Of a stretch of 64,000 nt of DNA, positions 1 through 64,000 are shown one piece after another. Below the pieces are notes generated by a model that saw only the letters and a program-made list of their open reading frames with translations, had not been told where the DNA came from and made no database searches. A program made the position numbers and the translations under genes. Every line of letters begins with the position of its first letter. Positions within the stretch are counted from its first letter, which is position 1. The stretch covers positions 235,911 to 299,910 of IMG/VR virus record IMGVR_UViG_3300035070_002626. The stretch is one strand, 5' to 3'.

Positions 1-600
1 GCCAATAGTAGTATCTGTAATTACAAGATTACCAATTGATCCGTCTGAGCCGACACCAAATGGACCAACATATCTAGCACCTACAATGTAAATACTTTTA
101 CCAGTAACGCCTGTATCAATTTGGCTTGGAATATTTTCGCCATTGAAGTTAAGAACGCCTGCTTGATAATCAAAGAACCAACCGTCTTCGTTACCAGAGC
201 CACTTTGGAATAATTGAGTTCCTGTACTTTGCGGAGTTGCTGAGCCAGTGGTGTCAACATAAACTTTAACAAGATAGGTTGATCCAAATTCAGTTGGGAT
301 CCAATCTGTTAAGTTGGTTTTCCATGTTTGGTTATCAGGTGCTGTTAAATCCTCAGTGCACTCAACAGTTGCAGTACCACCTGCGGCATCTTGATACACT
401 TCAACGATACTACTAGTTGCACTTGGTTTAACGCTAGGTATTACGCCCGAGCTCTGCCATACTTTGTCCCCACGCATTAACAAAGGTGATGGTATACTTT
501 CGTTAAATGCTTCTTTATTTGAAGGAGGAGCAGTTTTGGCAACACCAAACCCTAGTTTTTTCCAAAGAAAATCAACTTTTGTGCTATCTGCGAGTGCCAT
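1..600 (-). CDS. Virion structural/fibre-type protein, 5' part only (runs off the window)
   Basis: Not in the ORF track. ATG at 600 overlaps the upstream TAA (TAATG); frame is open to base 1 (MALADSTKVDFLWKKLGFG...WFFDYQAGVLNF...). G/T/S-rich, in the fibre operon. Confidence 0.75.
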   Translation of the reverse strand, partial: MALADSTKVDFLWKKLGFGVAKTAPPSNKEAFNESIPSPLLMRGDKVWQSSGVIPSVKPSATSSIVEVYQDAAGGTATVECTEDLTAPDNQTWKTNLTDWIPTEFGSTYLVKVYVDTTGSATPQSTGTQLFQSGSGNEDGWFFDYQAGVLNFNGENIPSQIDTGVTGKSIYIVGARYVGPFGVGSDGSIGNLVITDTTIG

Positions 601-3600
601 TAGCTTGCTACTCCTACACTAACACTGGTAAGTGATTGTCCGCTTGCTAGTGCAATGCGAACTAATACGTTGTTACCGGTTGAATTTGAACTGTTTTCAC
701 TACCTAATGTCATAGTGTACGCAGCATTAATTGTACTACCTGTTGGTATTACATCAGCGCCAGTGAGTGCACAGCCCAATGATCCGTTGCCACCATTGCC
801 GGTGTCGTCCCCGGGCACACCCGAACCTGCATATTGCACAGTACCATCAACCCAGCCGTTTGCAGTGCTTGCATCGTCGATAGTAGTACCAGGTGCAGCA
901 ATCCAAAGTCCAGTAATACCTGTTGAACTGTTTAAACTAATGTCAAAGTTGGCCATTGTTGCTCTACGGAATGCAAATGTAAAATATTGTGTGCCACTTC
1001 GTCCTGTGTTAAGGTCTGGACCAGATGGCAAATAGCCGCTACTAAAGTCTGTAGTAAAGTGATCTAACGTGCCCCAGCGCACAACTGCTTCTTGTGTTCC
1101 GGCAATTGTCTCTGCACCGCTCCAGGCATTGGAAGTATAATAGTTTGTTGCACTATTAAATGCAGGATTGTCTGCTGCACTCCCTAATCCAGTAATTCGC
1201 AACCCGTCGTCGTCGTATACACTTCCTAATGCATCTGCAACAGGAATATTCTGTTCATCAAATCCTGATAAACTTGCACTGTAGATTTGAATATATTGAT
1301 TAGTTATGTTTACTACACTACTAGATCCGTTAACATTGAACATCTGACTATCAACATACCCAACTGCTCTTGCGCTACCGTTTACACTCAGTGTAATATT
1401 ACCCATTGGTTGCGGGCTTGCAACACCAACGTCTGCATTAACAATGCCGGCAGTAACAAAACTTGGAGTTCCGTCGATATCACTGTAGGTTTTTGTTTGT
1501 GTGTTGATAATACTGCCGCTCGTGCCCTCAGCTAATGTGCCTGTAGTAAACTGTATAGGCTGACTGGTATTTCTGTATGTCTGTCCTGTTAGGTTAGATA
1601 CTTCTAATCCTTGAATTTGAATAGCAGGACTACCTGTATTGTAATACGGTACACCCGAAATGTATCTGTAAGTGCCAGCAGTTTGTTCTACAATAACTGC
1701 ATTGCCTTGCACCACTGTTGGTACATCAAACATGTCATCTTTAACAAAATCAACAAGATTAGTGTCGCCAGTTGTAGTATGACTCAATTTTGCATCGTTG
1801 TAACCTACACTAATGCCACTAAGGGCACGTTGCCACCGTGCATCAAATACTTTAGCAAATCCACTTGGGTAAGTGCTTGCACTAATTTCATCGTGCGCAT
1901 CTCCATCTGCAACAACAATCAAATCTGTGTATGTCCCTGATGCATCACCGCTGCTAGTAAATGTAACATTGCCTGCTGCTGATCCGTTAAACTGTGCTGA
2001 CAGTGTTCCTGATATAGCAGTATTTGCATTTGTAACATTGTTTGTATTAATAGTTGTAGTAGTTGTATAGCGTGTAACACTTGATCCAGCTGCAACAATG
2101 TTGCCGCTACTGTTATCCGTAGCATTGGCTGCCAACAATGGAGACGTCCCTTGACTCGAATCTGCTAAACTCAGTGTCTTGGTACTTAATGCACCTGGTT
2201 GTGCAGGATTTGCATTAATTTGAATATAATTACTCTTGACTTCGCTATCCGATTGTGCTATAGTAGCAGGAGTTCCGTAAACATCTAGCTCAACTGTATA
2301 GTTGCCTGTGCTCGAATAGGTGTTGGTAATGTTACCATTACCAGGTGTACCAGCTCCGCTGGTAATGTTACCGGTTGTGTTGCCGTCGCCGAACGCCCAA
2401 TCAAATATTGTTGCATTTTGACTGGTATTGTCAAATGTAAATAATGCTCTGTCTGCACCGTCACGATAGTCTGTAAACACATAACCATCTTGTGCATTAT
2501 CGCCTGTTCTGTCACTGAGTGTAACTGCAGACCCGGTGTAGATTGCTCTCACATCTGGTTCAATTGTAATTGTAGTAGTACCACTTACAAAAGGTGAATT
2601 GGTGCTGCCGTTTCTTACTTGTAAGGTAACATCAAATGTTTGGCTCGTGCCGCTTGCTTGGTTACCCGAGCTAAGAGCAAACGTGTGATTAATAGTAGAT
2701 CCTGGATTACCAGCAACTCCACTTTGTATATTAACATTAGCAACTGACCCATCATCCCATGTCCAAAGATATTTTTGCTGACTACCAAACACCGCAGTAG
2801 ACCCTGGATCAGTGGCAACAGTGTTTGTAAATGTTACCACACCACCGGAGGTTGCTTCTTCGTTGACTAATGTAGTTGCACTAGCAGTAAACTGACTAGT
2901 GTGATCACTGTACACACTTACTGTCCCTGGCGCACTGTATACTGTAACCGGGGTTGGTCCGGCAGTGCTTGACGTACCGGCTAGTACAATTGTGTACTGC
3001 TCATCGCCGCCCGAGTTGGTATAGGTATTTGTAAGTGTTGTCCAACCCAATGCTGGGTTTGTATTTGCAACACCATCTCCCCAATCAAGTTCGTAACTTG
3101 ATGTTACATTTGTTGATGTGTTATTAATCTCAGCTAATGCACCACTGTCGATGCTGTTGTCTGTTATAGTAAATGCCGGTACAGGATTCGGAGTGTAAAG
3201 TGTAATATAGTTTGTTCTAGTTCTAGTGTCAACTGAACCTTTTGCGCCAAGAGAAACATTTCCTTGGTAAGTGCCATCAGAGTTAAATGCTGTCAGTGAC
3301 ACAGTAAATTGTCCGCCAGCATCATCGTTGTACGTATGACTAACATTAAGTCCACTGGTTGATGTATTACCGTCGCCAAAGTCCCAGAGATAGTTATCAG
3401 CAGTGCCCACTAAACTTCCACTAAATGTTACAGTTTGTGGACTTGGACCTGCAAGAGGTGTACCAGTAAATTCAACTTGGCCAACATATGTACCATTGGC
3501 AATGTTTAGTGCAACTTGGTTGAGATCATCAAGACCATCGGTTACAAACGTGTTAGTCGTCCAATCATTGTACGCTACGTTGGTTGTTAGATCCCCGTCA

Positions 3601-3986
3601 GTTGGTGTGCCAAGGCTAATAACATTACCTGTTAGTCCTCCAACATTACTGATAGGAATAAAACTTAGAACGCCGCTACCGTCAGTGCTCAACACTGTGC
3701 CGCTTGAGCCGCCAGTGATTGTTATATCTTCAACTGCACCTAAGTTAAGCTCTGACCCTGACAGGTCGAGGTTCCCAAGATCGGACGTGATACTATTACC
3801 GGTGATTACAACATTACCAATTGAGGCATCGTCGGGTGTTGTAATAGCATGAGTAGTCGATGTAGTGTTAACACCAATTCTGCTGTTAGCCACGTCGATG
3901 TACAACGCATCTGTGCTAATTGCTAAATTAGTGCTCCGTTGTAAATCGTTTGCTAATGCATTACCAGAAACCCGTGCAATTGCCAT
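600..3986 (-). CDS. 1128-aa PKD/Ig-like repeat fibre or virion adhesin
   Basis: Four WDFGDG-type PKD motifs (YLWDFGDG, LDWGDG, WTWDDG, FDWAFGDG); T/S/G/N-rich; TATAAATA box at 4015-4022 and an AGAGGA SD. Confidence 0.8.
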   Translation of the reverse strand: MAIARVSGNALANDLQRSTNLAISTDALYIDVANSRIGVNTTSTTHAITTPDDASIGNVVITGNSITSDLGNLDLSGSELNLGAVEDITITGGSSGTVLSTDGSGVLSFIPISNVGGLTGNVISLGTPTDGDLTTNVAYNDWTTNTFVTDGLDDLNQVALNIANGTYVGQVEFTGTPLAGPSPQTVTFSGSLVGTADNYLWDFGDGNTSTSGLNVSHTYNDDAGGQFTVSLTAFNSDGTYQGNVSLGAKGSVDTRTRTNYITLYTPNPVPAFTITDNSIDSGALAEINNTSTNVTSSYELDWGDGVANTNPALGWTTLTNTYTNSGGDEQYTIVLAGTSSTAGPTPVTVYSAPGTVSVYSDHTSQFTASATTLVNEEATSGGVVTFTNTVATDPGSTAVFGSQQKYLWTWDDGSVANVNIQSGVAGNPGSTINHTFALSSGNQASGTSQTFDVTLQVRNGSTNSPFVSGTTTITIEPDVRAIYTGSAVTLSDRTGDNAQDGYVFTDYRDGADRALFTFDNTSQNATIFDWAFGDGNTTGNITSGAGTPGNGNITNTYSSTGNYTVELDVYGTPATIAQSDSEVKSNYIQINANPAQPGALSTKTLSLADSSQGTSPLLAANATDNSSGNIVAAGSSVTRYTTTTTINTNNVTNANTAISGTLSAQFNGSAAGNVTFTSSGDASGTYTDLIVVADGDAHDEISASTYPSGFAKVFDARWQRALSGISVGYNDAKLSHTTTGDTNLVDFVKDDMFDVPTVVQGNAVIVEQTAGTYRYISGVPYYNTGSPAIQIQGLEVSNLTGQTYRNTSQPIQFTTGTLAEGTSGSIINTQTKTYSDIDGTPSFVTAGIVNADVGVASPQPMGNITLSVNGSARAVGYVDSQMFNVNGSSSVVNITNQYIQIYSASLSGFDEQNIPVADALGSVYDDDGLRITGLGSAADNPAFNSATNYYTSNAWSGAETIAGTQEAVVRWGTLDHFTTDFSSGYLPSGPDLNTGRSGTQYFTFAFRRATMANFDISLNSSTGITGLWIAAPGTTIDDASTANGWVDGTVQYAGSGVPGDDTGNGGNGSLGCALTGADVIPTGSTINAAYTMTLGSENSSNSTGNNVLVRIALASGQSLTSVSVGVAS

Positions 3987-4014
3987 TTATAATGCTATCC
4001 TCTAAATCTTATTG

Positions 4015-4022
4015 TATTTATA
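4015..4022 (-). promoter_or_regulatory. T4-type late promoter TATAAATA
   Basis: Exact T4 late consensus upstream of the 3986 start. Confidence 0.75.
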
Positions 4023-4033
4023 CTAGTTTTGAT

Positions 4034-4468
4034 CTAGGTTCCAGGTACTGTTCCCAGCCCGTGAATTACATGAATTGGCTCAGCATCAAGCGGTGCTGCA
4101 CTAAACGTAATGTCATTTCCTCCGCCAGTGATGGTATACACACCCACAGGTTGCTGATAAATGTTTGAAACAAAAGTAATAACTTGATCTTCGTTACTCA
4201 CTGATGTACTAAGCGTAAATGAAAGCGTAGACCCATCACCTGTAAATGCATCAACTACTAAATTTGCTTCTCCAGCAACGCCAACTGACTTGAATACAGT
4301 TCCATCAAAATATTCCATACCGCCAGTGCTAGTGTTAAACCTAAAACTACCAAATATCGGAGCAGTAGGTCGATCAGCGGTTGCTCCGCCCGGAATAATC
4401 ACACTCGAGGTGCTCGCCGGTATTCTGTGATTTTTTAAAAATTGCCCCGAGCTTGGATTAGCAGCCAT
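4034..4468 (-). CDS. Small virion structural protein
   Basis: Fibre-type motif FRFNTSTGGMEYFDG and an FTGDGSTLSFTL beta-sandwich module similar to those in the 4506-aa protein. Confidence 0.7.
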   Translation of the reverse strand: MAANPSSGQFLKNHRIPASTSSVIIPGGATADRPTAPIFGSFRFNTSTGGMEYFDGTVFKSVGVAGEANLVVDAFTGDGSTLSFTLSTSVSNEDQVITFVSNIYQQPVGVYTITGGGNDITFSAAPLDAEPIHVIHGLGTVPGT

Positions 4469-4469
4469 A

Positions 4470-4784
4470 TTAGATACCAGTATACGAAATTACTGAATTC
4501 ACTCCTGTTGCAACATTTGCAACAGCACTAATAAAATCATTGTTACCAAGCAATAGTTTTTCACCGCCTGCATATAATTGATATGTGTCAGTTGCCGTGA
4601 TTTCTAATGATTTTGTAATACAATTAACATTTCCTACGCTATCTCCACTTGGGACAACATGTATATCTATACTAATAGTAGAACTAGTATAATTTGTAAA
4701 CGCTGCATATGTAATTGCACTGTTATCCGAGCTTGTGTACACTGTGGTATCTGAGTTTACAACTTCGGTTGTTTGAATTGCCAT
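4470..4784 (-). CDS. Hypothetical structural protein (104 aa)
   Basis: Tightly packed in the operon (1-bp gap); beta-rich composition. Confidence 0.65.
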   Translation of the reverse strand: MAIQTTEVVNSDTTVYTSSDNSAITYAAFTNYTSSTISIDIHVVPSGDSVGNVNCITKSLEITATDTYQLYAGGEKLLLGNNDFISAVANVATGVNSVISYTGI

Positions 4785-4794
4785 TTTTTAATCC

Positions 4795-5460
4795 TTAAAA
4801 TATAATGCCATAAACGATGGCCTTGCTTTTGCTTACTAGTTCGTCGGATGTGGAGCCATCAACAAAATAAACACCAGTTCCGCCACTGCCTACTGTGTTT
4901 GCATACAAAACTGTGGTATTTGCTACTGAGGCAGGGGCACTACTCTGATCAGAAAGTTGAATTGCGCCGTCAACAGCAACATTGCCAGTGGCGCTAACAA
5001 TTCCTGTAATCGAAAGTGTATCAGTGGCTTGATCCCAGGTGAATTCTGCCTCACCGCCGAACGTACCTGCATTATTAAATTGGATAGCAGTATTAGGACC
5101 ACCTGGTGAACCAGCTGATGCTGTCCCGATTGCATCCCAAGTGCCAGTTTCTCCGCTTGCACTAGTAGAAGTACTCAATTCCCAGCGGCCGTTATCAACA
5201 CTATATCTAATTCCAGCGTAGTTGCTTGCTGTTTTGTGAGTTAATACACCTGCATTAGCAGCATAAGTTGCTGTGTTACTACTGTTTAAAACAATAAACG
5301 GATCTGATACATTAAGTTCTTCAGTATTAATATACGTTAAGTTGCCGCTAACCACCAAGTTACCGTCAACTTCAAGAGTATCTGTATCAATGTATACTCT
5401 GTCATCGGCATTTATTGTTTCAATATAGTAATCGCCGTCAATTCTTTTTTTTGTGTTCAT
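4795..5460 (-). CDS. Fibre-like structural protein (221 aa)
   Basis: GGPNTAIQFNNAGTFGG fibre motif; TAAATA at 5477-5482 and an AGAGG SD. Confidence 0.7.
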   Translation of the reverse strand: MNTKKRIDGDYYIETINADDRVYIDTDTLEVDGNLVVSGNLTYINTEELNVSDPFIVLNSSNTATYAANAGVLTHKTASNYAGIRYSVDNGRWELSTSTSASGETGTWDAIGTASAGSPGGPNTAIQFNNAGTFGGEAEFTWDQATDTLSITGIVSATGNVAVDGAIQLSDQSSAPASVANTTVLYANTVGSGGTGVYFVDGSTSDELVSKSKAIVYGIIF

Positions 5461-6044
5461 AGTGGACCTCTAGCAGTATTTACCTTCTCTAGAAACTTGC
5501 CCATAGACATTATCCTCATATTTTGTATTTTATTAAACCTAGGCACAAATGCTGATTCTGGACCTTCTATTCTCCAGAATTGCCTGGTGCTAAAGTCCTC
5601 AGTAAGCTTGATGATTTGATTAATCCAGTTACCCGGGTATGTTGGTGGGTCGAGATCTTTTTTGTAAAATTTTGTATTTGTATAGATATTGTTAACCATA
5701 CCGTTGGTAGTCCCAAGATCCATGCCAATTAAGTATATGTCACTGTGGCCGTCAATTAACGCTAAACTAGCAGCATTTGGGCCACTGCTAAATCCTTTGT
5801 AGTCTTTAGCAAGAAACCGACCACCTAAATCCACGATAGGTTTTCGGGTGTGGAATCTATGTTTTTTTGCATATCCAGAATTTTGTATTTCTTCAGCAAT
5901 TGGCCTATCAGTGGCTACCAAGCAATGAGGTGTGCACTCTTGATACAATCTATTGCATCCAAATACTGTACCAATTTCCATCAATTTACTAGGATTAACT
6001 GCTAGCCTGCTTTTGCCGTTTCCTAGTATAAATGCTGCACTCAT
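5457..6044 (-). CDS. Maf/MptE-like (GT29-like fold) nucleotide-sugar transferase
   Basis: N-terminal FILGNGKS, then FGCN, SSGPNA and IYLIGMD motifs typical of the Maf/MptE-like family. Confidence 0.6.
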   Translation of the reverse strand: MSAAFILGNGKSRLAVNPSKLMEIGTVFGCNRLYQECTPHCLVATDRPIAEEIQNSGYAKKHRFHTRKPIVDLGGRFLAKDYKGFSSGPNAASLALIDGHSDIYLIGMDLGTTNGMVNNIYTNTKFYKKDLDPPTYPGNWINQIIKLTEDFSTRQFWRIEGPESAFVPRFNKIQNMRIMSMGKFLEKVNTARGPL

Positions 6045-6077
6045 AAAAAACCCCCATTGTAGTTATTACAATGAGGG
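6045..6077 (-). terminator. Intrinsic terminator
   Basis: 11-bp stem CCCUCAUUGUA/UACAAUGGGGG (one G.U) followed by U6. Confidence 0.75.
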
Positions 6078-6099
6078 CTAGCAAGTTAAAAAATTAATC

Positions 6100-6750
6100 T
6101 TAACCGTATTGTGGGTTCTCAATCTGTACTAGATTAATAGTTGTTGTTGATCCTTCGGCACCTGATTTTTCAATTGTGTCATCAAGAACATTAAAGTAGT
6201 TAACCAATACTTTTGCGTTAGCAAAGTTGATTGCATACTTGTTAGTCATACGCTTGATACGCACTAGAGAAGAACCTTCGTCAGCATAAGTTACTGTCAT
6301 AGTATTAGCTGTTAATGCTGCATCAGCTAAATCAGCTAGTACACAAACACCGATTGTATCTGCTGTGCCTGTACCTGCACCTACACCGGTTGCTTTAAAT
6401 GTACTACCAACGCCTGCATCTGGGCCTGCACCAATTGATTGCCAGTCAGTATTGCCAAGTGCTGTAATGATGTATAGATTGTCAACAATAAACGAACCAG
6501 CTGTAACGCCAGTCGAATCGCCAACTAGGTATTTTGTTGAACCTTTTTGACGAATAATATAGCCGTCTGCTTCAGCAACTGTGCCGATTTTAACACGACA
6601 TGTTGTTGTTGGAAACTCTCCACTTGATAGATTTGAATTACCGCCAACTTGACCGAAGTATAGCTCGCCTGCTGGTGTACCATTTCCGTCTGGATTGTTA
6701 AAGCCAGCGTCTCTAGTATCAGAAATTTTAATTTTGAGAGGACGTCCCAT
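6100..6750 (-). CDS. Late protein immediately after the capsid gene (decoration/whisker candidate)
   Basis: Own TAAATA box, AGGAG SD and flanking terminators; FIVDNLYIITALGNTDWQSIGA motif resembles phage head-fibre repeats. Confidence 0.65.
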   Translation of the reverse strand: MGRPLKIKISDTRDAGFNNPDGNGTPAGELYFGQVGGNSNLSSGEFPTTTCRVKIGTVAEADGYIIRQKGSTKYLVGDSTGVTAGSFIVDNLYIITALGNTDWQSIGAGPDAGVGSTFKATGVGAGTGTADTIGVCVLADLADAALTANTMTVTYADEGSSLVRIKRMTNKYAINFANAKVLVNYFNVLDDTIEKSGAEGSTTTINLVQIENPQYG

Positions 6751-6845
6751 GTTGTTTTCTCCTTGTAGAAGTCCGATGTAGGTTCTAGCCTACTACGCGG
6801 ATGGTGTTCCGCATAAAACGCAGTATTACGTTAGAAAAGTATTTA
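6751..6845 (-). promoter_or_regulatory. Late promoter plus three-hairpin structured 5' leader
   Basis: TAAATA 6840-6845; hairpins at 6817-6832, 6794-6815 and 6778-6793; SD AGGAG 6759-6763. Confidence 0.65.
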
Positions 6846-6848
6846 GCC

Positions 6849-6877
6849 AAAAAAACAGCACCCGAAGGTGCTGTTTT
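6849..6877 (-). terminator. Intrinsic terminator after gp23 (cUUCGg loop)
   Basis: AAAACAGCACC-UUCG-GGUGCUGUUUU plus further U residues; typical T4-like tetraloop terminator. Confidence 0.9.
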
Positions 6878-6913
6878 CTCTTCCCTGCATAATACAGGTT
6901 GTAATGATAAAGC

Positions 6914-8125
6914 TTATGAGAACGAAAGGTTCTGTACAGCAATTTCACCAACATAGTCACCGGCGTTGCCGAAGGACGATGCTGTGTTTGTTAGCTCAAT
7001 ATAGCCATAACGTGTCATAAAGGACACTACTGGCTCAAAGCTGGACGGATCAAGAACAACGCCTGAACTCATTAGCGGTACGTATGGGCAATAGAACGCT
7101 GGTGCGTCTGTTTCACTTGCGCCTTTGTAGCCAACTAGTACTGGAGTTGTGTCGCCTGCGTATGAGTCACAGAATACACGCATTGTGCCATTCAATGTAC
7201 CAACGAATTTAGTATTTGTTGGTGCTTCAAATGTGCCTTCTGTTGTGCGAGCAAATGCACTTGTTGTTGCACTCTGTAGCACTGTAAGTGCAGCAGGGGA
7301 AACAACAGCATAGTTGCCTGCGCCACGACGTGTACGCTGAGCGATCAAGTTAGCTGTGCGGTTGATTAGAACTGCAAGAGCTGCATGCTCGTCACCAACA
7401 AATGTTGCTGTACCTGATACTGTGGCTTGGTTGTATGTAAACTCAGTTGCTGCTAGCGAACGTAGAGAAAGTAGAATCTCTTGGTCGATTTCAGCAGTAA
7501 TCTCTTGAGCAAGTGCTGCCATGATTTCAGCTTCAACGTCAATGCCGTGCATGGCTTGTGCGTCTTGTGCTGCTTCAAAAGTCCAGCGAGCTTGTAGCTT
7601 ACGTGTTTTTGCTTCAACAGCTTGCTTGAGGATTTGTACGGAAATCTGACGACCGCCGGAACCTTCAAGTACTGCTGTGTTTGCACCTTGGTATGTGTTC
7701 TGTGCATTTTGTACAACGCCTGCTGTCACTGTGGACGCAGAGGAGTAAGCTTGTGCAATTTTAAATGGTGATAGAGCTTCGTCACCAGCGGCTGTACTTG
7801 TTGCGGCTGCTGAGTTATCTGTCATTGCGTTTGCATAACGAACACGTAGTGTGTGGATTTGGCCAACTGGACCAGTCATTGGCTGAACGCCGACTAGTTC
7901 GTTAGCAATAACAGTTGGCATAACACGTCTGATAACTGGTAGGATAACACGGTTAAGTGTTGCTACGTTACCGGAAGAAGTTGAACCTGCTGTTGCGTTC
8001 TCTGCCAAGTGCTTGCGAGTGTTTTCTAGGATAACACCCATTGTTGAACGGCGTGAACCTTGAAGGCCTTCTAGGAGGGCTTCCTTGGTCTCACTCCATC
8101 TGTTTTCTAGTAGTTCTTGTGACAT
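6914..8125 (-). CDS. gp23: Major capsid protein, T4 gp23 family
   Basis: VGVQPMTGPVGQIHTLR, TRKLQARWTFEAAQD, EITAEIDQEI, FYCPYVPL, FMTRYG motifs; GGAGA SD. Confidence 0.97.
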   Translation of the reverse strand: MSQELLENRWSETKEALLEGLQGSRRSTMGVILENTRKHLAENATAGSTSSGNVATLNRVILPVIRRVMPTVIANELVGVQPMTGPVGQIHTLRVRYANAMTDNSAAATSTAAGDEALSPFKIAQAYSSASTVTAGVVQNAQNTYQGANTAVLEGSGGRQISVQILKQAVEAKTRKLQARWTFEAAQDAQAMHGIDVEAEIMAALAQEITAEIDQEILLSLRSLAATEFTYNQATVSGTATFVGDEHAALAVLINRTANLIAQRTRRGAGNYAVVSPAALTVLQSATTSAFARTTEGTFEAPTNTKFVGTLNGTMRVFCDSYAGDTTPVLVGYKGASETDAPAFYCPYVPLMSSGVVLDPSSFEPVVSFMTRYGYIELTNTASSFGNAGDYVGEIAVQNLSFS

Positions 8126-8146
8126 TTCTGTCTCCTTTTTCTTTTT

Positions 8147-9238
8147 TTAAAGCCCTGCTAGGCGCTTAAGATCGATAACGTTATTAGCGTCATTTGTTTG
8201 TGATCTTTGTTGTTCGGCCTTAACAGTTTTGTTACCAGTAGATTCAACAAGTGCTTCAGCTTTTTTAGTTGCTTTAGCTTCACTGAGTACTGCTGGCAAA
8301 TACTTCTCAAATGCGTTCTTTAGACGAGATGTTTGAACGTTTTCAAGAAGATTAATCATTACTTCTCTCTTTTGATCGTTAAGAGGAGATAGTAGTTCGT
8401 CTAATGTAGCTTCCCGCTCATTAGCTTCACGAATGATTTTAATTTCATGATTTTTGCTCTCAACAAGCTTTGCGGCTTGTTTTTGAGCAGTAACGGCTTC
8501 TGCCAACTTAATATCTTTATCTTCAATAGTAGCTAATAGCTTGCGTACTTCTGCATTCTCATTGAGATGCGTGGCACCAAACTCTGTAGCATATGCTTCA
8601 AATATACGGCGACCAAAATTGTTCTCACGAGCAACCTTGATATCCTCTTTAAGTTGACTTAGTTCTTGCGTAAGATGAGTAGCAACAGTTGTTGACATCT
8701 TTTTAGCAGATTCTTTTACAAATTTACTTTTTAGACTATCAAGTTGTCCACGTGCTTCGCTGACAAGTTTTACTTTAGTTTCAACTAAGTCTTTCTTGTC
8801 TGCTGCGAATTCCTTGATTTCTTCGGCCAAAGCACTTACAATAAAAGATTCTAGCTTACCAAAACCTTCTGCTTGTACTTTGCGATCTGTGCGTAGTTCG
8901 CGAAGCTCTTCGGAAAGTTTTGATACCATAAAGTTATTAAATTTATTAGCATTTTCTTTCATTGCTTTTGCGGCTTTTACACGGTCCTCTGCAAGCGCCT
9001 TTTTCTCTTCGTTAAGTTGAGCAATTTCTTCTTGCAGGCCTTCTGTTACCATTTTATCTAGGGCTTCTACCATCACTGTTTTATCATGATCATAGCGTTG
9101 TGCAAACTCCTCACGAAGTTCTGCACGAACTGTTTCTTTGGTCTCATTCAACTTTGCTGCCCATTGTTCAGCAATAGCATTACGAGTATCCTCATTAACC
9201 AGGTCGCTATCTAGTAGTGGTTTAATAGCATCTAACAT
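8147..9238 (-). CDS. gp22: Prohead scaffold protein, gp22-like
   Basis: Coiled-coil, E/K-rich, located between protease and capsid genes; GGAGA SD. Confidence 0.88.
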   Translation of the reverse strand: MLDAIKPLLDSDLVNEDTRNAIAEQWAAKLNETKETVRAELREEFAQRYDHDKTVMVEALDKMVTEGLQEEIAQLNEEKKALAEDRVKAAKAMKENANKFNNFMVSKLSEELRELRTDRKVQAEGFGKLESFIVSALAEEIKEFAADKKDLVETKVKLVSEARGQLDSLKSKFVKESAKKMSTTVATHLTQELSQLKEDIKVARENNFGRRIFEAYATEFGATHLNENAEVRKLLATIEDKDIKLAEAVTAQKQAAKLVESKNHEIKIIREANEREATLDELLSPLNDQKREVMINLLENVQTSRLKNAFEKYLPAVLSEAKATKKAEALVESTGNKTVKAEQQRSQTNDANNVIDLKRLAGL

Positions 9239-9247
9239 GCGATTCTC

Positions 9248-9874
9248 CTAAATCTTTAGGTCCCTAATCAAACGAGATACTTCGTCTGTTAGGTACTTCT
9301 GTATTTTGTCGTTTGACCCTGACTCCCTAGCCATTTCAAGAACCGAATGACCATGTTTCATGTTCAAAAGTCCTTCGTAAATAGCTTTAGGGTAAGCATT
9401 TGGAGCACTGGGCTGTGCGACTACATCGACAGTAACAATTTCAAAGTCACTGACGTGTCCGTTGTGTGGATCTACATTACCTGATCCACGACTAGATACT
9501 CCCAATCGTACACCTGACTGAAGCATAGTTTTAACTAGCTCACCCATTGGTGTTGGAAGTATTTTTAGTTTTCCGTATCCATTTGGACCGTCCATCCACA
9601 TACTAGTAATCATGTGACATACACGGTCTAAATTAATCTTAAGGTCATCCGGGTGATCAACTTCACCAAGGACGCTATTGCCTTCTTTGATCTGTTCATT
9701 AAGAGTTTTAACTGCGTTAGAAATCTCACTCACAGGGTATATTCGCTCATTAGCGTTCTTAACACCACCTTGTATGCAGATGCCTTCCATAAAGAGTTCC
9801 TTACCGTCTTTCCCTTCAACAAGTTGAATTTGTGCGGTTTCGAAGGTAAGGTTTTCTCTAAGATAAAGAGCCAT
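9248..9874 (-). CDS. gp21: Prohead protease, gp21 family
   Basis: GICIQGGVKNANERIYP, LGEVDHP, LGVSSRGSG, DVVAQPSAPNAY motifs. Confidence 0.95.
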   Translation of the reverse strand: MALYLRENLTFETAQIQLVEGKDGKELFMEGICIQGGVKNANERIYPVSEISNAVKTLNEQIKEGNSVLGEVDHPDDLKINLDRVCHMITSMWMDGPNGYGKLKILPTPMGELVKTMLQSGVRLGVSSRGSGNVDPHNGHVSDFEIVTVDVVAQPSAPNAYPKAIYEGLLNMKHGHSVLEMARESGSNDKIQKYLTDEVSRLIRDLKI

Positions 9875-9888
9875 ACTTGGTTATCCTT

Positions 9889-10686
9889 TTAGTCAATAAC
9901 GCTTTTGGTATTCACACCAGACGCTTGAGCTAGTTGCGGTTTTGGCGCAGCTTTCATGTCTGGTCTTGTTGTGTTACCTTGGTCTTGTGCTTTTGGAGCA
10001 GGACGACCTTTTTCTGGAGCAGTGTCTGTGTCAACTGGTTTTGCTACAGCACCTTTTGCGCCACTGTTTGCAGCCACAGTACTATGTGTTTGAGTACCAG
10101 CTGGTTCAGTAGTAACAGCTTTAGGAGCAGCAGTTAGGTCAACATTTTCTTCTAGACCTTCCATTTCCATGTCAACTTCGACTGTTTCGTCGTCCATGTC
10201 CATTTCTTCATGGTCATCTTCAACATCGTCGATGTCGTCGGTGTTGTCATCAACTTGACCCATGAGTTCTTCAAACTCGGACATAAGTTCGTCTAGTTTG
10301 TCTTCTAGGCCAACAACACGATCTTCAAGTTCTTCATCGTCGTCATCATCTTCAACGTCGACGTCAACCATTTCGATTTCGTCTTCATCTTCAAAAGTAA
10401 CACCTTGCTCTTCGGCTTCAATTTCGTCAATAAGATTATCAACTTGTGATCCGCCAAGTTCTGACTCGTCAATGGACTCGTCCATTTTGTCATCATACTC
10501 GATGTCTTTTTTAACTTCATCACCAGCTTTTTCAGCATGGTCATCTTTTTCTGCGTCTGATTCTTCAGACATAATGTCTTCATAGATTGTTTTAGATTGC
10601 TCTACAACGATCTCATGAAAGAGAGCTTTTGCTTTATCTTCTTCGTCGTTAATAACGAATTCGATAAGTTGTTCAAATTTATTCAT
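9889..10686 (-). CDS. Highly acidic prohead core/internal protein (gp67/68 position)
   Basis: Start moved from 10728 to ATG 10686 (GGAGG SD at 10694-10698; TAAATA at 10719-10724 lies inside the longer ORF); D/E-rich. Confidence 0.7.
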   Translation of the reverse strand: MNKFEQLIEFVINDEEDKAKALFHEIVVEQSKTIYEDIMSEESDAEKDDHAEKAGDEVKKDIEYDDKMDESIDESELGGSQVDNLIDEIEAEEQGVTFEDEDEIEMVDVDVEDDDDDEELEDRVVGLEDKLDELMSEFEELMGQVDDNTDDIDDVEDDHEEMDMDDETVEVDMEMEGLEENVDLTAAPKAVTTEPAGTQTHSTVAANSGAKGAVAKPVDTDTAPEKGRPAPKAQDQGNTTRPDMKAAPKPQLAQASGVNTKSVID

Positions 10687-10814
10687 ATTGGTTCCTCCAA
10701 AGTATGGGCTCAGTATAATATTTAACATAGAATTAAAAAACTATGCAGTTATAGGAGTAAAATGGGTAGAAAACGATAAATTTATTAGACTAAAAGAAAA
10801 AGTCTAATAAAGTA

Positions 10815-11030
10815 TCACATTTGTGGCGGCGCTGGTGCATATTGTGCTTGCACCTTTTTCAGCTCTTCCTTTTTTTCATAATTTCGCATGTCATACATTT
10901 TACGCAATTTTGAAATTTGTTTAAGAGTTAGTTTAGTTTTGCGCAGTTCGCCGAGTTGCGGTGTAGAATTGTCATCCTCTACATCTTGGTATCCTTCTGG
11001 TGCTGCTTCAAAAAATTCAAATAGTTTCAT
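10815..11030 (-). CDS. Small head-cluster protein (71 aa)
   Basis: LRKTKLTLKQISKLRKM helix; TAAATA 5 nt upstream of the ATG. Confidence 0.7.
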   Translation of the reverse strand: MKLFEFFEAAPEGYQDVEDDNSTPQLGELRKTKLTLKQISKLRKMYDMRNYEKKEELKKVQAQYAPAPPQM

Positions 11031-11038
11031 AATAATAT

Positions 11039-12061
11039 TTATCCAAAATCTATATCTATAGGATCAATCCTTCCTGCACCTAGAACTGATCCTTTTGAGC
11101 AGTTTCCTATACAAATGTTATGACAGGTTTTTATACTATCAAAACTATTTTTAAGTTTAAATTTGTAAAAATCTGACTGTGCAATATCACTTATACTGTG
11201 AATATTCAAATTTATATCGTTGAGGTTGCCAATTATTTTTCTAAAAAGCCTATCAGACATTGTGTTTTTCCAAGTTGTTCCGGACGTCATACAGCACGGC
11301 AATACATACCCTTCATGATTTATGTACATATCCCCGTGTTGATTCCAGGAGCACTGAGGGCTTGTAAACTCGTTGATACTGTTTGCTACGCTGTGAGACT
11401 TAGTAACAAATTCTATTCCGTCTGCCATTTCTAAATCATACTGAAACTCCCCGTCGATATACACAGGCCAAATAGTAGTTCCAAAGAAATTTCTATTAGA
11501 GTATTGAACTTGAAAGTCTATAAATCCAAGATCTTTTGCCAATTGTCTAGCTTCCTCAATTTGATGTTGATTGTGTTTGAAAACTATGTATTTCCAAGTT
11601 GCATTTCCTCCGGCTGAAATAAAACTTTTTGCATTTTCAATAGTTTTTTCCCAGTTAGCATTTATTCTATAGATGTGATTTGTATCTTCTAATCCATCTA
11701 GTGCAAATACAACATGCACATTCTTATAGGCTGCTATCTCTGAAAACCACTTTTTATTGCGTATACTTCCATTAGTATTAATGTCAACCCGGTTGATGTC
11801 TTTAAAAAAGTCAACAAAATTTCCAATTTCAGGATTCATTACTGGATCGCCGTAATCGCCTTCAAACTTCATATATTTTAAGTTAGGCAAATACTTTAAA
11901 TCGAAATTTTTTGAAAAATTATCAAAACTTAAATGCCCCGGAGTAAGATTTTTATCTAAAAATCCATGTTCGTCAAATCTAGGACATTGTGGGCAGTGCA
12001 AGTTGCAAAAACTAGATGATTCGATTGTTAGTTGTTTAATTTTATTTAAATCTAAGAACAT
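11039..12061 (-). CDS. Radical SAM protein with C-terminal SPASM/twitch-like domain
   Basis: CNLHCPQC (CxxxCxxC), GDYGDP, INTNGS, ALDGL motifs; C-terminal C...YINHEGYVLPCC...CHNICIGNC. Confidence 0.9.
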   Translation of the reverse strand: MFLDLNKIKQLTIESSSFCNLHCPQCPRFDEHGFLDKNLTPGHLSFDNFSKNFDLKYLPNLKYMKFEGDYGDPVMNPEIGNFVDFFKDINRVDINTNGSIRNKKWFSEIAAYKNVHVVFALDGLEDTNHIYRINANWEKTIENAKSFISAGGNATWKYIVFKHNQHQIEEARQLAKDLGFIDFQVQYSNRNFFGTTIWPVYIDGEFQYDLEMADGIEFVTKSHSVANSINEFTSPQCSWNQHGDMYINHEGYVLPCCMTSGTTWKNTMSDRLFRKIIGNLNDINLNIHSISDIAQSDFYKFKLKNSFDSIKTCHNICIGNCSKGSVLGAGRIDPIDIDFG

Positions 12062-12498
12062 TTGCTGTTAAACCAGTGCCACATGGGCGTATAAAAGTCT
12101 ATACGCACTTCGCCGTTAAGTCCAATAAAACCGTAAAACTCGTCAGTTAAGGTTGGACCATTTTGATTGTTGTTACTACCCACATGATAATAACAGGGAT
12201 TTCCGTTAACGTATAAATCAGTTACATCAATTTCATCAAGTACAATTTTCTGCACAATTGCATGAACATTGTAAACAATGTTGTCTTGTTCGTCAACAAT
12301 TGTGTGTTCTTCAGTTTTTCCCCGCATCACTACCCGAATACATTGTTCAGTGTGCTCGGCGGTATCTTCGTATTCAATAGTATATTGTGTTACACCTTCA
12401 TTAAATGAATTACTTGTAACAAGTTTATTGTTTTGGTATACATCAATAAAAATTTCCGGAACAGTTTCACTGCACTCGATATCTATTGTTGAAATCAT
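12052..12498 (-). CDS. Hypothetical protein (148 aa)
   Basis: ORF track; abuts the portal stop and overlaps the radical SAM start. Confidence 0.7.
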   Translation of the reverse strand: MISTIDIECSETVPEIFIDVYQNNKLVTSNSFNEGVTQYTIEYEDTAEHTEQCIRVVMRGKTEEHTIVDEQDNIVYNVHAIVQKIVLDEIDVTDLYVNGNPCYYHVGSNNNQNGPTLTDEFYGFIGLNGEVRIDFYTPMWHWFNSKCS

Positions 12499-12501
12499 TT
12501 G

Positions 12502-14223
12502 TTATGCTAGAGGCGTTTCTGCTGCAACTGCACCAGCATCGATGTCCACATCAATTTCCTCACCGCCTGCTTCGATGTCACCGCCGGTTTCAATATCTGC
12601 ATCAAAATCAGCAGGACTAACACCAACTGTGCGTAAATCTTTGCCCATTGGTTCAAGTTCACTTGGTTGTCCAGTTTCTTCACTCCACAATTTCGAGTTT
12701 TCTTGCAACTCGTCGTCAGTGAGACCCAGGTAACGTTTCATAAGAAAACGCTTGCTCATGTAGGGAATTTGCTCTAATGTGCTAAACGCTTGCATACGAG
12801 TTGTATCAAGTTCAGCTTGGCGATAACTAGCAAAATTCTGTGGTGGTGCAAACTTGATGTTAAACAACCCACTGTCAATATTAAAGCCTCTCCAGCGCAA
12901 AAACATTTTAAATTCATCATCAAGTTTTTGACAAATTTGCTTTTGCAGTCTTTCACAATACTGATTAAATCTGTATTCTTGTATAAGTGCAGTACCAACA
13001 CGCCCATCGTTCATTGGGCGATCACTGTCGTCTGGGCCAGTTGGAAGGTAACTGCTTGGAACACGAAGTCCTCTGCACATCTTGTTGTTAAAGTATTTTA
13101 AGTCATCAATTTGACCTAAGTTCTCGCCGCCTGGAAGTGTTTCAACTTTAGAACCACGACCTTCTGCTGTTTGTGGGAAGAAGTAGTCTTCGTTGATTGA
13201 CAATGGATTGTATGTAGTATCCATTGTAGTACCAGCTTGTCCGCCTTGTTGATTAGGAATACGTCTTTGGTGCACTTCATTTTTAACACGTTCAACAAAC
13301 TGCATAGCAAGGTGACTTGGCATGTTGCCTACATCAATATAGAATACTCTGCGCTCTGGTGCACGTTGTACACGATAGATTAGAATCGAGTCTTCAAGTA
13401 GTTCTTTTTGTTTGAATACTTTGAAAATCATTTCAAGTATACTTTGACTAAACGGCCAATAAAAATCCAAGCCTTCACTAAGTCCAAGGTGAACTATGTT
13501 TTTAGCATCAATCACTGTTTCGTTTATAGTGTGTTCAAATCTACTTTGTCCACCAGCAAGAGGCGCATTTGGGATAGTGTAGTTTGAATTTGATCCACCG
13601 CTGCCCCCAATTGACCCTGCATTAGGATTTGATCCATAATCTGTAGTGCTTTTAGGAGCAATGCTTAAATTTTGAAAGTTGGGATTAATATCACGAATAA
13701 CGTATTGTTCGGGTTTCTTGCCTTCGTTTTCGTTAACAATAACTCTTACTACTTTGGTCATGTCGACCCAGTATAGTTCAAAGGTTTCTGGATCTCTAAC
13801 AAAAACCTGATCGCCGTACTTCAACGTGTTTCGGAAGAGACGGAATATGCGTTGATCAAACTTGTTGAGTTTAGTCCACTGTTGTAGTTGTTTTCTAATA
13901 ATCTCAATTTCGTTGTTTGTAGGAGTGTCAGCGTAATCAACTTCAAACGGTGTGCCGTTGCTTTCATTGGTTTGTGTTGCAAACTCAGCAATAATATCTA
14001 AACACGCATTGATTTCACTGTCACAATCCATATTTTCATATTGATTATAACGTTCAATTCTGTTTGGATGTCCCGAATACACTTCTGGCAAGTGGCTTTG
14101 ATAGTTTTTAAAACCAAACTGACCACCAGACCCCGATTGCCCTCGTGCAGTTTGCCCGCTTATAGGAGAAAGTTGCCCACCTTCGTTTCCTACTACTTTA
14201 AAGTATTTTTTCCATCCAGCCAT
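12502..14223 (-). CDS. gp20: Portal vertex protein, gp20 family
   Basis: LLEDSILIYRVQRAPERRVFYIDVGNMP, EDYFFP, GRGSKVETLPGG, LRVPSSYL motifs; TAAATA 14259-14264. Confidence 0.95.
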   Translation of the reverse strand: MAGWKKYFKVVGNEGGQLSPISGQTARGQSGSGGQFGFKNYQSHLPEVYSGHPNRIERYNQYENMDCDSEINACLDIIAEFATQTNESNGTPFEVDYADTPTNNEIEIIRKQLQQWTKLNKFDQRIFRLFRNTLKYGDQVFVRDPETFELYWVDMTKVVRVIVNENEGKKPEQYVIRDINPNFQNLSIAPKSTTDYGSNPNAGSIGGSGGSNSNYTIPNAPLAGGQSRFEHTINETVIDAKNIVHLGLSEGLDFYWPFSQSILEMIFKVFKQKELLEDSILIYRVQRAPERRVFYIDVGNMPSHLAMQFVERVKNEVHQRRIPNQQGGQAGTTMDTTYNPLSINEDYFFPQTAEGRGSKVETLPGGENLGQIDDLKYFNNKMCRGLRVPSSYLPTGPDDSDRPMNDGRVGTALIQEYRFNQYCERLQKQICQKLDDEFKMFLRWRGFNIDSGLFNIKFAPPQNFASYRQAELDTTRMQAFSTLEQIPYMSKRFLMKRYLGLTDDELQENSKLWSEETGQPSELEPMGKDLRTVGVSPADFDADIETGGDIEAGGEEIDVDIDAGAVAAETPLA

Positions 14224-14264
14224 GTATTATTTTTCCAATATGAACATCGTAACTGAAGTATTTA

Positions 14265-16442
14265 TCACCCTCGACGGGTTGCATTTAGTATTTCCTGGCT
14301 GGTGTTGTTAGCACGTTGCATAGCAGTTACAAGTTCAGTTAATTTTTCAATGGTTAGATCCGACACTTCTTTTCTTGCTAGACTATCTGCATGCTGGCTT
14401 GCCAATTGATTGTTTGCTACTTTGAGATTTTCATTTAATACATCTGACAAATTGCTGCTGTTTTGTAACGTGCCGGCTGGGCCTGCTGTTGAAGGTACAG
14501 CATCTGATGTTCCTGGTGGAGCATATTTTTTTCTACTTTCTTCAAGTAGTTTTAATAAATCACTATTGTTTCCGTAATCTGGTGCTGCACTTGTTGGCGA
14601 AGTACCGTCACCTCCAGCTGGCATTGTTCCACTATCGCCACCAACAAATCTTCCAAAAAACATCTTTTTGATGCTTTCCCATGTCTCTGCGTTTTGTTTT
14701 CTAGAGTTTTCAAGTCTTTCTTGAATTTGTTGTTGCGCTATCTCTCTTTCTTCTGGACTCATACCTGTAAAATCTACAATTCCAGTACCAGATTCTGGCA
14801 TTATTTGTTCAGTAACTGCTGACTTTAATCCTCCTACACCGCCTTCGGAAAATATTTGTAGCATTTTAAGCATTTCGGTATTTGATTTTTGTACTATTTC
14901 GGCAAATTGTTTAACTGCACTAGCTGCTGGGCCCATAAGCTCTTTGGCCATTTTATCAGCTTCAATTGCTGCTCTTTGTAAAGCAACCTGTGCAGAAATT
15001 AAGTCAGCAGTTGTAGTATCCGTTGCTGTTGTTAAACTATCTTGTGATGTTTTTAATTTTTCTAAGTCGTCAGCTGTTAAATTAGCACGTTGGGACACAT
15101 TAAACATACCTTCAAACACTGCATCCAATGGTGTGCCAAGCCCAACTAGTCTAGCAATTCCTGCTGATCCTCCTAGAGAATCAAATCTATTGTTAATGCC
15201 TTGCATGATTAATGCTGTTGCATCAAGATCACTTATAGTACCTGCACGTAGTGCAGCAACCGCAGCAACACCTTCTTGCCCAGCTGCAAGAACAAACCCT
15301 TGTGCAGCTTCGGTACCGAGGTTGCCTGCCATTGCATCACGCAAACCATCAGCAATTTCTTTACTTGCAACAGTTTCAATAGCTGCTGATGTGGTTTGCA
15401 TGGCTAGTGCAGCTCGACGACCTTCGTCGCCGCCTAGTCTTTCTTGGATATCAGCAGCGGCACCCATTAAACGTATGTTTCGTGTTTGTGCATCCATTAT
15501 GGCTTGTTGATCGTCGATACTTCTACCAGTTATCCTCGAAAGAGTGGACAGTTTACGAATGTATTCTTCGCTGCCTTGTGCAAGTGCCCTTGCTGACATT
15601 GTTTCAACTCTACCAGTTCTTGCTTGTAACAACAAATATTTTGTTGTTAGTTCATTTTGTTTTTCGGCGCCCACACCCAAAGCTATCAAGCCTTGTCTAA
15701 ATGGTTCCATGTCTGCTGAGACTCGAGAAAATCTCTCAATACCTTCGCTTGCATCGCCAAACGCAAATGCAAGACCTTCAGCACCTTTGGACGCTACAGC
15801 ACTAAACTGTGTAAAACTAAGTCCAGCATCAATACTTTGATTCATTAGCTCAGTTAATCCGCTAGCAGTTAACCCGCCAACTTGCCCTACTGTGCGAAAT
15901 GCTTCACTTGCACGTTGTACTTCGGCTGTTACTTGCTGGCCTACTGTGGTAAGGATGTCAGCAACTGCTTCAGTAATTGCAGCGGCAAACTTGCCCACTG
16001 CATTGATTGCGCCTCCGATAACGCCGCCAACAACAGGAATACCGTCAGCAAGCCCGCCTAGTGCTTCACCAGCTACTCCTGCTAGTTTTCCTGTTGTTTT
16101 TAGTGCCGAGCCAGCTAGGTTTATCGATGGGTTCAAGCTGGTAAAGTCTTCCCTACTTTGCCTAACTGCACTAGCTGCTTCTGCAAAAGACGATCCGGCC
16201 TTAACAGCGCCAACTGCCATTTTACCTACAGCGGCAGTTCCTTTGCCGACTGAATTAGCAAACGACTCTTGGGAGGATATTATTGCTTTGTACTTGTTTT
16301 GAACATTGCTTAACTGGCTGTTGATTTTATTCCATTGAGAACTGCCTACTTGCTGACTGTTAGCCAGTTGCAACATAGACTGTTGCAATCGAGAGATTTC
16401 ATCATTCAATCTCTGTAGGTCTTGATCATCAAAATCTGCCAT
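14265..16442 (-). CDS. Tape-measure-like protein (about 725 aa)
   Basis: A/G-rich helical protein; start moved to ATG 16442 (MADFDDQDL) because the track start 16550 lies beyond the TAAATA box at 16486-16491 and overlaps the divergent gene. Confidence 0.7.
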   Translation of the reverse strand: MADFDDQDLQRLNDEISRLQQSMLQLANSQQVGSSQWNKINSQLSNVQNKYKAIISSQESFANSVGKGTAAVGKMAVGAVKAGSSFAEAASAVRQSREDFTSLNPSINLAGSALKTTGKLAGVAGEALGGLADGIPVVGGVIGGAINAVGKFAAAITEAVADILTTVGQQVTAEVQRASEAFRTVGQVGGLTASGLTELMNQSIDAGLSFTQFSAVASKGAEGLAFAFGDASEGIERFSRVSADMEPFRQGLIALGVGAEKQNELTTKYLLLQARTGRVETMSARALAQGSEEYIRKLSTLSRITGRSIDDQQAIMDAQTRNIRLMGAAADIQERLGGDEGRRAALAMQTTSAAIETVASKEIADGLRDAMAGNLGTEAAQGFVLAAGQEGVAAVAALRAGTISDLDATALIMQGINNRFDSLGGSAGIARLVGLGTPLDAVFEGMFNVSQRANLTADDLEKLKTSQDSLTTATDTTTADLISAQVALQRAAIEADKMAKELMGPAASAVKQFAEIVQKSNTEMLKMLQIFSEGGVGGLKSAVTEQIMPESGTGIVDFTGMSPEEREIAQQQIQERLENSRKQNAETWESIKKMFFGRFVGGDSGTMPAGGDGTSPTSAAPDYGNNSDLLKLLEESRKKYAPPGTSDAVPSTAGPAGTLQNSSNLSDVLNENLKVANNQLASQHADSLARKEVSDLTIEKLTELVTAMQRANNTSQEILNATRRG

Positions 16443-16505
16443 TAAATTCTTACCCGTTTTTACGCTGTATAAGTACAGTATCATATATTTATGGTAGGAA
16501 AAAAC
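16443..16505. promoter_or_regulatory. Divergent, converging late promoter pair
   Basis: TATAAGTA (+, 16468-16475) and TAAATA (-, 16486-16491) in the 63-bp gap between two divergent tail genes. Confidence 0.5.
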
Positions 16506-17351
16506 ATGGATCACAACAACCCAAACCCACTTGCAAAACACTTTAGGCAACCTGCAATTTATGTCACGTTGCCAAGCAATGGGGTGTACTACGACGAAAA
16601 TATTCTAGTAATGCCAGAGAATAAAGAAATTCCAATTTACCCAATGACAGCACTAGATGAAATTGCATATAGAACTGCTGACGCATTGTTCAACGGCGCT
16701 GCTATTGCTAATGTAATAAAAAGTTGCATCCCTGCTTTTGTAGACACTTGGCAGGTCAGCACACTTGATTTGGATACGTTGTTAATTGCTATAAGAATTG
16801 CAAGTTACGGACACGAAATGGAATTTACCAGCAAGTGTCCAAAGTGCAGCGAAACCAATGAGTTTGGCATTGACTTGAGAAGCATTATGGATCGAATCAA
16901 GACTCCAGATTTTTCTCAACCGGTTGTCAACGGAGACATTGAAATACATTTTAGACCGTTGACGTACACAGAACAAAATCGCAACAACATGTTGCAGTTC
17001 CAAGATCAAAAAATGTTGGAAGCATTACCTGATGCTGACCTTGATGAAGCTGAAAAGCTTAGATTGTTAACTGAAGCATTCCAAAGTCTCAGCGAGCTTA
17101 CTGTAAATGCAATCAGTGACAGTATCAGCATGATCAAAGCAGGCGATGATATTGTAGTAGACAAGGAACACATTACAGAATATATTAAAAACTGCGAATC
17201 TAAAGTTTTTTCAAAAGTACGCAAAAAAATTGAAGAAATTAAAAAACTAGGCGAAATTGACCCTCTTAACATTACTTGCGCCGATTGCAAGCACCAATAC
17301 GAAACGCCGTTTACTATGAATGTTGCAAATTTTTTCGAATCAGGCTCTTAA
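16506..17351 (+). CDS. Baseplate hub/tail assembly chaperone, gp26/gp51-like (G-type product)
   Basis: NPLAKHFRQP..YVTLPSNG N-terminus, CPKC and CADC Zn motifs, ends NFFESGS*; SD AGGA favours ATG 16506. Confidence 0.8.
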   Translation: MDHNNPNPLAKHFRQPAIYVTLPSNGVYYDENILVMPENKEIPIYPMTALDEIAYRTADALFNGAAIANVIKSCIPAFVDTWQVSTLDLDTLLIAIRIASYGHEMEFTSKCPKCSETNEFGIDLRSIMDRIKTPDFSQPVVNGDIEIHFRPLTYTEQNRNNMLQFQDQKMLEALPDADLDEAEKLRLLTEAFQSLSELTVNAISDSISMIKAGDDIVVDKEHITEYIKNCESKVFSKVRKKIEEIKKLGEIDPLNITCADCKHQYETPFTMNVANFFESGS

Positions 17352-17566
17352 CATCAGCTCCAGACGAGATTGAAGCAATCGTCGAGAAGATGGAAAAAGA
17401 AGTTAAGGGCCTAAAAGAGGATATGATGAAGATATGCTGGTACATGCGTGGCGGTATTAGCTACTCTGAAATCACACAGATGAGTGGTCCAGAACGAGAC
17501 ATCCTGGGAAGCATCATCAAGGGCAACTTGGAAACAGCAAAGAAAACAGGAAGAGACTTTTGGTAA
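17327..17566 (+). CDS. -1 frame extension of the preceding gene (GT-type domain), or a 58-aa ORF from ATG 17390
   Basis: Open -1 frame entered at slippery A-AAT-TTT-TTC; ICWYMRGGISYSEITQMSGPERDIL resembles C-terminal tail-chaperone domains. Confidence 0.7.
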   Translation, partial: KFFRIRLLTSAPDEIEAIVEKMEKEVKGLKEDMMKICWYMRGGISYSEITQMSGPERDILGSIIKGNLETAKKTGRDFW

Positions 17567-18063
17567 TCGATGAAGTAAAAGCCAACATCGAAGAATGGTT
17601 GATCAACTTTCTTGAAGTTCCACATCCTGCATTAGGCAATTGGTCACCATGCCCGTATGCTAGAAAAGCACGACTAGCCAACAAATACAGTGTGCGCATT
17701 GGCACTTCTCTAGCACAAGACATGATAAATGTTGCCGAAGAAGGCATGGGCAACCAAGATGTGTACATTTATGTGTACAACCCTGATGATTACGATCCTG
17801 AAGAATTTGAAGACACAATTGATAATGTCAACGAAGAAACACTAGTACCTATTGACATGCTAGCACTGTCAGACCATCCAGGTGTTCCTGAAGTAGTTAA
17901 TGGTGTGAAATTCAATCACGGAAAGTATGCACTAGCACTAGTACAAAGTCGCAGCAAGTTACACAGTCATGCAAAGATATTAGGTAAAAAAGGTTTCTAC
18001 AACGGCTGGGACGAAGAGTATCTTACTGGTCTATTTTCAAATCGTGAAGATCCACGACTTTAG
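17560..18063 (+). CDS. DUF1415-like protein
   Basis: WLINFLE...WSPCPYARKA resembles the DUF1415 xCPFA motif; TTG start uncertain. Confidence 0.55.
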   Translation: MVIDEVKANIEEWLINFLEVPHPALGNWSPCPYARKARLANKYSVRIGTSLAQDMINVAEEGMGNQDVYIYVYNPDDYDPEEFEDTIDNVNEETLVPIDMLALSDHPGVPEVVNGVKFNHGKYALALVQSRSKLHSHAKILGKKGFYNGWDEEYLTGLFSNREDPRL

Positions 18064-18709
18064 AATTTAACAGCTTGGTGTCTCTCTTGCACAACCACAC
18101 ATAGTGATCAACATCAGTGCTCCATTGTTGTCCCGTCCACCACTCAAATCCGTCAACTCGGCTTTTGTAAGTGCATATCTTCTCATATCCACTTCCCATG
18201 TACACATGCGAATACCCAGATTGTTTAGCCCAGGCAATTTCGTGATGCATTGTGCGTTCGCCTAAACGCAAATGCGGCTCATTATAGTCCCACGCAAATA
18301 ATGCTGTTTCAATACTGTTGGGACTGTATCTACGTAACTTACTCCATGCAACCAGCTCAGCATCGTGGTGATACTGAACATAGATATCCCAACTGAGTTG
18401 GTCATCAAGAGTGTACATTTTCTTAAAGCCTTTTTTCAAACAGTAGGCACTGTACACATGATCCATTTCGCTTGTAGAACTGTCAGTGATTTGGTAATTG
18501 TTTATTAGACTATAATCAGTGTTAGCAACATTTACTCTGGTACTACGACTTTGATACCAAATTTTTTCACCGTTGTCTACTGTTAATAACCATCCTTGAG
18601 CCAGCGCCTCATCGTGTTCACTGATGTCAACATCAACTAATTTTGGTATATTGTAGTTTATATCAGCTTGGCTCAGTGTGCCAAAAACATTATCGAATAC
18701 TATTTTCAT
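18023..18709 (-). CDS. Bpt/ATE1-like aminoacyl-tRNA-protein transferase
   Basis: C-terminal LRLGERTMHHEIAWAKQSGYSHVYMGSGYEKICTYKSRV fits the ATE_C pattern (SLG...I.WA...G..Y.YLGY....YK); N-terminal LAQGW matches the ATE_N L..GW/R motif. Confidence 0.7.
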   Translation of the reverse strand: MKIVFDNVFGTLSQADINYNIPKLVDVDISEHDEALAQGWLLTVDNGEKIWYQSRSTRVNVANTDYSLINNYQITDSSTSEMDHVYSAYCLKKGFKKMYTLDDQLSWDIYVQYHHDAELVAWSKLRRYSPNSIETALFAWDYNEPHLRLGERTMHHEIAWAKQSGYSHVYMGSGYEKICTYKSRVDGFEWWTGQQWSTDVDHYVWLCKRDTKLLNSKVVDLHDLKIDQ

Positions 18710-18740
18710 TACTAACTATATATAGAAATAAGGAAACCCA

Positions 18741-19064
18741 ATGGACATTTACACTATCTACTCTGACGTCAATGAAGGCGTTAATGCACACGAATTTGTA
18801 ACTAAAATGAGTGCGTTCTTAGATGAACTACCTACATTGCACAGCTATCGCATCACTAGAATGAAACTTGGATTTCGTAGTATGGATTTGCCAGAGTTTC
18901 GAATTGACATGGAATTTAAAAACATGCAAGATCTCGACGATGCAATGAAGCATGTAGTTACGGACACAAATGACATTGAAGTTAAGCACCATGCATTCAA
19001 TCAACTGGTTGATGTGGAAACTATACAACATTTTCTGTATAGAGACTTCCCAGACCAGTACTAA
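18741..19064 (+). CDS. DUF6614-like small alpha/beta protein
   Basis: YRITRMKLGFRSMDLPEFRIDMEF motif; AAGGA SD. Confidence 0.6.
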   Translation: MDIYTIYSDVNEGVNAHEFVTKMSAFLDELPTLHSYRITRMKLGFRSMDLPEFRIDMEFKNMQDLDDAMKHVVTDTNDIEVKHHAFNQLVDVETIQHFLYRDFPDQY

Positions 19065-19885
19065 TGCGCATCCTGCTGTTAAATGATACTTCTAAATATC
19101 ACAGCGGATGCAAACAGGTAATTAAAAACCTTAAATTACAAATGCAACCACATACCGCTGTGGTTAGCATTCCAGTGACTGTACCTTATATACAATACAA
19201 CGACTGGGATAACATTGATGCTGTTGTTGTTAACGGCGAAGGTACTATGCATAACAATCGCCAAGGTGCAGTTAGCTTACTAAACTTTGTAAACTTAGCC
19301 CAACAACAAAATAAACCCACAGTGCTGCTGAATTCAATTTGGCAGAACATGGACACTAGTTGGAAAAGTGTAACTGATAATTTGCAGCAATGGAGTGTAA
19401 GAGATGTGTATAGCCAACAACACGCTCAACACGATTTTGGAAGAACTCCAGACTTGTGCCCAGACATTAGTTATATCAATTGCCCAGATGTGTCAACTGT
19501 TGAAACACAACACAACATCACACTAGGGCAATATGCATTTGACAGTGTACACAACCACACCAAACACACGCAACGAATAAACATATTCAAACAATCATGG
19601 CATGATGTAGTTAATCAGTTGCGCAACAGCAATCTATGTGTTACTGGACGCTTTCATGAGGTTATGGCATGTATCTGTGCAGAAACACCATTTGTTGCAG
19701 TTGAAGGTAACAGTTGGAAAATGCAAGCACTCATTGCAAGTGCTGGTGCAGATATACCTGTACTCAATGATTTTCCAACAGACTTACAAGATGTTGAGCA
19801 TTTTTCCAGAACATACCATTTAGAATATGCTAAAGTATTTAAGTGGCATAAGCAAACAATATCAAAGTTTTCTTTAACATTATAA
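19064..19885 (+). CDS. Polysaccharide pyruvyltransferase-like protein
   Basis: VVNGEGTMH, WSVRDVYS, CPD and VTGRFHEVMACI..ETPF motifs; TAATG translational coupling. Confidence 0.75.
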   Translation: MRILLLNDTSKYHSGCKQVIKNLKLQMQPHTAVVSIPVTVPYIQYNDWDNIDAVVVNGEGTMHNNRQGAVSLLNFVNLAQQQNKPTVLLNSIWQNMDTSWKSVTDNLQQWSVRDVYSQQHAQHDFGRTPDLCPDISYINCPDVSTVETQHNITLGQYAFDSVHNHTKHTQRINIFKQSWHDVVNQLRNSNLCVTGRFHEVMACICAETPFVAVEGNSWKMQALIASAGADIPVLNDFPTDLQDVEHFSRTYHLEYAKVFKWHKQTISKFSLTL

Positions 19886-19902
19886 GATGTCTAAAGACAT
19901 CT
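19885..19902. terminator. Perfect 7-bp hairpin at the convergence point
   Basis: AGATGTC-TAAA-GACATCT directly after the 19885 stop; only a weak U-tract. Confidence 0.4.
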
Positions 19903-19929
19903 ATTAATTCGCTATCGCTCTTAATAGTT

Positions 19930-20340
19930 TTTTTATACAAGTGATTAATATTATTAAGCACGAGAGAATCGAGTGTTTCATTATCATCTAGATTTTTTGG
20001 TCATACTTGCCCTTGCACAGGGCAAGCATAACCGAACATACATCATCATCTGAGTCGTGTCAGTCACTTGAATAAAGAGATTTGTAATAGTTACAACGGA
20101 TGCGGTTACGCTTTACACCCTACTCTAGCCTTGTCTCGCAACGGAGCCCTGTAATATACTCATTCAAGCAAGTATATCGAGAGCACAGGTTGTATCTGTT
20201 TCACAGAGCCTGTATCATTTTAGCCTTAAGTTAGCCTGTCCTTGGAACTCACTATATCTGTTCATGCAATTACTACATGTTCTCATAGTGGGTCGAGGTG
20301 CCTCGACCAAACAATGTTCCTATAATAGCTGGGGAATTTT
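19930..20340 (-). ncRNA. Candidate large structured non-coding RNA (boundaries approximate)
   Basis: Largest ORF-free gap; at least six stems, with G.U pairs that form only on the minus strand (e.g. 15-bp stem 19999-20033). Confidence 0.6.
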
Positions 20341-20452
20341 AAAAGGGAAAGTTAAAAAGAAGTTTGAGCATTGCTCTGTTTATTTGCCTGTGCATAGTGT
20401 TTATGCGAATATTTTGTATGTAGTAAATTTATGTATATAGTAAAGCATTATG

Positions 20453-21442
20453 TTAACTTTGTAAACTGTCTAGTATTTCTTTTGCATACTTTTGGTGTGT
20501 TAGCGGCCCAGGGTGCATGTTGTTTGTGCCTAAATCTAAAAACTCTTCGTATAAACCCTGTATGTCTTCAAAATTTGGCGTAAATTTTCTAATAACATTG
20601 CATGTCTTGTTGAATAGAAAGCGGTCTAGTGCACTATTTCCAGGAAACATGTTGTAGCATTTTAATGTAGCACCAATTTTTTTGCAATAATTTTCTACTT
20701 GTAAGATTGAACACAACTGGCGGTGTAGGTTATTTTCTGAAAAAAGCTCATAACGTGAAAAATGTAATTTTTTTGATAGTTTTAAATTTTCCTTTGGCCT
20801 TGGTGGCCATCCTGGTCTTATAAAATGCAATTCGCCTTCGTGTGCATGGTAAAAACGTTCCCAGTGTGTTATACCCCAAACAACAATATCTCCAGAGATA
20901 ATATTACTTCTAAGTATTTGGTCAGCTGACCAAGATATATCGGTTCCGCCTTTTGCAATATTTGTAACCGGCATATCCAAGTGCTTGCCAAGTAGGTATC
21001 CATAGTTTTCTGTTTCACTTACACCAGTTGCAGAACTAAAACTACATCCTGCCACCCATAGCTGATTTTTGTCAGTTTGTCTTTCTTTTATCGTTGGAAT
21101 TGTGCAGTGTAAACCGTTAATATGTTCAAGTCCATATGTTTTTGTAAAATTACTTCCGTGTAACAAGAGTGGTTCGAGTACATATTTCTCGTTTTCAGTA
21201 TACAAATTATTATCTGTTTCCCAACCGTGTTGCGGTGAATAGTGTACAATATCGCTAGTAATTATGCAATTCCATATCTTTGATTCTGCTTTAGACAGAT
21301 CTGCTATGCTTGTATAACCACTTTCTGGTGAAGCAAGCCACGATGTATAGTTTGAATCATTTACTAGTACACTGTCTGGATCAACAAATTTAGCCAATCT
21401 TGCTAGATATTCGTTGCTGCTCCCAATCCAAAGTTGTTTCAT
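20453..21442 (-). CDS. SGNH/GDSL-like hydrolase or acyltransferase domain protein
   Basis: VAGCSFS (block I Ser), NIAKGG (block II) and C-terminal MHPG (block V His). Confidence 0.6.
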   Translation of the reverse strand: MKQLWIGSSNEYLARLAKFVDPDSVLVNDSNYTSWLASPESGYTSIADLSKAESKIWNCIITSDIVHYSPQHGWETDNNLYTENEKYVLEPLLLHGSNFTKTYGLEHINGLHCTIPTIKERQTDKNQLWVAGCSFSSATGVSETENYGYLLGKHLDMPVTNIAKGGTDISWSADQILRSNIISGDIVVWGITHWERFYHAHEGELHFIRPGWPPRPKENLKLSKKLHFSRYELFSENNLHRQLCSILQVENYCKKIGATLKCYNMFPGNSALDRFLFNKTCNVIRKFTPNFEDIQGLYEEFLDLGTNNMHPGPLTHQKYAKEILDSLQS

Positions 21443-21846
21443 TCTTTTAGTATGCCTTTTTGATGTACACGCACCTGTATGTGTCCATTGTACCAGTCTT
21501 TGCTTTCTAGCACTCGATGTGCAAATTGTTCTCTAGCTTCGATGTAGCTAAGTTCGCTTTTGCTACTACACCAAAACATTATTTCACGTTTAAATTTGTC
21601 TTTGCCTAGCAATTCTACATCAGCTGATAATGCATCACTACTTCCATAGTAGTCTTTCCAGTCGCTTTCTACAGTGTATCTACGTTTGTTAACTCTGCCT
21701 TTAAGCGGCTTTCGGCTGCGTTTAAATTGTGCAAGTTTCTTACCAATATACTTTCGGTTGTTTGTTGTATTTGTGATCAAATATACAAACCCAATTGCGC
21801 CCTCTGGAATGTCTTCTACTTCGGTGTCTTTGTAATACCATGTCAT
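21439..21846 (-). CDS. GIY-YIG endonuclease
   Basis: GFVYLITNTTNNRKYIGKK, YYGSS, LSYIE and YNG motifs. Confidence 0.85.
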   Translation of the reverse strand: MTWYYKDTEVEDIPEGAIGFVYLITNTTNNRKYIGKKLAQFKRSRKPLKGRVNKRRYTVESDWKDYYGSSDALSADVELLGKDKFKREIMFWCSSKSELSYIEAREQFAHRVLESKDWYNGHIQVRVHQKGILKE

Positions 21847-21857
21847 ATAAACATTTA

Positions 21858-23615
21858 TCAGATTATTTCCACATCGTTGCTATAACTTGTAAAGCCGTTT
21901 TCCTTGACAACTTTAAGCAAATTATTTACACGACCTGCAAGTTCATCCTTGTGGGAAACAAGCCATATACTCTTGTTGCGTTCTCGTGCCATCTTTTTAA
22001 GCAATGCTAAACTTGCTTCGACTCCTGATGTGTCCATGCCTGAATCAACTAACTCGTCGATAAACAACAAGTTAATTGAGCCATACAAGCTTTCCCACAC
22101 ATCGCGAAACGCCCAGCTCATACTGAGTATAAGTCTGTTGCGCTCACCACGTGACAAGTTATCAAAATCCAAGTCTCTGCCTAGTTCTTGAATCTCCACT
22201 GTGAGATCGTTTTGGAATATAACAGTGTGGGGTAAACCTATCCGATCTAGGTAATGTGTTAATCTAGAATTTAGATAAGAAAGATTTTGGTCAATAATGC
22301 GTTTTCTAACAAAACTATCTTTGTTTGTTAACAACTTCAGCAAGAAGTCTTGGTGTTCTTGCAATCGTGTTAAGTCGTTCACTTTGTCGTAACTAATTTC
22401 TTGTAATGCCGAAGTTTCCATATCGGCTATCTGATCAACATAAGGATCAGTTTCGTCCTTCTTGTTTTCCAGTTGTGTTTCAAGAGAGCTCAGTGTTGAT
22501 TTGTGATTGTGAGCATCGGTTAAGTTGTCGTAAAATGTCTTGGGCTTTGCGGGCACATCTTTCTTCTCGATTAACAGTGTAGCAATGCCTTGCTCTAATT
22601 CTGCTAGGAAGTTAGCTGCATCCAGGTGCTCTTTTTTTGCATCAATCATTTGTTGTTTGTGTGTTTCGAGGTGATCAACACTTTGTCCACATGCGCTACA
22701 AGTACCATCTTCGATGCTGTCAATTGACTTTTTAGTTCTTTTGAAATCTCTATCAGCTCGGCTAACTTGTGCCTGTAGCGCAGCAATGTCTTTTTGTAAT
22801 TGCGATTGTTCATTGTCGACTACAGTCCAGTTAACTAACTGTTCGTGTGCTTCGAGTTCAGATTCGATATTAACATGTGCTAAATCACTAATAGCACGTT
22901 CGATGTTGCTGATTTCTTCTTTGTTTTTATTCAACCAAAGAGTTTGTCTACGTTTGAGTGCATCAACTTGCTCACCAATTTTTTCATTGGCATTTTGTAA
23001 TGCCCGAATTGACATTTCTTCTTCTTTGATTAAATCTTTGGTATTTTTACTTAGTTCTTTGATTTTATCAGCACGTTCACTAAGCAATGTGATACCCAGC
23101 AGTTGCTCGATTATCTCACGTTGATCGTTTGTTTTGAGACTTAAAAACGGTTCGGTGTACGTGTTTAGTGCTACCAAGTGTTTGAACATGGTGTGACTCA
23201 TATTCAAAAGTTTGTTGATAGCACCTTGTGTTTCTCTACTATCGCCTTGTGCATTGTCATCAGCTTCTTGTTCGCTGTTGTTGATATAAAACTTCAACAC
23301 ATTAGGGCTACGACCACGTTCGATTCTATAGCACTTTTCTCCTATGCAAAAGTCTAAACTGACCAACATACCTTTGCTGTTAGTCTTGTTGATTAGATTG
23401 TTGCGTTTGATATTAGTAAGTGCTTGACCGTACAGTGCATAGCTAAGTGCATTGATAATAGTAGTCTTACCAGTGCCATTGCGACTGCCGTCACCGCCGA
23501 GATCAAGATTTTCGCCTAGTACCAATGTAAGGTCTTGCCTGTCAAAGTTAATTGCTTGCGTGGCATTACCTACACTCATGAAGTTCTTGACAGTAAGGTC
23601 TTTGAGCTGAATCAT
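21858..23615 (-). CDS. gp46: Recombination ATPase gp46 (Rad50/SbcC)
   Basis: Walker A NGTGKTT, CSAC zinc hook, signature LSRGE, Walker B LFIDE, VSH. Confidence 0.95.
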   Translation of the reverse strand: MIQLKDLTVKNFMSVGNATQAINFDRQDLTLVLGENLDLGGDGSRNGTGKTTIINALSYALYGQALTNIKRNNLINKTNSKGMLVSLDFCIGEKCYRIERGRSPNVLKFYINNSEQEADDNAQGDSRETQGAINKLLNMSHTMFKHLVALNTYTEPFLSLKTNDQREIIEQLLGITLLSERADKIKELSKNTKDLIKEEEMSIRALQNANEKIGEQVDALKRRQTLWLNKNKEEISNIERAISDLAHVNIESELEAHEQLVNWTVVDNEQSQLQKDIAALQAQVSRADRDFKRTKKSIDSIEDGTCSACGQSVDHLETHKQQMIDAKKEHLDAANFLAELEQGIATLLIEKKDVPAKPKTFYDNLTDAHNHKSTLSSLETQLENKKDETDPYVDQIADMETSALQEISYDKVNDLTRLQEHQDFLLKLLTNKDSFVRKRIIDQNLSYLNSRLTHYLDRIGLPHTVIFQNDLTVEIQELGRDLDFDNLSRGERNRLILSMSWAFRDVWESLYGSINLLFIDELVDSGMDTSGVEASLALLKKMARERNKSIWLVSHKDELAGRVNNLLKVVKENGFTSYSNDVEII

Positions 23616-24172
23616 ATAGCTGACAATCTTTCTTTGACTTTTTGTAATTCGAGTTTTTCTAAATTCATAACTGTTGTGAAGTTTGAATCTAAAACATCTT
23701 TATATTGTAACACAGCATTGCGTACTTCGTCAATTGGTAATGTTACCAATCGATCAATCTCGGATAGTATAGCTTTCATGCGATCAATTGGATCAGTGAT
23801 GCTATCATACGTTTCGTCTATAAAAGGACTAAACGTTTTGAATCCTTTGGTTTTTAAAAACTTCAAAGTATTTGCAGGACCAACAATTAAAAACATCCGT
23901 TTGTTTACAATCGGTCTGAGTATTTTTTCTGTAACAGCAGGATATGGATGCGCGAATACAGATTCAGTAACAATGTCAATGCCAATTTTTTGATAAAAAT
24001 CTTGCTGAAGGGAGGAAGTACGATCGTCAGTGCCCCATATCCAGTCAAGCGGCTTGCCAGTGATTAGCGGATCTTTAAAAGAGTTTATATCTGGATTAGT
24101 TTCTAGTTCGCCGTAGTGGTTCCAGTTTTCGTTCACTTTAGTGCTATTATTGGTATAAATTCTAACTTTCAT
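23612..24172 (-). CDS. Glycosyltransferase-like C-terminal domain protein
   Basis: IVTES...VTEKILRPI...FLIVG...GFKTFSPFIDETYD motif; ATGA coupling. Confidence 0.55.
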   Translation of the reverse strand: MKVRIYTNNSTKVNENWNHYGELETNPDINSFKDPLITGKPLDWIWGTDDRTSSLQQDFYQKIGIDIVTESVFAHPYPAVTEKILRPIVNKRMFLIVGPANTLKFLKTKGFKTFSPFIDETYDSITDPIDRMKAILSEIDRLVTLPIDEVRNAVLQYKDVLDSNFTTVMNLEKLELQKVKERLSAI

Positions 24173-24741
24173 TTGTCATCAACATTTTTAGATTTTTGAT
24201 ATTTGTATGAAGTTGCAATCATATCAAAATAATTTTGTTTTTTAATATGATTGTATAATGCATTACGGTGAACTCGACTTGATCCCATCATTGATACACA
24301 ATGTTTTTCAATTTTATCACTGTTTATGTCGATATTGTTCCATTTTGGATTAGACATAGAAGCATTGTAGTAAGGAACCGACATACAATCATCGAATACA
24401 ATAGGCAGATCGTATTGGTGTAATCTGTTAGGAATCAACAGCTTGAATTCATTAAGATATCCTGGATTGTTTGTAAATATTATTGTTCTTCCTAGGGATA
24501 TGTCGACTTCCTGGAATGTTCGAATTAAGTTAAATGTTGTTAAACCGTATCCACAATGTGGCAGATAGTATTGCAGGTCAAAATGTTCAATTACATAAAA
24601 ATCGTTAGGTGCATAAACTTCTTTTTTTGTTTGAATCAATTTGTTTTTGAGTAAGTCAAAATTTTGATCAAACATATTAATATCCAGCATATCAATAATA
24701 TTAATATTCTCGTTAATTGTGTTGATAAATTTTTTGTTCAA
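24169..24741 (-). CDS. Hypothetical protein, possibly the N-terminal half of the next gene
   Basis: TTG start just after the gp47 stop; ends with CVSMMGSSRVHR.ALY motif. Confidence 0.55.
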   Translation of the reverse strand: MNKKFINTINENINIIDMLDINMFDQNFDLLKNKLIQTKKEVYAPNDFYVIEHFDLQYYLPHCGYGLTTFNLIRTFQEVDISLGRTIIFTNNPGYLNEFKLLIPNRLHQYDLPIVFDDCMSVPYYNASMSNPKWNNIDINSDKIEKHCVSMMGSSRVHRNALYNHIKKQNYFDMIATSYKYQKSKNVDDK

Positions 24742-24742
24742 A

Positions 24743-25756
24743 TCACAAACTCCTGTAAATTTCTAGCAAAAGTTTATTGTCGTAAAACTCGCTGTCAATT
24801 GCAATAATCTGCTCAGTGATAATTTGATCAACACTTTCAAACTTAATATCACCGGGATTCATTTCTTCTTCTAGTGCACTTTGCTTGTTAGGAATCAATG
24901 CCATTTCTCGCAATTGGTACTTGGTAATGTATTGCTCTTTGATGTAGTTTGCTTCTTCGTAAGAAATTTCAATATCCAAGTTAACACGAACATGCATTCT
25001 CGGCTTAAGTCGTTTGTCAGCAAAGTCGATTACATCGCTAAGATTCATAACACTGTACAAAGGCTGATTGGGCCAAGAGATGTATTCCTTGGTACCATCC
25101 CAATCTAGTATCATCACTCCACGCTGATCGTCACCGGCATCAGAGAAGTTATGCGGAAACGCATTACCAATGTAGTTGATGTTGTTCTTCTTTTGCCGCA
25201 AATGGAAGTGCCCACTGAAAACTTCTCCGTAGCCAGTAAAATGTTCTGCGTTAATATCACCATGATCTGGCATCTCTACCATTGCATTCATCTTAAAGTG
25301 GGGAAGTTCAAAGTGTCCAAACATGTATCTAGCACTAGCATTTTTAACACGTTTATAATCATCACCAACCAGCCACGGAACAAGTATAACATCGTCTTGT
25401 TCAAACCATTCGTTGTGGATGTGCACATTTGGAATATGCTGTGCCCACTCGTAACTGTAAATGTCACGCTTGTCTCTATAATACAAGTCGTGATTGCCTG
25501 TTATAAAATGTGTGTTGTCAAATCCTGAACTTAGTTTTTCTAATGCTCTCAAACTATGATGCATTGTTTGCAAACTCAAACTTGCTCTATGATGATGCCA
25601 ATCTCCCATAAAGATGCAAGTTTCGCAACCGTGTAATTTGCCTTGTTCTACTGCCCACTCAACAAACTCCTCACAATCTTGATTGTGAAGAGCACTGTTA
25701 CTTTTCATGCCAAAGTGGATGTCAGTAAAGACCAAGGCTTTCTTGAACAAACCCAT
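24743..25756 (-). CDS. gp47: Recombination nuclease gp47 (Mre11/SbcD)
   Basis: FTDIHFG, GDWHH, GNHD, FGHFE, SGHFH phosphoesterase motifs; ATG 25756 preferred to the track start 25798. Confidence 0.95.
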   Translation of the reverse strand: MGLFKKALVFTDIHFGMKSNSALHNQDCEEFVEWAVEQGKLHGCETCIFMGDWHHHRASLSLQTMHHSLRALEKLSSGFDNTHFITGNHDLYYRDKRDIYSYEWAQHIPNVHIHNEWFEQDDVILVPWLVGDDYKRVKNASARYMFGHFELPHFKMNAMVEMPDHGDINAEHFTGYGEVFSGHFHLRQKKNNINYIGNAFPHNFSDAGDDQRGVMILDWDGTKEYISWPNQPLYSVMNLSDVIDFADKRLKPRMHVRVNLDIEISYEEANYIKEQYITKYQLREMALIPNKQSALEEEMNPGDIKFESVDQIITEQIIAIDSEFYDNKLLLEIYRSL

Positions 25757-25766
25757 GTATAAGTCC

Positions 25767-26681
25767 TTATTTGGTTTTAGTTGCTTTAGTTTCTGCAATA
25801 AAACGTTTTGATTCTGCTGAGTTGTTAAACTGTCGTGTCCAACTCGGATTCAAACCTGCATTTTCTAGAATATCATCACGAATGTTTTGATTTTTCTTTT
25901 CAATGTTTAGTACCCTAGTAAAACTGTTGGTAATAGCAGCGGTATAGTATGCAAACGGATTTTGCGATTTGCTTTCGTCAAATTGTAAACCAATTTGGCT
26001 GAGCTGCAACAATGCCTGTCCACGCATTTCTTCGTTGTAAGTATACCCACGCCAGTTTGAACGTGTAGCATAGCGTTCGCACAACTTGATAAACATGTGT
26101 GCTAGTTTGTCTGTCATTTTACCGTGATCTTTTGAGAAGTGACCATTGTCTAGTCCGCCGACCCAGTGACTTTTGCCCACAACATACGGAACTTTGTTAT
26201 CGTCGATCATGTAATGCCAAAATGGTGGAAAATTCAACTTTATATAGTTGAGATCTTGTTCTACTTCGGTCATAAGCTCTTGTAGTCCGTCGTCGGAATA
26301 ATCAACATCATCCATTTCTAGAATTTCTTCTAGTTTGGATTTCTTCTTTTCTTGTGCTTTGGTTAGCTTTTTTGGCACCATTGGGATGTGATCCCAGGTG
26401 GTAATGCGAAATACAAGCTCTTGGTTGCTGAGTTTTGTCGGATCAACTATTTCGCCTGTTTCTCGTTTGATGCGATCGGCTTTGTTACGCCGTGCTTCTG
26501 CAACCGTGCGCTGATTGATTTTGTCCACACTGGGCAAAATAATGTCATACTGCGCTTGACCCGGCTCTAGGTATGAACAATATGTGCTTTTACTTTTGTA
26601 AATTTCTTTGAGAATATCTCGGTTGTTAAGATAGTTAACTTTTTTAGGTTTTTTAACAGGTGTTTTTTTAGCTAATGCCAT
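25767..26681 (-). CDS. gp55: Late transcription sigma factor gp55 with internal insertion
   Basis: NYLNNRDILKEI N-terminus; NWRGYTYNEEM, FDESKSQNPFAYYT, EKK motifs; gp55-gp47-gp46 synteny. Confidence 0.9.
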   Translation of the reverse strand: MALAKKTPVKKPKKVNYLNNRDILKEIYKSKSTYCSYLEPGQAQYDIILPSVDKINQRTVAEARRNKADRIKRETGEIVDPTKLSNQELVFRITTWDHIPMVPKKLTKAQEKKKSKLEEILEMDDVDYSDDGLQELMTEVEQDLNYIKLNFPPFWHYMIDDNKVPYVVGKSHWVGGLDNGHFSKDHGKMTDKLAHMFIKLCERYATRSNWRGYTYNEEMRGQALLQLSQIGLQFDESKSQNPFAYYTAAITNSFTRVLNIEKKNQNIRDDILENAGLNPSWTRQFNNSAESKRFIAETKATKTK

Positions 26682-26699
26682 TTAAGTTCTCCATAATTG

Positions 26700-26733
26700 T
26701 ACTTAGTATAAACGATGTAGAGGTGGTTGTCAA
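26700..26733 (-). promoter_or_regulatory. Consensus sigma70 promoter with overlapping TAAGTA box
   Basis: TTGACA (26733-26728), 17 bp, TATACT (26710-26705); TAAGTA 26705-26700; GGAG SD before gp55. Confidence 0.8.
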
Positions 26734-26761
26734 TCATTAAGTTAGCCGTTTTTGATCGCCA

Positions 26762-26767
26762 TAAATA
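26762..26767 (+). promoter_or_regulatory. Late promoter TAAATA for the baseplate operon
   Basis: ATAAATA, then AGGAG, then ATG 26784. Confidence 0.7.
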
Positions 26768-26783
26768 ATGCATAGGAGTCAAC

Positions 26784-28382
26784 ATGCCGTACAATCAAAA
26801 ATTAGCTGATCTATACAACGAATTAGCAGAGCAATATCCTGGGCTTAGTGAAAATGGTCTTAGATCTCTTGCCGGTATAGCAATAAGTGATGGGGATTAC
26901 ACACTTGATACAACCGGCACTGCATCTCGTAACAATAGTTATGGTCGGCTTGTTGACACAGCATCTCTGCAAACTTCGTGGGTAACAGACGACTTGCTTG
27001 ATGCGCTAGCAGTTGTTGAGTCAGGTAACGATCCTAATGCAGTGTCTCCAGCAGGCGCATTAGGTGTGTACCAAATTATACCAGAGACCGCAGCTGATCC
27101 TGGGTTTGGTGTTGAGCCTATCACTCTTAGAGAAGTGCTTGATCCGGTAAGAGCTAGAGAATTTGCTAGGCAGTATCTCGAAGGACTTAGGAAAGAATAT
27201 CCGAACTACACGCCTGCAGAAATTCTTCAAGCATATAACGCCGGTCCCGGAAGAATAGAAAAGTACAAGCTTGGGCTAGGCCCACCTCTAACAGAAGAAA
27301 CTATATTATATCCTGGAAAAATACTTGACCAGCTTCCTGGCTTCCAAGACAATCCTTACACAGTATCACCAACAGATGCCGATATTCTAGAAACAGTATT
27401 CAGAGATAAAGTTGCACCCGATTTTAACGATCCGGAAGTTGCAAGGTTAATAAATGAAGAACGTGTCGCCAGGGGTTTAGAGCCTTACACAGACATGGAA
27501 GAAATGCAGAGAGCAATAGATGCTAACCAATTGCTTATTAAAGCACGTAACCAGCAAACTGTTAGTGCACAACGAGAAGCAAGCGGTGTTAAAAATGCCG
27601 ATGGCGATTGGCGTGTTAAGTTAAGACTTGCGCCTCAAGCAAATTACCTGTACAAAGCAAGTAACCCAGGAATACTTGCTCCGTTGGCAGTCACTGACGG
27701 TGTTATATTTCCATATACTCCTCAAATTGATTTACAATACAGATCAGACTACAACAGTTATCAGCCCACGCATAGTAACTATATGCACTATTTCTACAAA
27801 GGATCAAATGTTCAAACTATACAAGTTACTGCTGAATTTACAGCACAAGACACTGTTGAAGCAGAATATTTGTTGGCAGTCATGCACTTCTTTAAAAGTG
27901 CAAGTAAAATGTTTTACGGACAGGATGCAGAACGTGGATCTCCACCTCCGTTATTATACCTATCGGGCTTGGGTGAATACCAATTCAATGAGTCACCTTG
28001 TGTGATAGCAGAGTTTAACTTGAACTTGCCTTCTGATGTTAACTATATCAGAGCTAGAAGCCGACACATAACAGGCGCAGATAATTTACAATATCAAAAG
28101 CCTCTAGCAACAAGTGCAACCAATGGTAACTTTTCTAGTTTAACTAGATTGTCCACGGCAGCTACAAGATTGTTTGGCGGCGGAACACAGCCGCTCCAGG
28201 TTGGTGCAAAACCATTCACGCCATCACCTGGCCCATTGGGAAGCAAAGGTGCAACATACGTACCAACTAAGATGTCAATGACTCTTAACTTACTTCCAAT
28301 TGCAAGTAGACGACAAGTCAGTCAAGATTTTAGTCTCAAGGAATATGCAAACGGTAACTTAATTAAGAAAGGAATGTGGTAA
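26784..28382 (+). CDS. SLT lytic transglycosylase fused to a tail-tube initiator (gp48/gp54-like) domain
   Basis: VESGNDPNAVSPAGALGVYQI and AYNAGPG (SLT, catalytic Glu); C-terminal GVIFPYTP, PTHSNY, AEFTAQ, GSPPP, YQFN tube-fold motifs. Confidence 0.8.
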   Translation: MPYNQKLADLYNELAEQYPGLSENGLRSLAGIAISDGDYTLDTTGTASRNNSYGRLVDTASLQTSWVTDDLLDALAVVESGNDPNAVSPAGALGVYQIIPETAADPGFGVEPITLREVLDPVRAREFARQYLEGLRKEYPNYTPAEILQAYNAGPGRIEKYKLGLGPPLTEETILYPGKILDQLPGFQDNPYTVSPTDADILETVFRDKVAPDFNDPEVARLINEERVARGLEPYTDMEEMQRAIDANQLLIKARNQQTVSAQREASGVKNADGDWRVKLRLAPQANYLYKASNPGILAPLAVTDGVIFPYTPQIDLQYRSDYNSYQPTHSNYMHYFYKGSNVQTIQVTAEFTAQDTVEAEYLLAVMHFFKSASKMFYGQDAERGSPPPLLYLSGLGEYQFNESPCVIAEFNLNLPSDVNYIRARSRHITGADNLQYQKPLATSATNGNFSSLTRLSTAATRLFGGGTQPLQVGAKPFTPSPGPLGSKGATYVPTKMSMTLNLLPIASRRQVSQDFSLKEYANGNLIKKGMW

Positions 28383-28687
28383 TGGATAACATATATACAA
28401 GCAACAGTCCGTACTTTGACACAAGTGTGGTTAATCAGACATATCTTGGTGTAATGGTTAATCGACCTATTCCTAAATTAGCAGACGACTTATTAATGAC
28501 TATCAATGAAACTTACAATCTACGTCCCGACTTGTTAGCATTTGACTTGTACGGAGATGCAGCCTTGTGGTGGGTTTTTGCACAAAGAAATCCAAATCAA
28601 CTGCAAGATCCGCTAGGCGACTTTACGACCAATACATCAATATACCTACCACAAAAAGCAACTTTATCCCAAGTATTAGGAATCTAG
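28382..28687 (+). CDS. gp53: LysM-domain baseplate wedge protein (gp53-like)
   Basis: YNLRPDLLAFDLYGDAALWWV..QRN; TAATG coupling. Confidence 0.8.
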   Translation: MDNIYTSNSPYFDTSVVNQTYLGVMVNRPIPKLADDLLMTINETYNLRPDLLAFDLYGDAALWWVFAQRNPNQLQDPLGDFTTNTSIYLPQKATLSQVLGI

Positions 28688-28688
28688 C

Positions 28689-31505
28689 ATGACCACCTCA
28701 GCAGAAATTAACCGCGCAAGGGGAGGCATACAGCAGAATATCAATAACATGACAGCTGCCGTAGAGGCCCTGGAGTTTGATGTTGATGATGGAGCCACGT
28801 GGCCAGAAATTGAAGACAGATGGAACAGAGCCTATACCTTCTCCGTTAATAATTTACGTTCAGACTTGATCAATCTGCAACGTCAAAACGACGGCATGCC
28901 ACCAACTGATCCTGACAAATCTGCAACAACATTTAGGATATCTGAAAACATAGCAGACGTTGATGCTCTTATTGTTAGGTTGGATGCAATTAAAGTGCAA
29001 GCTCTTGCTAACGCAGGCGAAGTTGCCCGAATAGACAATTTGCCAACAGACAGTGCAGGAACGCAAGTTGCTAGAGATCAAGCCGGCGGCACTGAAGATA
29101 GTAGAGTTAGTAGCCCGTCAACCGGAACTGAGGTATTAGAAGGCAACACAATTGTATCTTCTGATTCAGTTAGCAACACTCCTACAAATGCAAGGTTAGC
29201 AACACTGAGTGGCCCTGACGGAGAATTTGCTAGTCTAGGTGCCGACGATGGTGGAACAATCAGCACAGTAGGTGCTGCTAATGACGTAGTCAGTGTTACT
29301 AATACCCAAACCCCAGACGGCAGAATTGCTTCTGATGGGTCAGTTAGTGCAAGCGATGATTCGTATGATCGACGCAGCTCTAATGTTGAAGGTCGTGCAG
29401 CCATTGCCAATGAATTCTTAGAAACCATTGAACCTACGCCAAATCAACTTATAAACCTTGCTTCGCAGACTTATACTATTTCGGTATACCTTATGGACAT
29501 CGACGAATACACTCGGATGATCCAGTCCGACAGGAAAACATTACCAAGCAATCAGTTGTTGTTTCAAAGTGGCGGTGCTACAATTGGTGAACGCAACAAA
29601 CATTTCGACTTGGATTTTTATCCAGAAAACGTTGAGCTTAAATGCTTAGTTGGTACCCAGGGAGTTGGAAGCCCCCATAATGCTGTTACACTTGAATTTG
29701 ATGTGCTTGAACCCCAGGGTATAACATTCTTAGAAAGATTGCGCCTAGCAGTCTGGGATCACACTGGAGTACCTGGTGCTACTATTAACGGTCAAAATTA
29801 TCTTATGGTTATACGATTTTACGGCTACGACGAAAATGGAAACTTAGTCAGTGGCCAGGGTAGGGAGTTTACAAGTGATCCAAATGCTTTGGTAGAAAAG
29901 TTCATTCCTTTTCAAATAGCAATGCTTAGATATAAACTTGCTGCACAAGTTGTTGAGTATCAGCTGCAATGCATGATACCTCAAACAACAGTTGGATTTA
30001 GTACGTCTAGAGGATCAATACCTTTTAACTTCCAACTTACTGCACCCGATGTAGGCACATTGTTCAATGGTAATATGCAAGTTTCAGCAGGTGCGGCTGC
30101 ACAAGAAGATTTTGCAGGAGGCGCAGCTGGCGGAGAGTTTAGCAGCGGCAATCGTAAAGCTGGCGGAGGATCGCCGACTATAACCCAAGGGCTAACAGAT
30201 GCATTAAACCAGAATCAACGTGAACTGGTAAAAAAAGGTGCACAGGAAATTGCAGATGTGTACAAGATTATATTAGAAGACATCCCGGCTTTTCGCGATG
30301 CTAAAATGAAAAAGCAAGGAACAACCAACAAGCCTTACACCCCAATGACTACTACCGGTGATCCAAATATAAAACTGAATACACAAAAACAAAACTTTGA
30401 CAACCAAGGAAGAACCTACAGTATCTCAGCAGGTACGCAAATCACACAGTTGATTGATCAGGTAATGAAAAACAGCGAATATATTACTGCGCAACAAACC
30501 ATAGTGTTTGACGAAGTAACCAAAGCTGAAATTTCAAACCCTCCAGTTGGAACTACAATGTGGTACAAGATTACACAACAGTCCAGACCAATTGGGTGGG
30601 ATAATCTTAGAAAAGACTACGCATATGAGATTACCTACAAAGTAAACAGATATCAGATCAACACACCAAAGTCTCCTTATTTCCCCCCGTCGGCATATAG
30701 AGGATCACACAAGATCTATAATTATTTGTTCACTGGCGAAAACACAGAAGTGTTGAATCTTGAATTTGTAGCCAACACCAACTATATAACACCAATTGGC
30801 AACAGCGGATTAACTGCACCAGTTGATGGCGACGGAAGATATGCTCAAAAACAAATGTTTTCAGTTGGGGCAGAATCAAGTCAACAAGGCGGTGGCGGAG
30901 AATCAACATTGCCGGCTGCACAATTAGCAGGCAGACTATATGCCGAGTCAGATGTGTTGAAAGTCGAGCTTGAAATTGTTGGAGATCCAGACTGGATTAC
31001 ACAAAGCGAAGTGTTTTACACAGAGGACAATCTTGCACCTTTTGAATCTGACGGCAGTATGAATGTTAATGCTAGCGAAGTGTTGTTTGAAGTACGTTTT
31101 AATAGAGCAAATGATTATGATTTAGCAACAGGCTTAACACCAAAATATCAAGAAAATATCAATCAAGGTGCTATCAACAACAACACAAACGTAGCCGAAG
31201 AACGTCTAGTATTTGCAGCATATTCTATAACCAACATGTTCAAAGAAGGTAAATTTACACAGCGAATCGAAGGCACACTGCGAGAATTTACACCTGACGA
31301 TCTAGCACTTGACCAAGGAGTTAAGGTTTCTCGTACAAATAACAACAGAGGGCCAAAAGCTTATACTGACAAGACTGACCAAGACCTGCTCAATGAAGGA
31401 TATTACATAAACTATAAAGATGCTGAGCTCGACCAGATGGTCACAGGCGGTGTATCTAAAAGTTCAACCAACGCAGTAGACGACGATGGCTCGGGCCCAT
31501 TTTAA
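28689..31505 (+). CDS. Baseplate hub protein (gp27-like position)
   Basis: Between the LysM gene and gp5; LEIVGDPDW, FEVRF, FTQRIEG late-control-D-like C-terminus. Confidence 0.65.
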   Translation: MTTSAEINRARGGIQQNINNMTAAVEALEFDVDDGATWPEIEDRWNRAYTFSVNNLRSDLINLQRQNDGMPPTDPDKSATTFRISENIADVDALIVRLDAIKVQALANAGEVARIDNLPTDSAGTQVARDQAGGTEDSRVSSPSTGTEVLEGNTIVSSDSVSNTPTNARLATLSGPDGEFASLGADDGGTISTVGAANDVVSVTNTQTPDGRIASDGSVSASDDSYDRRSSNVEGRAAIANEFLETIEPTPNQLINLASQTYTISVYLMDIDEYTRMIQSDRKTLPSNQLLFQSGGATIGERNKHFDLDFYPENVELKCLVGTQGVGSPHNAVTLEFDVLEPQGITFLERLRLAVWDHTGVPGATINGQNYLMVIRFYGYDENGNLVSGQGREFTSDPNALVEKFIPFQIAMLRYKLAAQVVEYQLQCMIPQTTVGFSTSRGSIPFNFQLTAPDVGTLFNGNMQVSAGAAAQEDFAGGAAGGEFSSGNRKAGGGSPTITQGLTDALNQNQRELVKKGAQEIADVYKIILEDIPAFRDAKMKKQGTTNKPYTPMTTTGDPNIKLNTQKQNFDNQGRTYSISAGTQITQLIDQVMKNSEYITAQQTIVFDEVTKAEISNPPVGTTMWYKITQQSRPIGWDNLRKDYAYEITYKVNRYQINTPKSPYFPPSAYRGSHKIYNYLFTGENTEVLNLEFVANTNYITPIGNSGLTAPVDGDGRYAQKQMFSVGAESSQQGGGGESTLPAAQLAGRLYAESDVLKVELEIVGDPDWITQSEVFYTEDNLAPFESDGSMNVNASEVLFEVRFNRANDYDLATGLTPKYQENINQGAINNNTNVAEERLVFAAYSITNMFKEGKFTQRIEGTLREFTPDDLALDQGVKVSRTNNNRGPKAYTDKTDQDLLNEGYYINYKDAELDQMVTGGVSKSSTNAVDDDGSGPF

Positions 31506-31526
31506 TAAATTAAAGGAACAACATAG

Positions 31527-34073
31527 ATGGTAGAAAACTATCAACGAAGTACAGGCAGGGCAAGATCCTTTAAAACAGATAAAGGTGGAGCACCAGCGGA
31601 TACTGGCCCGTTTATCGGTGAAGTAGTTAACAATGTTGATCCTACTCGCAGTGGTCGACTACAAGTTTACATCGAGTATCTTGCAGGTCCAGATAAAACT
31701 GAAAAAAGTCTTTGGAGAACAGTTAGCTATATTTCGCCTATGTACGGCAGTACTCAACAAAGTGTTCCGTCAAAAACTGGCCCAGGAACATTTGTAGGCA
31801 ACCAGCAAAGCTATGGTTTTTGGGGAACAACACCCGACATTGGTACTAAGGTTATTTGTTTCTTTGCAAACGGTGACCCCAACGAAGGGTATTATATTGG
31901 TGCACCTATCGAACCAGGCATTAACCACATGATGCCAGCTATTGGTGCAAGTAAGAAATACACCGACGATACAAATAGTCCGTATTTTTCTAACGCAACA
32001 CAGCTACCAGTAACCGAAATAAACAATAGTAACCCTGCTATATCTGAAAATCCAAGATTTTTTGAAGAAACAAAACCAGTTCATAGTGTGTTGGCCGGGC
32101 AAATGCTAAACCAGGGTGTTATCAGCGACCCGTTGCGAGGGCCTATTACTAGTAACTCTCAGCGTGAATCTCCTAGCACAGTATACGGATGGAGTACTCC
32201 AGGTCGACCTGTGTTTCAAGGGGGATTTACTCCTGCTGAAATGGCAAAAAAAATTGCAAGTAGTCAAGTACAGCCCAATGAAGCTATAGTAGTGTCGAGG
32301 CTTGGCGGTCACAGCATCGTAATGGACGATGGCGATCTTCAAGAGCAAGACCAGTTGCTGAGAGTGCGCACATCTTCTGGGCATCAAATCATGCTGAGCG
32401 ACACTGGAGAGAGCATTCATATAATGCATGCCAATGGTCAGTCTTGGGTAGAACTAGGAAAAGAAGGCACAATTGACGTCTATGCATCAAACAGTGTTAA
32501 TATTCGCAGTCAAGGTGAAATCAACATGCATGCAACCGGAGATATTAATCTTAATAGCGAAGAAGGCAGCATCAAGATGTTTGCCAAAGTTGCCATGGGC
32601 CTCGAAACCAAAGCACTGAGTTTAAATGCAACCGACAACTTGCTTCTTTACAGTAAAAAACAAGTTGGCATTAAAAGCGACGGAAACCTTGCACTAAAAT
32701 CAAAAAATGGCTCATGGAATAGTAAAAGCTTGACCTTAACAGGTAAACCTATCAAGCTAAACAGCGGAGCAGCCAGCGATGTTCCGACCCCACAAGACAT
32801 TCCTAAAAATAAATTACCAAACACTGTGTTTACTGACGGTGTTGGCTGGACAGTCGAAGCAAACGCAATCGAAACAGTGGCTAGTAGAGCACCTACCCAT
32901 GAACCATATCCTTATCATGGAACAGGTGTTAACTTTACTACTTCATTGGCAGGTGGTGCAAGTGAAGTACCAGTATCAAGTGCAACACAAGATGTTATTA
33001 ACCGTGCTAGTACTGTTGATATTCCAAAAATTACAGTGTCTGATTATGAAGTACAATCCGGAACTGATTCAGCAGTTGGTAAAATAGATCCATCAACAGT
33101 TCAAGCTATGTTAGCACAATCAAGTTTGCAAGTTTCCCAAGGGCCTACTGTAATATCAAACACATTAGGAGTTGGAAAATATGGATTTAGTGCCGAGCAA
33201 TTGGAAAAATCAGGTTACTTGAAACCCGGAACATCGGCTTTCTTCCTTAAAGATCCAAGCACTTCTCTTGAATCTGTTCTAAATAATAGCAGTGTGTGGA
33301 CAGGATTAAACGGCGTTAGTGATGTAAATAGCTTCTTAGAAAACACCAACTTACAGGACAACACACAAACTGATTTGCTGAACCTGGGACTTAGTGAATT
33401 GCAAAATCTTGGTGTTGTGACTGGATTAGAAAATACATCCGATCTTGCTGGTTTAGTGCAAGGTGCTGCCAAGTACGGCGGCGAGGCAGTTGCTAAATGG
33501 GCAAATGGTGCTGCAATTATTGGAGAAACACTTGCTGGTATAGATAGTAGCAAAATTACTAGTCTAGATATGGACTCGATAATCCAAGGCGGTAAATTTG
33601 CAGTTGATATGGTAGCAGAAAAAATACCTTCTGCGTTGCAAGGATTTACCTCAGCAAATTTAAGTTCAGTTCTTGAAACAGTTGATCTCAGCAGTGTTGC
33701 TAGTCTAGCAAATCTTCCTAGCATTAACAACTTAACCAGCAGTATAGCAAATATTCCGAGTCTCGATAACGTGTTAAGCGGAGTTGGCGGCCTCTTTGGT
33801 GGATTTGCTGGATTGTTCGGCGGCGGCGGATCATATTCGTTCCCTCCATTTATTAACAATACAATAGTTGAAGGTATAGAAAATACTGCCACTAGAGCTA
33901 GTATTGATGGTGCAATTACATCAGTTGTTGGCTCGTTTAAAGTACAAAACGCAGTAGTAAAAGCACTACCCCAAACTGTTCAAGACTATCAAACAGCATT
34001 AAAACTAATGGCAGCAGGCCGAGGCGGCAATGCTGCTACTGTAATCGACAGCCTGTCGACTAGAATATCATAG
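31527..34073 (+). CDS. gp5: Baseplate central spike gp5-like
   Basis: OB-fold GEVVNNVDPTRSGRLQV, RLGGHSIVMDD, RTSSGHQIMLSD, beta-helix repeats, PTHEPYPYH. Confidence 0.85.
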   Translation: MVENYQRSTGRARSFKTDKGGAPADTGPFIGEVVNNVDPTRSGRLQVYIEYLAGPDKTEKSLWRTVSYISPMYGSTQQSVPSKTGPGTFVGNQQSYGFWGTTPDIGTKVICFFANGDPNEGYYIGAPIEPGINHMMPAIGASKKYTDDTNSPYFSNATQLPVTEINNSNPAISENPRFFEETKPVHSVLAGQMLNQGVISDPLRGPITSNSQRESPSTVYGWSTPGRPVFQGGFTPAEMAKKIASSQVQPNEAIVVSRLGGHSIVMDDGDLQEQDQLLRVRTSSGHQIMLSDTGESIHIMHANGQSWVELGKEGTIDVYASNSVNIRSQGEINMHATGDINLNSEEGSIKMFAKVAMGLETKALSLNATDNLLLYSKKQVGIKSDGNLALKSKNGSWNSKSLTLTGKPIKLNSGAASDVPTPQDIPKNKLPNTVFTDGVGWTVEANAIETVASRAPTHEPYPYHGTGVNFTTSLAGGASEVPVSSATQDVINRASTVDIPKITVSDYEVQSGTDSAVGKIDPSTVQAMLAQSSLQVSQGPTVISNTLGVGKYGFSAEQLEKSGYLKPGTSAFFLKDPSTSLESVLNNSSVWTGLNGVSDVNSFLENTNLQDNTQTDLLNLGLSELQNLGVVTGLENTSDLAGLVQGAAKYGGEAVAKWANGAAIIGETLAGIDSSKITSLDMDSIIQGGKFAVDMVAEKIPSALQGFTSANLSSVLETVDLSSVASLANLPSINNLTSSIANIPSLDNVLSGVGGLFGGFAGLFGGGGSYSFPPFINNTIVEGIENTATRASIDGAITSVVGSFKVQNAVVKALPQTVQDYQTALKLMAAGRGGNAATVIDSLSTRIS

Positions 34074-34088
34074 GACAATAAATACAAT

Positions 34089-34469
34089 ATGCCAACATTT
34101 ATCGGATACAGCACAATCGACAGATACAAGTCATACACAGTCACTGACTTTGCATTGATTAAACGTGATTTGTTAAACGCACTGAACATAAGACAAGGCG
34201 AAATGCCGGGTCGACCATCTGTAGGCACAACCATGTGGAGTTTAATTTATGAACCACAAAATGCTAGCACTTCTCAGCAAGTGATAACTGAAATTCAGCG
34301 AGTGGTTGCACAAGATCCTAGAATTGCTATCAGTGATATCAACGTTTATGCACAGGAAAACGGAATACTGGTTGAGTTAGAAGTACAAACAGTACAAGGA
34401 CAAAACGCCGAAATGATGGCTATTTTCTTTGATCAAAACCAGCAACGTGCAGCATTTTCAGACGTATAA
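34089..34469 (+). CDS. gp25: Baseplate wedge gp25-like
   Basis: LIKRDLLNALNIRQGE..GRP..GT..WSLIYEP, DPR motifs; TAAATA 34079-34084. Confidence 0.88.
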   Translation: MPTFIGYSTIDRYKSYTVTDFALIKRDLLNALNIRQGEMPGRPSVGTTMWSLIYEPQNASTSQQVITEIQRVVAQDPRIAISDINVYAQENGILVELEVQTVQGQNAEMMAIFFDQNQQRAAFSDV

Positions 34470-34517
34470 ACTACCCAGTTTATTAGTATCATAAATACTT
34501 GCCAAGGATAGATAAAC

Positions 34518-37500
34518 ATGGCAAAAACAACTAGACAAACCAGTATATTCGGCGTTGAGGATTGGAAAAGAATTTACCAAACCTATCGCGAAGCTGACTT
34601 TCAAAGCTATGACTTTGAAACATTAAGAAAAAGTTTTATCGACTACATACGTCTGAATTATCCAGAAAGTTTCAACGACTACATTGAAAGTTCAGAATTT
34701 ATTGCCCTCCTTGATGTTATGGCATTCATGGGACAAGCAGGTAGCTTTCGTAATGACCTAAACACAAGAGAGAACTTCCTTGACACTGCAGAACGTAGAG
34801 ACAGTGTAACACGATTAGCCGAATTAGTAAGTTACACTCCTAAACGTAACACAGCGGCGCAAGGTTTTTTAAAAATACAAAGTATTAGCAGTACCGAAGA
34901 CATAGTTGATTTTACAGGTGTTAACTTGTCTAATGTTACAGTCAATTGGAACGATACTACTAATCCAAACTGGCTAGAGCAATTTACTGTAATTGTTAAC
35001 AGTGCCCTGAACGGTAGCCAAAGATTTGGCAACCCAGGAAACAGTCAAAATATTCTTGGTGTGCAAAATGATGAGTATCAGATCAACCTTGCACCTGGGT
35101 TTCTTCCGGTAGTACCATTTTCGTCAACAGTTAACGGCAGTAACATGGTATTCGAAGCAGTAAGCTCGACATCATTGAACAAAAATTACATGTATGAACC
35201 TGCGCCAAAGCCCAACGGTGCATTTAATATGTTGTATAGAAACGACAAACAAGGTTACGCCAGTGCTAACACAGGTTTCTTTTTCATGTTTAAACAAGGG
35301 TCATTGACAGATTATCCTTTTAACTTGGGTGAGCGTATCAGTAACCGAGTAGTCAACGTAAACATCGAAGGAATCAATAACGAAGATGTTTGGTTGTATG
35401 AAATAGACGCAGCCGGTGCAGTTAAGGATGAATGGGATTATGTAGAAAACTTGTACACAGGCGCAGTTGAGCAACTTACTCCGGAGCAGCGTAGATATTT
35501 CACCATTACATCAAGAACAAATGATCAAATCAATTTGAACTTTGGCGACGGAGTATTTTCTGCTATCCCAGTTGGTACATTTAGATCTTATGTTAGAGCA
35601 TCAAATGGGTTGAACTATGTTATCAATACCAATGAAATGCAAAACATTGTTATTTCTATTAGCTACATAAGCAGAACTGGACGCAACGAAACGCTGTCAA
35701 TGTCTTGTGCATTAACACAGCCAGTGAGTAATGCAACCAATAGAGAAAGCATTAGCCAAATCAAGCAACGTGCACCTGCTAGATTTTATACACAAAATAG
35801 AATGGTTAATGGCGAAGATTACAACAACTTTCCTTATACATTGTACAACACAATTATCAAATCAAAAGCAGTTAATAGAAGTTCCATTGGGACAAGCCGC
35901 TACTTAGACTTGGTTGACATTACTGGAAAGTACAGTTCAACTAACGTGTTTGCCAGTGATGGATTGATTTACGAAACCACCGATACACCGGGTTTTACAT
36001 TTACATTTGTTGATCAAAATGATATTAGCAATGTTATTGTTAACCAAGTAGAACCTTTGCTATCTAGTAGAGGCATGCAAGAGTTTTACTATCAGAACTT
36101 TACTCGCCCAGATCTAACTAGTTTAAATCTTAACTGGAATCAAAGTACAACAGCTAACAATGAAACAACAGGTTATTTTAGATTTGCTGCTACCAACGCC
36201 CCAGCACCAGTTGGCCCTCAGACTTCAGACAATAAACAATACATTGAACAAGGGGGTTTAGTTAAATTTGTACCACCAGCTGGACAATATTTTACCAAGT
36301 TTAACAGATTAGCAGTTGGTAGCCCAACACAACCCGGTGATAAAATGGTGTTGTGGGCAACAGTTACTCAGCTTGAGCTTAATGGCACAAACTTTGGAGT
36401 TGGCAACAACGCAGACGGAACAGGACCGGTAACACTTAATAACTTTATTCCAACAAATGCTGTACCGGTGCAGGTAATTTCAAACTTTGTTACTGACTTA
36501 CCTACTACTATCGAGCAAACCATGCGTGAACAAATTGAATTGTACAGAGCGTTTGGATTGGGTTACAACAACCTCACTGGTAACTGGTATGTTATTACAG
36601 CAACCAACCTAGATGACAGCACAACTTTCAGTCTTGCTAATGCACAAAACACAAGCGGCGCAAATTTAGACAACAGTTGGTTAGTTGCGTTTGAAACAGA
36701 TGGGGTTACATACTCGGTAACTTCGAGAAGCTTGGAACGCTTCTGGGCTAGTGTGCTGGAAACTCGATTCTTTTATGACGGCACACAAAAAGTATACGAT
36801 CCAAAAACTGGTACAGTTATCAACGATTTTATCAATGTACTAAAAACAAATAATCAACCTGATTCTAGTTCAACACTAAACAGTGATGAGGTGCTTGACA
36901 TTATTGGACAGCCAGCAGAAACAGATGGCTTTGTTGATGATTTCCGTGTTAGAATTAGTTATAAAGATTCAGACAACGATGGTATTCCTGACAATCCGGA
37001 CTACTTTCAAACATTGGTTGCACCTACTACTAACCCTAACAGCAAACGAGTTTATCTACAAAAAACCATTGATTTTGACAATTTAGAAAGATATATTCCA
37101 CTAGCAAGCGGAGTTGTTAACGGGCAATATGCAACCAAGGATGCAATTGAATTAGTTAAAAGTGAATTTGCAGACAAACAAGTGTTTTATGCATACACTG
37201 ACAAACTGTTTTATATGTTAACAGTTTCTTATGACGGCGTTCGCACAATAACACAAGCTTTGGGTTATGTGGTTTATACTGGACGCCAAGATTTGTATTT
37301 CCAGTACAGACACAACGCTCCGTTGAGTAGAAGAATTGACCCGGGTACAACCAACATCATTGACATATATTTGGTAACTGATGCATATTATACTGCATAT
37401 CAAAACTATGTTAAAGACAGCACTGGCACTGTTAAAGAACCATCACAGCCTACTATCGACGAACTAACAACAAGCTACAGCACATTGAACGACTATAAAA

Positions 37501-37925
37501 TGATTTCAGATAACATTATTTTAAATAGTGTGTCTTTTAAACCACTGTTTGGAACCAAGGCAGATCCAGAGTTGAGAGCAACAGTTAAGTGTGTTAAAAA
37601 TCCAAACAGCACAGTGAGTATTAGTGATATTAAAAGTCAAGTTGTTACAGCAATAAATCAATATTTTACTATTGAAAACTGGGATTTTGGAGATACATTC
37701 TTCTTCTCAGAGCTCAGTGCATACTTACACGATCAATTGGGTAGTATTATTTCCACTGTGGTCCTTGTTCCAACTGATCCCTCAAAGTCATTTGGCGACT
37801 TGTATGAAATTCGCAGTCAACCAAATGAAATTTTTGTTAATGCAGCAACAGTTAACGATGTTGAAGTTATTAGCGCACTGACTAGCAGTCAATTACGCAC
37901 AGCAACAAATAGTGGAGTAGTATAA
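34518..37925 (+). CDS. gp6: Baseplate wedge gp6-like (1135 aa)
   Basis: YDFETLRKSFIDY, YPESFNDYIESSEF, FLDTAERRDSV, QNRMVNGEDY motifs; TAAATA 34492-34497. Confidence 0.9.
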   Translation: MAKTTRQTSIFGVEDWKRIYQTYREADFQSYDFETLRKSFIDYIRLNYPESFNDYIESSEFIALLDVMAFMGQAGSFRNDLNTRENFLDTAERRDSVTRLAELVSYTPKRNTAAQGFLKIQSISSTEDIVDFTGVNLSNVTVNWNDTTNPNWLEQFTVIVNSALNGSQRFGNPGNSQNILGVQNDEYQINLAPGFLPVVPFSSTVNGSNMVFEAVSSTSLNKNYMYEPAPKPNGAFNMLYRNDKQGYASANTGFFFMFKQGSLTDYPFNLGERISNRVVNVNIEGINNEDVWLYEIDAAGAVKDEWDYVENLYTGAVEQLTPEQRRYFTITSRTNDQINLNFGDGVFSAIPVGTFRSYVRASNGLNYVINTNEMQNIVISISYISRTGRNETLSMSCALTQPVSNATNRESISQIKQRAPARFYTQNRMVNGEDYNNFPYTLYNTIIKSKAVNRSSIGTSRYLDLVDITGKYSSTNVFASDGLIYETTDTPGFTFTFVDQNDISNVIVNQVEPLLSSRGMQEFYYQNFTRPDLTSLNLNWNQSTTANNETTGYFRFAATNAPAPVGPQTSDNKQYIEQGGLVKFVPPAGQYFTKFNRLAVGSPTQPGDKMVLWATVTQLELNGTNFGVGNNADGTGPVTLNNFIPTNAVPVQVISNFVTDLPTTIEQTMREQIELYRAFGLGYNNLTGNWYVITATNLDDSTTFSLANAQNTSGANLDNSWLVAFETDGVTYSVTSRSLERFWASVLETRFFYDGTQKVYDPKTGTVINDFINVLKTNNQPDSSSTLNSDEVLDIIGQPAETDGFVDDFRVRISYKDSDNDGIPDNPDYFQTLVAPTTNPNSKRVYLQKTIDFDNLERYIPLASGVVNGQYATKDAIELVKSEFADKQVFYAYTDKLFYMLTVSYDGVRTITQALGYVVYTGRQDLYFQYRHNAPLSRRIDPGTTNIIDIYLVTDAYYTAYQNYVKDSTGTVKEPSQPTIDELTTSYSTLNDYKMISDNIILNSVSFKPLFGTKADPELRATVKCVKNPNSTVSISDIKSQVVTAINQYFTIENWDFGDTFFFSELSAYLHDQLGSIISTVVLVPTDPSKSFGDLYEIRSQPNEIFVNAATVNDVEVISALTSSQLRTATNSGVV

Positions 37926-37928
37926 GCT

Positions 37929-40900
37929 ATGGCTAAAAGAATTCGTTCTGAACAATTTCTTCCTGAGATTTTTCAAACACCTGCAAACAAGCAATTGTTG
38001 CGAACCACACTTGACCAACTGTATCAGAACCCAAAATTAAAACCAACCCAAGGTTATATTGGGCGAAAAATAGGCCCTGGTGTTACTGCTAGTGACAATT
38101 ACGTTCTTGAGCCAACCGAAACTAGAACAAACTACCAATTAGAACCCGGTGTTGTCCAACTTAAACCAAATACAAATCAAGTTGAAAATGCAATCACTTA
38201 TCCGGGTATCATTGACAGTTTGCAAATGCAAGGTGCTGATGTTTCTCGTCATGATAGATTGTTTAACAGTGAATATTACAGTTTTGATCCGTTTGTTGAT
38301 TATGACAAGTATGTCAATTTTGGGCAATATTATTGGGTTCCTCAAGGACCGGACAGTGTTGATGTCTTTTCGAATTCTATTCCTGTACAAGATGATTTTG
38401 ATGTAGAAGACACCGACGATGGATACACTTTTTCTGGTGAAGCAGGCACGTTGCCTACCCTATCAGTTGTGCGTGAAGGAAATTATACTTTTAATATTAA
38501 TAGCCCAGGCAACAATTTTTGGATACAAAGTGTTCCTGGGGTAAGCGGTGTATTACCATTTCAGCCAAATCAATCCTCAAGGCAGGTACTAGGTGTATCT
38601 AATAATGGCGAAGATTCTGGCACTGTTAGATTCGATGTACCTGCTAAAGATGCACAGAATTTTTACTTTACACTTTCAGACATCGGTGCAACTGATTTAA
38701 TCGACGGCACGCTAAAGTTCACTGACATTAACAATCAATATGTTGATGAATTCCTTGCTGTTAATGGCGGCATTGACGGGATTTCTGACTTAGAAAATCG
38801 TACATTGATCTTAACAACCACTAGTGATAGTGGATGGGAAATCCAAACGCCGTTTGACACAGAAGGAAACGGCTATGGCGAAGGCCCGTTTGATGACTCT
38901 ACTCCGATAGCAACTGATGCTGAAAGATACGTGCAATGGAGAATTAACTTTAACTATGCAGATCCTGATCGTCCATATATGGAGCTTACAGTTAATCAGA
39001 GTATTGCAAATCTGAGCAAAACAAACATTGAATATGGCACAAATAATGCCGGCGCTACTTGGTATAAAAATGCCGAAGGCACAATGGAGCGTCAGCCTCT
39101 TATTACTGCTAACTCAGATATTCTTTACTATCAAGATGGCAGCGACGATACTAATTTTGGTATTATACGCATTGTTGATCAAGAAAATGCTGCTGATTTA
39201 AACATATCCGAAATACTTGGGAAAACAAATTACACATCACCTAATGGTGTTGTGTTTACCAATGGGCTTAAAGTACGTTTCATTGGGACAGTTGTTCCTG
39301 CAAGTTACGCAAATAATGAATATTATGTTGAAGGAGTTGGGGCATCAATTGACTTGTTGTTAACAACTAACTTTGTCACTCCTGAGAAGTACACAGCTAG
39401 TAGCAGTGTGCCATATGACTCCAATCCATACGATGAAGGCAATTTTGATGAAACACTGAATGCACCAACTGCGCAAGATTATTTAACAGTCAACCGTGCA
39501 AGCATAGACCGCAACGCCTGGAGTCGCAGCAACAGATGGTTCCATATTGATGTATTGGATGCCACAGCGACATACAACAACGTTCCGTTAACAATCAACA
39601 ATGACAACAGAGCCAAACGTCCTATCTTAGAGTTTAGAAAAAATCTAAAACTTTTCAATGCAGGTACAGAAGGCATTAATAGTATTGATATTATCGACTT
39701 TTCTGAAACAGATGCCTTTTCAAACATCAATGGTACAATTGGATATTCAATTGATGGGTATAGCTTGATCTCAGGATCGCAGGTTATTTTTGCTGCTGAT
39801 GCAGACCCTGAAGTAAGAAATAAAATTTACGAAGTACAGTTTGTTGAACTAACTCCGGGTGCTACGCCGATTATTGATTTGCAACCAGCAAGCTTAACAA
39901 CTCCTGATGTGCCTGCTAACACTACCACAGTAGTAATGAGTGGAAACACACAACAAGGCAAGGCATATTGGTTTAACGGCACTAACTGGATAAGTGCACA
40001 GCAAAAAACCAAAGTTAATCAAGCACCGTTATTTGATATATTCGACAGTAATGGCTACAGCTACTCTGATATAACTGTCTATCCAAGTAGTACATTTGTA
40101 GGTACCAAGTTGTTCAGCTATGCAGTGGGCAGCGGCGCAACGGATACTATTATCGAACAGCCATTGAAATATTCAACTATTGCCAACGTTGGTGATATTG
40201 TTTTTGACAACAACTTGTATGTTGACACATTTGTATATGTTAGCGGCACAACTAGTGTTACAAAAATGATTGACGAAGGCACAGTTAGGCAGTATAATAC
40301 TAGGACTACATTTGATAAACTACTAGGCTGGCAAACATCATTTACTAAAACAGTTCAGCGACAAAGTTTTAGTTTTGAATATAATGCTGCACCGCTTGTG
40401 CTAGACGTACAAGTAATTGCTGATACGTCATTAATTCCTGTTAAAGTGTATGTTGAAGGACAGTTTGTTCTTCCAGAAGATTACACCTATGCAACGAATG
40501 TTGACAACACAACTACAATCACGTTTAACACAGATAAACAGCCGGTAACTGGCACAGTGATTGAAGTGCAAGTCATCAGTGACACTGAAAGCAGTGTTGC
40601 TTTTTATACCATACCAGTTAACCTTGAATCAAATGCACTAAATGAAAATAGTAGTGGATTTACACTAGGTACTGTGCGCAAGCATTATGAAAGTATTTGT
40701 CAAAATTTAGAAAACTTTTCTGGAAAGATACATGGTGCAAATAATGTTCGCGACCTTGGTAATGTTGTTCCATTTGGCGGCTTAATACTGCAACAAAGTG
40801 CTCCGTTGAGTATGATGACAAACTTTATCAATGGTAGAGATTTTGAGTTTTTTCGTGCACTGGAATTCAATGCAGTTGAATACAACAAAACAAAAAATAA

Positions 40901-43900
40901 GATTCTAAATTATGTTGCACAAAATGATTGGCAATCAAAAACAACTGCCGAAATATTAGATGATGCACTGGAAGCAATTAATGCTGGTAAAAATCAATTT
41001 AGCCCATTTTATTGGACTGATGCTATTCCGTCGGGTCCTATATTTGAGCTAACAACATACACAGTTAGTGCAATTACTACAAACGTGTTTGATACACTTT
41101 ATAGTTACAATATGTTTGCAGCAAATTATGCAGGTATATTAGTATACTATACACCAAAGAGCACTGGTGTTGAGACTATTTTAACCGGCAACGGGCATGA
41201 CTATACTGTAGCAGCAGACGGGCCTCGAATTACAATTAATACTGACAATGTTACATTAGCAACCGGTGATATTATTAGTATACGTGAATATAAATCAACA
41301 TCGGGCAGTTATGTACCGGCAACTCCGTCAATGATGGGTATGTATGAAATATTCAAACCAGAAAAATTCTTAGACAATACTTATGTTGAGCCGCAACAAG
41401 TTATTCGTGGCCATGACGGTAGTATAACAATTGCCTGGGACAATGGCGATTTTAGAAACGATGTATTGCTTGAGTTTGAAAATCGAGTGTATAACAACAT
41501 AAAAATTAGCGAAGAAAGCCGCAAGATGTTGCCCATTAAGGCAGCTGATGTTATTCCTGGACAATTCCGTACTACTGATTATTCAGCCGCTACAATTAAT
41601 AGTATGCTTTCTGTTAGCTTCTTGAGTTGGGCAGGCGGCAATCGTGTTCCATATAAAGATCAAGATTATATTCCGACCAATGAATTTACTTGGAATTATA
41701 GCAACAGTACCAATCGTTTGTCAGGTGATTCTTTATTAGGTGGCTGGAGAGCAATTTACTTCCAGCTATATGACACAGACAGTCCAGACACTCGTCCTTG
41801 GGAAATGCTAGGGTTGTCCGAAAAGCCGTCATGGTGGAACGATAGATACGGCCCTGCACCTTATACCTCAGGTAACTTGGTGCTATGGGAAGACCTAGCA
41901 GCAGGCCGTGTAGCAGATCCAATTGCACCTTATGTACGTAAAGACTATGTGCGCCCGGGCTTGTTAGATGTTATTCCGACAGACAGCCAAGGAAGACTAT
42001 TGTCGCCATTCGATAGTGTTGTTGGCAATTATGACCAAAACAGTTTTAAAAAATCTTGGGTTGTTGGTGATATGGGCCCAGCTGAAACGGCGTGGAAACG
42101 CAGTAGTTATTATCCTTTTGCAATACAAAGATTACTTGCACTAACTAAGCCAGCTGATTACTTTTCGTTGTATTCTGACAGAGATGCATGGGATTATAAT
42201 GCAGTCTTTGGGCAATATTTGTTGAACAACAGATTTAGATTAAATGCATCGCAAATCGGTATTTACGGTAATGGAACTATTAAAAACAGTTATATTAATT
42301 TTATTGTTGACTATAATAGAGTTACCGGGTTAGACAGTACTGCAATATTAACATCTAAATTGGCAAACATTGATATACGTTTGTGCTATAGAATGGCAGC
42401 GTTTAGTGATCAAAACTATCTAAAAATATTCAGTGAGAAGAGTTCACCAAACAGTCTGAATGCTAGTTTATTATTACCAGACGAAAGCTATCAACTGTTC
42501 CTTTATCAAAATCCAAGTTTTTCAGAAATACAATACAGTAGTGTTATTGTACAAAGAACCACAACAGGATACACTGTTAGTGGGTACTCGACTACAAAAC
42601 CATATTTCAGCATATTAGAAAGTGTGTCAAGCGGAAACTTTAACAGGATGACTGTGAATGGTGAAACATTCCGTGTTGCTAACACCTATTCTAAGAACGT
42701 AGTTACAGTACCATATGGTTACGAGTTTTCAAGTAAAAACGCAGTTGTTGACTTCTTGGTTAGTTATGGTAAACTACTTGAGTCACAAGGTATGGAGTTT
42801 GATACAGTTGAGAATACAGCAATTCTTAATTGGGAACAAATGGCACAAGAATTTTTATATTGGGCCGGCCAAGGCTGGATTGCAGGTAGTTTAATTAACT
42901 TGAACCCAGCTGCTAATATACTAAAATTGGAGCAGCCAAACAGCGTAGTCGAAAGTTTAAAAAACGAAAATATCAATGATATATTATTAGATCAAAACTA
43001 TGAACCATTGATGTCAAGCGAATATGCAGTTGAAAGACTTGACAACGAACTTAAATTGATCGGTCTTAACAATCAAACATTTAGCTATCTTAATGCAAGA
43101 TTTACCAGTTACGAACATATTATCGTATTTGACAATGTTAGTATCTTCAATGACCTCGTGTATGAACCAAAAACCGCAGCAAGACAAAGTCGCTTGCTGC
43201 TAAACGGATACACAGTGTATGACTGGAACGGTACACTTGATGCTCAAGGATTTATTCTCAATGAGGATAACATCGAGCCTTGGGTGCCCAACAAATCATA
43301 TACTAAAGGGCAAATTGTTCTTTATAAAAATAGATACTGGAGTGCAGTTGAATTACTGGCACCAACAGAAAAATTTGATTTTTCTAAATGGATAAAAAGC
43401 GATTACAATAAAATACAAAAAGGATTGTTGCCAAACCTTTCTAGTAAGGCAAGCGGATTGCAGGAAAACTATGATATCCACACTGCAAATCTTGAACAAG
43501 ATGCTACATTACTTGGATTAGGACTGATTGGATTTAGACCAAGACAGTACATGCAAAATCTAAACTTAGATGATATTTCACAAGCTGGGCTATACTCCCA
43601 ATTCTTGGGAACAAAGGGCACACTGCAAGCAGCTGAAATCTTTACTAGTGCTAACCTTGGTAAAGATCAAGCAGAATATGAAATATTCGAAAATTGGGCA
43701 ATACAGCGTGGACTATACGGTGCAAGTGCAAACCGTAGTTACTATGAATTGCAGCTTGACGAAAGCAAATTACTCGGAAACCCGACTACAATTGATGTTG
43801 TTAATGCTGGCGAAACAAGTAGCGCAGATCAATCAATATCGTTGAACAATATATGGAAACAAAGTTATAAAATTACTGATACAAACATATTGCCAACTAT

Positions 43901-46900
43901 AGATCAGATTCCCGCAGACGTGGGATTACCAAGTGCTGGTTATGTAAATTACGATGATGTTGATATTAAAGTTTTTAACTACAGTGACTTGACAAATATT
44001 ATTCTTAACATGGAAAAAGTTACGGTTGGCACCAACGTGTGGGTAGCCAAAGACAATAGATATGATTGGAATATCTATAGAACCAATGTAGTTAATGCTA
44101 GTGTTGTTCGAGTATTTGATAATCTAGACGGTACATGTACAGTAACTTTTGATGTTAACCACGGATTGTCAGCTGCTGACAGATTGATTGTTAAGTATTT
44201 CAATAGCAATGTTGATGGCGCTTATATTGTTAAGTCAGTGCCAAGCCTAAAAACTTTAGTAATTGATTTAATGCTACTAGGAAACACAACCGACATAACT
44301 GGCGACGGTCGTGCGTTTGTTCTAGAAAGTGTTCGTGTTAAGCAACCAGCTGATATTTCAAGCCTGAGCTTTGTTGATGAGATTCAACCTACCAATGAAG
44401 TTTGGGTCGACAACAGCGGCAATGATACATGGGAAGTATTAGAAAAAATTAATCCATTTGGTACACCAAGTGATTTAGACGGACCTGTTGCTCAAATAAA
44501 TGCACGTTTCGGTACATCTATTGCGCAAGGATTACGCAATCAAGGACTGGTTATTGGTGCACCTGGATACAATTCTAGTGTTGGTGCAATAACTGTTTAC
44601 AATAAAGGCGAGGGTGTATACGTAGAAACTGCTACTATATCTCCTGCAACCACTGGATTTAATGAATTTGGTAGTAGTTTAGCAGTAGGCGGATTTGATT
44701 GGGCAATTGTAGGCGCACCTGCTAGTGACAGTAACAAAGGTTATGCAGTTGCAGTTAACAGAAACCCAAACAACGGTAACTACAGACAATCTCAAATCTT
44801 TGTTGGCGCCAGTGGTGCATCAGAGCAAGGATACGGAGTAGCTATTAGCAACGACGAACGCTGGATGTATATCAGCTCGCCGGCCGACAACAACATCGAC
44901 GCATACAATTTAGTTAATGTGCAAAGCCAAAGTGTGGAATACACAGGTGATGCTGTTACTACCAGCTTTGCAATCACTCCAGCAATTGTGGTTAGCGGTA
45001 CACTATTAACAGCACAAACACAAATTGGCGTAACTGTTAATAACATTCCTAAATTAGCCGGAGTTGACTGGAACTTAGAATCTGTTAGTGGTACAACAAA
45101 TGTGAAGTTTACTACAGCACTAAACAACGGCGACGATTTACGAATCACAAGACTACTGAGTTACATAGACAATACAGTAGTTGCTGAGACTACATTTGAC
45201 ACCAGTATGTTGTACACTGTAACCGACATTTATAGTTTTGCAGTCTATGTTAACAACGTATTACAGCGACCAGGCATTGATTATACGTTTGTTGGCAATG
45301 ATGTTGTGCTTTCTTCGCCAGCAACAGGAACAGTTTTTATTAATTCGCAATCTTACTGGAAACATGTTGACACATTCACTGTAGCTAGTGTAGTAGGCGG
45401 TGCAAGACTAGGGCAAAGTATTTCAACAACCACCGACGGCCGCCAAATTATGATTGGCGCACCTGACGATACAGTTGGCTCAGACACATTGGCTGGGACA
45501 GTTCACGTTATGGATAGAAGTGTTGAGAGATTTCAAGTCACTGATGCAACAGTTGCTACCTATACTGTTACTGATACACCAAACGGTCCAGTAAGTGTTA
45601 CTGTCAATGGTAACTATTTAATACCAACTAACAACTTTAACAATCCGCAGTTTAGTGTTGCTGGCAATGTTGTTACAATTGGCACCACTGCTAATCCTGT
45701 AACGCTAAATGTTGGTGACATAATTGAAATTGAAACCAATAATTTTAGATTAATGCAAAGCATACAATCAACTACACCAGGGGCTAGCTATAGCTTTGGC
45801 AGCGTAGTTAAAAATTGCCCAACTAATTGTAGTTTATATATTGGTGTGCCAAACGATAGTGCAATTATGCCCGAAGCCGGCAGCGTTGAGCGTTGGGCAA
45901 ACCAAAGTAGATTGTTTGGAACTATAACAGGGACTGTTGCTAATCCGGTACTGTCTGTTGGTGATAGTATTCGTATTAATAATTATTATGTCACACTAAC
46001 TGGCACAACAGTTGCTTCGTTGGTCAACGACATTAATGGTGCCGATATTCCTAATGTACTCGCAGTTGCCGATGCTGGTAAATTACTACTTACATTGCAA
46101 AATGTAGCAGCCGGTGATGAATTTATTAAATTGCAAGTATTACCAGGTGTTGGGACAGCGTATGATGATCTTGGTATTGCCCAAATGGTGTTTGCACAAA
46201 AAATTACATCACCATTGGTACAAGCATATGGGCATTTTGGAACCAGTGCAAGCATTAGTAATAATGCATTAACACTAGTAGTTGGTGCACCAGATTCAAC
46301 TGCAATTATGGCAACAACTTTTGATACTGCAACCACCGACTTTGATTCAGATAGCACGCCGTTTAGTGATCCAGTTGCGCAATCCGGAGTTGCAATAACA
46401 TTTGATTTCTTAAATGCAGCAAATCCGAGTATTACAAACTTTGGAAAGTTTGTATACGGCCAACAGATATTTGACACAAGCATTAACAGTCTTGATAAAT
46501 TTGGAACAGCAGTTGATTATCGTGATGGTACATTGCTAGTAGGTGCACCAAATGATGACCTTGACGACAGCACAGATACCAACAGCGGCCGTACTATACA
46601 AATTATCAATGCCAAGAAAGAGCTTGCTTGGAAAGTAGTATACAAGCAAGAGCCGGTAGTTAACACTGCACTTCTAAACAGTGTATTCTTGTATGACAAG
46701 ATTAGTAGTAATGTTACTAATTACTTGGATTTCATTGATCCATTGAATGGAAAAATACTTGGATCAGCACAGGCTAATATTGATTATACTGGCGGAGTCG
46801 ACCCTGCTGCTTACAACACTGGCACAGTAAACAATTTCGGTTCGCAGTGGAACAGTAATCATCTTGGAGAAATGTGGTGGGATTTATCAACAGTTCGATT

Positions 46901-49900
46901 TATTGATTATCATCAAGACACAATTGAATACAAAGCCAGAAGATGGGGACAACTATTTGAAGGTTCCGTTGTAGATGTGTATCAGTGGACAGAAAACACA
47001 GTCCCGCCTAGCGAATATGCAGGTATTGGCGAAGTTTATAGTACCACAAGTTACACCATGACAAGTATGATCGACAGTGTAGGCACTTTTGTAACTTATT
47101 ATTACTATTGGGTTAAAGGTATTACAAGTGTAAGTCCAAGCAAAACGCTGAGTGCTGCTGGAGTTACACAGTATATTGCAAATCCACGTAGTAGTGGTAT
47201 TAGCTATGCAGCCGCACTATCGCCTAGCACAACAGCACTATACAATTGTAATAGTCTTATTAGTGCTAAAGATACAATTTTGCACATCGAGTTTGATAAA
47301 ATTGCAAACACCGACAACGTTCATGCTGAATATGACTTGATTACTGTTGGTAATCCTAGTAGTTTCTTAGGTGCTGGGCTTTATAGAAAGTTGCTTGATA
47401 GTTTCTGCGGCGAAGATACATTGGGCAACATAGTACCTGATGCGACATTGAGCATAGCAGACAAGTACGGAGTTAACTTCCGTCCAAGACAGAGTATGTT
47501 CAAAGATCGATTCCTTGCTCTTGAAAACTATCTATCACGAGCAAATAAAATCATGGCACTGTACCCTCTCACAGACAGCAAAAAGTTTGATTTGCTTAAT
47601 AGCGAAGAACCAGAGCCAACTAAAGTTAGTGGAGCTTGGGATAAACGAGTTGCAACATATGCAGAATTGACATACCAAGATCTACAGCAAGTACCAGTTG
47701 GTTACATATACCTAGTGGCAAGCGACAGCACACAGCAAGGCTTGTGGACAACTTATACAGTACAGGCAAATAAAACATTGTTGCTCAGCAGAGTACAGAC
47801 ATACGATACTAAACTTTATTGGAACTATGTTGACTGGGTAGCAGTAGGGTATGATGCATCGGTTAAGCCAACAACCGAAGTTGCAGTGTACAGCGACCTA
47901 CTTGCATTAACTCCGGTAAATGGTCAAGCAGTTAAAGTAACTGCAAATAGTTTCGGCAAAAGCGAAATATACCAATGGACTAGTGCTGCTGGTGAATGGG
48001 TGCGTGTGCAGCTTACAGACGGCACAGTTGCAATTAGCAATACTATCTGGGACTATGCAATTGGAAACTATGGTTTTGACACTGAGGTGTTTGATGCACA
48101 AAGATTTGATCAAGCACCAAACACTGAAACACGACAGATTCTTAAAGCTCTAAATGAAGAAATATTTACAACAGATTTAGAAATTTATCGCAATGAGCTG
48201 TTAATTCAAGTATTTGAATTTATTACAACAGAGCAGCTAGCACCAGATTGGCTGTTTAAAACTAGTTTGATTGATGTTTCTCATAAAATTCGTGATTTAC
48301 TTCCGTACCCAATTTACAAACGTGATAATCAAGATTTTGTTAGTGATTATATCGAAGAAGTTAAACCGTACCATGTCCAGATTCGCGAATTTAATTTACG
48401 TTACGAAGGAATTGACAGTTACAACGGCAGTGCTACTGATTTTGATGTGCCAGCATATTATGATGAGCTAAGACAAGGATTTATATCGCCTATCTTGGAC
48501 AACAACGTTGATAATCCGTCATCAGTGAGTAGCTTTCCTAGCACTGATCCAATTTGGCAAACTTGGCCATACAGCCAATGGTTTAACAATTATTTGCTAG
48601 AACTAACTAGTGTTACTGTACTAAACGGCGGCACAGGCTATACTGTTCCCCCGCAAGTTATTGTAACAGGCGATGCTACTACACAAGCAACTATGGAAGC
48701 AAAAGTTAACAGTGCTGGCAATGTGATTAGTATAAGTGTGCTCACACCTGGTAGTGGATATACAACTACTCCAATTATTACTATTTCCGGCGGAAATGGT
48801 GTTGGCGCAACCGCAATTGCAGTGCTTGCACCAAGCTTGATTCGAGATATTGTAACAACAATCAAATATGACAGAATTACTTATAATAGTCAAGTAGTTG
48901 ATTGGCAAGCAAATACAGTGTATACTGCAAATGAGCTTGTACGTTATCCTGTTCCTACTGTTGGCACAGTTAACACAGTGCAAGCAAAAGTTTATCAAGT
49001 AATTACAGATTTTACTAGTGCCTCAACATTTGATCCTGAAAATTTCACAGTAGTTGATCCAACTACACTTGACGGTGCCGACAGAACAATTGGCATGTAT
49101 ACACCGACTCCAAACCAGCCTGGGCGAGAACTAGCACAGTTGATGGCAGGTATTGATTACCCAGGTGTGCAAGTACAAGGACCCGACTTTGATCAAAACA
49201 CTGGCTTTGATGTAGGCAATTATGATGTTAATCCTTTTGACAACCTCGATTTTGGCCCTGAAGGGTTGCCAACATACAGCACAGACATCCTTGATGTTAT
49301 ATACGAAAGCTCGTTTGTTGATTCTTACTTGGGAATACGTGCAACTGATATTAATGTCGAGGGTGGCGAATTTATCGACACATATAGTTCTCATGCACCG
49401 GAAGAACTTGTTCCAGGAAGCGAGTTTGATACACTAGATCTTAAAGTATACACTCGCCCTGGCAGTGATTGGTCTAACAACGGTCACGGGTTTGATATCA
49501 AAGATATTAGTGTTGAGTATACAGGAGTTGGAACAACAGTTAGTTTTGCAAATCTTATGCAGCATCCTGTGGAACTTGAAATTTATAATGAACTTAGTGG
49601 TCAAAATGTAGATCCAAGTACCTACACCATTAACTGGGTTACCAAAGTAATTACATTTAACAGTGGAAACGTAGGAAATGTGTTTGACGTTCAAGTTTAC
49701 GGACTTGGCGGCGGATCACAACTCTATAAAGAAAGTTTTGTAGGCAGTACTATTACTAATGCAACACAGCGTATTAATGTAGCATACACAGAAATTGCCG
49801 AAATGGTTGTATTTGTAAATGGAGCACTGTTTACAAACTACACTTATGCAGCCAGCGGTAGTTTTGCAACAGATGTAACATTTAACACACAACCTACATC

Positions 49901-51449
49901 AACTGATTGGGTTACTATTGTTGCACTTGGCGTAACAACGCCAACACAACTAAGCTGGAGTGCACCTCAAGTACAACGTTTTATACATGATGGCAGCACA
50001 TCGCAATACACATTAACAAAAAGCTTACAAGGCACAAATATTGTTAACATGGTAGTTGAGCGCAACGGATTACGTCTACGAGCACCAGAGGGTATCGAGT
50101 ATACCAGTGATGGGTCAAGTTTAGGTCCGTATTATTTGAGCACAACAGGTAAAACAAATCAAGGATTAATTGCAGACAACGATGTTCTCGTGTATGTTGA
50201 CAATGTACAACAGAATCTCGCAGTTGATTGGACACTCAGTGAATTTGATGGCAGTAGTGATAGATATGTTGAGTTTAATGCATCATCTCAACCAGCAGAC
50301 GGTGCAGAAATTTTAATTGCAGTAACAACTGAAGCCGATTATACAATAGTAAACACAAATGATTTGTTGCTACGTGTTGGATCTGCGCCTAACACAACGT
50401 TCACTGTGTACACATTTAATGACACGTCTGAACAAAACATTATCACCAAAGTGTATCAAGGTCCTACTACCGAAGGAGCAACTACTAGTGTTGCGTTTGA
50501 TGAAAGTGATTATGATGTTGACCCATTTGATTACACACTAGGTATATCTATCGAAACTAACAATTTTGCTCTTGGCAGACTTGTAACTGATGCAGGTAGA
50601 CTGTTTGTATCGCTAAATGGCAAATATCTCAAAGACGGTGTGGACTTTGAACTAAGTATTGGCACAGATGGTCTCAGTGTTCTTACTATTAGCGGCGGCA
50701 TACTTGGACCCATTGATGTGTTGGTAGTAACTATATTCACAATGAGTGTTGTCCCGGATAGTTTAAACTTCCGTATTTTCCAAGACATGCTAGGAAATCA
50801 AAAAATACTCAAACTAAACAGCAGCAATACCACTGAGTTAACATCTGCACTAGCAATGGATGATGATGTTGTTTATGTCAAGGATGCAAGCAAGTTGAGT
50901 GCACCGAATCTAGAATCAAACATATTTGGTCAGATGATAGTTGGTGCAGAGCGCATTACTTACAGAACACGCAATTTAGCAAACAACACTGTTAGTGGAT
51001 TGCGCAGAGGCGTAGCTGGTACCGGTGCAATGGCGCACGTTAGTGGCGAAAGTGTCAGTGATGTTGGGCTAGCACAACAGTTGCCAAGTACGTATCAGCA
51101 AAAAACTACAACCGATAAAACAAATATTGGCGACGGTTCAACTACTACCTTTATTGGGTCTGGTATTGTTGTACCATCAACGATTGACAGTACAGAGCTC
51201 GACGAAGCAGTTAGAGTTAGTGTTGGCGGCGCAGAGCTGATCAATACTGTTGATTATACTGTAACTCAAGTTGATGCAACCCAGGTTGAAGTAACACTCA
51301 CAACTGCACCAACAGACGGCGTAGAAATTGATATCTCAATAGTCAATGGTAACGTAATGTACAAACAAGGAAATAATACAGCAAGTAACGGAATTGCGCT
51401 GCAAGACCAAACTACTGTAGCAGCATTATTTCTTAAAGACCAAGGTTAA
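37929..51449 (+). CDS. Giant 4506-aa baseplate wedge/structural protein (gp7 position)
   Basis: Uninterrupted 13.5-kb ORF after gp6; FG-GAP-like repeats (FGTSIA..IGAP), repeated V.VNG..DY modules, VKPYHVQIRE motif. Confidence 0.8.
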   Translation: MAKRIRSEQFLPEIFQTPANKQLLRTTLDQLYQNPKLKPTQGYIGRKIGPGVTASDNYVLEPTETRTNYQLEPGVVQLKPNTNQVENAITYPGIIDSLQMQGADVSRHDRLFNSEYYSFDPFVDYDKYVNFGQYYWVPQGPDSVDVFSNSIPVQDDFDVEDTDDGYTFSGEAGTLPTLSVVREGNYTFNINSPGNNFWIQSVPGVSGVLPFQPNQSSRQVLGVSNNGEDSGTVRFDVPAKDAQNFYFTLSDIGATDLIDGTLKFTDINNQYVDEFLAVNGGIDGISDLENRTLILTTTSDSGWEIQTPFDTEGNGYGEGPFDDSTPIATDAERYVQWRINFNYADPDRPYMELTVNQSIANLSKTNIEYGTNNAGATWYKNAEGTMERQPLITANSDILYYQDGSDDTNFGIIRIVDQENAADLNISEILGKTNYTSPNGVVFTNGLKVRFIGTVVPASYANNEYYVEGVGASIDLLLTTNFVTPEKYTASSSVPYDSNPYDEGNFDETLNAPTAQDYLTVNRASIDRNAWSRSNRWFHIDVLDATATYNNVPLTINNDNRAKRPILEFRKNLKLFNAGTEGINSIDIIDFSETDAFSNINGTIGYSIDGYSLISGSQVIFAADADPEVRNKIYEVQFVELTPGATPIIDLQPASLTTPDVPANTTTVVMSGNTQQGKAYWFNGTNWISAQQKTKVNQAPLFDIFDSNGYSYSDITVYPSSTFVGTKLFSYAVGSGATDTIIEQPLKYSTIANVGDIVFDNNLYVDTFVYVSGTTSVTKMIDEGTVRQYNTRTTFDKLLGWQTSFTKTVQRQSFSFEYNAAPLVLDVQVIADTSLIPVKVYVEGQFVLPEDYTYATNVDNTTTITFNTDKQPVTGTVIEVQVISDTESSVAFYTIPVNLESNALNENSSGFTLGTVRKHYESICQNLENFSGKIHGANNVRDLGNVVPFGGLILQQSAPLSMMTNFINGRDFEFFRALEFNAVEYNKTKNKILNYVAQNDWQSKTTAEILDDALEAINAGKNQFSPFYWTDAIPSGPIFELTTYTVSAITTNVFDTLYSYNMFAANYAGILVYYTPKSTGVETILTGNGHDYTVAADGPRITINTDNVTLATGDIISIREYKSTSGSYVPATPSMMGMYEIFKPEKFLDNTYVEPQQVIRGHDGSITIAWDNGDFRNDVLLEFENRVYNNIKISEESRKMLPIKAADVIPGQFRTTDYSAATINSMLSVSFLSWAGGNRVPYKDQDYIPTNEFTWNYSNSTNRLSGDSLLGGWRAIYFQLYDTDSPDTRPWEMLGLSEKPSWWNDRYGPAPYTSGNLVLWEDLAAGRVADPIAPYVRKDYVRPGLLDVIPTDSQGRLLSPFDSVVGNYDQNSFKKSWVVGDMGPAETAWKRSSYYPFAIQRLLALTKPADYFSLYSDRDAWDYNAVFGQYLLNNRFRLNASQIGIYGNGTIKNSYINFIVDYNRVTGLDSTAILTSKLANIDIRLCYRMAAFSDQNYLKIFSEKSSPNSLNASLLLPDESYQLFLYQNPSFSEIQYSSVIVQRTTTGYTVSGYSTTKPYFSILESVSSGNFNRMTVNGETFRVANTYSKNVVTVPYGYEFSSKNAVVDFLVSYGKLLESQGMEFDTVENTAILNWEQMAQEFLYWAGQGWIAGSLINLNPAANILKLEQPNSVVESLKNENINDILLDQNYEPLMSSEYAVERLDNELKLIGLNNQTFSYLNARFTSYEHIIVFDNVSIFNDLVYEPKTAARQSRLLLNGYTVYDWNGTLDAQGFILNEDNIEPWVPNKSYTKGQIVLYKNRYWSAVELLAPTEKFDFSKWIKSDYNKIQKGLLPNLSSKASGLQENYDIHTANLEQDATLLGLGLIGFRPRQYMQNLNLDDISQAGLYSQFLGTKGTLQAAEIFTSANLGKDQAEYEIFENWAIQRGLYGASANRSYYELQLDESKLLGNPTTIDVVNAGETSSADQSISLNNIWKQSYKITDTNILPTIDQIPADVGLPSAGYVNYDDVDIKVFNYSDLTNIILNMEKVTVGTNVWVAKDNRYDWNIYRTNVVNASVVRVFDNLDGTCTVTFDVNHGLSAADRLIVKYFNSNVDGAYIVKSVPSLKTLVIDLMLLGNTTDITGDGRAFVLESVRVKQPADISSLSFVDEIQPTNEVWVDNSGNDTWEVLEKINPFGTPSDLDGPVAQINARFGTSIAQGLRNQGLVIGAPGYNSSVGAITVYNKGEGVYVETATISPATTGFNEFGSSLAVGGFDWAIVGAPASDSNKGYAVAVNRNPNNGNYRQSQIFVGASGASEQGYGVAISNDERWMYISSPADNNIDAYNLVNVQSQSVEYTGDAVTTSFAITPAIVVSGTLLTAQTQIGVTVNNIPKLAGVDWNLESVSGTTNVKFTTALNNGDDLRITRLLSYIDNTVVAETTFDTSMLYTVTDIYSFAVYVNNVLQRPGIDYTFVGNDVVLSSPATGTVFINSQSYWKHVDTFTVASVVGGARLGQSISTTTDGRQIMIGAPDDTVGSDTLAGTVHVMDRSVERFQVTDATVATYTVTDTPNGPVSVTVNGNYLIPTNNFNNPQFSVAGNVVTIGTTANPVTLNVGDIIEIETNNFRLMQSIQSTTPGASYSFGSVVKNCPTNCSLYIGVPNDSAIMPEAGSVERWANQSRLFGTITGTVANPVLSVGDSIRINNYYVTLTGTTVASLVNDINGADIPNVLAVADAGKLLLTLQNVAAGDEFIKLQVLPGVGTAYDDLGIAQMVFAQKITSPLVQAYGHFGTSASISNNALTLVVGAPDSTAIMATTFDTATTDFDSDSTPFSDPVAQSGVAITFDFLNAANPSITNFGKFVYGQQIFDTSINSLDKFGTAVDYRDGTLLVGAPNDDLDDSTDTNSGRTIQIINAKKELAWKVVYKQEPVVNTALLNSVFLYDKISSNVTNYLDFIDPLNGKILGSAQANIDYTGGVDPAAYNTGTVNNFGSQWNSNHLGEMWWDLSTVRFIDYHQDTIEYKARRWGQLFEGSVVDVYQWTENTVPPSEYAGIGEVYSTTSYTMTSMIDSVGTFVTYYYYWVKGITSVSPSKTLSAAGVTQYIANPRSSGISYAAALSPSTTALYNCNSLISAKDTILHIEFDKIANTDNVHAEYDLITVGNPSSFLGAGLYRKLLDSFCGEDTLGNIVPDATLSIADKYGVNFRPRQSMFKDRFLALENYLSRANKIMALYPLTDSKKFDLLNSEEPEPTKVSGAWDKRVATYAELTYQDLQQVPVGYIYLVASDSTQQGLWTTYTVQANKTLLLSRVQTYDTKLYWNYVDWVAVGYDASVKPTTEVAVYSDLLALTPVNGQAVKVTANSFGKSEIYQWTSAAGEWVRVQLTDGTVAISNTIWDYAIGNYGFDTEVFDAQRFDQAPNTETRQILKALNEEIFTTDLEIYRNELLIQVFEFITTEQLAPDWLFKTSLIDVSHKIRDLLPYPIYKRDNQDFVSDYIEEVKPYHVQIREFNLRYEGIDSYNGSATDFDVPAYYDELRQGFISPILDNNVDNPSSVSSFPSTDPIWQTWPYSQWFNNYLLELTSVTVLNGGTGYTVPPQVIVTGDATTQATMEAKVNSAGNVISISVLTPGSGYTTTPIITISGGNGVGATAIAVLAPSLIRDIVTTIKYDRITYNSQVVDWQANTVYTANELVRYPVPTVGTVNTVQAKVYQVITDFTSASTFDPENFTVVDPTTLDGADRTIGMYTPTPNQPGRELAQLMAGIDYPGVQVQGPDFDQNTGFDVGNYDVNPFDNLDFGPEGLPTYSTDILDVIYESSFVDSYLGIRATDINVEGGEFIDTYSSHAPEELVPGSEFDTLDLKVYTRPGSDWSNNGHGFDIKDISVEYTGVGTTVSFANLMQHPVELEIYNELSGQNVDPSTYTINWVTKVITFNSGNVGNVFDVQVYGLGGGSQLYKESFVGSTITNATQRINVAYTEIAEMVVFVNGALFTNYTYAASGSFATDVTFNTQPTSTDWVTIVALGVTTPTQLSWSAPQVQRFIHDGSTSQYTLTKSLQGTNIVNMVVERNGLRLRAPEGIEYTSDGSSLGPYYLSTTGKTNQGLIADNDVLVYVDNVQQNLAVDWTLSEFDGSSDRYVEFNASSQPADGAEILIAVTTEADYTIVNTNDLLLRVGSAPNTTFTVYTFNDTSEQNIITKVYQGPTTEGATTSVAFDESDYDVDPFDYTLGISIETNNFALGRLVTDAGRLFVSLNGKYLKDGVDFELSIGTDGLSVLTISGGILGPIDVLVVTIFTMSVVPDSLNFRIFQDMLGNQKILKLNSSNTTELTSALAMDDDVVYVKDASKLSAPNLESNIFGQMIVGAERITYRTRNLANNTVSGLRRGVAGTGAMAHVSGESVSDVGLAQQLPSTYQQKTTTDKTNIGDGSTTTFIGSGIVVPSTIDSTELDEAVRVSVGGAELINTVDYTVTQVDATQVEVTLTTAPTDGVEIDISIVNGNVMYKQGNNTASNGIALQDQTTVAALFLKDQG

Positions 51450-51468
51450 CTAGATAGGTAAATACAGC

Positions 51469-52134
51469 ATGGAAGTAGATAAAGATAACGTTAACGAGAT
51501 GTCAATGGAACAAAATAAAGAAGTTGCACCAAACGAAAATGGTCAAGTTGCTATCAGTGGGCACATCAAGATTTTTGATCCGAACACCGATGAAGTAATT
51601 ATAGATAAACGTAATGCAATTCATTATGAAAATATGAGTGAAGCACTTGCAAACAGTCTTGCAAATAAAAGCATTGGACAAATCTATAGTATGTCATTTG
51701 GAAACGGCGGCAGTAGTGTAGATCCAACAGGTGTTATTACATACTTGCCACCTAATACTACAGGGCAAAACGCTAATCTATATAATCCAACATATTCAAA
51801 AGTTGTTGACGACAATAGTGCAGCAAACACCGACACCAGTAGAAACAAACTAACTGTAACGCATACCACTGGTAAAGTGTACACAGACATTCTAGTTAGT
51901 TGTCTATTAGATTACGGAGAGCCCAGTGGACAACAGGCATTCGATAATTCAACAGATTTTAATGGAGACTATGTGTTCGACGAGCTTGGACTTAAAGTTT
52001 GGAACGGCAGTGCAACTAATTTAAGATTGATAACACATGTTATTTTTCATCCAGTTCAGAAATCATTGAACAGACAAATACAAATTGATTACACAGTGCG
52101 CATTCAGACTTTGACAAATCTTAGTGCGACATAA
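51469..52134 (+). CDS. Baseplate/tail-collar structural protein
   Basis: GHIKIFDP, FDELGL, RQIQIDYTVRI; lies between the wedge and fibre genes. Confidence 0.6.
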   Translation: MEVDKDNVNEMSMEQNKEVAPNENGQVAISGHIKIFDPNTDEVIIDKRNAIHYENMSEALANSLANKSIGQIYSMSFGNGGSSVDPTGVITYLPPNTTGQNANLYNPTYSKVVDDNSAANTDTSRNKLTVTHTTGKVYTDILVSCLLDYGEPSGQQAFDNSTDFNGDYVFDELGLKVWNGSATNLRLITHVIFHPVQKSLNRQIQIDYTVRIQTLTNLSAT

Positions 52135-52162
52135 ATACACGTATATTATAAAGATATAAATA
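52132..52162 (+). promoter_or_regulatory. Tandem late promoters
   Basis: TAAATA 52132-52137 (overlaps the stop codon) and TATAAATA 52155-52162. Confidence 0.65.
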
Positions 52163-52187
52163 CACTTGGAAACGGAGTAATAAACAA

Positions 52188-53579
52188 ATGGCTTATACCA
52201 TTAACAAAACAGATGGTACGATCTTTGCAGTAGTTGCAGATGGTACTATTAATACAGATTCAAGCCAAATCATCGTAGGCAAAAACTACGCAGGATACGG
52301 CGAGTTCTTAGGAGAGAACTTTGTTCACTTGTTGGAAAATGCAGCAAACACAACTGCACCGGGAACACCGTTGCAAGGACAGTTATGGTATGATCAAACC
52401 AACAATGTTATTAAAGTATATAACGGCACATTGTTCAAGTCTATTTCGGGCGCAACTTCATCAACATCGGCACCGACTAGTAATGTAGCAGGCGACCTTT
52501 GGTTTGATACTGTAAACGATCAACTTAAAGTATACAGCGGTAGTGCTTTTGTAACGATTGGTCCAGCGTTTACTAGCGGCGAAGGCACTTCGGGCGCTAT
52601 TGTTGACACTATCACTGATAGTAGTCCAGGCGCAGATCATGTTGTTGTGTTGATGTATGTTAATAATGTTATTTGTGGTATTTGGTCTAAAGACGCAACT
52701 TTTACTCCGGCTGCGGCACTTTCGGGCTTTGCTACAATTTCTCCAGGTCTGAACTTGAGCACCACAGTAGCTGGCGCAACATTTAAGGGTACAGCATCAA
52801 ATGCTGATACACTTGACAGCTTAAACAGCACACAGTTTATGCGGGCAGATGCAGCCACTAGTACAACCGGGACATTAAGTGTATTAAATGATACTGGTGT
52901 ATACTTCGGCGGCGACAATGATGGTCGACTAAATGTTAGTGGCACAGATGTGTACTTTCAAAATCAAACACAAGATGGCGATATTATAATTCGTGTTAAC
53001 GATGGTGGTGTACAAACTACTGCTATGACAATTGATGGCGCAACTTCAGTTGTTACTGTTAACACTAGCTTGGTTTCAACAGGCTCAGTAACAGTTGGCA
53101 GTATAGTAAATGGCAATGCTGACGGCGTTGGTAATATTGGATCTCCTTCATTATCTTTTGACACAGTGTACGCTAGAGCAACGTCTGCAGAATACGCCGA
53201 TTTGGCGGAGCGTTTTGCAGCAGATGCAGAATATGCTCCTGGTACAGTTGTTGAACTCGGCGGTAGCGAAGAAGTTACAATTTGCGTAGATGATCTTTCG
53301 ACTAATGTTTTTGGGGTAGTATCAACTCGTCCAGCTTACACAATGAATGCAGGATCCGGGAACGATGCTACACATCCAGCAATTGCTATGACCGGGCGTG
53401 TTCCAGTTATGACAATGGGTTTTGTGTCTAAAGGTGATAGACTAGTAAGTGCAGGCAACGGCACAGCTAGAGCAGCAACTTTGGATGAAGTAACAGCATT
53501 TAACGTAATCGGCCGTGCGCTAACGAATAAGGAAAGCGACGGTTTTGGTACTGTAGAAGCGATTGTGAAAATTAGTTAA
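52188..53579 (+). CDS. Tail fibre with C-terminal peptidase G2-like intramolecular chaperone
   Basis: N-terminal GKNYAGYGE..ENF and GQLWYD repeats; C-terminal YADLAERF, GTVV.LGG, AMTGRVPV, KGDRLVS. Confidence 0.8.
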   Translation: MAYTINKTDGTIFAVVADGTINTDSSQIIVGKNYAGYGEFLGENFVHLLENAANTTAPGTPLQGQLWYDQTNNVIKVYNGTLFKSISGATSSTSAPTSNVAGDLWFDTVNDQLKVYSGSAFVTIGPAFTSGEGTSGAIVDTITDSSPGADHVVVLMYVNNVICGIWSKDATFTPAAALSGFATISPGLNLSTTVAGATFKGTASNADTLDSLNSTQFMRADAATSTTGTLSVLNDTGVYFGGDNDGRLNVSGTDVYFQNQTQDGDIIIRVNDGGVQTTAMTIDGATSVVTVNTSLVSTGSVTVGSIVNGNADGVGNIGSPSLSFDTVYARATSAEYADLAERFAADAEYAPGTVVELGGSEEVTICVDDLSTNVFGVVSTRPAYTMNAGSGNDATHPAIAMTGRVPVMTMGFVSKGDRLVSAGNGTARAATLDEVTAFNVIGRALTNKESDGFGTVEAIVKIS

Positions 53580-53583
53580 TTAC

Positions 53584-53703
53584 TATAAATACATAGATAC
53601 AAGATGACAACCCAGCTATATAGAAAAATAACTAAAACTACCTAATTGGGAATTCATTATATAGCGTAGGTTACACCTACTAATACAAAGGGAAAAATAA
53701 TTA
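53584..53703 (+). promoter_or_regulatory. Late promoter plus structured 5' leader
   Basis: TATAAATA 53584-53591; GCTATATA/TATATAGC stem (53615-53665); GTAGG-TTACA-CCTAC hairpin (53666-53680). Confidence 0.55.
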
Positions 53704-54630
53704 ATGGCGTACACAGCAGGAGATGTAATCTCACATGCAGATTACAATGATTTCGCTCAAAAAACAGATACAGTTTGGGGCACTGGTGCCGGAACTGACG
53801 GCTACGGGCAAACCAACACAATCGGTACAGTAACTGGTGGTGTTACAATTACAGCGACACAATGGGCAACATTGCTAGCAAGAATAACAAGTGCAGCAAA
53901 CCACCAGGGGTCGACAATTACAGCAATAACAAGTCCGACTGCTGGCGACACTATTTCGGCATATGCTGCATTGGCAACAAACGTTGCAGCGATCCAAAAC
54001 AATAATAATGCCGCTGCTAGTGGCAGTGATGCTACAGCAACTACTACAACAACTAGTGCGTGGACTGCAACTGCAACAACAAGCAAAACTGTTACATTTG
54101 CTAGTGCCGACCAACTGCGTTATTTCTTTAATGCCGGCGGCATGATTAGAATGGGTTTTAGTCGCACAGGCGGAACTGCAAGTGATCAAAACACTTCTTG
54201 GACAAACTTATTAGACCAAGCTGGTACAATTGTATTAACAGGATCTGGTAATCCAGGTTTTACTAAAACTATTGCAGGTGTAACTTACACTGGTACTACT
54301 AGAATTGGTGGCAGCGGCACCCCATCTACACTAGCCGAGGGAATTGGTGCGTATAACCTTACTGGGACAAACCAAACACTTTACAAACAATTCGCTACTA
54401 CATACACTTATACGTCAAACTACACTCAAATTGACGCATCAATTAGTGGAAATGTTATTACGTTCACAGTAACGCTAGCTGATGTCAGTGGTCCAAACGT
54501 ACCCGGCGGACTTGACAGCATCGACGGAACACTTACTATGACTACAACAATTCGTCAACCATCAACTACATACATTGCAAGTACATGGGGTTCAGTAACG
54601 CAGAATGCTGCATCTTGGACGCTAACTTAA
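53704..54630 (+). CDS. Thr-rich virion structural/fibre protein (308 aa)
   Basis: MAYTAGDVI..DYN N-terminus, RYFFNAGG motif; very T/G/A-rich. Confidence 0.7.
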   Translation: MAYTAGDVISHADYNDFAQKTDTVWGTGAGTDGYGQTNTIGTVTGGVTITATQWATLLARITSAANHQGSTITAITSPTAGDTISAYAALATNVAAIQNNNNAAASGSDATATTTTTSAWTATATTSKTVTFASADQLRYFFNAGGMIRMGFSRTGGTASDQNTSWTNLLDQAGTIVLTGSGNPGFTKTIAGVTYTGTTRIGGSGTPSTLAEGIGAYNLTGTNQTLYKQFATTYTYTSNYTQIDASISGNVITFTVTLADVSGPNVPGGLDSIDGTLTMTTTIRQPSTTYIASTWGSVTQNAASWTLT

Positions 54631-54661
54631 TATTTAAAAATTTAATCAGGTCATTGTTTGC

Positions 54662-54982
54662 ATGCTAACTACTAGCATGCAAACAGACCAACTCTCCCAA
54701 AACATTAAAACTAGATTTGATCATCAGCAAGCCAGGATTGTCTTGCGGGAAACGTATCAGGCTAAGATGCTTTTTGCGCATAGTGGCGGTATGTGGAAAG
54801 CATCGCCAGACTTGATTGTGTTGTGTGATTGTTGCCAAGATTCACTTGTAGTACTTGAAGATTATTATAATACACCAGTTAGTGTGGATCCGCGTGAACT
54901 TAAAAAATTAGCAATGCAGAGATGGCAGGAACAAATGAACGCCTGGCAAGCTGAATACAATGAAATTTCTAAACAAAGATGA
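54662..54982 (+). CDS. Hypothetical protein (about 100 aa)
   Basis: ORF track (ATG 54677 is an alternative start); ATGA overlap with the next gene. Confidence 0.65.
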   Translation: MLTTSMQTDQLSQNIKTRFDHQQARIVLRETYQAKMLFAHSGGMWKASPDLIVLCDCCQDSLVVLEDYYNTPVSVDPRELKKLAMQRWQEQMNAWQAEYNEISKQR

Positions 54983-55773
54983 CAACGGGTGCTTTACTTT
55001 TTGCGTTTGACAGTGAAATACAGTATACCAAACTTGCGGTTGAATGTGCTCGTCGAATAAAAGAACACCTCGGCATTCCAGTAACATTAGTCACTGACAA
55101 ACTTGTTGACTCGGGTATGTTCGATAATCAAGTTATAGTTGATCGAGGCAAAAACACCAATAGGCGATATTTTCATGATAGAAAAGAAACAACAACTTGG
55201 TATAACTTCGGCAGAAATGCTGCACTTGACTTGTCTCCTTATGATAGAACGCTATTAGTTGACACAGATTATATGGTCAACAGCGATTCATTAGCGCCGT
55301 TACTGGATAGTTCACAGCCCTTCTTGTGTCACAAACATGTGCGAAGTGTACACCAGCCGTCTCCAAGGCTGCAAAAGTTTGGAACAAAAAATTCACACAT
55401 GTGGTGGGCAACAGTTGTTATTTTTGATCGTCGCAGCCAATTTACACAAGATGTGTTTGATATTTGGAAAATGGTGGAACAAAATTATTCACACTATGGA
55501 GCGATGTTTGGATTTAACACTAAACAATATCGCAACGACTTTGCAATAAGCATTGCATTATTACTAGCCAATGGAAATACACACCCACATCAATGTGAAA
55601 TTCCGTGGCCAATGGCAAATGTAGAAACTGATGTAGAAATTGATTTAGTTGATGATACATGGTGGATCGAATACATCAATGATAAACGCAAAAAGAAAAT
55701 TTGTGTTAAAAATCATGATCTACATGTTATGTGCAAGAGTTATTTGGAGAAACTGTATGCAGTACGAAGCTGA
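54979..55773 (+). CDS. GT-A fold glycosyltransferase-like protein
   Basis: LSPYDRTLLVDTDY (DxD), WWATVVIF, RNDFAISIA; GT8-like. Confidence 0.7.
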   Translation: MTTGALLFAFDSEIQYTKLAVECARRIKEHLGIPVTLVTDKLVDSGMFDNQVIVDRGKNTNRRYFHDRKETTTWYNFGRNAALDLSPYDRTLLVDTDYMVNSDSLAPLLDSSQPFLCHKHVRSVHQPSPRLQKFGTKNSHMWWATVVIFDRRSQFTQDVFDIWKMVEQNYSHYGAMFGFNTKQYRNDFAISIALLLANGNTHPHQCEIPWPMANVETDVEIDLVDDTWWIEYINDKRKKKICVKNHDLHVMCKSYLEKLYAVRS

Positions 55774-56536
55774 TCGAGGATATCTAATTGTTGCAGGAAC
55801 TGCTGACAGTGTTGACTATATTTCCTGTGCAGAAACACTTGCAAAAAGTCTTAAGTACTGGCATCCGGATGTAAAGATTTGTCTAGTTACAGATCATGAA
55901 AACTATGCAAATCCTCTTTTTGATTATGTTAGGCAATTTCCGCAAGGAAACACAGGCGGCTGGTCCACTGATTGGCAAGTATTTTATGCTAGCCCATTTC
56001 ACGAAACTGTAAAACTCGAAGCAGACATGGTTGTCAGTGGCCCGATTGATCATTGGTGGCCACTATATCGAAACATGCCAGTTTGGATTAGCACCGGTGC
56101 ACGAAATTTCCATGGAACCACAACAACTGTGCGAAATTACAGAAAAATATTTGATCATAACAATTTACCTGATGTATATAATGCAATTACTTACTGGAGA
56201 GTAAGCCCTGATGCAGAACGATTCTTTAATAATGTAAAACAATGTTTTTACGATTGGGATAAAATTAAACTCAACATCAAGCTAGGAAGCGACGAAATAG
56301 CTAATACAGATTTAATTTATGCATTAAATGGCAGCGACTTTGTTACTCCGGGAATTGGTCCTCAAATTGTACACATGAAACCTAGAATACTTGGTACTAG
56401 TGCTGACGACTGGGCAAAAGAGCTAACATGGGAAGTAGACGATGGGGTACTACGTATCAACGGGCATAATCAACACGGATTTGTTCACTATCATCAAAAA
56501 GAACTAGCACAGCAATTAGGGCAGTACTATGACTGA
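55757..56536 (+). CDS. GT-A fold glycosyltransferase-like protein (paralogue)
   Basis: SPFHETVKLEADM (D/ExD), YNAITYW, NTDLIYA, C-terminal HY; GGAGA SD supports ATG 55757. Confidence 0.7.
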   Translation: MQYEADRGYLIVAGTADSVDYISCAETLAKSLKYWHPDVKICLVTDHENYANPLFDYVRQFPQGNTGGWSTDWQVFYASPFHETVKLEADMVVSGPIDHWWPLYRNMPVWISTGARNFHGTTTTVRNYRKIFDHNNLPDVYNAITYWRVSPDAERFFNNVKQCFYDWDKIKLNIKLGSDEIANTDLIYALNGSDFVTPGIGPQIVHMKPRILGTSADDWAKELTWEVDDGVLRINGHNQHGFVHYHQKELAQQLGQYYD

Positions 56537-56876
56537 AGAAGAACTAGCACAATTGTTTGACCAAATAATAGCAGACAATAAACCGGTTGACTATGAATAC
56601 AGATTGTACTATAATAAAGAAACTGGAGAACCTTTGTTCTACAGTATGGAAGAACATCACGATGGCGATTACATTACAGTAACACAGAAACAGCACAGCG
56701 AAGGTCGGTATGATATCCTTGTTCTCAAAGGCAGCATTGTCAGACGAAATGATGCAGTTAGTTGGACAAAACTAGCACCATCCGAGTCGGGTACTAGGTG
56801 CAGAGCTGACAATGCAATGATTGTGGATAACAACAGTGATATTAAGTGGGCTAGTAAAACATATTATCTAAAGTAA
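56529..56876 (+). CDS. Hypothetical protein (115 aa)
   Basis: ORF track; overlaps the upstream stop. Confidence 0.65.
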   Translation: MTEEELAQLFDQIIADNKPVDYEYRLYYNKETGEPLFYSMEEHHDGDYITVTQKQHSEGRYDILVLKGSIVRRNDAVSWTKLAPSESGTRCRADNAMIVDNNSDIKWASKTYYLK

Positions 56877-56904
56877 ATACTTTATATAATAAGGAAAATA
56901 TTAA

Positions 56905-57234
56905 ATGAAGTATATACTAAATGCATTTATTGCAGGACTACTAGTACCAACTACAGTGTTGTCACAAGAACAAGAGACTAAATTTTTTCTTACTACACAA
57001 CCTTGTGCACCAGTTATTCAAATAACCGACACGATTATGAACAAGTATGGCGAAAAACCTTTGCACAGTGGCAGAGGCATGCAACGGAGTTCATCTGACA
57101 GCAAAGAGTATTGGAGTTCAATGATGTTTTTTGTTAACCAAGACTCGGGCACCTGGACCTTGGTAAGTCTGTATGAAGACGGAACAGCGTGTTTGGTTGC
57201 TAATGGCGGTGAGTTTAAACCTTACTCAAAGTAA
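56905..57234 (+). CDS. Small protein with signal-peptide-like N-terminus
   Basis: MKYILNAFIAGLLVPTTVLS; TAAATA 56874-56879; AAGGA SD. Confidence 0.65.
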   Translation: MKYILNAFIAGLLVPTTVLSQEQETKFFLTTQPCAPVIQITDTIMNKYGEKPLHSGRGMQRSSSDSKEYWSSMMFFVNQDSGTWTLVSLYEDGTACLVANGGEFKPYSK

Positions 57235-57248
57235 ATTATGGAGTTAAC

Positions 57249-58175
57249 ATGGATTCAATTGATATTGCCGATTTGGACTGTATCTATCTTTCTTACGATG
57301 AACCACAAAAAGAAGAGTTTTGGGTTAAGATACGCAACATGGTTCCGTGGGCAAAACGTGTTGATGGTGTAGAAGGCAGCGATGCTGCACACAAAGCCGC
57401 AGCACAAGCAAGTGACACTGAGCGTTTTATATTAATTGACGGCGACAATTTGCCCGAAGAGTCTTTTTTCAATCAAACCATTGAATACAAAGACAGTAGC
57501 TACGAAAAAGCAGTTTATCGCTGGAGAGCACGTAATCATGTTAATGGATTGATGTACGGCAATGGCGGTATGAGTTCTTGGACAAAAGAGTTTGTTATGA
57601 ACATGCGCACACATGAAGCAAGCGAAGGTGCTGATGACACTGATGTAGAGTTTTGTTTTGATCCACTGTACTGGCCGATGTACAATTGCTATTCAACTAC
57701 ACACCCAAATGGAAGTGCTAAACATGCTTGGCGGGCCGGCTTTCGTGAAGGTGTAAAGATGTGCCTTGACAGAGGACGCAAACCAACTGTTGGTGAATTT
57801 AAAGAACGAGTACACAGTCGCAATCTCGATCACTTGACCATCTGGCAAAATGTGGGCAGCGATGCAGATTACGGTCTGTGGGCAATTGCCGGTGCAAGAC
57901 TTGGTACATACAAAACCATGCTCACTGATTGGAACCACAAAGAAGTGCAATGGTTCGATAATCTAGAACAAATTTGGAATGATATAGAAAACACCGATCC
58001 ACTTAACATAATCGAAGAACATGCTAATGCATTAAACAGACAATTAGATTTGCCAATGAGCACATTTTCTCCAGAGCAGAGTAAGTTTTTTAAACATCAC
58101 TATCGCAGCAATTGGAACAATAAAAATATCATGACACGAGAAATTGATGTTATTCGCAGCCAAGAAGGTTGGTAA
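57249..58175 (+). CDS. Glycosyltransferase-like (nucleotide-diphospho-sugar transferase) protein
   Basis: YLSYDEP, AHKAAA, FILIDGDN (DxD), GLMYGNGG, AWRAGFREGVKM; GGAG SD. Confidence 0.65.
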   Translation: MDSIDIADLDCIYLSYDEPQKEEFWVKIRNMVPWAKRVDGVEGSDAAHKAAAQASDTERFILIDGDNLPEESFFNQTIEYKDSSYEKAVYRWRARNHVNGLMYGNGGMSSWTKEFVMNMRTHEASEGADDTDVEFCFDPLYWPMYNCYSTTHPNGSAKHAWRAGFREGVKMCLDRGRKPTVGEFKERVHSRNLDHLTIWQNVGSDADYGLWAIAGARLGTYKTMLTDWNHKEVQWFDNLEQIWNDIENTDPLNIIEEHANALNRQLDLPMSTFSPEQSKFFKHHYRSNWNNKNIMTREIDVIRSQEGW

Positions 58176-58176
58176 T

Positions 58177-59238
58177 GTGAAAGAGTTGTTTGCTAATCTT
58201 GACGCTAACTACAGGCATACATTGAAAGCAATGCCACGGGGCCAGACTGAATCTCGCCCAATCACATTTAGTTGCAATGTTCCGCATAAAGTTGTATCAA
58301 TTGATGATAACTTAAATTGTTTAGTATGCCTGTGTGATGGATGGCTTCCGCTTCCTGTAGGACAAGTACATGATTTTGAAAGTTTAGTTGACGTATTTTC
58401 TAGTCCAAAAGCAAAAATTCTACAAGATGATGTTGACGCAAAAAACTATACATGGTGTGCTGTGCAACATTGCGGAATTAAATACGGCAACATCGAGCAA
58501 TCGCATTACGAATTAGCCATTAACATTGATAGAAGTTGTAATTTACAATGTCCTAGTTGTCGTCGAGACAAGTTTATGTTAACATCGGGACCAATGTACG
58601 ACAAGAAGATCGCAGCATCAAATCGAATTTTAAGTTGGCTAGAAAAATTCGATGATAAGATTAACATTGTACTAAGCGGTGATGGAGATCCACTGGCTAG
58701 CTTGGTTGTTCGCCCAATAATTAAAAACTGGAAGTACAAACCTAATCAAACTCTTATACTAAAAACTAACGGGTTGTTATTACGGAAACAACTTCAAAAC
58801 ACTGAAATTCTTAAAAATGCATTTTTAAGTATAAGCATTGACGCTGGTAGTAAAGAAGTTTTTGAAAGTATTCGTCGTGGCGGTAATTGGGAAGTTTTAC
58901 TAGACAATTTTGATTTTTTAGTTAAGAATGACAAGCAACAAGTCACTACATTGAATTTTACTATACAAAATGATAATTATCTTGATTTAGAAAACTTTGT
59001 AGAGCTTTGTGAAAAATATCAGTTTCAGGGTTCTGTGGCTAAATTAGATGACTGGGGAACCTGGAATGATAAAACAGTTTCTAATCCAGACGAATGGACT
59101 CAAGAAAATGGTTACTTTTTTGAACATGATGTGTTACACTTAGAGCATGAGAATTACGAAGCAGCTAGACAAATATGCACCAAGTTTTTAAATCATCCAC
59201 TAGTGGGTATGAATCCGTCGGTGTTGGAAAGATTGTAA
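58177..59238 (+). CDS. Radical SAM protein
   Basis: CNLQCPSC, SGDGDPL, KTNG, SISIDAG; Cys-rich N-terminus. GTG 58177 preferred to the track start 58144. Confidence 0.88.
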   Translation: MKELFANLDANYRHTLKAMPRGQTESRPITFSCNVPHKVVSIDDNLNCLVCLCDGWLPLPVGQVHDFESLVDVFSSPKAKILQDDVDAKNYTWCAVQHCGIKYGNIEQSHYELAINIDRSCNLQCPSCRRDKFMLTSGPMYDKKIAASNRILSWLEKFDDKINIVLSGDGDPLASLVVRPIIKNWKYKPNQTLILKTNGLLLRKQLQNTEILKNAFLSISIDAGSKEVFESIRRGGNWEVLLDNFDFLVKNDKQQVTTLNFTIQNDNYLDLENFVELCEKYQFQGSVAKLDDWGTWNDKTVSNPDEWTQENGYFFEHDVLHLEHENYEAARQICTKFLNHPLVGMNPSVLERL

Positions 59239-59900
59239 TGACTGGAGGAATGGTAATTGGATTTTATCCTGGTGCAGGTGGGCATAGGTATTATAATTCA
59301 CTAATCAATCGATCATTTGGTAAATCAGAGACAGTTTATGATAATGCCCCAACTGATTACAACGCACGTTACACAACCAATCAATCACATTCAACATATA
59401 CAGATATAGTTAGCAGTCATTGTGTAAACTACACAACATTAAAAAATTGTTATGTAAATCAAAATAATTTTACAATTATTCGAAGTGACCTTAAACGGAG
59501 TTTGTTTAGAGAATATAGATTAATTGGAAGAGAAAGATATTTACGAAATAAAATACAAGCAGAACCTGACTCTGTTAAACTTGAGCATTATCAACATTAT
59601 AAAGATAGCGCATGGCCAGATGTGTACACTATTAAACAGTATTACAGTTTGCCTGCATGGATTCAGAATGAAGTTAACAACGACCGCAAGCAGGTAGCAG
59701 AGAACATTGATTTTTTAGCAGCAGAAGCCACAATAGAATTTCACTACGATTATTACAACCAATACCCGTTTGAAATTGGCGGCGCTAAAATTGTTGATAT
59801 TGATCAAGATGACAACGAATTTTGTGCCGTTATGAGACAAGAGCTTGCAGTACCATTCTCTGAAGAATTTAATCAAGCATGGGAGAACATAGTTGGTTAA
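59238..59900 (+). CDS. Hypothetical protein, P-loop/sulfotransferase-like N-terminus
   Basis: TAATG start; IGFYPGAGG motif and YKDSAWPD motif. Confidence 0.5.
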   Translation: MTGGMVIGFYPGAGGHRYYNSLINRSFGKSETVYDNAPTDYNARYTTNQSHSTYTDIVSSHCVNYTTLKNCYVNQNNFTIIRSDLKRSLFREYRLIGRERYLRNKIQAEPDSVKLEHYQHYKDSAWPDVYTIKQYYSLPAWIQNEVNNDRKQVAENIDFLAAEATIEFHYDYYNQYPFEIGGAKIVDIDQDDNEFCAVMRQELAVPFSEEFNQAWENIVG

Positions 59901-60882
59901 TAGTTATACAGGATTTGGCAAACTACGTGAAGTTTGGTTAGGTGATTGCTACCCTGCAGAGTTTTATTCCGATTATGCACCAGCAGTGCGTGATGCATTT
60001 GAGCGTATAACCGAAATAACAAAGGAAGATCTTGCAAACATTGAATCTGTACTTACAGGGCTTAATGTACAGGTACGCAGACCTGTGTTTTCTAATAACA
60101 AAGAAGATTATACAAACAACAACGGTGCGCTGATTAAACCGCCGATCATGCCACGTGATGATAACTTGGTATTAGGAAAACAGTTTTTTCATTTACGAAA
60201 CCGATATCGTGTTGACCCCTGGCAGTCACATTTACCTGACAGTGTCGAAACCATTACAGCAGAACTTGAATGTTTGCAACCTCCTAGTATTGTTCGCTGC
60301 GGCAGAGATTTGTATATCGATCGAGACTCGCATCAACACATATGGGGAATGGTAGGCAGTACGTTTTTAGACTGGGCACAAGACTACCGAGTGCATATTA
60401 TTGATACAGGCGGACACAGTGATGGTGTTTTTTGCCCAGTGGCACCTGGGATTATTGTTGCAAGTTGCTGGATGGAGGAGTACAGTCAAACTTTTCCTGG
60501 CTGGGAAGTATTCCAATTACCAAAGGAACGTGTTGAACATTTTGGCAAATGGTGGATAGATGATCACACTGTGTCTAACAACAACGAGTTTGCCGACCAT
60601 ATAAATAAATTCGCAATCGATTGGATTGGGGACTTTACAGAAACACAATTTAGTGTTAATATGTTAGTAGTAGATTCAAAGACTGTAATCAGTGTAAATG
60701 AAAATCGTGAACTAAATGACTTTTTAGATCAACGTGGGATTAATGTCATTATTGCACCATTCCGTGCCAAGAGCTTCTGGGACGGGGGATTGCATTGTCT
60801 AACAGTAGACACAGTTCGCGACGATACACAACAGGATTTTTTTCCCGAGCGCGGCAACAGAAATTATTTGGATTGGATGTAA
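59893..60882 (+). CDS. Amidinotransferase (glycine/inosamine-phosphate amidinotransferase family)
   Basis: VNSYTGFGKLREVWLG, MPRD, GHSDG, FWDGGLHC (catalytic Cys) pentein motifs. Confidence 0.85.
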   Translation: MVNSYTGFGKLREVWLGDCYPAEFYSDYAPAVRDAFERITEITKEDLANIESVLTGLNVQVRRPVFSNNKEDYTNNNGALIKPPIMPRDDNLVLGKQFFHLRNRYRVDPWQSHLPDSVETITAELECLQPPSIVRCGRDLYIDRDSHQHIWGMVGSTFLDWAQDYRVHIIDTGGHSDGVFCPVAPGIIVASCWMEEYSQTFPGWEVFQLPKERVEHFGKWWIDDHTVSNNNEFADHINKFAIDWIGDFTETQFSVNMLVVDSKTVISVNENRELNDFLDQRGINVIIAPFRAKSFWDGGLHCLTVDTVRDDTQQDFFPERGNRNYLDWM

Positions 60883-62309
60883 TGCAAAACAAAGGCGACG
60901 AAGTCGATGCAGACTTTAAAAGTAAATTTTTAAGTGATGCAGAAATTGCACAACAAAAATTAGACACAGTAAGTCCTAGCATGTGTCTTGCTAAGTGGAA
61001 GCAACTCAGCTTGCACCTTACCACTGGAATGAACAACAGTTGTTATCATCCGCCATTACACAGGGCAGATGCAGTAGCTATTAAGAAAAATCCTAGTGCG
61101 TTACATAATACGGACTATAAAAAGCAACAACGCAAGCTAATGCTAGAAGGTGTGCGACCAAACGAATGTGACTACTGCTGGAAGATGGAAGACAACGGAA
61201 AACTAAGCGATAGGCATTATCGCAGTGGCGAACCATGGGCAATTAAAGACTTTGAAAAAATAACAAATGCAAATTGGGATGAAGATATCACTCCTAGTTA
61301 TGTTGAAGTAGACTTTAACAGTGCATGCAATCTAAGTTGTAGCTATTGTTCACCACAATATAGTTCGACTTGGATGGCCGAAACAGAAAAGCATGGTGCT
61401 TGGCCAACTAGTACACCACACAATGATCCTGCACACTTTACAGGAGAACGCAAGCCTATACCTGCTAGGGAATACAATCCATATGTAGAAGCCTTTTGGG
61501 AATGGTGGCCTACCTTGTATCCAGAGTTAGAACACTTTCGGATGACAGGCGGTGAGCCACTAATGGATAAAAATACATATCGAGTATTTGATCATGTGTT
61601 AGCTAATCCCAAACCAGACTTGCATTTAAGTACAACATCTAACTTTAGTGTAGATGAAAAATTGTGGCAAAAATACAAAAATTATGTATACAAGTTGTGC
61701 AGTACACACGGCAATGTAGAACACTTCATGCAGTATGTGAGCTTGGACGGGATGTTCGAACAAGTAGAATATGTACGGCACGGGCTTGACTTTGAGCTGT
61801 TGTGGGACAGAGTGCATCAATTCTTGCGTGATATACCAGAACGTAATAGTGTTACATTTATTGTAACAATGAGTAATCTAAGCGTGACCACGCTGCACAA
61901 ATTGTTTGCTGCTATACTTGAACTAAGACAAACATACAGCACAACATATCAACGAGTGTGGTTTGATACCCCAGTGTTGCGTACACCAACTTGGCAAAGT
62001 TTGCAACTGCTACCTGAGAGCTATGTATATGAACTTGAAGCTATCAAGACTTGGATGCTAGATAATCTTGAAACTGAAGCCACCCGGTTTCACGGATTTA
62101 AGGACTATGAAGTTAACCGTTTGGACAGAGACATTGCCTGGATGCGCAATGGGCAAAAATTATCTCCAGAATACATTAATCGTAATAAAGCAGATTTCTA
62201 TAGGTTTTTCAACGAGCATGACCGTCGACGCAACACAGACTTTTTAAGAACATTCCCAGAAATGACAGACTGGTGGAATGATTGTAAATATCAAGCCATT
62301 AACACATAA
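60882..62309 (+). CDS. Radical SAM protein with N-terminal SPASM/twitch-like cluster domain
   Basis: C..KW...SCYH...CDYCW, then CNLSCSYC, TGGEPL, TTSN, SLDG; TAATG start. Confidence 0.9.
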   Translation: MQNKGDEVDADFKSKFLSDAEIAQQKLDTVSPSMCLAKWKQLSLHLTTGMNNSCYHPPLHRADAVAIKKNPSALHNTDYKKQQRKLMLEGVRPNECDYCWKMEDNGKLSDRHYRSGEPWAIKDFEKITNANWDEDITPSYVEVDFNSACNLSCSYCSPQYSSTWMAETEKHGAWPTSTPHNDPAHFTGERKPIPAREYNPYVEAFWEWWPTLYPELEHFRMTGGEPLMDKNTYRVFDHVLANPKPDLHLSTTSNFSVDEKLWQKYKNYVYKLCSTHGNVEHFMQYVSLDGMFEQVEYVRHGLDFELLWDRVHQFLRDIPERNSVTFIVTMSNLSVTTLHKLFAAILELRQTYSTTYQRVWFDTPVLRTPTWQSLQLLPESYVYELEAIKTWMLDNLETEATRFHGFKDYEVNRLDRDIAWMRNGQKLSPEYINRNKADFYRFFNEHDRRRNTDFLRTFPEMTDWWNDCKYQAINT

Positions 62310-62323
62310 GAGATACATACATT

Positions 62324-63676
62324 ATGCCCAAGCAAAATAACGAAACAGATTTACAATATAAAAATCGGGTGCTCGATCCATTGAGTTCCAGTATGTGCGG
62401 AGCTAAATGGTACAACGCTACTATATGGCTAGGATCAGGAATGACCACTAGCTGTCACCATCCTTTGCCTCATCATATATCTGTTGAAGAAGTGCAAGCA
62501 AACCCAAAAGCATTACACAACACTCCTCGCAAAAAAGAAGAACGTAGACAAATGCAATGCGGCGAACGCCCAAGCGGATGCGAATATTGCTGGAAAATTG
62601 AGGACATTGGCAGAGATAATATATCTGACAGAACATATAAAAGTGTAATCTACTCAGATGAAGATTTGCAATCAGCACATGCACTGGATTATAACGAAGA
62701 TGTTGATCTTAAAACATTGGAAATTGCATTTGATAGAACTTGTCAGTTTGCTTGCAGTTATTGCAATCCAGCATTTAGTTCAACCTGGGTTAAAGATCTG
62801 AAAAAACACGGTGCATACGAAGATTTAATCAGTGATGGTCGCAATCATTTTACGCACACACATGACAGTAATCAACTGTACACTTACAACGAAACAAACC
62901 CATACATTGAAGCGTTTTTTAAATGGTGGGAAAGCGACTTGCATAGAACACTCGACGAATTACGTATCACAGGCGGCGAACCAGCAATGAGCGGCCACTT
63001 GTGGAAGTTGCTTGACTGGTTTAAAGAAAATAAAGGCGCAAGCACCACACGAATTGCAATCAACAGTAACTTGGGCCTTGCTACTGCTGATATGGAAAAA
63101 TTGCTTGACAGAGCTGCTAGTGCGCCACTGGACATTTATACATCAAATGAAAGTATGCCAGTACAAGCAGAATACATCCGTGACGGACTAGAATGGGAAA
63201 CTTGGGATCGAAACATGCACATGTTGGCCAATTCGGGTAAAATACGTGGGTTGCACAATATGTGCACAATCAACGCATTGTGCTTGGAAACACTTCCTGA
63301 GTTTTTGGATTATCTACTAACATTCAAACAAACGTATGGCAGAGATTTCCCAAGCTTTACGTTAAACATTTTACGTTTTCCTAGTTTCCAAAGCCCATTG
63401 GTATTGCCAGACGAAATTCGAATGTTGCATAAAGATCGTTTGCAAAATTGGCTAAACACAAACAGAGACAATACATTATTGCACGAACATGAAATTAACC
63501 AAACTGAACGATTGATTGACTATCTTGATGTTGTTAAAACACCACACAGCGACACATTTGATATGCCAAAACTACACAACGACTTTAAACGTTTTTATAC
63601 ACAGTACGACAAGCGCAGAGGTAAAGACTTTGCTACTGCATTTCCTAGCATGAAAGATTGGTACAATGAGCTATAG
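62324..63676 (+). CDS. Radical SAM protein, paralogue of the upstream gene
   Basis: C..KW...SCHH...CEYCW, then CQFACSYC, TGGEP, NSN. Confidence 0.9.
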   Translation: MPKQNNETDLQYKNRVLDPLSSSMCGAKWYNATIWLGSGMTTSCHHPLPHHISVEEVQANPKALHNTPRKKEERRQMQCGERPSGCEYCWKIEDIGRDNISDRTYKSVIYSDEDLQSAHALDYNEDVDLKTLEIAFDRTCQFACSYCNPAFSSTWVKDLKKHGAYEDLISDGRNHFTHTHDSNQLYTYNETNPYIEAFFKWWESDLHRTLDELRITGGEPAMSGHLWKLLDWFKENKGASTTRIAINSNLGLATADMEKLLDRAASAPLDIYTSNESMPVQAEYIRDGLEWETWDRNMHMLANSGKIRGLHNMCTINALCLETLPEFLDYLLTFKQTYGRDFPSFTLNILRFPSFQSPLVLPDEIRMLHKDRLQNWLNTNRDNTLLHEHEINQTERLIDYLDVVKTPHSDTFDMPKLHNDFKRFYTQYDKRRGKDFATAFPSMKDWYNEL

Positions 63677-64000
63677 TTATAACAGTGCCGATCCAATTAA
63701 GATTAGGCTAGCAGATGTAAGTGAAAGAGAACGTGAACTTCTGTCTGAAAGTAAAACATTTTGTATGTACCCGTGGATACACTTGCATGCTTATCCTACA
63801 GGCGAAGCATACCCTTGTTGTCATGCCGAAATGGGTGTTGGTCAAGTTGGAAACTGCAAAAACAACACAATGGAAGAGATTTGGAATAGCCCAGAGCAAA
63901 AGCAACTGCGCAAAGACATGCTGTTAGAACAAGAAAACCCTGCGTGTGGACGTTGTTACGAACAAGAGAAAAGTGGATTCTTTAGTGGCCGTCAAAGTGC
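63666..64000 (+). CDS. SPASM/twitch-led radical SAM protein, 5' part only
   Basis: Not in the ORF track; ATG 63666 open to the window end: FCMYPWIHL..YPTGEAYPCC...EEIWNS...CGRCYEQE. Confidence 0.8.
   Translation, partial: MSYSYNSADPIKIRLADVSERERELLSESKTFCMYPWIHLHAYPTGEAYPCCHAEMGVGQVGNCKNNTMEEIWNSPEQKQLRKDMLLEQENPACGRCYEQEKSGFFSGRQS

Follow-up and report, generated by a model that had tools for sequence, protein, structure and literature searches.

A conserved slippery site very probably joins a C-terminal extension to a gp26/gp51-family protein by -1 frameshifting in a large marine phage

A tail-baseplate assembly gene of a large marine phage carries a strictly conserved slippery site that very probably lets a fraction of the ribosomes slip back one base and add a 76-residue tail, so that a single gene would yield a short and a long protein, the pair that phage T4 encodes as two separate genes (26 and 51). 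The gene lies in a stretch of 64,000 nucleotides (hereafter the window) taken from the IMG/VR record IMGVR_UViG_3300035070_002626. The best reading of our comparative data is a programmed -1 ribosomal frameshift giving products of 281 and 353 aa (277 + 76), with the logic of lambda G/GT in an unrelated protein family. The slip itself, its efficiency and a role of the products as tail chaperones are inferred, in the absence of protein or ribosome data. No GenBank record listed here marks the locus as a frameshift, and we found no paper describing a frameshift in gp26/gp51, although subscription-only articles were not covered by our full-text searches. The elements of the locus and its neighbor are as follows.

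16506-17351, plus strand: 0-frame ORF of 281 aa, the short product, with two CxxC pairs (C111/C114, C258/C261) and a C-terminal FF (276-277).
17327-17333, plus strand: an in-phase heptamer A_AAT_TTT, overlapping the next one, clade-specific and not needed for the model.
17330-17336, plus strand: the conserved in-phase slippery heptamer T_TTT_TTC, with P-site codon TTT (17331-17333) and A-site codon TTC (17334-17336).
17336-17566, plus strand: the -1-frame extension, 76 codons (R..W) plus the stop at 17564-17566, appended after F277 in the predicted 353-aa long product.
17342-17412, plus strand: candidate stimulatory RNA stem-loop, in which the 5' arm (17342-17352) pairs with the 3' arm (17402-17412).
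17349-17351, plus strand: 0-frame stop codon TAA, four codons after the slip site.
14268-16442, minus strand: divergently transcribed neighbor of 725 aa, Ala/Gly-rich, a tape-measure-like virion protein that is not part of the recoding cassette.

The 0-frame ORF starts at ATG 16506 and belongs to the T4 gp26/gp51 family, as shown by its match to Pfam PF12322 (70 bits against a cut-off of 24.5, E 3e-19, residues 64-278) and to the "baseplate hub" profile phrog_150 (E 4e-25, positions 4-233 of 282). The four cysteines and the FF are invariant in two of our alignments, the first of which includes T4 gp26, and the AF2 model of the protein has a pLDDT of 86. A blastn search of the region against GenBank phages found no match, and relatives were reachable only at the protein level. 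The -1 frame is open from 17270 to the stop at 17564-17566 and reads ..NFF-RIRLLTSAPDEI..WYMRGGISYSEITQMS..ERDIL.. across the slip site. Its first ATG, at 17390, is preceded only by GAGAAG, so that there is no good Shine-Dalgarno sequence, and a promoter and terminator scan gave nothing above chance between the ORFs. These features confirm what a sequence-only reading of the window had described, with two corrections, and they support its inference of a G/GT-type -1 frameshift giving products of about 281 and 353 aa. First, of the two heptamers, only T_TTT_TTC is conserved: A_AAT_TTT occurs only in the near relatives of the window, where the preceding codon is AAT, other lineages having CAT, AGT, TCT, GAT, CGT, TAT or GCT at this position. 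Second, the location next to the tape measure gene holds only in part. The neighbor is transcribed divergently, and it looks like a tape measure only by language-model features (hits to TMP_3, PhageMin_Tail and TMP_2 clusters, scores 0.92-0.93), by an annotation note on the RaK2 orthologue and by its length variation from 695 to 863 aa among relatives. The orthologue of this neighbor was detected by MS in PA5oct, and the same order of portal, large protein and gp26-like gene is seen in 121Q, PA5oct, CBB, RaK2 and in lineage L190.

The conservation of the heptamer is far more than chance. T_TTT_TTY was present and in phase in 88/88 loci of the jumbo/marine clade (25-100% amino acid identity) and in 82/82 loci of the cyanophage-type clade, which include S-WAM1, OLIVR5 and LPCS28. 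Of these 170 related loci that could be scored, 169 have TTTTTTC and 1 has TTTTTTT. The residue before FF varies (N, S, H, T, D, R, Y, A), yet its codon always ends in T. As FF is itself a conserved protein motif, present even in T4 gp26, part of the T-richness is forced by the protein sequence. Nevertheless, in 73 unique ORFs of the window's marine clade the three codons that make up the heptamer end in T, T, C, F276 being TTT in 73/73 and F277 being TTC in 73/73, whereas four other invariant Phe columns in the same genes mix TTT and TTC (55:18, 22:48, 15:47, 30:14). Also, the heptamer is absent from most lineages that encode the long form as a separate gene: T4, KIT01 and lineage L191 have TTC TTT, the Acinetobacter phage has TTT GTT, and the Aeromonas phage and L190 have no FF.

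The -1 frame is open for 72-81 codons (jumbo type) or 64-70 codons (cyanophage type) in every complete locus. The peptide is conserved from the first codon after the slip site and aligns without gaps from this site in 41 phages (FRxRLLxSxPxEI..WYMRGG..ER), while its first ATG lies at index 3 to 38, or is absent in PA5oct. In several loci the -1 frame is closed by a stop immediately or only a few codons upstream of the heptamer. In the 88 jumbo/marine loci, the 0-frame stop falls one codon (14 loci) or four codons (71 loci) after FF. Interestingly, the 0-frame codon after FF varies (E, A, V, G, D) but nearly always starts with G, which keeps CGN = Arg in the -1 frame. The extension is predicted to be a helical hairpin (AF2 pLDDT 87, helices 10-39 and 52-72).

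A candidate stimulatory structure was found at the canonical spacing. In the window, an 11-bp stem starts 5 nt after the heptamer (MFE -28.7 kcal/mol, z = -4.0), and it is kept in 12/12 near relatives with one compensatory G-C to A-U double change. Over 75 distinct sequences, a helix starting 3-7 nt after the heptamer is the best one in most cases, with a mean length of 7.9 bp against 5.6 bp in shuffles, the 3' arm lying at lineage-specific positions. A stem at this position was found across clades, including Atu_ph07, Phosso, PA5oct, XacN1 and cyanophages. However, the mean z is only about -2, and the stem is weak or absent in some lineages (L032, L034, L036, L038, L041 and some cyanophage clades).

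Natural in-frame equivalents of the predicted long product also exist. T4 gp51 is composed of a PF12322 domain (residues 1-201, E 4e-52) and a C-terminal domain that matches phrog_634, and T4 gp26 is its short paralogue (BLASTP E 2e-6), ending ..FFELL just where the short product ends. The window ORF covers positions 4-233 of phrog_150, and the cyanophage -1 peptide covers positions 231-276 of the same profile. The cyanophage, OLIVR5 and LPCS28 extensions match phrog_634 (E 4e-31, 3e-8 and 6e-11). For the window's own extension, homology to T4 gp51 is only moderately supported. It has no direct hit to phrog_634, and Pfam, PHROGs and PDB sequence searches gave nothing meaningful, the only hit being phrog_18291, of unknown function. 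Profile comparison with full-length T4 gp51 as a single sequence returned only a spurious low-probability hit to gp51 residues 36-64, while comparison with an alignment of gp51 C-termini by hhalign gave E 2.6e-4 and a probability of 42% over 31 columns. The motifs LLxxxPDEI and YSxxxIxxMxxxER are shared in one of our alignments. Around the junction, gp51 reads ..VFKLLVNPDEI..YSLNSISKMIPAER.., against FFRIRLLTSAPDEI..SYSEITQMSGPER.. in the window, whose extension has a longer first helix (about 14 extra residues). Identity between the window's protein and the T4 proteins is only about 23%. Finally, a profile of the extension found 457 proteins, 172 of them at E <= 1e-10, and about 24 metagenomic clusters of 319-351-aa proteins carry the window-type extension in frame at the C-terminus. 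All 8 of the 8 clusters tested have PF12322 in the N-terminal part, and in the three contigs examined each such long form follows a short PF12322 paralogue, one contig having the same gene order as the window.

Taken together, we consider with high confidence that, when tRNA-Phe occupies UUU (P site) and UUC (A site) of U_UUU_UUC, a fraction of ribosomes slip back one nucleotide, probably helped by the RNA stem, then read CGA instead of GAA and carry on for 76 codons in the -1 frame. The resulting long form would share residues 1-277 with the short form and end in a helical domain, probably of gp51 type, at a ratio set by slip efficiency. T4 has two neighboring, divergently transcribed paralogous genes without a slippery site (G TTC TTT G), and some jumbo-phage lineages use tandem short and long paralogues, so that three alternative encodings of the same pair exist.

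Two other explanations appear unlikely, to a similar degree. The downstream ORF could be a separate small protein, made by independent initiation or by termination-reinitiation, the T-run being only the footprint of the FF motif. GenBank annotates it in this way, as two CDS ("baseplate hub subunit" and "baseplate hub assembly catalyst"), in many of the 582 records. Atu_ph07, Phosso and 121Q have ATGA or TAATG overlaps, these three phages and about two thirds of cyanophage-type loci have an ATG within 3-6 codons of the slip site (5-6 codons in 54 of 79 cyanophage-type loci), and FF is conserved even in T4 gp26, which does not frameshift; separate initiation or reinitiation is possible in such loci. 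However, the window and its clade have no ATG, GTG or TTG between the slip site and codon 20, although these 20 residues are among the best conserved, PA5oct has no start codon at all, and the start position is not conserved. Moreover, this explanation accounts neither for the T before FF in 170/170 loci, nor for the fixed TTT-TTC, nor for the stem at 5-7 nt, nor for the covalent link of the homologous domain to PF12322 in T4 gp51 and in about 24 other clusters.

Alternatively, the same fusion protein could be made by transcriptional slippage, the RNA polymerase adding one U in the T6 run. The site is a homopolymer run, one inserted U gives exactly the same protein (..NFFR..), and slippage at A/T runs is known in bacteria and phages (Atkins 2016 review, PMC5009743). 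Against this, six T is probably short for efficient slippage by bacterial RNA polymerase, and the run has not been lengthened in the 170 loci although synonymous TTT-TTT-TTT would allow it, only XacN1 having seven. A conserved RNA stem 5-7 nt downstream is the hallmark of ribosomal frameshifting and not of polymerase slippage. Contigs from four RNA libraries cross the site with six T and no indel, although contigs drop minority variants and cannot exclude a minority T7 species, and these libraries may contain DNA. The assembly graph breaks exactly at 17326-17345 with raised depth, which we attribute to many strains sharing the conserved slip region and not to slippage. As for the absence of any recoding, one two-gene lineage (L189) keeps TCT TTT TTC at the end of its short gene although its -1 frame closes after two codons, but this possibility is effectively refuted by the conservation of a -1 peptide of 64-81 codons across lineages that share only 25% identity in the main protein.

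The closest known systems are the lambda G/GT and P2 E/E+E' tail assembly chaperones made by -1 programmed frameshift (Levin 1993; Xu, Hendrix and Duda 2004, as cited in PMC5009743). In these as here, a slippery heptamer lies a few codons before the stop of the first ORF, and the two products share their N-terminal part. However, the heptamer is U_UUU_UUC rather than G_GGA_AAG, and the protein is roughly twice as long as gpG, has a 4-Cys motif and is not homologous to gpG or to any Phage_TAC family, its only Pfam hit being PF12322. Foldseek searches of the PDB with both AF2 models (best E 0.08) and a VIA-align search with the ORF model matched only generic helical hairpins. This is an analogy and not family membership. 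In the window, the tape-measure-like gene is not downstream, and the tail-tube family PF06841 (T4 gp19) was not found in the 300-kb record. By contrast, a tube-family gene (phrog_45) lies upstream in S-WAM1 and LPCS28, the upstream gene of OLIVR5 is annotated as a tail-tube initiator, and a large protein of unknown family (610-1039 aa) lies downstream in all three, which mirrors the lambda order V, G/T, H.

In T4, gp26 and gp51 are required to build the central hub that holds the tape measure, and gp51 is absent from virions. Both are listed as "hub assembly chaperones" in PMC3004832, although that review also notes genetic evidence that the hub contains gp26. By analogy with lambda G/GT, the pair most likely acts as a non-structural assembly chaperone for the hub/tape-measure complex, the extension providing an extra binding surface. 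The role as a tail-assembly chaperone, which the sequence-only reading had also inferred, rests on T4 genetics and on gene order. A complex prediction with the tape-measure-like neighbor gave no answer, which is evidence neither for nor against binding. The PA5oct orthologue of the gene carries no MS tag, whereas that of CBB is labeled "structural protein".

More tentatively, it remains possible, though we do not hold it as the likelier view, that the gp26/gp51 pair is the long-missing tape-measure chaperone of T4-like contractile-tail phages, and that a short:long ratio set by frameshifting is the ancestral and still dominant way of encoding it, found in cyanomyophages, pelagimyophages, KVP40-like vibriophages, rhizobiophages and RaK2-like jumbo phages. 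The two genes of T4 would then be a derived resolution of that frameshift, the G/GT principle would have arisen (or persisted) in a family unrelated to gpG, and tail assembly by a frameshift-made chaperone pair would be found in essentially all long-tailed phage groups.

To our knowledge, no frameshifted chaperone pair has been reported in this phage group, and its presence would be a case of convergence on ratio-setting by frameshift. The model links two poorly understood T4 genes as the short and long forms of one functional pair. Also, this core gene of the T4-like phages, among the most abundant viruses in the ocean, appears to be mis-annotated in hundreds of genomes, as two genes or with the second ORF missing. 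The sequence-only reading was right that gp26 and gp51 are usually annotated as separate genes, the -1 ORF being the "small gp51" of cyanomyophages and marine vibriophages (Sullivan et al., 2010, PMC3037559). The latter lies directly after gp26 with the same heptamer, but is of a different sequence subtype (FFRIALMH..NFALM..HKYSL..PWER) from that of the window (FFRIRLL..WYMRGG). Sullivan et al. (2010) noted that cyanophage gp51, only about 20% of the length of T4 gp51, lacks its first ~200 residues, and under our model gp26 supplies those residues through the frameshift.

The ORF under study, hereafter ORF1, encodes 281 aa and ends with GCA AAT TTT TTC GAA TCA GGC TCT TAA. The elements of this locus are as follows:
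16506 to 17351, + strand: ORF1, from ATG 16506 to the stop codon TAA at 17349-17351
17327-17333, + strand: heptamer A_AAT_TTT of the X_XXY_YYZ type, in phase with ORF1
17330-17336, + strand: overlapping heptamer T_TTT_TTC of the same type, also in phase with ORF1
17270 to 17566, + strand: open -1 frame, with its stop at 17564-17566
17390, + strand: first ATG in the -1 frame
17342-17352 with 17402-17412, + strand: arms of a candidate 11-bp RNA stem

After a slip, the ribosome would read ..N-F-F-R-I-R-L-L-T-S-A-P-D-E-I.. and add 76 residues, the long product then being 353 aa. No convincing Shine-Dalgarno sequence precedes the ATG at 17390, and no promoter-like site above chance was found between the ORFs. 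The statements of fact made in the sequence-only reading, which had described the end of this ORF, its two overlapping in-phase heptamers and an open -1 frame without a good Shine-Dalgarno sequence, are correct.

ORF1 matches Pfam PF12322 'T4_baseplate' (E 3e-19) and phrog_150 'baseplate hub' (profile positions 4-233 of 282). The window is the last 64 kb of a 299,910-bp viral record and carries T4-like genes, namely portal, prohead protease and major head protein, as well as gp46/47-like nucleases, a late sigma factor and a gp5-like hub/lysozyme. Interestingly, a radical SAM + SPASM domain protein (11039-12061, minus strand; Pfam E 3e-9 and 9e-6) is inserted between the portal gene and the prohead protease/scaffold genes, inside the head module, which is an unusual position for such an enzyme. 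The closest cultured relatives of ORF1 (25-31% identity) are the RaK2-like jumbo phages Atu_ph07, Phosso, 121Q/PBECO4, RaK2, GAP32, CBB, PA5oct, XacN1 and SCTP-2, and hundreds of closer relatives occur in marine metagenomes. The gene order is the same in 121Q, PA5oct, CBB, RaK2 and the window, with the portal, then a virion protein of about 720-800 aa on one strand, then the gp26-like gene on the other strand.

In order to examine the conservation of the slippery site, we extracted 88 loci of this clade (the window, 9 GenBank jumbo phages and 78 IMG/VR contigs) at 25-100% identity. In all 88 the protein ends with FF and the heptamer is in phase, being TTTTTTC in 87 loci and TTTTTTT in XacN1. 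The residue before FF differs (N, S, H, T, D, R, Y, A), but its codon always ends in T. As a control, we considered 73 unique ORFs of the window's marine clade (the window and its IMG/VR relatives), in which four other invariant Phe positions use TTT:TTC at 55:18, 22:48, 15:47 and 30:14 and the third positions of neighbouring codons vary freely, whereas the three heptamer codons end in T, T, C in 73/73. Also, the 0-frame residue after FF varies (E, A, V, G, D), but its codon almost always starts with G, which preserves CGN = Arg in the -1 frame. After the slip site, selection therefore acts on the -1 frame and not on the 0 frame.

In all 84 complete loci the -1 frame stays open for 72-81 codons from the heptamer. 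The translated extensions align without gaps from the very first residue, with the consensus FRxRLLxSxPxEI...WYMRGG..Y....LS..ER..I...I. Depending on the lineage, the first ATG lies at index 3, 4, 8, 14, 16, 20, 21, 32, 34 or 38, and PA5oct has no start codon at all. In several loci a -1-frame stop lies immediately upstream of the heptamer or only a few codons before it. The annotation of this ORF in GenBank is inconsistent, as the start positions vary (a later ATG in CBB and Atu_ph07, and codon 6 of the extension, which reads Leu, in Vibrio phage 2.275.O) and RaK2 and PA5oct do not annotate it at all. This is the classic signature of a trans-frame extension rather than of an independent gene.

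The 104 nt after the heptamer fold at -28.7 kcal/mol, with z = -4.0 against dinucleotide shuffles, and the 11-bp stem starts after a 5-nt spacer. RNAalifold on 12 near relatives keeps this stem, with one G-C to A-U double change and several single-side changes that keep pairing, between U-G and U-A and between A-U and G-U. Across 75 distinct sequences, the best helix whose 5' arm starts 3-8 nt after the heptamer averages 7.9 bp against 5.6 bp in shuffles, and the mean z of the fold is -2.1. The 5' arm is fixed in place, while the 3' arm sits about 66, 75 or 87-90 nt downstream in different clades, about 38 nt downstream in PA5oct and about 59 nt in XacN1. Some lineages lack an obvious partner, and the structure is therefore a frequent companion of the site, not a universal one. 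Atu_ph07 and Phosso, which share only 30% identity with the window protein, have 10-bp stems at the same offset.

Among distant T4-type relatives of gp26, three have the same heptamer followed by a -1 ORF of about 60-70 codons: cyanophage S-WAM1 (TCT TTT TTC GCG TAG), Agrobacterium phage OLIVR5 (GAT TTT TTC TCC TCC TGA) and Cronobacter phage LPCS28 (GAT TTT TTC GAT TAA). In OLIVR5 part of that ORF is annotated 'baseplate hub assembly catalyst', which is the name of T4 gp51, and the three extensions match phrog_634, which bears that same name, at E 4e-31, 3e-8 and 6e-11, respectively. T4 gp51 itself (249 aa) has two parts, a PF12322 domain (residues 1-201, E 4e-52) and a C-terminal domain matching phrog_634. 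The whole of gp51 covers phrog_150 positions 13-280, whereas ORF1 of the window covers 4-233 of that profile and the cyanophage extension covers 231-276. The two pieces therefore abut on a single profile. T4 gp51 reads ..DVFKLLVNPDEI..NYSLNSISKMIPAER.. across the point where the window reads ..NFF/RIRLLTSAPDEI..ISYSEITQMSGPER... A profile-profile comparison of the jumbo-type extension with gp51 C-termini plus small gp51s gives E 2.6e-4 and probability 42% over 31 columns, which is suggestive rather than conclusive for the window's own subtype. T4 gp26 and gp51 are paralogues (BLASTP E 2e-6). T4 gp26 ends with ..EFFELL, encoded by G TTC TTT G, which is not slippery, and gene 25 follows it. Also, the T4 record (locus L004) annotates at 2303-2590 an internal in-frame start product, 26', within gene 26. 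T4 therefore makes more than one product from this locus by another route.

The same arrangement is widespread. Of the cyanophage-type IMG/VR loci, 79 of 79 carry T_TTT_TTC, a stop one codon later (TTC GNN TAG) and a -1 ORF of 64-70 codons. A tblastn search with the cyanophage extension finds it directly after gp26 in 582 GenBank phage records, including Synechococcus and Prochlorococcus phages, KVP40-like vibriophages, Aeromonas CC2, Rhizobium and Sinorhizobium phages, Pelagibacter phage HTVC008M, pf16 and others, and the matches start at the FF. The jumbo type adds 96 records. In the records listed, the region is covered by two separate CDS or by the gp26 CDS alone, and no listed feature is marked as a frameshift. 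Under the frameshift model, the residues missing from the cyanophage small gp51 (Sullivan et al., 2010; PMC3037559) are supplied from gp26.

In-frame fusions of the window's own subtype also exist. An HMM of the extension, searched against 1.84 billion representative proteins, found 457 hits, most of which are short ORFs of 40-100 aa with ragged N-termini. However, about 24 clusters are proteins of 319-351 aa with the extension at their C-terminus. All 8 that we tested have PF12322 in the N-terminal part, and their junction reads ..S-F-R-N-K-I-L.., with a single Phe. In each of the three whose contigs were inspected, a short PF12322 paralogue (281-297 aa) lies immediately upstream of the long one. 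One of these contigs is 327 kb and has exactly the window's gene order, with the portal, a 783-aa protein, then short and long on the other strand. The short genes there end without FF, or with GAC TTC TTT CAG, or, in L189 (a Logan contig of SRR5080639, positions 1665-1704), with TCT TTT TTC AAT GAC TAA, where the -1 frame closes after two codons. The latter may be a relic of a former frameshift site, which would bear on which encoding is ancestral. Thus, the same short-plus-long pair is encoded in three ways, as one gene plus the inferred frameshift, as tandem paralogues, and as the divergent paralogues of T4. Wherever the long form has its own gene, the constraint on the heptamer is mostly gone.

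The best explanation of these data, which we hold with high confidence although it is inferred from sequence comparison, is -1 ribosomal frameshifting on U_UUU_UUC with a downstream stem. Independent initiation or reinitiation cannot be excluded in lineages that have an ATG at the junction, but it does not account for the start-less conserved N-terminus of the extension in the window clade and in PA5oct, for the synonymous fixation of the heptamer, or for the covalent long forms found elsewhere. Transcriptional slippage would give an identical protein. Three observations argue against it, although none excludes a minor contribution: the run is only six T and is not lengthened, apart from the TTTTTTT of XacN1, the conserved stem is a ribosomal-frameshift feature, and contigs from four RNA libraries cross the site without an indel. 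Assembled contigs from these metatranscriptome runs (X16 and X17, over 17307-17355) end or start exactly at the slip region (17326-17345), where word depth rises 3- to 6-fold, and the likely reason is that many co-occurring strains share this invariant stretch while their flanks differ.

Concerning function, T4 gp26 and gp51 are listed as 'hub assembly chaperones', and gp51 is required for baseplate assembly but is absent from the particle (PMC3004832). The divergent neighbour of ORF1 in the window (14268-16442, minus strand, 725 aa) resembles tape measure proteins by language-model features. Its length varies from 695 to 863 aa among phages whose gp26-like proteins are 64-96% identical, and if it is the tail ruler, these relatives should differ in tail length by roughly 25 nm. 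In S-WAM1 and LPCS28 the gp26/gp51 gene directly follows a tail-tube-family gene (phrog_45), and in OLIVR5 the upstream gene is annotated as a tail-tube initiator. In all three a protein of 610-1039 aa and unknown family follows, directly in S-WAM1 and LPCS28 and after one small ORF in OLIVR5, an order which recalls lambda V, G/T, H. These points make a lambda-like chaperone role plausible. However, this role is not shown, as the AF2 models (pLDDT 86 and 87) have no solved structural relative, the one complex prediction gave no answer, and virion MS annotations of the orthologues disagree (absent in PA5oct, 'structural' in CBB).

The system, as inferred here, works like lambda G/GT and P2 E/E+E', but it is not a member of those families and belongs to the gp26/gp51 family. 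Outside paywalled literature, which was not covered, our full-text searches found no description of the frameshift. The recoding principle is known, whereas its occurrence in this protein family and phage group appears to be new. This has consequences for the annotation of many hundreds of phage genomes and for the interpretation of two classic T4 genes.

The 63-bp divergent intergenic region between the tape-measure-like gene and the gp26-like gene (16443-16505) contains TATAAGTA (16467-16474), one mismatch from TATAAATA, which is probably the T4 late-promoter motif, and a gp55-like late sigma factor is encoded at 25767-26681. Beyond ORF1, at 18023-19885, there are three neighbouring genes with cell-type enzyme domains, encoding an arginine-tRNA-protein transferase C-terminal-like protein (ATE_C, E 1e-5; 18023-18709, minus strand), a DUF6614 protein (18741-19064) and a polysaccharide pyruvyl transferase-like protein (19064-19885). 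Also, a single ORF of 4,506 aa (37929-51449, + strand), preceded by ORFs of 1,135, 848 and 938 aa, sits inside the structural gene block and probably encodes a giant virion or fibre protein.

What the first reader, a model, noticed from the sequence alone, without database searches (positions are those of the whole stretch)
17560..19064. Phage-encoded Bpt/ATE-like N-degron transferase in a three-gene cassette
Seen: an ATE_C-like gene on the opposite strand, flanked by DUF1415-like and DUF6614-like genes, with a CTATATATAG palindrome in the 31-bp divergent gap. Known: Bpt/ATE transfer Leu or Arg from aminoacyl-tRNA to N-terminal Asp/Glu, routing proteins to ClpS-ClpAP. Inference: the phage may redirect host proteolysis or tag protease-cleaved proteins. 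This fold is also used for tRNA-dependent aminoacylation of small molecules or glycans.
Basis: partly seen in the sequence, partly recalled or inferred. Interest (0 to 1): 0.6.

Follow-up and report, generated by a model that had tools for sequence, protein, structure and literature searches.

The report
Phage ATE-like aminoacyl-tRNA transferase cassette
A marine jumbo T4-like phage carries a divergent relative of the enzymes that move an amino acid from a charged tRNA onto protein ends, conserved beside a probable haem enzyme; it lacks the residue that reads acidic protein ends, so it probably tags something other than the classical N-degron substrates.

Summary
The minus-strand gene (18023-18709, 228 aa) belongs to the ATE/Bpt superfamily. 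It just passes Pfam ATE_C, a family profile hits only Ate1 among solved structures, and it aligns to bacterial Bpt over 187 columns. Its model matches human and yeast ATE1 over about 200 residues, including the N-terminal lobe.

It is not an orthodox Asp/Glu N-degron transferase. The Arg that reads acidic N-termini (klAte1 R80) is Leu in 45 of 50 relatives, and the ATE_N cysteines are gone. The catalytic Lys is invariant. The donor pocket is Ate1-like (Ser/Thr, Ser/Thr, Glu), not Bpt-like, so a basic amino acid, probably Arg, is predicted.

The family is large (524 clusters at 50% identity) and was found almost only on uncultured phage contigs. It was not found in 50,697 GenBank phage records.

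The "DUF1415-like" neighbour falls in the DUF1415/DUF6875 (cytochrome P422) group, with a YqcI/YcgG-like fold and an invariant Cys-Pro motif. It is adjacent in 27 of 34 dereplicated lineages. The DUF6614 gene is adjacent in 19 of 33.

Arg-tRNA transferase AglC with haem hydroxylase AglA is a known precedent for such a pair. The acceptor is unknown. The palindrome is not significant.

The parts
17560..18063 (+). P2: 167-aa protein of the DUF1415/DUF6875 (cytochrome P422) group, a probable Cys-ligated haem protein. TTG start. Its 3' end overlaps the ATE-like gene by 41 bp, convergently.
   Evidence: Pfam DUF6875 at E 1e-3 for this protein. Of 30 relatives, 26 hit DUF6875 (best 1e-6) and 4 hit DUF1415. 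Invariant residues are C31-P32-x-A34, D105 (followed by nearly invariant H106-P107) and E111. The AF2 model has pLDDT 94.7. The only structural outlier is AglA 9ub3, Z 6.8 with 153 aligned, the next hit at Z 4.0. Atlas TM 0.84 to a DUF1415/DUF6875 cluster. hhalign against bacterial DUF1415 gives E 2.2e-5 and puts Cys on Cys.
18023..18709 (-). ATE-like gene: 228-aa member of a phage clade of the ATE/Bpt aminoacyl-tRNA transferase superfamily. Catalytic Lys is K182. Donor-pocket residues are T135, T153, E157 and V169. L41 stands at the position of the acidic-N-terminus-reading Arg.
   Evidence: Pfam ATE_C 26.4 bits against 25. A family profile hits only Ate1 in the PDB, E 1.5e-4. hhalign against Bpt gives E 2.4e-5 over 187 columns. 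AF2 pLDDT 89.6. Foldseek top hit is ATE1 at E 2.7e-7. VIA gives Z 14.1 with 200 aligned.
18710..18740 (.). 31-bp divergent intergenic gap with the palindrome CTATATATAG at 18716-18725. It is AT-rich and TATA-like, possibly a T4-type late-promoter-like element for one or both genes.
   Evidence: Sequence. The palindrome is not above chance and not conserved. Relatives keep short TATA-rich gaps, and L028 has TATAAATA just upstream of the ATE start codon.
18741..19064 (+). P3: 107-aa DUF6614 protein, the most conserved member of the trio. Function unknown.
   Evidence: Pfam DUF6614 at 71.3 bits. No non-synonymous change against relatives in which the ATE-like protein differs by 7-9%. Mean column identity 64%. 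Atlas clusters are 94-100% viral. No PDB sequence match. None found in GenBank phages.
19064..19885 (+). P4: 273-aa polysaccharide pyruvyl transferase-like gene directly after P3. It is a lineage-specific neighbour, not part of the conserved core.
   Evidence: Pfam PS_pyruv_trans at 37.2 bits against 25.3. A homologue lies in this position, next to P3, only in the closest relatives (L003, L004, L007); one further locus, L070, has a partial 34% match about 5 kb away.

Best explanation
The minus-strand gene encodes a soluble, two-lobed aminoacyl-tRNA-dependent aminoacyl transferase. It belongs to a large clade of the ATE/Bpt superfamily found almost only on phage contigs.

Inferred mechanism: like Ate1, Bpt and FemX, it binds the 3' end of a charged tRNA. 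The invariant Lys (K182, equivalent to klAte1 K304) stabilises attack of an acceptor amine on the aminoacyl ester, which forms an amide bond.

Its amino-acid pocket is of the Ate1 type: Ser/Thr, Ser/Thr and a conserved Glu at the position of klAte1 E277. It is not of the hydrophobic Bpt type. The donor is therefore most likely a basic amino acid, Arg being the best guess.

Its acceptor pocket is different. The Arg that reads N-terminal Asp/Glu is a conserved Leu, and the ATE_N cysteine cluster is missing. The acceptor is therefore not the canonical acidic protein N-terminus. It is either another kind of protein or peptide N-terminus, or a small-molecule amine.

The enzyme is inferred to work in a pathway with the convergent neighbour P2 and probably with the divergent DUF6614 protein. 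P2 is a probable Cys-ligated haem oxygenase of the DUF1415/DUF6875/YqcI-like group. Together they would make and oxidatively tailor an aminoacyl (arginyl) conjugate during infection.

Shown here: homology, fold, residue conservation and gene linkage. Inferred: tRNA dependence, donor identity, haem binding by P2 and pathway coupling.
For: Family membership:
- Pfam ATE_C is over its cut-off.
- A profile of 50 homologues hits only Ate1 chains among 177,635 PDB sequences, E 1.5e-4.
- hhalign against 11 bacterial Bpt gives probability 75%, E 2.4e-5, over 187 columns that span both lobes.
- The AF2 model has pLDDT 89.6.
- Foldseek's top hits are human, yeast and K. lactis ATE1. These are followed by aminoacyl-phosphatidylglycerol synthases (with two CoA-dependent GNATs ranked among them) and, further down, L/F-transferase.
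- VIA gives Z 14.1 with 200 of 228 residues aligned to ATE1. Plain GNATs align only to residues 70-223.

Residue map, with roles taken from PMC9351520:
- K304 corresponds to K182, Lys in 50 of 50.
- E277 corresponds to E157, Glu in 49 of 50. Bpt has Gln here.
- S255 corresponds to Thr or Ser in 46 of 50. Bpt has Ala.
- S273 corresponds to Ser or Thr in 49 of 50. Bpt has Ala.
- R80 corresponds to L41, Leu in 45 of 50 and never Arg or Lys.

Selection and spread:
- pN/pS is about 0.1.
- 349 IMG/VR contigs encode relatives.
- There are 524 clusters at 50% identity.

Linkage:
- P2 is adjacent in 27 of 34 dereplicated lineages.
- P3 is adjacent in 19 of 33.
- The ATE-P2 pair persists outside the hub-gp46 synteny, in L028, L056, L059, L069/70, L071 and L075.
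- The pair also persists after an inversion, in L063-66.

Nature of P2. DUF6875 proteins are Cys-ligated haem hydroxylases (bioRxiv 10.64898/2025.12.11.692455). YqcI/YcgG AglA is a Cys-ligated haem hydroxylase (PMC12866846).

Precedent for the pairing: AglC uses Arg-tRNA to arginylate aminomethylphosphonate, and AglA then hydroxylates that product.
Against: - No biochemical data exist for any member.
- The sequence signal to ATE/Bpt is modest: Pfam 1.4 bits over cut-off, hhalign probability 75%.
- The donor-pocket inference rests on a profile alignment at about 15% identity. The fourth pocket residue (klAte1 Y289) is hydrophobic, as in Bpt.
- P2 is below the DUF6875 gathering score and does not keep the exact RxGxVCP motif. 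The phage record shows no ferredoxin gene to supply electrons.
- P2 relatives occur without any ATE-like gene in cyanophages, HMO-2011 and CRP-345. One ATE subgroup (L076-L082) has no P2. The two genes are therefore not obligate partners.
- Much of the adjacency could be inherited synteny within one phage lineage.
- The complex prediction for ATE plus P2 gave no verdict.
Confidence: 0.6

Rival explanations
1. Classical N-degron transferase. The enzyme adds Leu or Arg to N-terminal Asp/Glu of host or phage proteins. This routes them to ClpS-ClpAP, directly for Leu or through host Aat for Arg.
For: Homology to Ate1 and Bpt over both lobes, and an invariant catalytic Lys. Several homologues carry the automatic JGI name arginyl-tRNA--protein-N-Asp/Glu arginylyltransferase. 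Bpt and Ate1 do recognise acidic N-termini (PMC9351520).
Against: The equivalent of klAte1 R80 is Leu in 45 of 50 and never basic. In klAte1, R80E abolishes activity and R80K leaves only low residual activity. The Tyr87 equivalent falls in a gap, and the Tyr25/Cys N-terminal motif is absent. No ATE_N hit appears even at E <= 1. Divergent members also read G[WF]L where Bpt has GFRRSG. The conserved partners are a haem-enzyme-like protein and a DUF, not protease adaptors.
Confidence: 0.15
2. Plain acyl-CoA-dependent GNAT (an acetyltransferase) that only resembles ATE_C.
For: The C-terminal lobe has a GNAT fold. RimI-type and other acetyltransferases reach Z 11-12.4 on residues 70-223.
Against: The best matches are ATE1 over 200 residues, including the N-terminal lobe. 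Sequence profiles find only Ate1 or Bpt. The catalytic Lys shared with FemX and Ate1 is invariant. Read directly from the sequence, the stretch equivalent to GNAT motif A (L147-T153) does not fit the CoA-pyrophosphate signature Q/R-x-x-G-x-G/A. That signature is cited from general knowledge.
Confidence: 0.05
3. A tRNA-directed factor rather than a biosynthetic enzyme. It would bind, sequester or deacylate a charged host or phage tRNA, to tune translation or to blunt a tRNA-targeting defence. The DUF6614 protein would act as an anti-defence partner.
For: The fold binds tRNA acceptor ends. The phage carries 9 tRNAs of its own, including tRNA-Arg(TCT). A short paralogue lies in the tRNA-rich region. 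One phage protein predicted to be DUF6614-like was reported with anti-Druantia type I activity (bioRxiv 10.1101/2024.04.14.589459).
Against: The full catalytic and donor-pocket set is conserved, which argues for transfer chemistry. The DUF6614 link to defence rests on one predicted annotation of an unrelated phage. The PADLOC library was not scanned. P3 has no homologue in GenBank phages.
Confidence: 0.1

Closest known systems
Bacterial Bpt (aspartate/glutamate leucyltransferase; ATE_N + ATE_C, about 240 aa)
   Same: Similar size. Homologous over both lobes (hhalign E 2.4e-5, 187 columns). Shares the G-[FW] motif, the Arg of the I-R-V strand (R58), the Y-K catalytic dyad and the L-G-x-x motif.
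   Different: Bpt has GFRRSG, with the acidic-N-terminus-reading Arg, and four conserved Cys. The phage clade has G-W/F-L and no Cys motif. The Bpt donor pocket is Ala/Ala/Gln/Leu; the phage pocket is Ser-Thr/Ser-Thr/Glu/hydrophobic. The phage clade adds an invariant GFEWWTGxxW and LCxRD tail.
Eukaryotic Ate1 arginyl-tRNA-protein transferase (7WFX, 7TIF, 8TZV)
   Same: Best structural match: Z 13-14 with about 200 residues aligned, and Foldseek E 2.7e-7. The catalytic Lys304 equivalent is invariant. The Arg-binding pocket residues S255, S273 and E277 are matched by Ser/Thr, Ser/Thr and Glu.
   Different: Ate1 is about 500 aa with insertions and a C-terminal domain. It has an N-terminal Cys cluster, and R80, Y25 and Y87 for acidic N-termini. 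None of these is kept.
AglC + AglA of argolaphos biosynthesis (Arg-tRNA-dependent amide synthase plus YqcI/YcgG thiolate-haem hydroxylase)
   Same: The same pairing of enzyme types: a tRNA-dependent aminoacyl transferase with a Cys-ligated haem 'sandwich-fold' protein. AglA is the only structural outlier for P2, Z 6.8. AglC arginylates a small amine using ArgRS and tRNA, and AglA hydroxylates the product.
   Different: The candidate tRNA-dependent ligases named in the argolaphos cluster paper (AlpF, AlpO) are annotated as Fem/GNAT-type (pfam13480), not ATE-type. P2 is about 70 residues shorter than AglA. By sequence it is closer to DUF6875/DUF1415 than to YqcI/YcgG. The argolaphos genes lie in an actinomycete biosynthetic cluster, not in a phage.
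Cytochrome P422 (DUF6875) tryptophan hydroxylases and C-S bond formers
   Same: This is the sequence family nearest to P2: 26 of 30 relatives hit it, best E 1e-6. Similar length. A conserved Cys-Pro lies in the N-terminal third, where P422 has its haem-ligating Cys.
   Different: P2 is below the Pfam cut-off. The motif is LGGWxPCPYA rather than RxGxVCP. The substrate-binding motifs SBR1-3 were not examined.
FemX, aminoacyl-PG synthases (MprF C-domain), L/F-transferase Aat, and Sba18/Sbb17
   Same: GNAT-derived aminoacyl-tRNA-dependent transferases. All appear among the structural matches at Z 11-12 or Foldseek E 1e-5 to 1e-4. They show that the fold serves peptidoglycan, lipid, protein and small-molecule acceptors.
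   Different: They rank lower and cover less of the model than ATE1. No sequence-level hit.

Membership tests
ATE/Bpt aminoacyl-tRNA-protein transferases | ATE_C domain (PF04377) above the gathering score | tested here: met
   26.4 bits against a cut-off of 25, residues 66-172. 28.4 bits in the six-frame search. Marginal, but backed by the PDB profile search and hhalign against Bpt.
ATE/Bpt aminoacyl-tRNA-protein transferases | ATE_N domain (PF04376) with conserved Cys motifs | tested here: not met
   No ATE_N hit at E <= 1. hhalign aligns the N-lobe, but the Bpt Cys columns (C60, C63, C66) are W/Y/Q/S and the C16-x-Y18 region is unaligned. The lobe is kept as a fold: ATE1 aligns from residue 1.
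ATE/Bpt aminoacyl-tRNA-protein transferases | Catalytic Lys (klAte1 K304, FemX K305) | tested here: met
   K182 is Lys in 50 of 50, within an invariant Y-K. Role taken from PMC9351520.
ATE/Bpt aminoacyl-tRNA-protein transferases | Basic residue that reads the acidic N-terminal residue (klAte1 R80, first R of GFRRSG) | tested here: not met
   The aligned position is L41: Leu 45, Ser 3, Tyr 1, Ile 1 of 50. The next position is also non-basic.
ATE/Bpt aminoacyl-tRNA-protein transferases | Donor pocket of Ate1 type (S255, S273, E277, Y289) or Bpt type (A, A, Q, L) | tested here: inconclusive
   Three of four positions are Ate1-like: Thr/Ser 46 of 50, Ser/Thr 49 of 50, Glu 49 of 50. The fourth is hydrophobic, as in Bpt. 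This suggests a basic donor but rests on a remote alignment.
ATE/Bpt aminoacyl-tRNA-protein transferases | Two-lobed ATE fold rather than a single GNAT domain | tested here: met
   VIA gives Z 14.1, rmsd 4.3, 200 aligned, model 1-213 against human ATE1, and Z 13.5 against klAte1. Plain GNATs cover only 70-223.
ATE/Bpt aminoacyl-tRNA-protein transferases | Transfer of an amino acid from aminoacyl-tRNA to a protein N-terminus | not testable with these tools
   Needs an enzyme assay.
Cytochrome P422 / DUF6875 (for P2, 17560-18063) | Pfam DUF6875 above the gathering score | tested here: not met
   19.6 bits against 24.5 for this protein. 26 of 30 relatives match at E <= 0.1, best 9.7e-7. This is a superfamily-level relation.
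Cytochrome P422 / DUF6875 (for P2, 17560-18063) | Conserved haem-ligating Cys in a Cys-Pro motif (RxGxVCP) | tested here: inconclusive
   C31-P32 is invariant in 30 of 30. It aligns with the invariant CPFA of bacterial DUF1415. The upstream R-x-G-x-V spacing is not kept. Haem binding is untested.
YqcI/YcgG thiolate-haem hydroxylases (for P2) | Sandwich fold with an N-terminal Cys ligand | tested here: inconclusive
   AglA 9ub3 gives Z 6.8, rmsd 4.2, 153 aligned. It is the only hit above Z 5 among 48,161 chains. Foldseek is not significant. No Pfam YqcI_YcgG hit.
DUF6614 (for P3, 18741-19064) | Pfam PF20319 above the gathering score over the full length | tested here: met
   71.3 bits against 25, residues 1-106 of 107. 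Atlas neighbours are DUF6614 clusters.
L-arginine:X amidinotransferases (for the ATE neighbour in L028, L059, L071, L075, L084, L086, and for window 59893-60882) | Homology to AGAT/StrB1/SxtG with the catalytic Asp, His and Cys motifs | tested here: met
   The profile hits AGAT, SxtG, HsvA and StrB1 at E 9e-37 to 7e-30. R-D, G-H-x-D and the catalytic Cys-x-Thr (C381, T383 in L071 numbering) are invariant, within a conserved G-G-x-x-C-x-T block.

The most novel reading that the evidence does not exclude
The cassette is a phage-borne, ribosome-independent arginylation pathway. A phage-specific ATE-clade enzyme takes Arg from Arg-tRNA and attaches it to a non-canonical acceptor. That acceptor would be a small amine or a non-acidic protein or peptide N-terminus. 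A thiolate-haem P422/DUF1415-like oxygenase then tailors the conjugate, for example by guanidine or side-chain hydroxylation. In some lineages an adjacent L-arginine amidinotransferase adds further guanidino chemistry. This would be the first tRNA-dependent aminoacyl-transfer pathway known in a virus of bacteria. It would represent a widespread marine phage metabolite or protein mark.
Probability: 0.3. Interest if true: 0.85.

Novelty: new variant of a known kind. Interest (0 to 1): 0.64.

Why it matters
Aminoacyl-tRNA transferases of the ATE/Bpt type are known only as cellular N-degron enzymes. Here a large clade of them (524 clusters at 50% identity, 349 viral contigs) turns up almost only in uncultured marine and other environmental T4-like phages. 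These enzymes keep the catalytic core but have a remodelled acceptor pocket.

Two searches of the paper library for phage or viral arginyl-tRNA protein transferases turned up no study of a phage enzyme of this type.

If the enzyme is active, phages divert charged tRNA for something other than translation: marking proteins or making a metabolite. The conserved pairing with a member of the newly recognised thiolate-haem families (P422, YqcI/YcgG) gives a concrete two-enzyme system to test.

The result also corrects automatic annotations that call these proteins Asp/Glu arginyltransferases.

Tried and rejected
- Complex prediction of the ATE-like protein with P2: no verdict, score 0.00. This is no evidence either way.
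- Palindrome as a regulatory site: unique, not above chance and not conserved. The sigma-70 promoter and terminator scan of 16400-20600 found nothing beyond shuffles. TATAAATA is not enriched in the window.
- Search for cultured relatives: there is no DNA match for 14000-24000 among GenBank phages. There is also no protein match for the ATE-like protein or for P3.
- Bacterial genomes: only 4 short MAG contigs among 185,579 species genomes, found with a single peptide pattern. These are probably binned phage DNA.
- The 111-aa genes upstream of the P2 homologues in HMO-2011 and S-RIM44 are not P3 relatives and are not related to each other.
- c18, the gene that follows the ATE-like gene in subgroup L076-L082, is not a P2 homologue and has no Pfam or PHROG hit.
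- The P3 profile finds nothing among PDB sequences.
- PHROGs has no family for the ATE-like protein, P3 or P4.
- Two literature searches found nothing on phage ATE or Bpt. The second was swamped by an unrelated acronym.
- Phage-encoded ferredoxin or psbA: none found. There is therefore no phage redox partner for P2 and no sign of a cyanophage.
- Metatranscriptome contigs cover the cassette. Contigs cannot prove transcription, so this is not used as expression evidence.
Full report
**What is there**

The window is the last 64 kb of a 299,910-bp IMG/VR virus record estimated 86% complete. It is a T4-type jumbo myovirus.
- Portal gp20 lies at 12502-14223 and the baseplate hub at 16491-17351.
- gp46/47-like SbcCD lies at 21858-25798, and a gp55-like late sigma factor at 25767-26681.
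- A 4506-aa ORF is also present.

The nearest cultured phages by portal are Sinorhizobium Phosso, Pseudomonas PA5oct and Agrobacterium Atu_ph07, at about 50% identity. There is no psbA. The stretch occurs in marine, seawater and estuary metagenomes of at least ten studies.

Four ORFs lie between the hub module and a GIY-YIG endonuclease plus gp46:
- P2, 17560-18063 (+), 167 aa.
- The ATE-like gene, 18023-18709 (-), 228 aa.
- P3, 18741-19064 (+), 107 aa.
- P4, 19064-19885 (+), 273 aa.

P2 and the ATE-like gene converge and overlap by 41 bp. The ATE-like gene and P3 diverge across 31 bp that hold CTATATATAG.

**The observation**

The genes are under purifying selection: pN/pS is 0.10-0.13 for the ATE-like gene, 0.10-0.17 for P2 and 0 for P3.

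The palindrome is unique and not above chance. It is not conserved. Relatives keep a short AT-rich gap with TATA-like runs, and L028 has the T4 late-promoter word TATAAATA a few bases before the ATE start. It is best read as a possible late-promoter-like element, unproven.

**The ATE-like protein**

Several lines agree that it belongs to the ATE/Bpt superfamily.
- Pfam ATE_C is just over its cut-off, 26.4 against 25 bits.
- A word search found 119 relatives of 157-267 aa.
- A profile of 50 of them hits only Ate1 chains in the PDB, E 1.5e-4.
- Against an alignment of 11 bona fide gammaproteobacterial Bpt proteins, hhalign gives probability 75% and E 2.4e-5 over 187 columns that cover both lobes.
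- The AF2 model has pLDDT 89.6.
- Its best Foldseek matches are human, yeast and K. lactis ATE1, E 2.7e-7. Aminoacyl-PG synthases follow, with two CoA-dependent GNATs ranked among them, and L/F-transferase comes further down.
- VIA gives Z 14.1 with 200 residues aligned from residue 1. Plain acetyltransferases reach Z 12.4 or less on residues 70-223 only.

**Residue-level test**

Residue roles are taken from the K. lactis Ate1 structure paper (PMC9351520). The alignments are those.

| klAte1 residue | Role | Bpt | Phage clade (of 50) |
|---|---|---|---|
| K304 | catalytic | Lys | K182, Lys 50 |
| S255 | Arg pocket | Ala | Thr/Ser 46 |
| S273 | Arg pocket | Ala | Ser/Thr 49 |
| E277 | Arg pocket | Gln | E157, Glu 49 |
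| Y289 | Arg pocket | Leu | Val/Phe/Leu |
| R80 | reads acidic N-terminus | Arg (first R of GFRRSG) | L41, Leu 45, never basic |

In klAte1, E277K is inactive and E277D is like wild type. R80E abolishes activity. Tyr87 falls in a gap, and the Cys/Tyr25 motif is not aligned. More divergent members also read G-[WF]-L at the GFRRSG position.

The clade adds its own invariant features: WYQSRSTR, GFEWWTGxxW and LCxRD.

Conclusion: the catalytic machinery and an Ate1-like donor pocket are kept, but the acceptor site is different. It works like an aminoacyl-tRNA transferase but fails a defining test for an Asp/Glu N-degron transferase.

**Distribution**

- 349 IMG/VR contigs encode relatives.
- An exhaustive profile search finds 524 clusters at 50% identity, of which 223 are at E <= 1e-10.
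- None is in 50,697 GenBank phage records.
- Only four short MAG contigs appear among 185,579 species genomes.
- Canonical Bpt was present in 27 of 61 sampled gammaproteobacterial genomes.

**The partners**

Across 36 ATE groups dereplicated at 85% identity, P2 is adjacent in 27 of 34 with enough flank. P3 is adjacent in 19 of 33. The ATE-P2 pair also occurs away from the hub-gp46 synteny and survives an inversion.

P2:
- It has an invariant C-P-x-A motif, plus an invariant Asp followed by nearly invariant His-Pro.
- It matches DUF6875 in 26 of 30 relatives and DUF1415 in 4 of 30.
- It aligns Cys on Cys with bacterial DUF1415, E 2.2e-5.
- It has TM 0.84 to a DUF1415/DUF6875 Atlas cluster.
- Its only structural outlier is AglA, Z 6.8 with 153 aligned, the next hit at Z 4.0.
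- DUF6875 was recently renamed cytochrome P422, a family of Cys-ligated haem enzymes that hydroxylate tryptophan.
- AglA is a Cys-ligated haem hydroxylase of the YqcI/YcgG family.

P2 is therefore a probable thiolate-haem protein. This is inferred, not shown.

P3 is DUF6614. It is the most conserved of the three, its family is nearly all viral, and its function is unknown.

P4, a pyruvyl transferase-like gene, sits next to P3 only in the closest relatives.

**An arginine thread**

In five of the dereplicated ATE groups (six loci in all) the ATE-like gene is flanked by a gene of about 400 aa with no Pfam hit. A profile shows it to be an L-arginine:X amidinotransferase. It matches AGAT, SxtG and StrB1 at E 9e-37, with the catalytic Asp/His/Cys motifs.

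Its position varies. It is inserted between P3 and the ATE-like gene (L028, L071), co-directional with overlapping stop and start (L075), or on the other side (L084).

This genome has four paralogues, none next to the cassette.

There is a documented precedent for the ATE-P2 type of pair. AglC uses ArgRS and tRNA to arginylate aminomethylphosphonate, and AglA then hydroxylates the guanidine of that product. The argolaphos cluster lists GNAT-type tRNA-dependent ligases beside the YqcI/YcgG gene.

Taken with the Ate1-like Glu in the donor pocket, this makes Arg the best guess for the donor. It makes a "make and tailor an arginyl conjugate" pathway a serious reading. Each link is inference.

**Weighing**

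- Best explanation (0.6): an aminoacyl-tRNA-dependent transferase with a non-canonical acceptor, probably working with P2.
- Classical N-degron enzyme (0.15): disfavoured by the missing acceptor residues.
- Plain GNAT (0.05).
- tRNA-directed or anti-defence factor (0.1).

Arguments against strong coupling:
- P2 relatives exist without an ATE-like gene in cyanophages, HMO-2011 and CRP-345.
- One ATE subgroup carries a GNAT and an unrelated 157-aa gene instead of P2.
- No phage ferredoxin was found.
- The complex prediction gave no verdict.

**Novelty**

This is a new variant of a known kind. It is a large ATE-superfamily clade, found almost only on phage contigs. Its acceptor pocket is altered and it has a conserved thiolate-haem-like partner.

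I found no paper on it. Automatic names that call its members Asp/Glu arginyltransferases are not justified by the residues.

- Only table 11 was used.

Noticed in passing
L002:1486-1926 (-), about G000:C1:24700-25140, outside the window: A 146-aa paralogue that keeps only the C-lobe of the ATE-like protein. It matches at 35% identity over residues 76-190 and keeps the Y-K motif, but has Ile at the E157 position. It lies in the tRNA-rich part of the genome. The exhaustive search shows that such 140-150-aa short forms are a family of their own, matching profile positions 57-191.
   Followed up: partly
window 59893-60882 (+), with 58144-59238, 60795-62309 and 62324-63676: An L-arginine amidinotransferase-like gene, one of four paralogues in this phage. 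It sits among three radical SAM genes. Another paralogue (about G000:C1:29559-30587) lies right next to the phage tRNA-Arg(TCT) at 29444-29520. The role of amidinotransferases in phages is unknown to me.
   Followed up: partly
window 18023-18709 compared with 17560-18063 and 18741-19885: Between this genome and its 91-93% relatives (L004, L007), synonymous divergence of the ATE-like gene (pS 0.32) is two to four times that of the flanking genes (0.07-0.16). This hints at recombination or mosaicism centred on this gene.
   Followed up: no
window 18023-18063, and the same place in relatives (for example L009, L019): The convergent 3' overlap of P2 and the ATE-like gene (41 bp here, about 30-40 bp in relatives) is conserved. 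Transcripts of the two genes must therefore be antisense to each other at their ends, and no terminator can lie between them.
   Followed up: partly
L031:4146-4475 and 31 other loci, between the segE-like gene and P3; not present in the window: A conserved stretch of about 300-440 bp, called here as a small ORF of 56-109 aa whose translation looks unlike a protein. It may be a small gene in another frame or a non-coding RNA.
   Followed up: no
window 37929-51449 (+): A single 4506-aa ORF among the structural genes. Not examined.
   Followed up: no
window 21439-21846 (-): A SegE-type GIY-YIG homing-endonuclease-like gene between the variable region and gp46. It is conserved at this spot in 46-48 of the related loci, which is unusual stability for a homing endonuclease.
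   Followed up: no
L109:3902-4441 (S-RIM44 gp181) and L108:3504-4031 (HMO-2011 gp66): Distant P2 (DUF1415/DUF6875-like) homologues exist as unannotated hypothetical proteins in cultured cyanophages. They also occur in a SAR116 phage and a roseophage. In S-RIM44 the gene lies just upstream of the baseplate wedge genes. These offer a culturable system for testing haem binding.
   Followed up: partly
L110:4710-5762 and 6001-6756; P0259 contig: Divergent low-GC members of the ATE-like clade sit next to other redox enzymes. P0202 is next to a Rieske ring-hydroxylating oxygenase alpha subunit, and P0259 is next to a Redoxin/AhpC protein. This may echo the oxygenase pairing seen with P2.
   Followed up: no
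window 16500-20000: Contigs from three metatranscriptome libraries (marine and salt marsh, two studies) cover the whole cassette at about 95-96% identity. This is compatible with transcription, but contigs cannot prove it.
   Followed up: partly
P0263 (597 aa, from the exhaustive search): A protein made of about ten tandem copies of a unit of about 55 residues that resembles the N-lobe motif (GFLL...W.R...ARS). It could be an assembly artefact or a true repeat protein.
   Followed up: no

What the first reader, a model, noticed from the sequence alone, without database searches (positions are those of the whole stretch)
54662..64000. Late-linked glycosyltransferase / radical SAM / amidinotransferase cluster: candidate virion-decoration pathway
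Seen: directly after the fibre genes, on the same strand, many overlapping or coupled, with TAAATA boxes at 53586 and 56874 and no clear terminator or sigma70 promoter found: three GT-like genes, at least four radical SAM genes, an amidinotransferase and a sulfotransferase-like ORF. Maf-like, pyruvyltransferase-like, SGNH-like and a fifth radical SAM gene lie elsewhere. Known: some phages glycosylate virion proteins; radical SAM and transferase sets also hypermodify phage DNA. Inference: an undescribed pathway building a heavily tailored glycan on S/T-rich virion proteins. DNA or host-surface modification are alternatives, although no base-modification precursor genes lie in this window.
Basis: partly seen in the sequence, partly recalled or inferred. 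Interest (0 to 1): 0.78.

Follow-up and report, generated by a model that had tools for sequence, protein, structure and literature searches.

The report
Jumbo-phage glycan and radical-SAM island
The region is the start of a large, late-promoter-linked gene island found in a worldwide lineage of T4-like jumbo phages; it pairs glycosyltransferases with a row of unusual radical SAM enzymes and most likely builds a tailored sugar coat on the phage's serine/threonine-rich fibres, a chemistry not yet described for any virus.

Summary
Window 54662-64000 is a tightly coupled, same-strand gene row directly after the fibre genes of a marine T4-like jumbo phage (a 299,910-bp metagenome contig, 86% complete).

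Confirmed:
- Four radical SAM genes. Three belong to NCBIfam NF033640 (N-terminal twitch domain); the last is cut by the contig end.
- An amidinotransferase.
- Three glycosyltransferase-fold genes. AF2 models show a retaining GT8-like pair that are paralogues, and a GT2-like GT-A.
- TAAATA(C) is a genuine promoter-like motif across the genome.

Not supported: the 'sulfotransferase-like' ORF.

New context:
- The row is only the front of an island of about 25-30 kb that runs past the contig end. In a 99% relative, three more twitch radical SAM genes follow, then a carbamoyltransferase.
- The conserved core is the S/T-rich fibre, the three GTs, the twitch radical SAM array and the carbamoyltransferase. 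It keeps its gene order in hundreds of IMG/VR contigs.
- Near-complete relatives carry 8-16 matches to the twitch radical SAM model.
- The amidinotransferase, the orphan ORF and the extra radical SAM gene are a strain-specific insert.
- Bacterial homologues of the twitch enzymes sit in polysaccharide loci.
- The phage lineage lacks lipid-carrier priming and export genes and the DNA-modification entry enzymes I tested.

Glycosylation of virion fibres is the best reading but is unproven.

The parts
53584..53591 (+). TATAAATA late-promoter-like box, the last one before the first half of the cluster
   Evidence: The motif class is enriched about 9-fold upstream of ORF starts genome-wide. There is no further box and no terminator excess between here and 56874.
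53704..54630 (+). Fibre-like protein, 308 aa, 30% Ser+Thr, no Cys; candidate glycan acceptor
   Evidence: It is the most S/T-rich ORF of the window. An S/T-rich ORF (0.23-0.34) sits at this position in 61 of 62 related loci, against a background median of 0.117. Homologues occur in 58/80 and 79/80 loci.
54662..54982 (+). Conserved small protein (106 aa; JGI start 54677), function unknown
   Evidence: Present in 67/80 and 79/80 related loci. No family hit.
54979..55773 (+). GT8-like retaining GT-A glycosyltransferase (paralogue a)
   Evidence: AF2 pLDDT 91.8, pTM 0.90. Foldseek PDB gives 344 hits at E<=1e-3; the top ones are GlyE, alpha-1,3-GalT/GTB, glycogenin and the UGGT catalytic domain. 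The DxD motif (D95, D97) is invariant in 45 orthologues. Present in 71/80 loci.
55757..56536 (+). GT8-like glycosyltransferase (paralogue b)
   Evidence: hhalign against paralogue a: probability 99.4%, E 6e-21, 235 columns. The ExD motif (E88, D90) is invariant. 4 of 44 orthologues weakly hit Mannosyl_trans3. PHROG 1903. Present in 72/80 loci.
56529..56876 (+). Conserved small protein (115 aa), function unknown
   Evidence: Present in 34/80 and 73/80 loci. No family hit.
56874..56880 (+). TAAATAC late-promoter-like box, 31 nt before 56905
   Evidence: It matches the extended consensus derived from 61 upstream sites.
56905..57234 (+). Small protein (109 aa) with a signal-peptide-like N-terminus; accessory
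   Evidence: It has the only hydrophobic N-terminal segment in the island (KD19 1.52). Present in 7/80 and 18/80 loci. PHROG 25396.
57249..58175 (+). GT2-like GT-A glycosyltransferase with a C-terminal helical domain; the most conserved GT of the core
   Evidence: AF2 pLDDT 91.3. Top Foldseek hit is the PBCV-1 A64R capsid-glycosylating GT (1.6e-4), then WrtF, TarP and SunS/ThuS. VIA Z is 8-9.4 over residues 3-154 against GT-A enzymes, but also against IspD-type nucleotidyltransferases. 20 of 45 orthologues weakly hit Glyco_tranf_2_3. The DGD motif is nearly invariant. Present in 73/80 loci at 64% median identity.
58147..59238 (+). Radical SAM enzyme (CX3CX2C, extra N-terminal Cys cluster); accessory
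   Evidence: Pfam Radical_SAM 3.6e-11; NCBIfam SPASM/twitch-type hits all below their cut-offs. Present in 11/80 loci. RNA-library and relatives' contigs do not cover 58277-60476.
59238..59900 (+).
   Evidence: No hit in Pfam, NCBIfam or PHROGs. ESM Atlas best score 0.57. No similarity to a real sulfotransferase. Present in 4/80 loci. Absent from the 99% relatives L004/L077. Skipped by a relative's contig, which joins 59240 to 60834.
59893..60882 (+). Amidinotransferase-fold enzyme (AGAT/HsvA/SxtG/StrB1 relatives); accessory
   Evidence: PDB phmmer 5e-10 to 1e-6. The catalytic Cys (GGLHC) and His (GGHSD) are kept; AGAT Asp254 is replaced by Gln. A paralogue lies at contig 3574-4599(-), 29% identical. 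Absent from the 99% relatives.
60882..62309 (+). N-terminal-twitch radical SAM enzyme, paralogue 1 (core)
   Evidence: NF033640, 308.8 bits (cut-off 170). Four N-terminal Cys, CX3CX2C and GGEP are invariant among six paralogues. Present in 80/80 loci.
62285..62290 (+). TAAATA box, 39 nt before 62324 (weaker: followed by T, not C)
62324..63676 (+). N-terminal-twitch radical SAM enzyme, paralogue 2 (core)
   Evidence: NF033640, 294.3 bits. At least 596 IMG/VR relatives. More than 8000 proteins in the 5.8-billion-protein set, the best 120 at 70-88% identity.
63666..64000 (+). N-terminal-twitch radical SAM enzyme, paralogue 3, cut by the contig end
   Evidence: NF033640, 95 bits on model positions 1-82. 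The full gene (428 aa) is present in the 99% relative L077. This paralogue is the closest to the bacterial homologues (31-37% identity).

Best explanation
Window 54662-64000 is the front of a 25-30 kb island that builds and tailors a glycan. The island is a conserved hallmark of a cosmopolitan lineage of T4-like jumbo phages.

**Shown**
- The conserved core, always in the same order, is:
  - an S/T-rich fibre gene;
  - a small protein;
  - two paralogous retaining GT8-like glycosyltransferases;
  - a GT2-like glycosyltransferase;
  - a tandem array of three to six N-terminal-twitch radical SAM enzymes, each with a SAM cluster and one auxiliary 4-Cys site;
  - a carbamoyltransferase further on.
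- This strain carries an insert holding an extra radical SAM gene, an orphan ORF and an amidinotransferase. Beyond the contig end it also has Kdo-8-P synthase-like, CMP-sugar synthetase-like and FkbM methyltransferase genes.

**Inferred**
- The genes are transcribed late, with the fibre genes, from TAAATA(C) promoters.
- The soluble GTs put sugars on Ser/Thr of the fibre protein encoded just upstream, and perhaps on other S/T-rich virion proteins.
- The twitch radical SAM enzymes then tailor individual sugar residues by hydrogen-atom abstraction: oxidation to keto-sugars, epimerisation or dehydration, as BtrN does on an aminocyclitol.
- The keto groups can be aminated (a DegT aminotransferase is encoded). 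Amines can be amidinated and hydroxyls carbamoylated or methylated.
- The product would be a heavily modified coat on the fibres that changes adsorption, stability or recognition.
For: **Gene identities**
- Radical SAM and twitch family. BtrN's twitch domain aligns to the N-terminal 21-98 of the paralogue profile.
- GT folds.
- GT paralogy.
- Amidinotransferase.
- Carbamoyltransferase, FkbM, CMP-sugar synthetase, KdsA fragment, DegT, GFO/IDH/MocA and epimerase at the contig start.

**Conservation and synteny**
- At least 596 IMG/VR stretches relate to the twitch radical SAM gene and 415 to the GT2-like gene.
- Counts over 80 loci are.
- The same order appears in 343-357 kb near-complete genomes.

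**Glycan context for the radical SAM family**
- In a complete Crocinitomicaceae chromosome (L105), three twitch/SPASM radical SAM genes lie among genes for UDP-Glc dehydrogenase, an epimerase, a carbamoyltransferase, a GT1/GT4 fusion, a sulfotransferase, GDSL proteins and an ABC transporter.
- 11 of 79 genome-collection loci also hold a carbamoyltransferase and 9 a DegT. These counts include mis-binned phage contigs.

**Acceptor**
- S/T-rich ORF upstream in 61 of 62 loci.
- No transmembrane helices in the enzymes.
- No WbaP, WecA, Wzx or ABC-2 exporter in six genomes of the lineage, four of them 91-100% complete.
- The nearest solved folds include protein-glycosylating GTs: GlyE, glycogenin, UGGT, PBCV-1 A64R and SunS/ThuS.

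**Late linkage**
- TAAATA(C) occurs 67 times versus 7.6 expected upstream of ORFs. It stands before the portal, tail-lysozyme, baseplate and fibre genes and at 53586, 56874 and 62285.
- No sigma70 or terminator excess.

**Presence in nature**
- Marine metatranscriptome libraries hold relatives' core genes.
Against: - No experiment or data set shows a glycan on any virion protein of this lineage.
- Fibre proteins are often S/T-rich for structural reasons.
- Adjacency in a late operon does not prove a substrate relation.
- The GT-A fold also covers nucleotidyltransferases; the VIA search lists IspD at similar Z. TM-scores are moderate (0.3-0.47).
- The radical SAM chemistry is inferred only from family context. 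The best PDB sequence match of the radical SAM core is a RiPP maturase, 8vpo.
- Late timing rests on analogy with T4; I did not look for a gp55-type sigma factor.
- The RNA-library contigs could stem from DNA carry-over.
- The contig is 86% complete, and the middle of the island is known only from relatives.
Confidence: 0.5

Rival explanations
1. Host-envelope remodelling. The island makes or alters a host surface polysaccharide, LPS or capsule during infection. This could block superinfection or stop progeny from sticking to debris. It would use the host's lipid carrier, priming enzyme and exporters.
For: - The enzyme set mirrors bacterial polysaccharide loci.
- This strain adds Kdo-8-P synthase and CMP-sugar synthetase genes, which are typical of LPS or capsule sugars.
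- A small protein with a signal-like N-terminus lies in the cluster.
- From general knowledge: many phages carry O-antigen-modifying genes, and marine myoviruses carry LPS-type genes.
Against: - There is no priming phosphoglycosyltransferase, flippase or ABC-2 exporter in six genomes of the lineage.
- None of the enzymes has a membrane segment.
- The genes sit in the late structural operon behind late-type promoters. That timing is poor for changing the surface of a cell about to lyse.
- The order is strictly conserved next to an S/T-rich fibre gene.
Confidence: 0.17
2. Direct protein or small-molecule chemistry. The twitch radical SAM enzymes do not act on sugars. They either modify the fibre or other virion proteins directly (RiPP-like cross-links or epimerisation) or make a diffusible metabolite, with the GTs acting separately.
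For: - Most characterised SPASM/twitch enzymes are peptide maturases.
- The best PDB sequence match of the core is the RiPP cyclopropyl synthase 8vpo; SkfB and YydG also appear.
- Another radical SAM/SPASM gene lies between the portal and prohead protease genes.
- Amidinotransferase plus carbamoyltransferase also occur in saxitoxin and aminoglycoside pathways (for SxtG and StrB1; the rest is general knowledge).
Against: - Bacterial members of this family sit in polysaccharide loci with no precursor peptide or RRE evident.
- In related phage contigs the radical SAM genes are interleaved with another conserved family of putative transferases.
- The adjacent fibre has no Cys, which excludes thioether chemistry on it.
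- No core scaffold-forming enzyme (PKS, NRPS or cyclase) was seen in the parts annotated.
Confidence: 0.15
3. DNA hypermodification. The GTs and tailoring enzymes decorate bases of the phage genome, as in T-even glucosylation or thymidine hypermodification, to evade restriction.
For: - From general knowledge: phage DNA hypermodification pathways can include glycosyltransferases and radical SAM enzymes.
- Cationic amidino groups would suit charge neutralisation in a jumbo head.
Against: - The contig has no thymidylate-synthase-family hydroxymethylase. Two relatives that are 91% and 99% complete carry the island and also lack one. ThyX is present instead.
- No TGT/DpdA in six genomes.
- The cluster is in the late fibre operon rather than among replication genes.
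- The nearest solved GT folds act on proteins or glycans.
Confidence: 0.08

Closest known systems
Virus-encoded virion glycosylation: chlorovirus PBCV-1 (A64R, PDB 2P6W) and mycobacteriophage capsid/tail O-glycosylation
   Same: - Soluble, virus-encoded GT-A enzymes that act without the host secretory or lipid-carrier route.
- In mycobacteriophages the GT genes lie next to structural genes (general knowledge).
- A64R is the top Foldseek hit of the GT2-like protein.
   Different: - No sequence-level relationship: 11-13% identity.
- Those systems have no radical SAM enzymes, amidinotransferase or carbamoyltransferase.
- Glycosylation is demonstrated there and only inferred here.
Serine-rich-repeat adhesin and flagellin glycosylation systems of bacteria (GlyE/GT8 on PsrP; Maf plus CMP-nonulosonic acid islands)
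   Same: - Retaining GT8-fold enzymes acting on S/T-rich filament proteins. GlyE is the top Foldseek hit of 54979-55773.
- CMP-activated ulosonic-acid genes and a weak Maf/MptE-like match next to S/T-rich head proteins occur in the same genome.
- Flagellin sugars are known to carry amidino-type decoration (general knowledge).
   Different: - The Maf-like match is sub-threshold: 18 bits against a cut-off of 34.6.
- There are no Pse/Leg pathway genes.
- Those systems are cellular and lack radical SAM arrays.
Bacterial polysaccharide loci carrying NF033640-type radical SAM genes (for example Crocinitomicaceae locus L105)
   Same: The same radical SAM family occurs together with a carbamoyltransferase, an epimerase, GTs and SGNH/GDSL proteins.
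   Different: - The bacterial loci include an ABC transporter and a membrane-anchored GT fusion.
- The phage lineage has no export or priming genes.
- Identity is only 23-39%.
- The function of the bacterial enzymes is also unknown.
Aminoglycoside/aminocyclitol tailoring enzymes (BtrN, StrB1, TobZ-type carbamoyltransferases)
   Same: - Twitch-type auxiliary cluster: the BtrN twitch domain aligns to the N-terminal Cys region, E 0.0025.
- StrB1, AGAT and SxtG are PDB relatives of the amidinotransferase.
- NodU/CmcH-family carbamoyltransferase.
- The logic is oxidise, aminate, amidinate or carbamoylate.
   Different: - In BtrN the twitch domain is C-terminal; here it is N-terminal.
- There are no cyclitol synthase or 2-DOS genes.
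- The resemblance is one of chemistry, not of pathway membership.
Phage DNA hypermodification (T-even glucosylation; thymidine hypermodification with radical SAM isomerases)
   Same: Phage-encoded GTs and radical SAM enzymes acting on a phage macromolecule.
   Different: - The entry enzymes are missing: no hydroxymethylase family and no TGT.
- The cluster has a late, structural-operon location.

Membership tests
NCBIfam NF033640 (N-terminal twitch radical SAM) | Whole-protein score above the curated cut-off of 170 bits | tested here: met
   308.8 bits (60795/60882-62309) and 294.3 bits (62324-63676). The truncated third gene scores 95 bits on the first 82 positions, and its full-length 99% orthologue exists in L077.
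NCBIfam NF033640 (N-terminal twitch radical SAM) | CX3CX2C SAM-cluster motif and GGE SAM-binding motif | tested here: met
   C149, C153, C156 and G223-G224-E225-P226 are invariant in six paralogues.
NCBIfam NF033640 (N-terminal twitch radical SAM) | Auxiliary Fe-S (twitch) Cys set placed N-terminal to the radical SAM core | tested here: met
   Four invariant N-terminal Cys: C35, C54, C96, C99. The BtrN twitch region aligns to profile positions 21-98, E 0.0025. SPASM-domain models hit the N-terminus of paralogue 3. Cluster binding itself is not testable here.
Radical SAM superfamily (58147-59238) | Pfam PF04055 above the gathering score, with CX3CX2C | tested here: met
   44 bits against a cut-off of 29.5. 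The CNLQCPSC motif is in the translation. It reaches no specific NCBIfam cut-off.
Amidinotransferase (AGAT / StrB1 / HsvA, pentein fold) | Significant sequence similarity to characterised members | tested here: met
   HsvA 5.1e-10, AGAT 6.6e-9, SxtG 1.4e-6, StrB1 1.4e-3. The Pfam ADI match is below its cut-off, 16.8 against 22.8.
Amidinotransferase (AGAT / StrB1 / HsvA, pentein fold) | Catalytic Cys-His-Asp triad (AGAT C407, H303, D254) | tested here: inconclusive
   Cys (GGLHC) and His (GGHSD) align. The D254 position is Gln in the phmmer alignment. The alignment is weak in that stretch.
Retaining GT-A glycosyltransferases (GT8/GT6/GT24-like): 54979-55773 and 55757-56536 | GT-A fold | tested here: met
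   AF2 pLDDT 91.8. 344 PDB matches at E<=1e-3, all top ones retaining GT-A enzymes, TM 0.41-0.47. The second gene is included by profile homology.
Retaining GT-A glycosyltransferases (GT8/GT6/GT24-like): 54979-55773 and 55757-56536 | Conserved DxD metal/nucleotide-sugar motif | tested here: met
   D95/D97 and E88/D90 are invariant in 45 and 44 orthologues. I did not check their position in the model.
Retaining GT-A glycosyltransferases (GT8/GT6/GT24-like): 54979-55773 and 55757-56536 | Sequence membership of Pfam GT8 (PF01501) or a related family | tested here: not met
   No hit above threshold. There are only scattered sub-threshold Mannosyl_trans3 or GT2 hits in 1-4 orthologues. So this is GT8-like by fold, not a member of PF01501.
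GT2-type GT-A glycosyltransferase: 57249-58175 | GT-A fold with DxD | tested here: met
   AF2 pLDDT 91.3. Foldseek top hits are A64R, WrtF, TarP and SunS (18 hits at E<=1e-3). VIA Z is 8-9.4 over residues 3-154, although IspD-type nucleotidyltransferases score similarly. DGD is nearly invariant.
GT2-type GT-A glycosyltransferase: 57249-58175 | Pfam GT2 family score above the gathering threshold | tested here: not met
   The window protein has no hit. 20 of 45 orthologues hit Glyco_tranf_2_3 and 9 hit Glycos_transf_2, only at E 0.001-1.
Sulfotransferase (59238-59900) | Any sequence or feature similarity to sulfotransferase families | tested here: not met
   No hit in Pfam, NCBIfam or PHROGs. 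BLASTP against a Pfam-confirmed sulfotransferase gives E 0.81. The ESM Atlas best score is 0.57, with unrelated clusters.
T4-type late transcription unit | TATAAATA-like box upstream of late (structural) genes, enriched over chance | tested here: met
   67 observed against 7.6 expected in upstream windows. The extended consensus is (A)TAAATAC. It stands before the portal, PKD-protein, tail-lysozyme, baseplate and fibre genes, and before 56905 and 62324.
T4-type late transcription unit | gp55-type late sigma factor; late timing of transcripts | not tested
   No gp55 model or trusted sequence was at hand. Timing needs infection time-course RNA.
Und-P-dependent surface polysaccharide pathway | Priming phosphoglycosyltransferase and a flippase or ABC-2 exporter | tested here: not met
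   PF02397, PF00953, PF01943 and PF01061 are absent from G000-G005, four of which are 91-100% complete.
Phage DNA hypermodification | Entry enzyme: dNMP hydroxymethylase (thymidylate-synthase family) or DpdA/TGT | tested here: not met
   PF00303 is absent in G000, G001 and G002 and present in 3 of 5 relatives tested. PF01702 is absent in all six.
Phage virion glycosylation | Glycan covalently bound to virion proteins | not testable with these tools
   This needs purified virions. No cultured member of the lineage is known apart from the distant RsoM2USA.

The most novel reading that the evidence does not exclude
A globally distributed lineage of T4-like jumbo phages has expanded one radical SAM family to roughly ten paralogues per genome. 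It uses them, arrayed with glycosyltransferases in the late fibre operon, as residue-specific radical tailoring enzymes acting on a protein-bound glycan. That would be a virus-encoded, lipid-carrier-independent glycan-editing system with chemistry unknown in any glycosylation pathway. The twitch radical SAM family (more than 6,700 clusters at 50% identity with E<=1e-30) would then be a large unexplored class of carbohydrate-modifying radical enzymes.
Probability: 0.3. Interest if true: 0.88.

Novelty: new variant of a known kind. Interest (0 to 1): 0.72.

Why it matters
- **Virus glycobiology.** If the reading is right, these abundant marine and freshwater jumbo phages coat their fibres with a glycan made entirely by phage enzymes and edited by radical chemistry. 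That would extend virus-encoded glycosylation, known from chloroviruses, giant viruses and mycobacteriophages, to a new chemistry.
- **Enzymology.** It would give a biological role to a very large, uncharacterised radical SAM family that also sits in bacterial polysaccharide loci.
- **Phage ecology.** It would point to a mechanism by which fibres could change host recognition or resist proteases and grazers.
- **Annotation.** Whatever the acceptor turns out to be, finding 8-16 matches to one radical SAM family per phage genome, conserved at 60-88% identity across hundreds of contigs, defines a clear target for enzymology. It also marks this phage lineage in metagenomes.

Tried and rejected
**Searches that gave nothing useful**
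- Megablast of the region against 50,697 phage records: no match.
- tblastn found only Ralstonia phage RsoM2USA, with everything annotated as hypothetical. Its paper mentions none of these genes.
- Pfam, NCBIfam and PHROGs gave nothing usable for the three GT-like genes, the small proteins or the orphan ORF. Sequence and profile searches of PDB sequences also failed for the GTs.
- Six-frame searches with Mannosyl_trans3 and Glyco_transf_10 found nothing. For the latter the control rang nowhere, so the result is uninformative.
- From a remembered motif I guessed that the paralogous family at contig 4596-5801, 5765-6877 and 14972-16075 is fucosyltransferase-like. That guess remains untested and I do not rely on it.
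- Literature searches found no description of this module. The terms covered twitch radical SAM, jumbo phage with radical SAM and carbamoyltransferase, DNA hypermodification with carbamoyltransferase, and huge phages with radical SAM and GT.

**Tool failures**
- The genome-collection scan with the six-paralogue alignment failed for lack of conserved stretches. It was redone with orthologues of one paralogue.
- An exact-match look-up of a bacterial homologue was not on record. The Nitratireductor context was uninformative: TPR proteins and a methyltransferase.

**Ideas rejected**
- A full T4 TATAAATA octamer as the promoter: only 4 in the window, which is chance level. The shorter TAAATA(C) core is what is enriched.
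- MetK and MTA-nucleosidase-like genes as core support for radical SAM turnover. They are real in the 99% relative L077 but absent from four near-complete relatives, so they are accessory.
- The contig ends as a circular junction: they do not overlap, and the joined frame is not continuous.

Full report
**What the window is.**
- The window is the last 64 kb of a single 299,910-bp contig with 40% G+C. The contig is a JGI metagenome assembly that IMG/VR classes as linear, and CheckV estimates it to be 86% complete.
- It is a T4-like jumbo phage. It encodes a Gp23 major capsid protein (3.6e-99), a Gp20 portal, a prohead protease, a gp25-like wedge, a VgrG-like spike and an SLT tail lysozyme.
- The capsid protein is 60-66% identical to those of PA5oct, Rak2-like phages, Vibrio phage 2.275.O and Sinorhizobium phage Phosso.
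- Near-identical DNA occurs in at least 17 marine or seawater metagenome runs from about a dozen studies.

**Checking the observation.**
- Every gene from 26784 to the window end is on the + strand. The cluster begins 31 nt after the fibre-like gene 53704-54630. Its genes overlap by 1-29 nt or are separated by 14-28 nt.
- Four radical SAM genes are real:
  - 58147-59238 (PF04055, 3.6e-11);
  - 60882-62309 and 62324-63676 (NCBIfam NF033640, the 'twitch domain-containing radical SAM protein' family, 309 and 294 bits against a cut-off of 170);
  - 63666 onward, which is cut by the contig end.
- 59893-60882 is an amidinotransferase-fold protein. PDB hits are HsvA 5e-10, AGAT, SxtG and StrB1. The catalytic Cys and His are kept, but the AGAT Asp254 position aligns with Gln.
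- The three GT-like genes gave nothing in Pfam, NCBIfam or sequence searches of the PDB. Structure prediction settled the matter:
  - 54979-55773 (pLDDT 91.8) has 344 PDB matches at E<=1e-3. All the top ones are retaining GT-A enzymes: GlyE, alpha-1,3-GalT/GTB, glycogenin and the UGGT catalytic domain.
  - 55757-56536 is its paralogue (hhalign 99.4%, E 6e-21).
  - 57249-58175 (pLDDT 91.3) has an N-terminal GT-A domain. Its best Foldseek match is the PBCV-1 A64R capsid-glycosylating enzyme, followed by WrtF, TarP and SunS/ThuS. VIA Z is 8-9.4, with IspD-type nucleotidyltransferases close behind.
  - DxD-type motifs are invariant or nearly so in 44-45 orthologues of each.
- The 'sulfotransferase-like' ORF (59238-59900) has no support of any kind.

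**Promoter boxes.**
- The full T4 octamer TATAAATA occurs only four times in the window, which is chance level.
- The hexamer TAAATA is depleted overall (35 against 68.6 expected). Genome-wide it is concentrated 5-70 nt upstream of ORF starts on the same strand: 67 of 220 copies against 7.6 expected. Unrelated AT-rich control hexamers show 1.5-3x.
- The extended consensus is (A)TAAATAC, mostly 22-42 nt before the ATG. It precedes the portal, PKD-protein, tail-lysozyme, baseplate and fibre genes. In or near the cluster it stands at 53586, 56874 and 62285.
- Sigma70-like and terminator-like sites are at chance level.
- Late co-expression with the fibre genes is therefore a reasonable inference from the T4 paradigm. 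Timing itself was not tested.

**The cluster is the front of a larger island.**
- The contig start continues on the same strand. It holds the C-terminal part of a Kdo-8-P-synthase-like gene, a CMP-sugar synthetase (CTP_transf_3), a NodU/CmcH carbamoyltransferase and an FkbM methyltransferase.
- On the other strand it holds a second amidinotransferase paralogue, three paralogous proteins of unknown fold, a GFO/IDH/MocA oxidoreductase, a DegT aminotransferase, an NAD epimerase and ThyX.
- The two contig ends do not overlap.
- A 99%-identical IMG/VR contig (L077) bridges the gap. After the third twitch radical SAM gene come, in order:
  - a fourth and a fifth twitch radical SAM gene;
  - a PNP_UDP_1 (MTA-nucleosidase-like) gene;
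  - a small cytidylyltransferase;
  - a sixth twitch radical SAM gene;
  - a conserved 358-aa protein;
  - MetK;
  - the carbamoyltransferase.

**Core and accessory genes.**
- At least 596 IMG/VR stretches encode relatives of 62324-63676, and 415 encode relatives of 57249-58175.
- Over the best 80 loci anchored on the radical SAM gene, the conserved genes are:
  - the fibre 53704 (58 loci);
  - the 106-aa protein (67);
  - the two GT8-like genes (71 and 72);
  - the GT2-like gene (73, at 64% median identity);
  - twitch radical SAM paralogues 1, 2 and 3 (80, 80 and 79);
  - the carbamoyltransferase (59, a count limited by flank length).
- Anchoring on the GT2-like gene gives the same picture: GT8-like upstream in 78 of 79 loci, and a twitch radical SAM gene within 2.5 kb downstream in 63 of 73.
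- The accessory genes are:
  - 58147 radical SAM (11/80);
  - the orphan 59238 (4/80);
  - the amidinotransferase 59893 (17/80, including cross-hits to the paralogue);
  - the 109-aa signal-bearing protein (7/80);
  - the Kdo-type genes (0/80).
- The 99% relatives L004 and L077 lack the orphan and the amidinotransferase. A relative's contig joins 59240 directly to 60834.
- MetK is absent from four near-complete relatives.

**The radical SAM expansion.**
- The window's contig has eight matches to NF033640 (three above the cut-off, plus the truncated one) and at least nine radical SAM genes in all.
- Four relatives of 316-357 kb (91-100% complete) have 8-16 matches each, mostly above the cut-off. 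Five or six of these lie in the tandem array; RsoM2USA has two.
- The paralogues are only 20-34% identical to one another. Each, however, has 60-68% orthologues in distant relatives. The duplications are therefore old.
- All six aligned paralogues keep four N-terminal Cys, CX3CX2C and GGEP.
- A profile of the six finds 6,720 clusters at 50% identity with E<=1e-30 among 1.84 billion representatives. These include fusions of two or three such domains.

**What the family does elsewhere.**
- True bacterial homologues (23-39% identity) occur in Bacteriovoracaceae, Bdellovibrionales, Chitinophagaceae, Crocinitomicaceae, Flavobacteriales and Hyphomicrobiales.
- Of the 79 genome-collection loci (mis-binned phage contigs included), 11 also hold a carbamoyltransferase and 9 a DegT.
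- In a complete Crocinitomicaceae chromosome, three such radical SAM genes lie among genes for UDP-Glc dehydrogenase, an epimerase, a carbamoyltransferase, a GT1/GT4-UbiA-GDSL fusion, a sulfotransferase, GDSL, PhyH and an ABC-transporter ATPase. That is a polysaccharide locus.
- This is the main basis for assigning the phage enzymes to sugar rather than peptide chemistry.
- By sequence, the nearest solved radical SAM core is a RiPP cyclopropyl synthase (8vpo), with viperin, GDGT-MAS, BlsE and SkfB behind it. BtrN's twitch domain aligns to the N-terminal Cys region.

**Which acceptor?**

For virion protein:
- An S/T-rich ORF (0.23-0.34 Ser+Thr) precedes the GT genes in 61 of 62 loci, although its sequence is only about 36% conserved. 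The background median is 0.117.
- All enzymes lack membrane segments.
- Six genomes of the lineage lack WbaP- and WecA-type priming enzymes, Wzx and ABC-2 exporters.
- The nearest solved GT folds include several protein glycosyltransferases.
- Other glycan-type genes are scattered through the structural modules: a weak Maf-like match next to S/T-rich Ig/PKD head proteins, a pyruvyltransferase, and a radical SAM/SPASM gene between portal and protease.

Against DNA:
- No thymidylate-synthase-family enzyme occurs in the contig or in two near-complete relatives.
- No TGT/DpdA occurs in any of the six genomes.

None of this is direct evidence. I put the fibre-glycan model at about 0.5, host-envelope remodelling at 0.17, direct protein or small-molecule chemistry at 0.15 and DNA at 0.08.

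**Expression in nature.** Three marine or salt-marsh metatranscriptome libraries hold contigs 90-97% identical to the core genes (GT2-like, and twitch radical SAM paralogues 1 and 2) but none over the accessory insert. This fits transcription of the core in relatives, but DNA carry-over cannot be excluded.

**Novelty.** Seven literature searches found no description of this module, of radical SAM arrays in jumbo phages, or of a function for NF033640. Virus-encoded virion glycosylation is a known kind. An array of twitch radical SAM enzymes coupled to it would be a new variant with unknown chemistry.

**Limits.**
- The contig is incomplete, and the middle of the island is inferred from relatives.
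- The GT donor sugars, the radical SAM reactions and the acceptor are all inferred.
- The late timing rests on a motif.

Noticed in passing
window 37929-51449 (+): A single 4506-aa ORF lies between the baseplate gene (34518-37925) and the fibre genes. It is acidic (net charge -231) and 14-22% Ser+Thr along its length. Presumably a giant baseplate or fibre protein.
   Followed up: partly
window 11039-12061 (-): A radical SAM plus SPASM gene (PF04055 3.2e-9, SPASM 8.8e-6) sits inside the head-morphogenesis module, between the portal gene (12502-14223) and the prohead protease gene (9248-9874). A TAAATA box lies at each end. It has no PDB sequence relative.
   Followed up: partly
window 600-6044 (-): A weak MptE/Maf-like match (5457-6044; E 0.0026, 35 residues, below the cut-off) lies next to four S/T-rich (22-27%) Ig/PKD-type proteins (600-5460) just downstream of the capsid gene. 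This may be a second protein-glycosylation site, given the CMP-sugar synthetase at the contig start.
   Followed up: partly
window 18023-19885: A polysaccharide pyruvyl transferase (19064-19885, 4e-9) and an ATE_C/FemAB-like protein (18023-18709, 1e-5) lie beside a T4 baseplate protein gene (16491-17351).
   Followed up: no
whole window and contig: The hexamer TAAATA is depleted about two-fold in the window (35 against 68.6 expected) but concentrated about 9-fold upstream of ORF starts. Nine of the upstream sites lie exactly 11 nt from the ATG, which looks like a separate class.
   Followed up: partly
L001 (contig 1-20000): 1-264, 264-941, 920-2458, 2449-3294, 8431-11428 (-): The contig start carries a Kdo-8-P-synthase-like fragment, a CMP-sugar synthetase, a carbamoyltransferase, an FkbM methyltransferase, a GFO/IDH/MocA oxidoreductase, a DegT aminotransferase and an NAD epimerase. 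The Kdo-type genes are absent from all 80 related loci.
   Followed up: partly
L001 13676-14923 (-) and 17982-19073 (-): By eye, these look like a VWA/metallopeptidase-like protein and a MoxR-type AAA ATPase. They are conserved in the relative L161 at 55-70% identity and seem unrelated to the glycan genes.
   Followed up: no
L077 15201-16189 and 18674-19759: The 99% relative carries an MTA/SAH-nucleosidase-like gene (PNP_UDP_1), a small cytidylyltransferase and a complete MetK inside the radical SAM array. That amounts to a SAM supply and 5'-deoxyadenosine disposal kit. It is absent from four near-complete relatives.
   Followed up: yes
contig G000:C1 32587-35011 (-): A second carbamoyltransferase (529-aa frame) lies next to the best-scoring radical SAM gene of the contig (541-aa frame, PF04055 6.6e-20), far from the main island.
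   Followed up: no
L246 (NCBI GCA_027401895.1, 84.5-kb contig): An unrelated contig has at least ten radical SAM genes in a row (some with B12-binding or SPASM domains, one a TPR fusion). They are flanked by a sugar nucleotidyltransferase, a GDSL protein and an asparagine-synthase-type amidotransferase.
   Followed up: no
L085, L086, L090, L161 (genome contigs): Contigs of 19-183 kb filed in MAGs of Haliscomenobacter, Legionellales and Fischerella carry the full phage synteny. They are most likely phage contigs mis-binned into bacterial genomes. In L085 and L086, genes of the 4596-5801 family are interleaved between the twitch radical SAM genes.
   Followed up: partly
window 59240-60834: A contig from a salt-marsh RNA library joins 59240 to 60834 with 18 other letters in between. 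A relative therefore lacks exactly the orphan ORF and the amidinotransferase, which marks the borders of the insert.
   Followed up: yes
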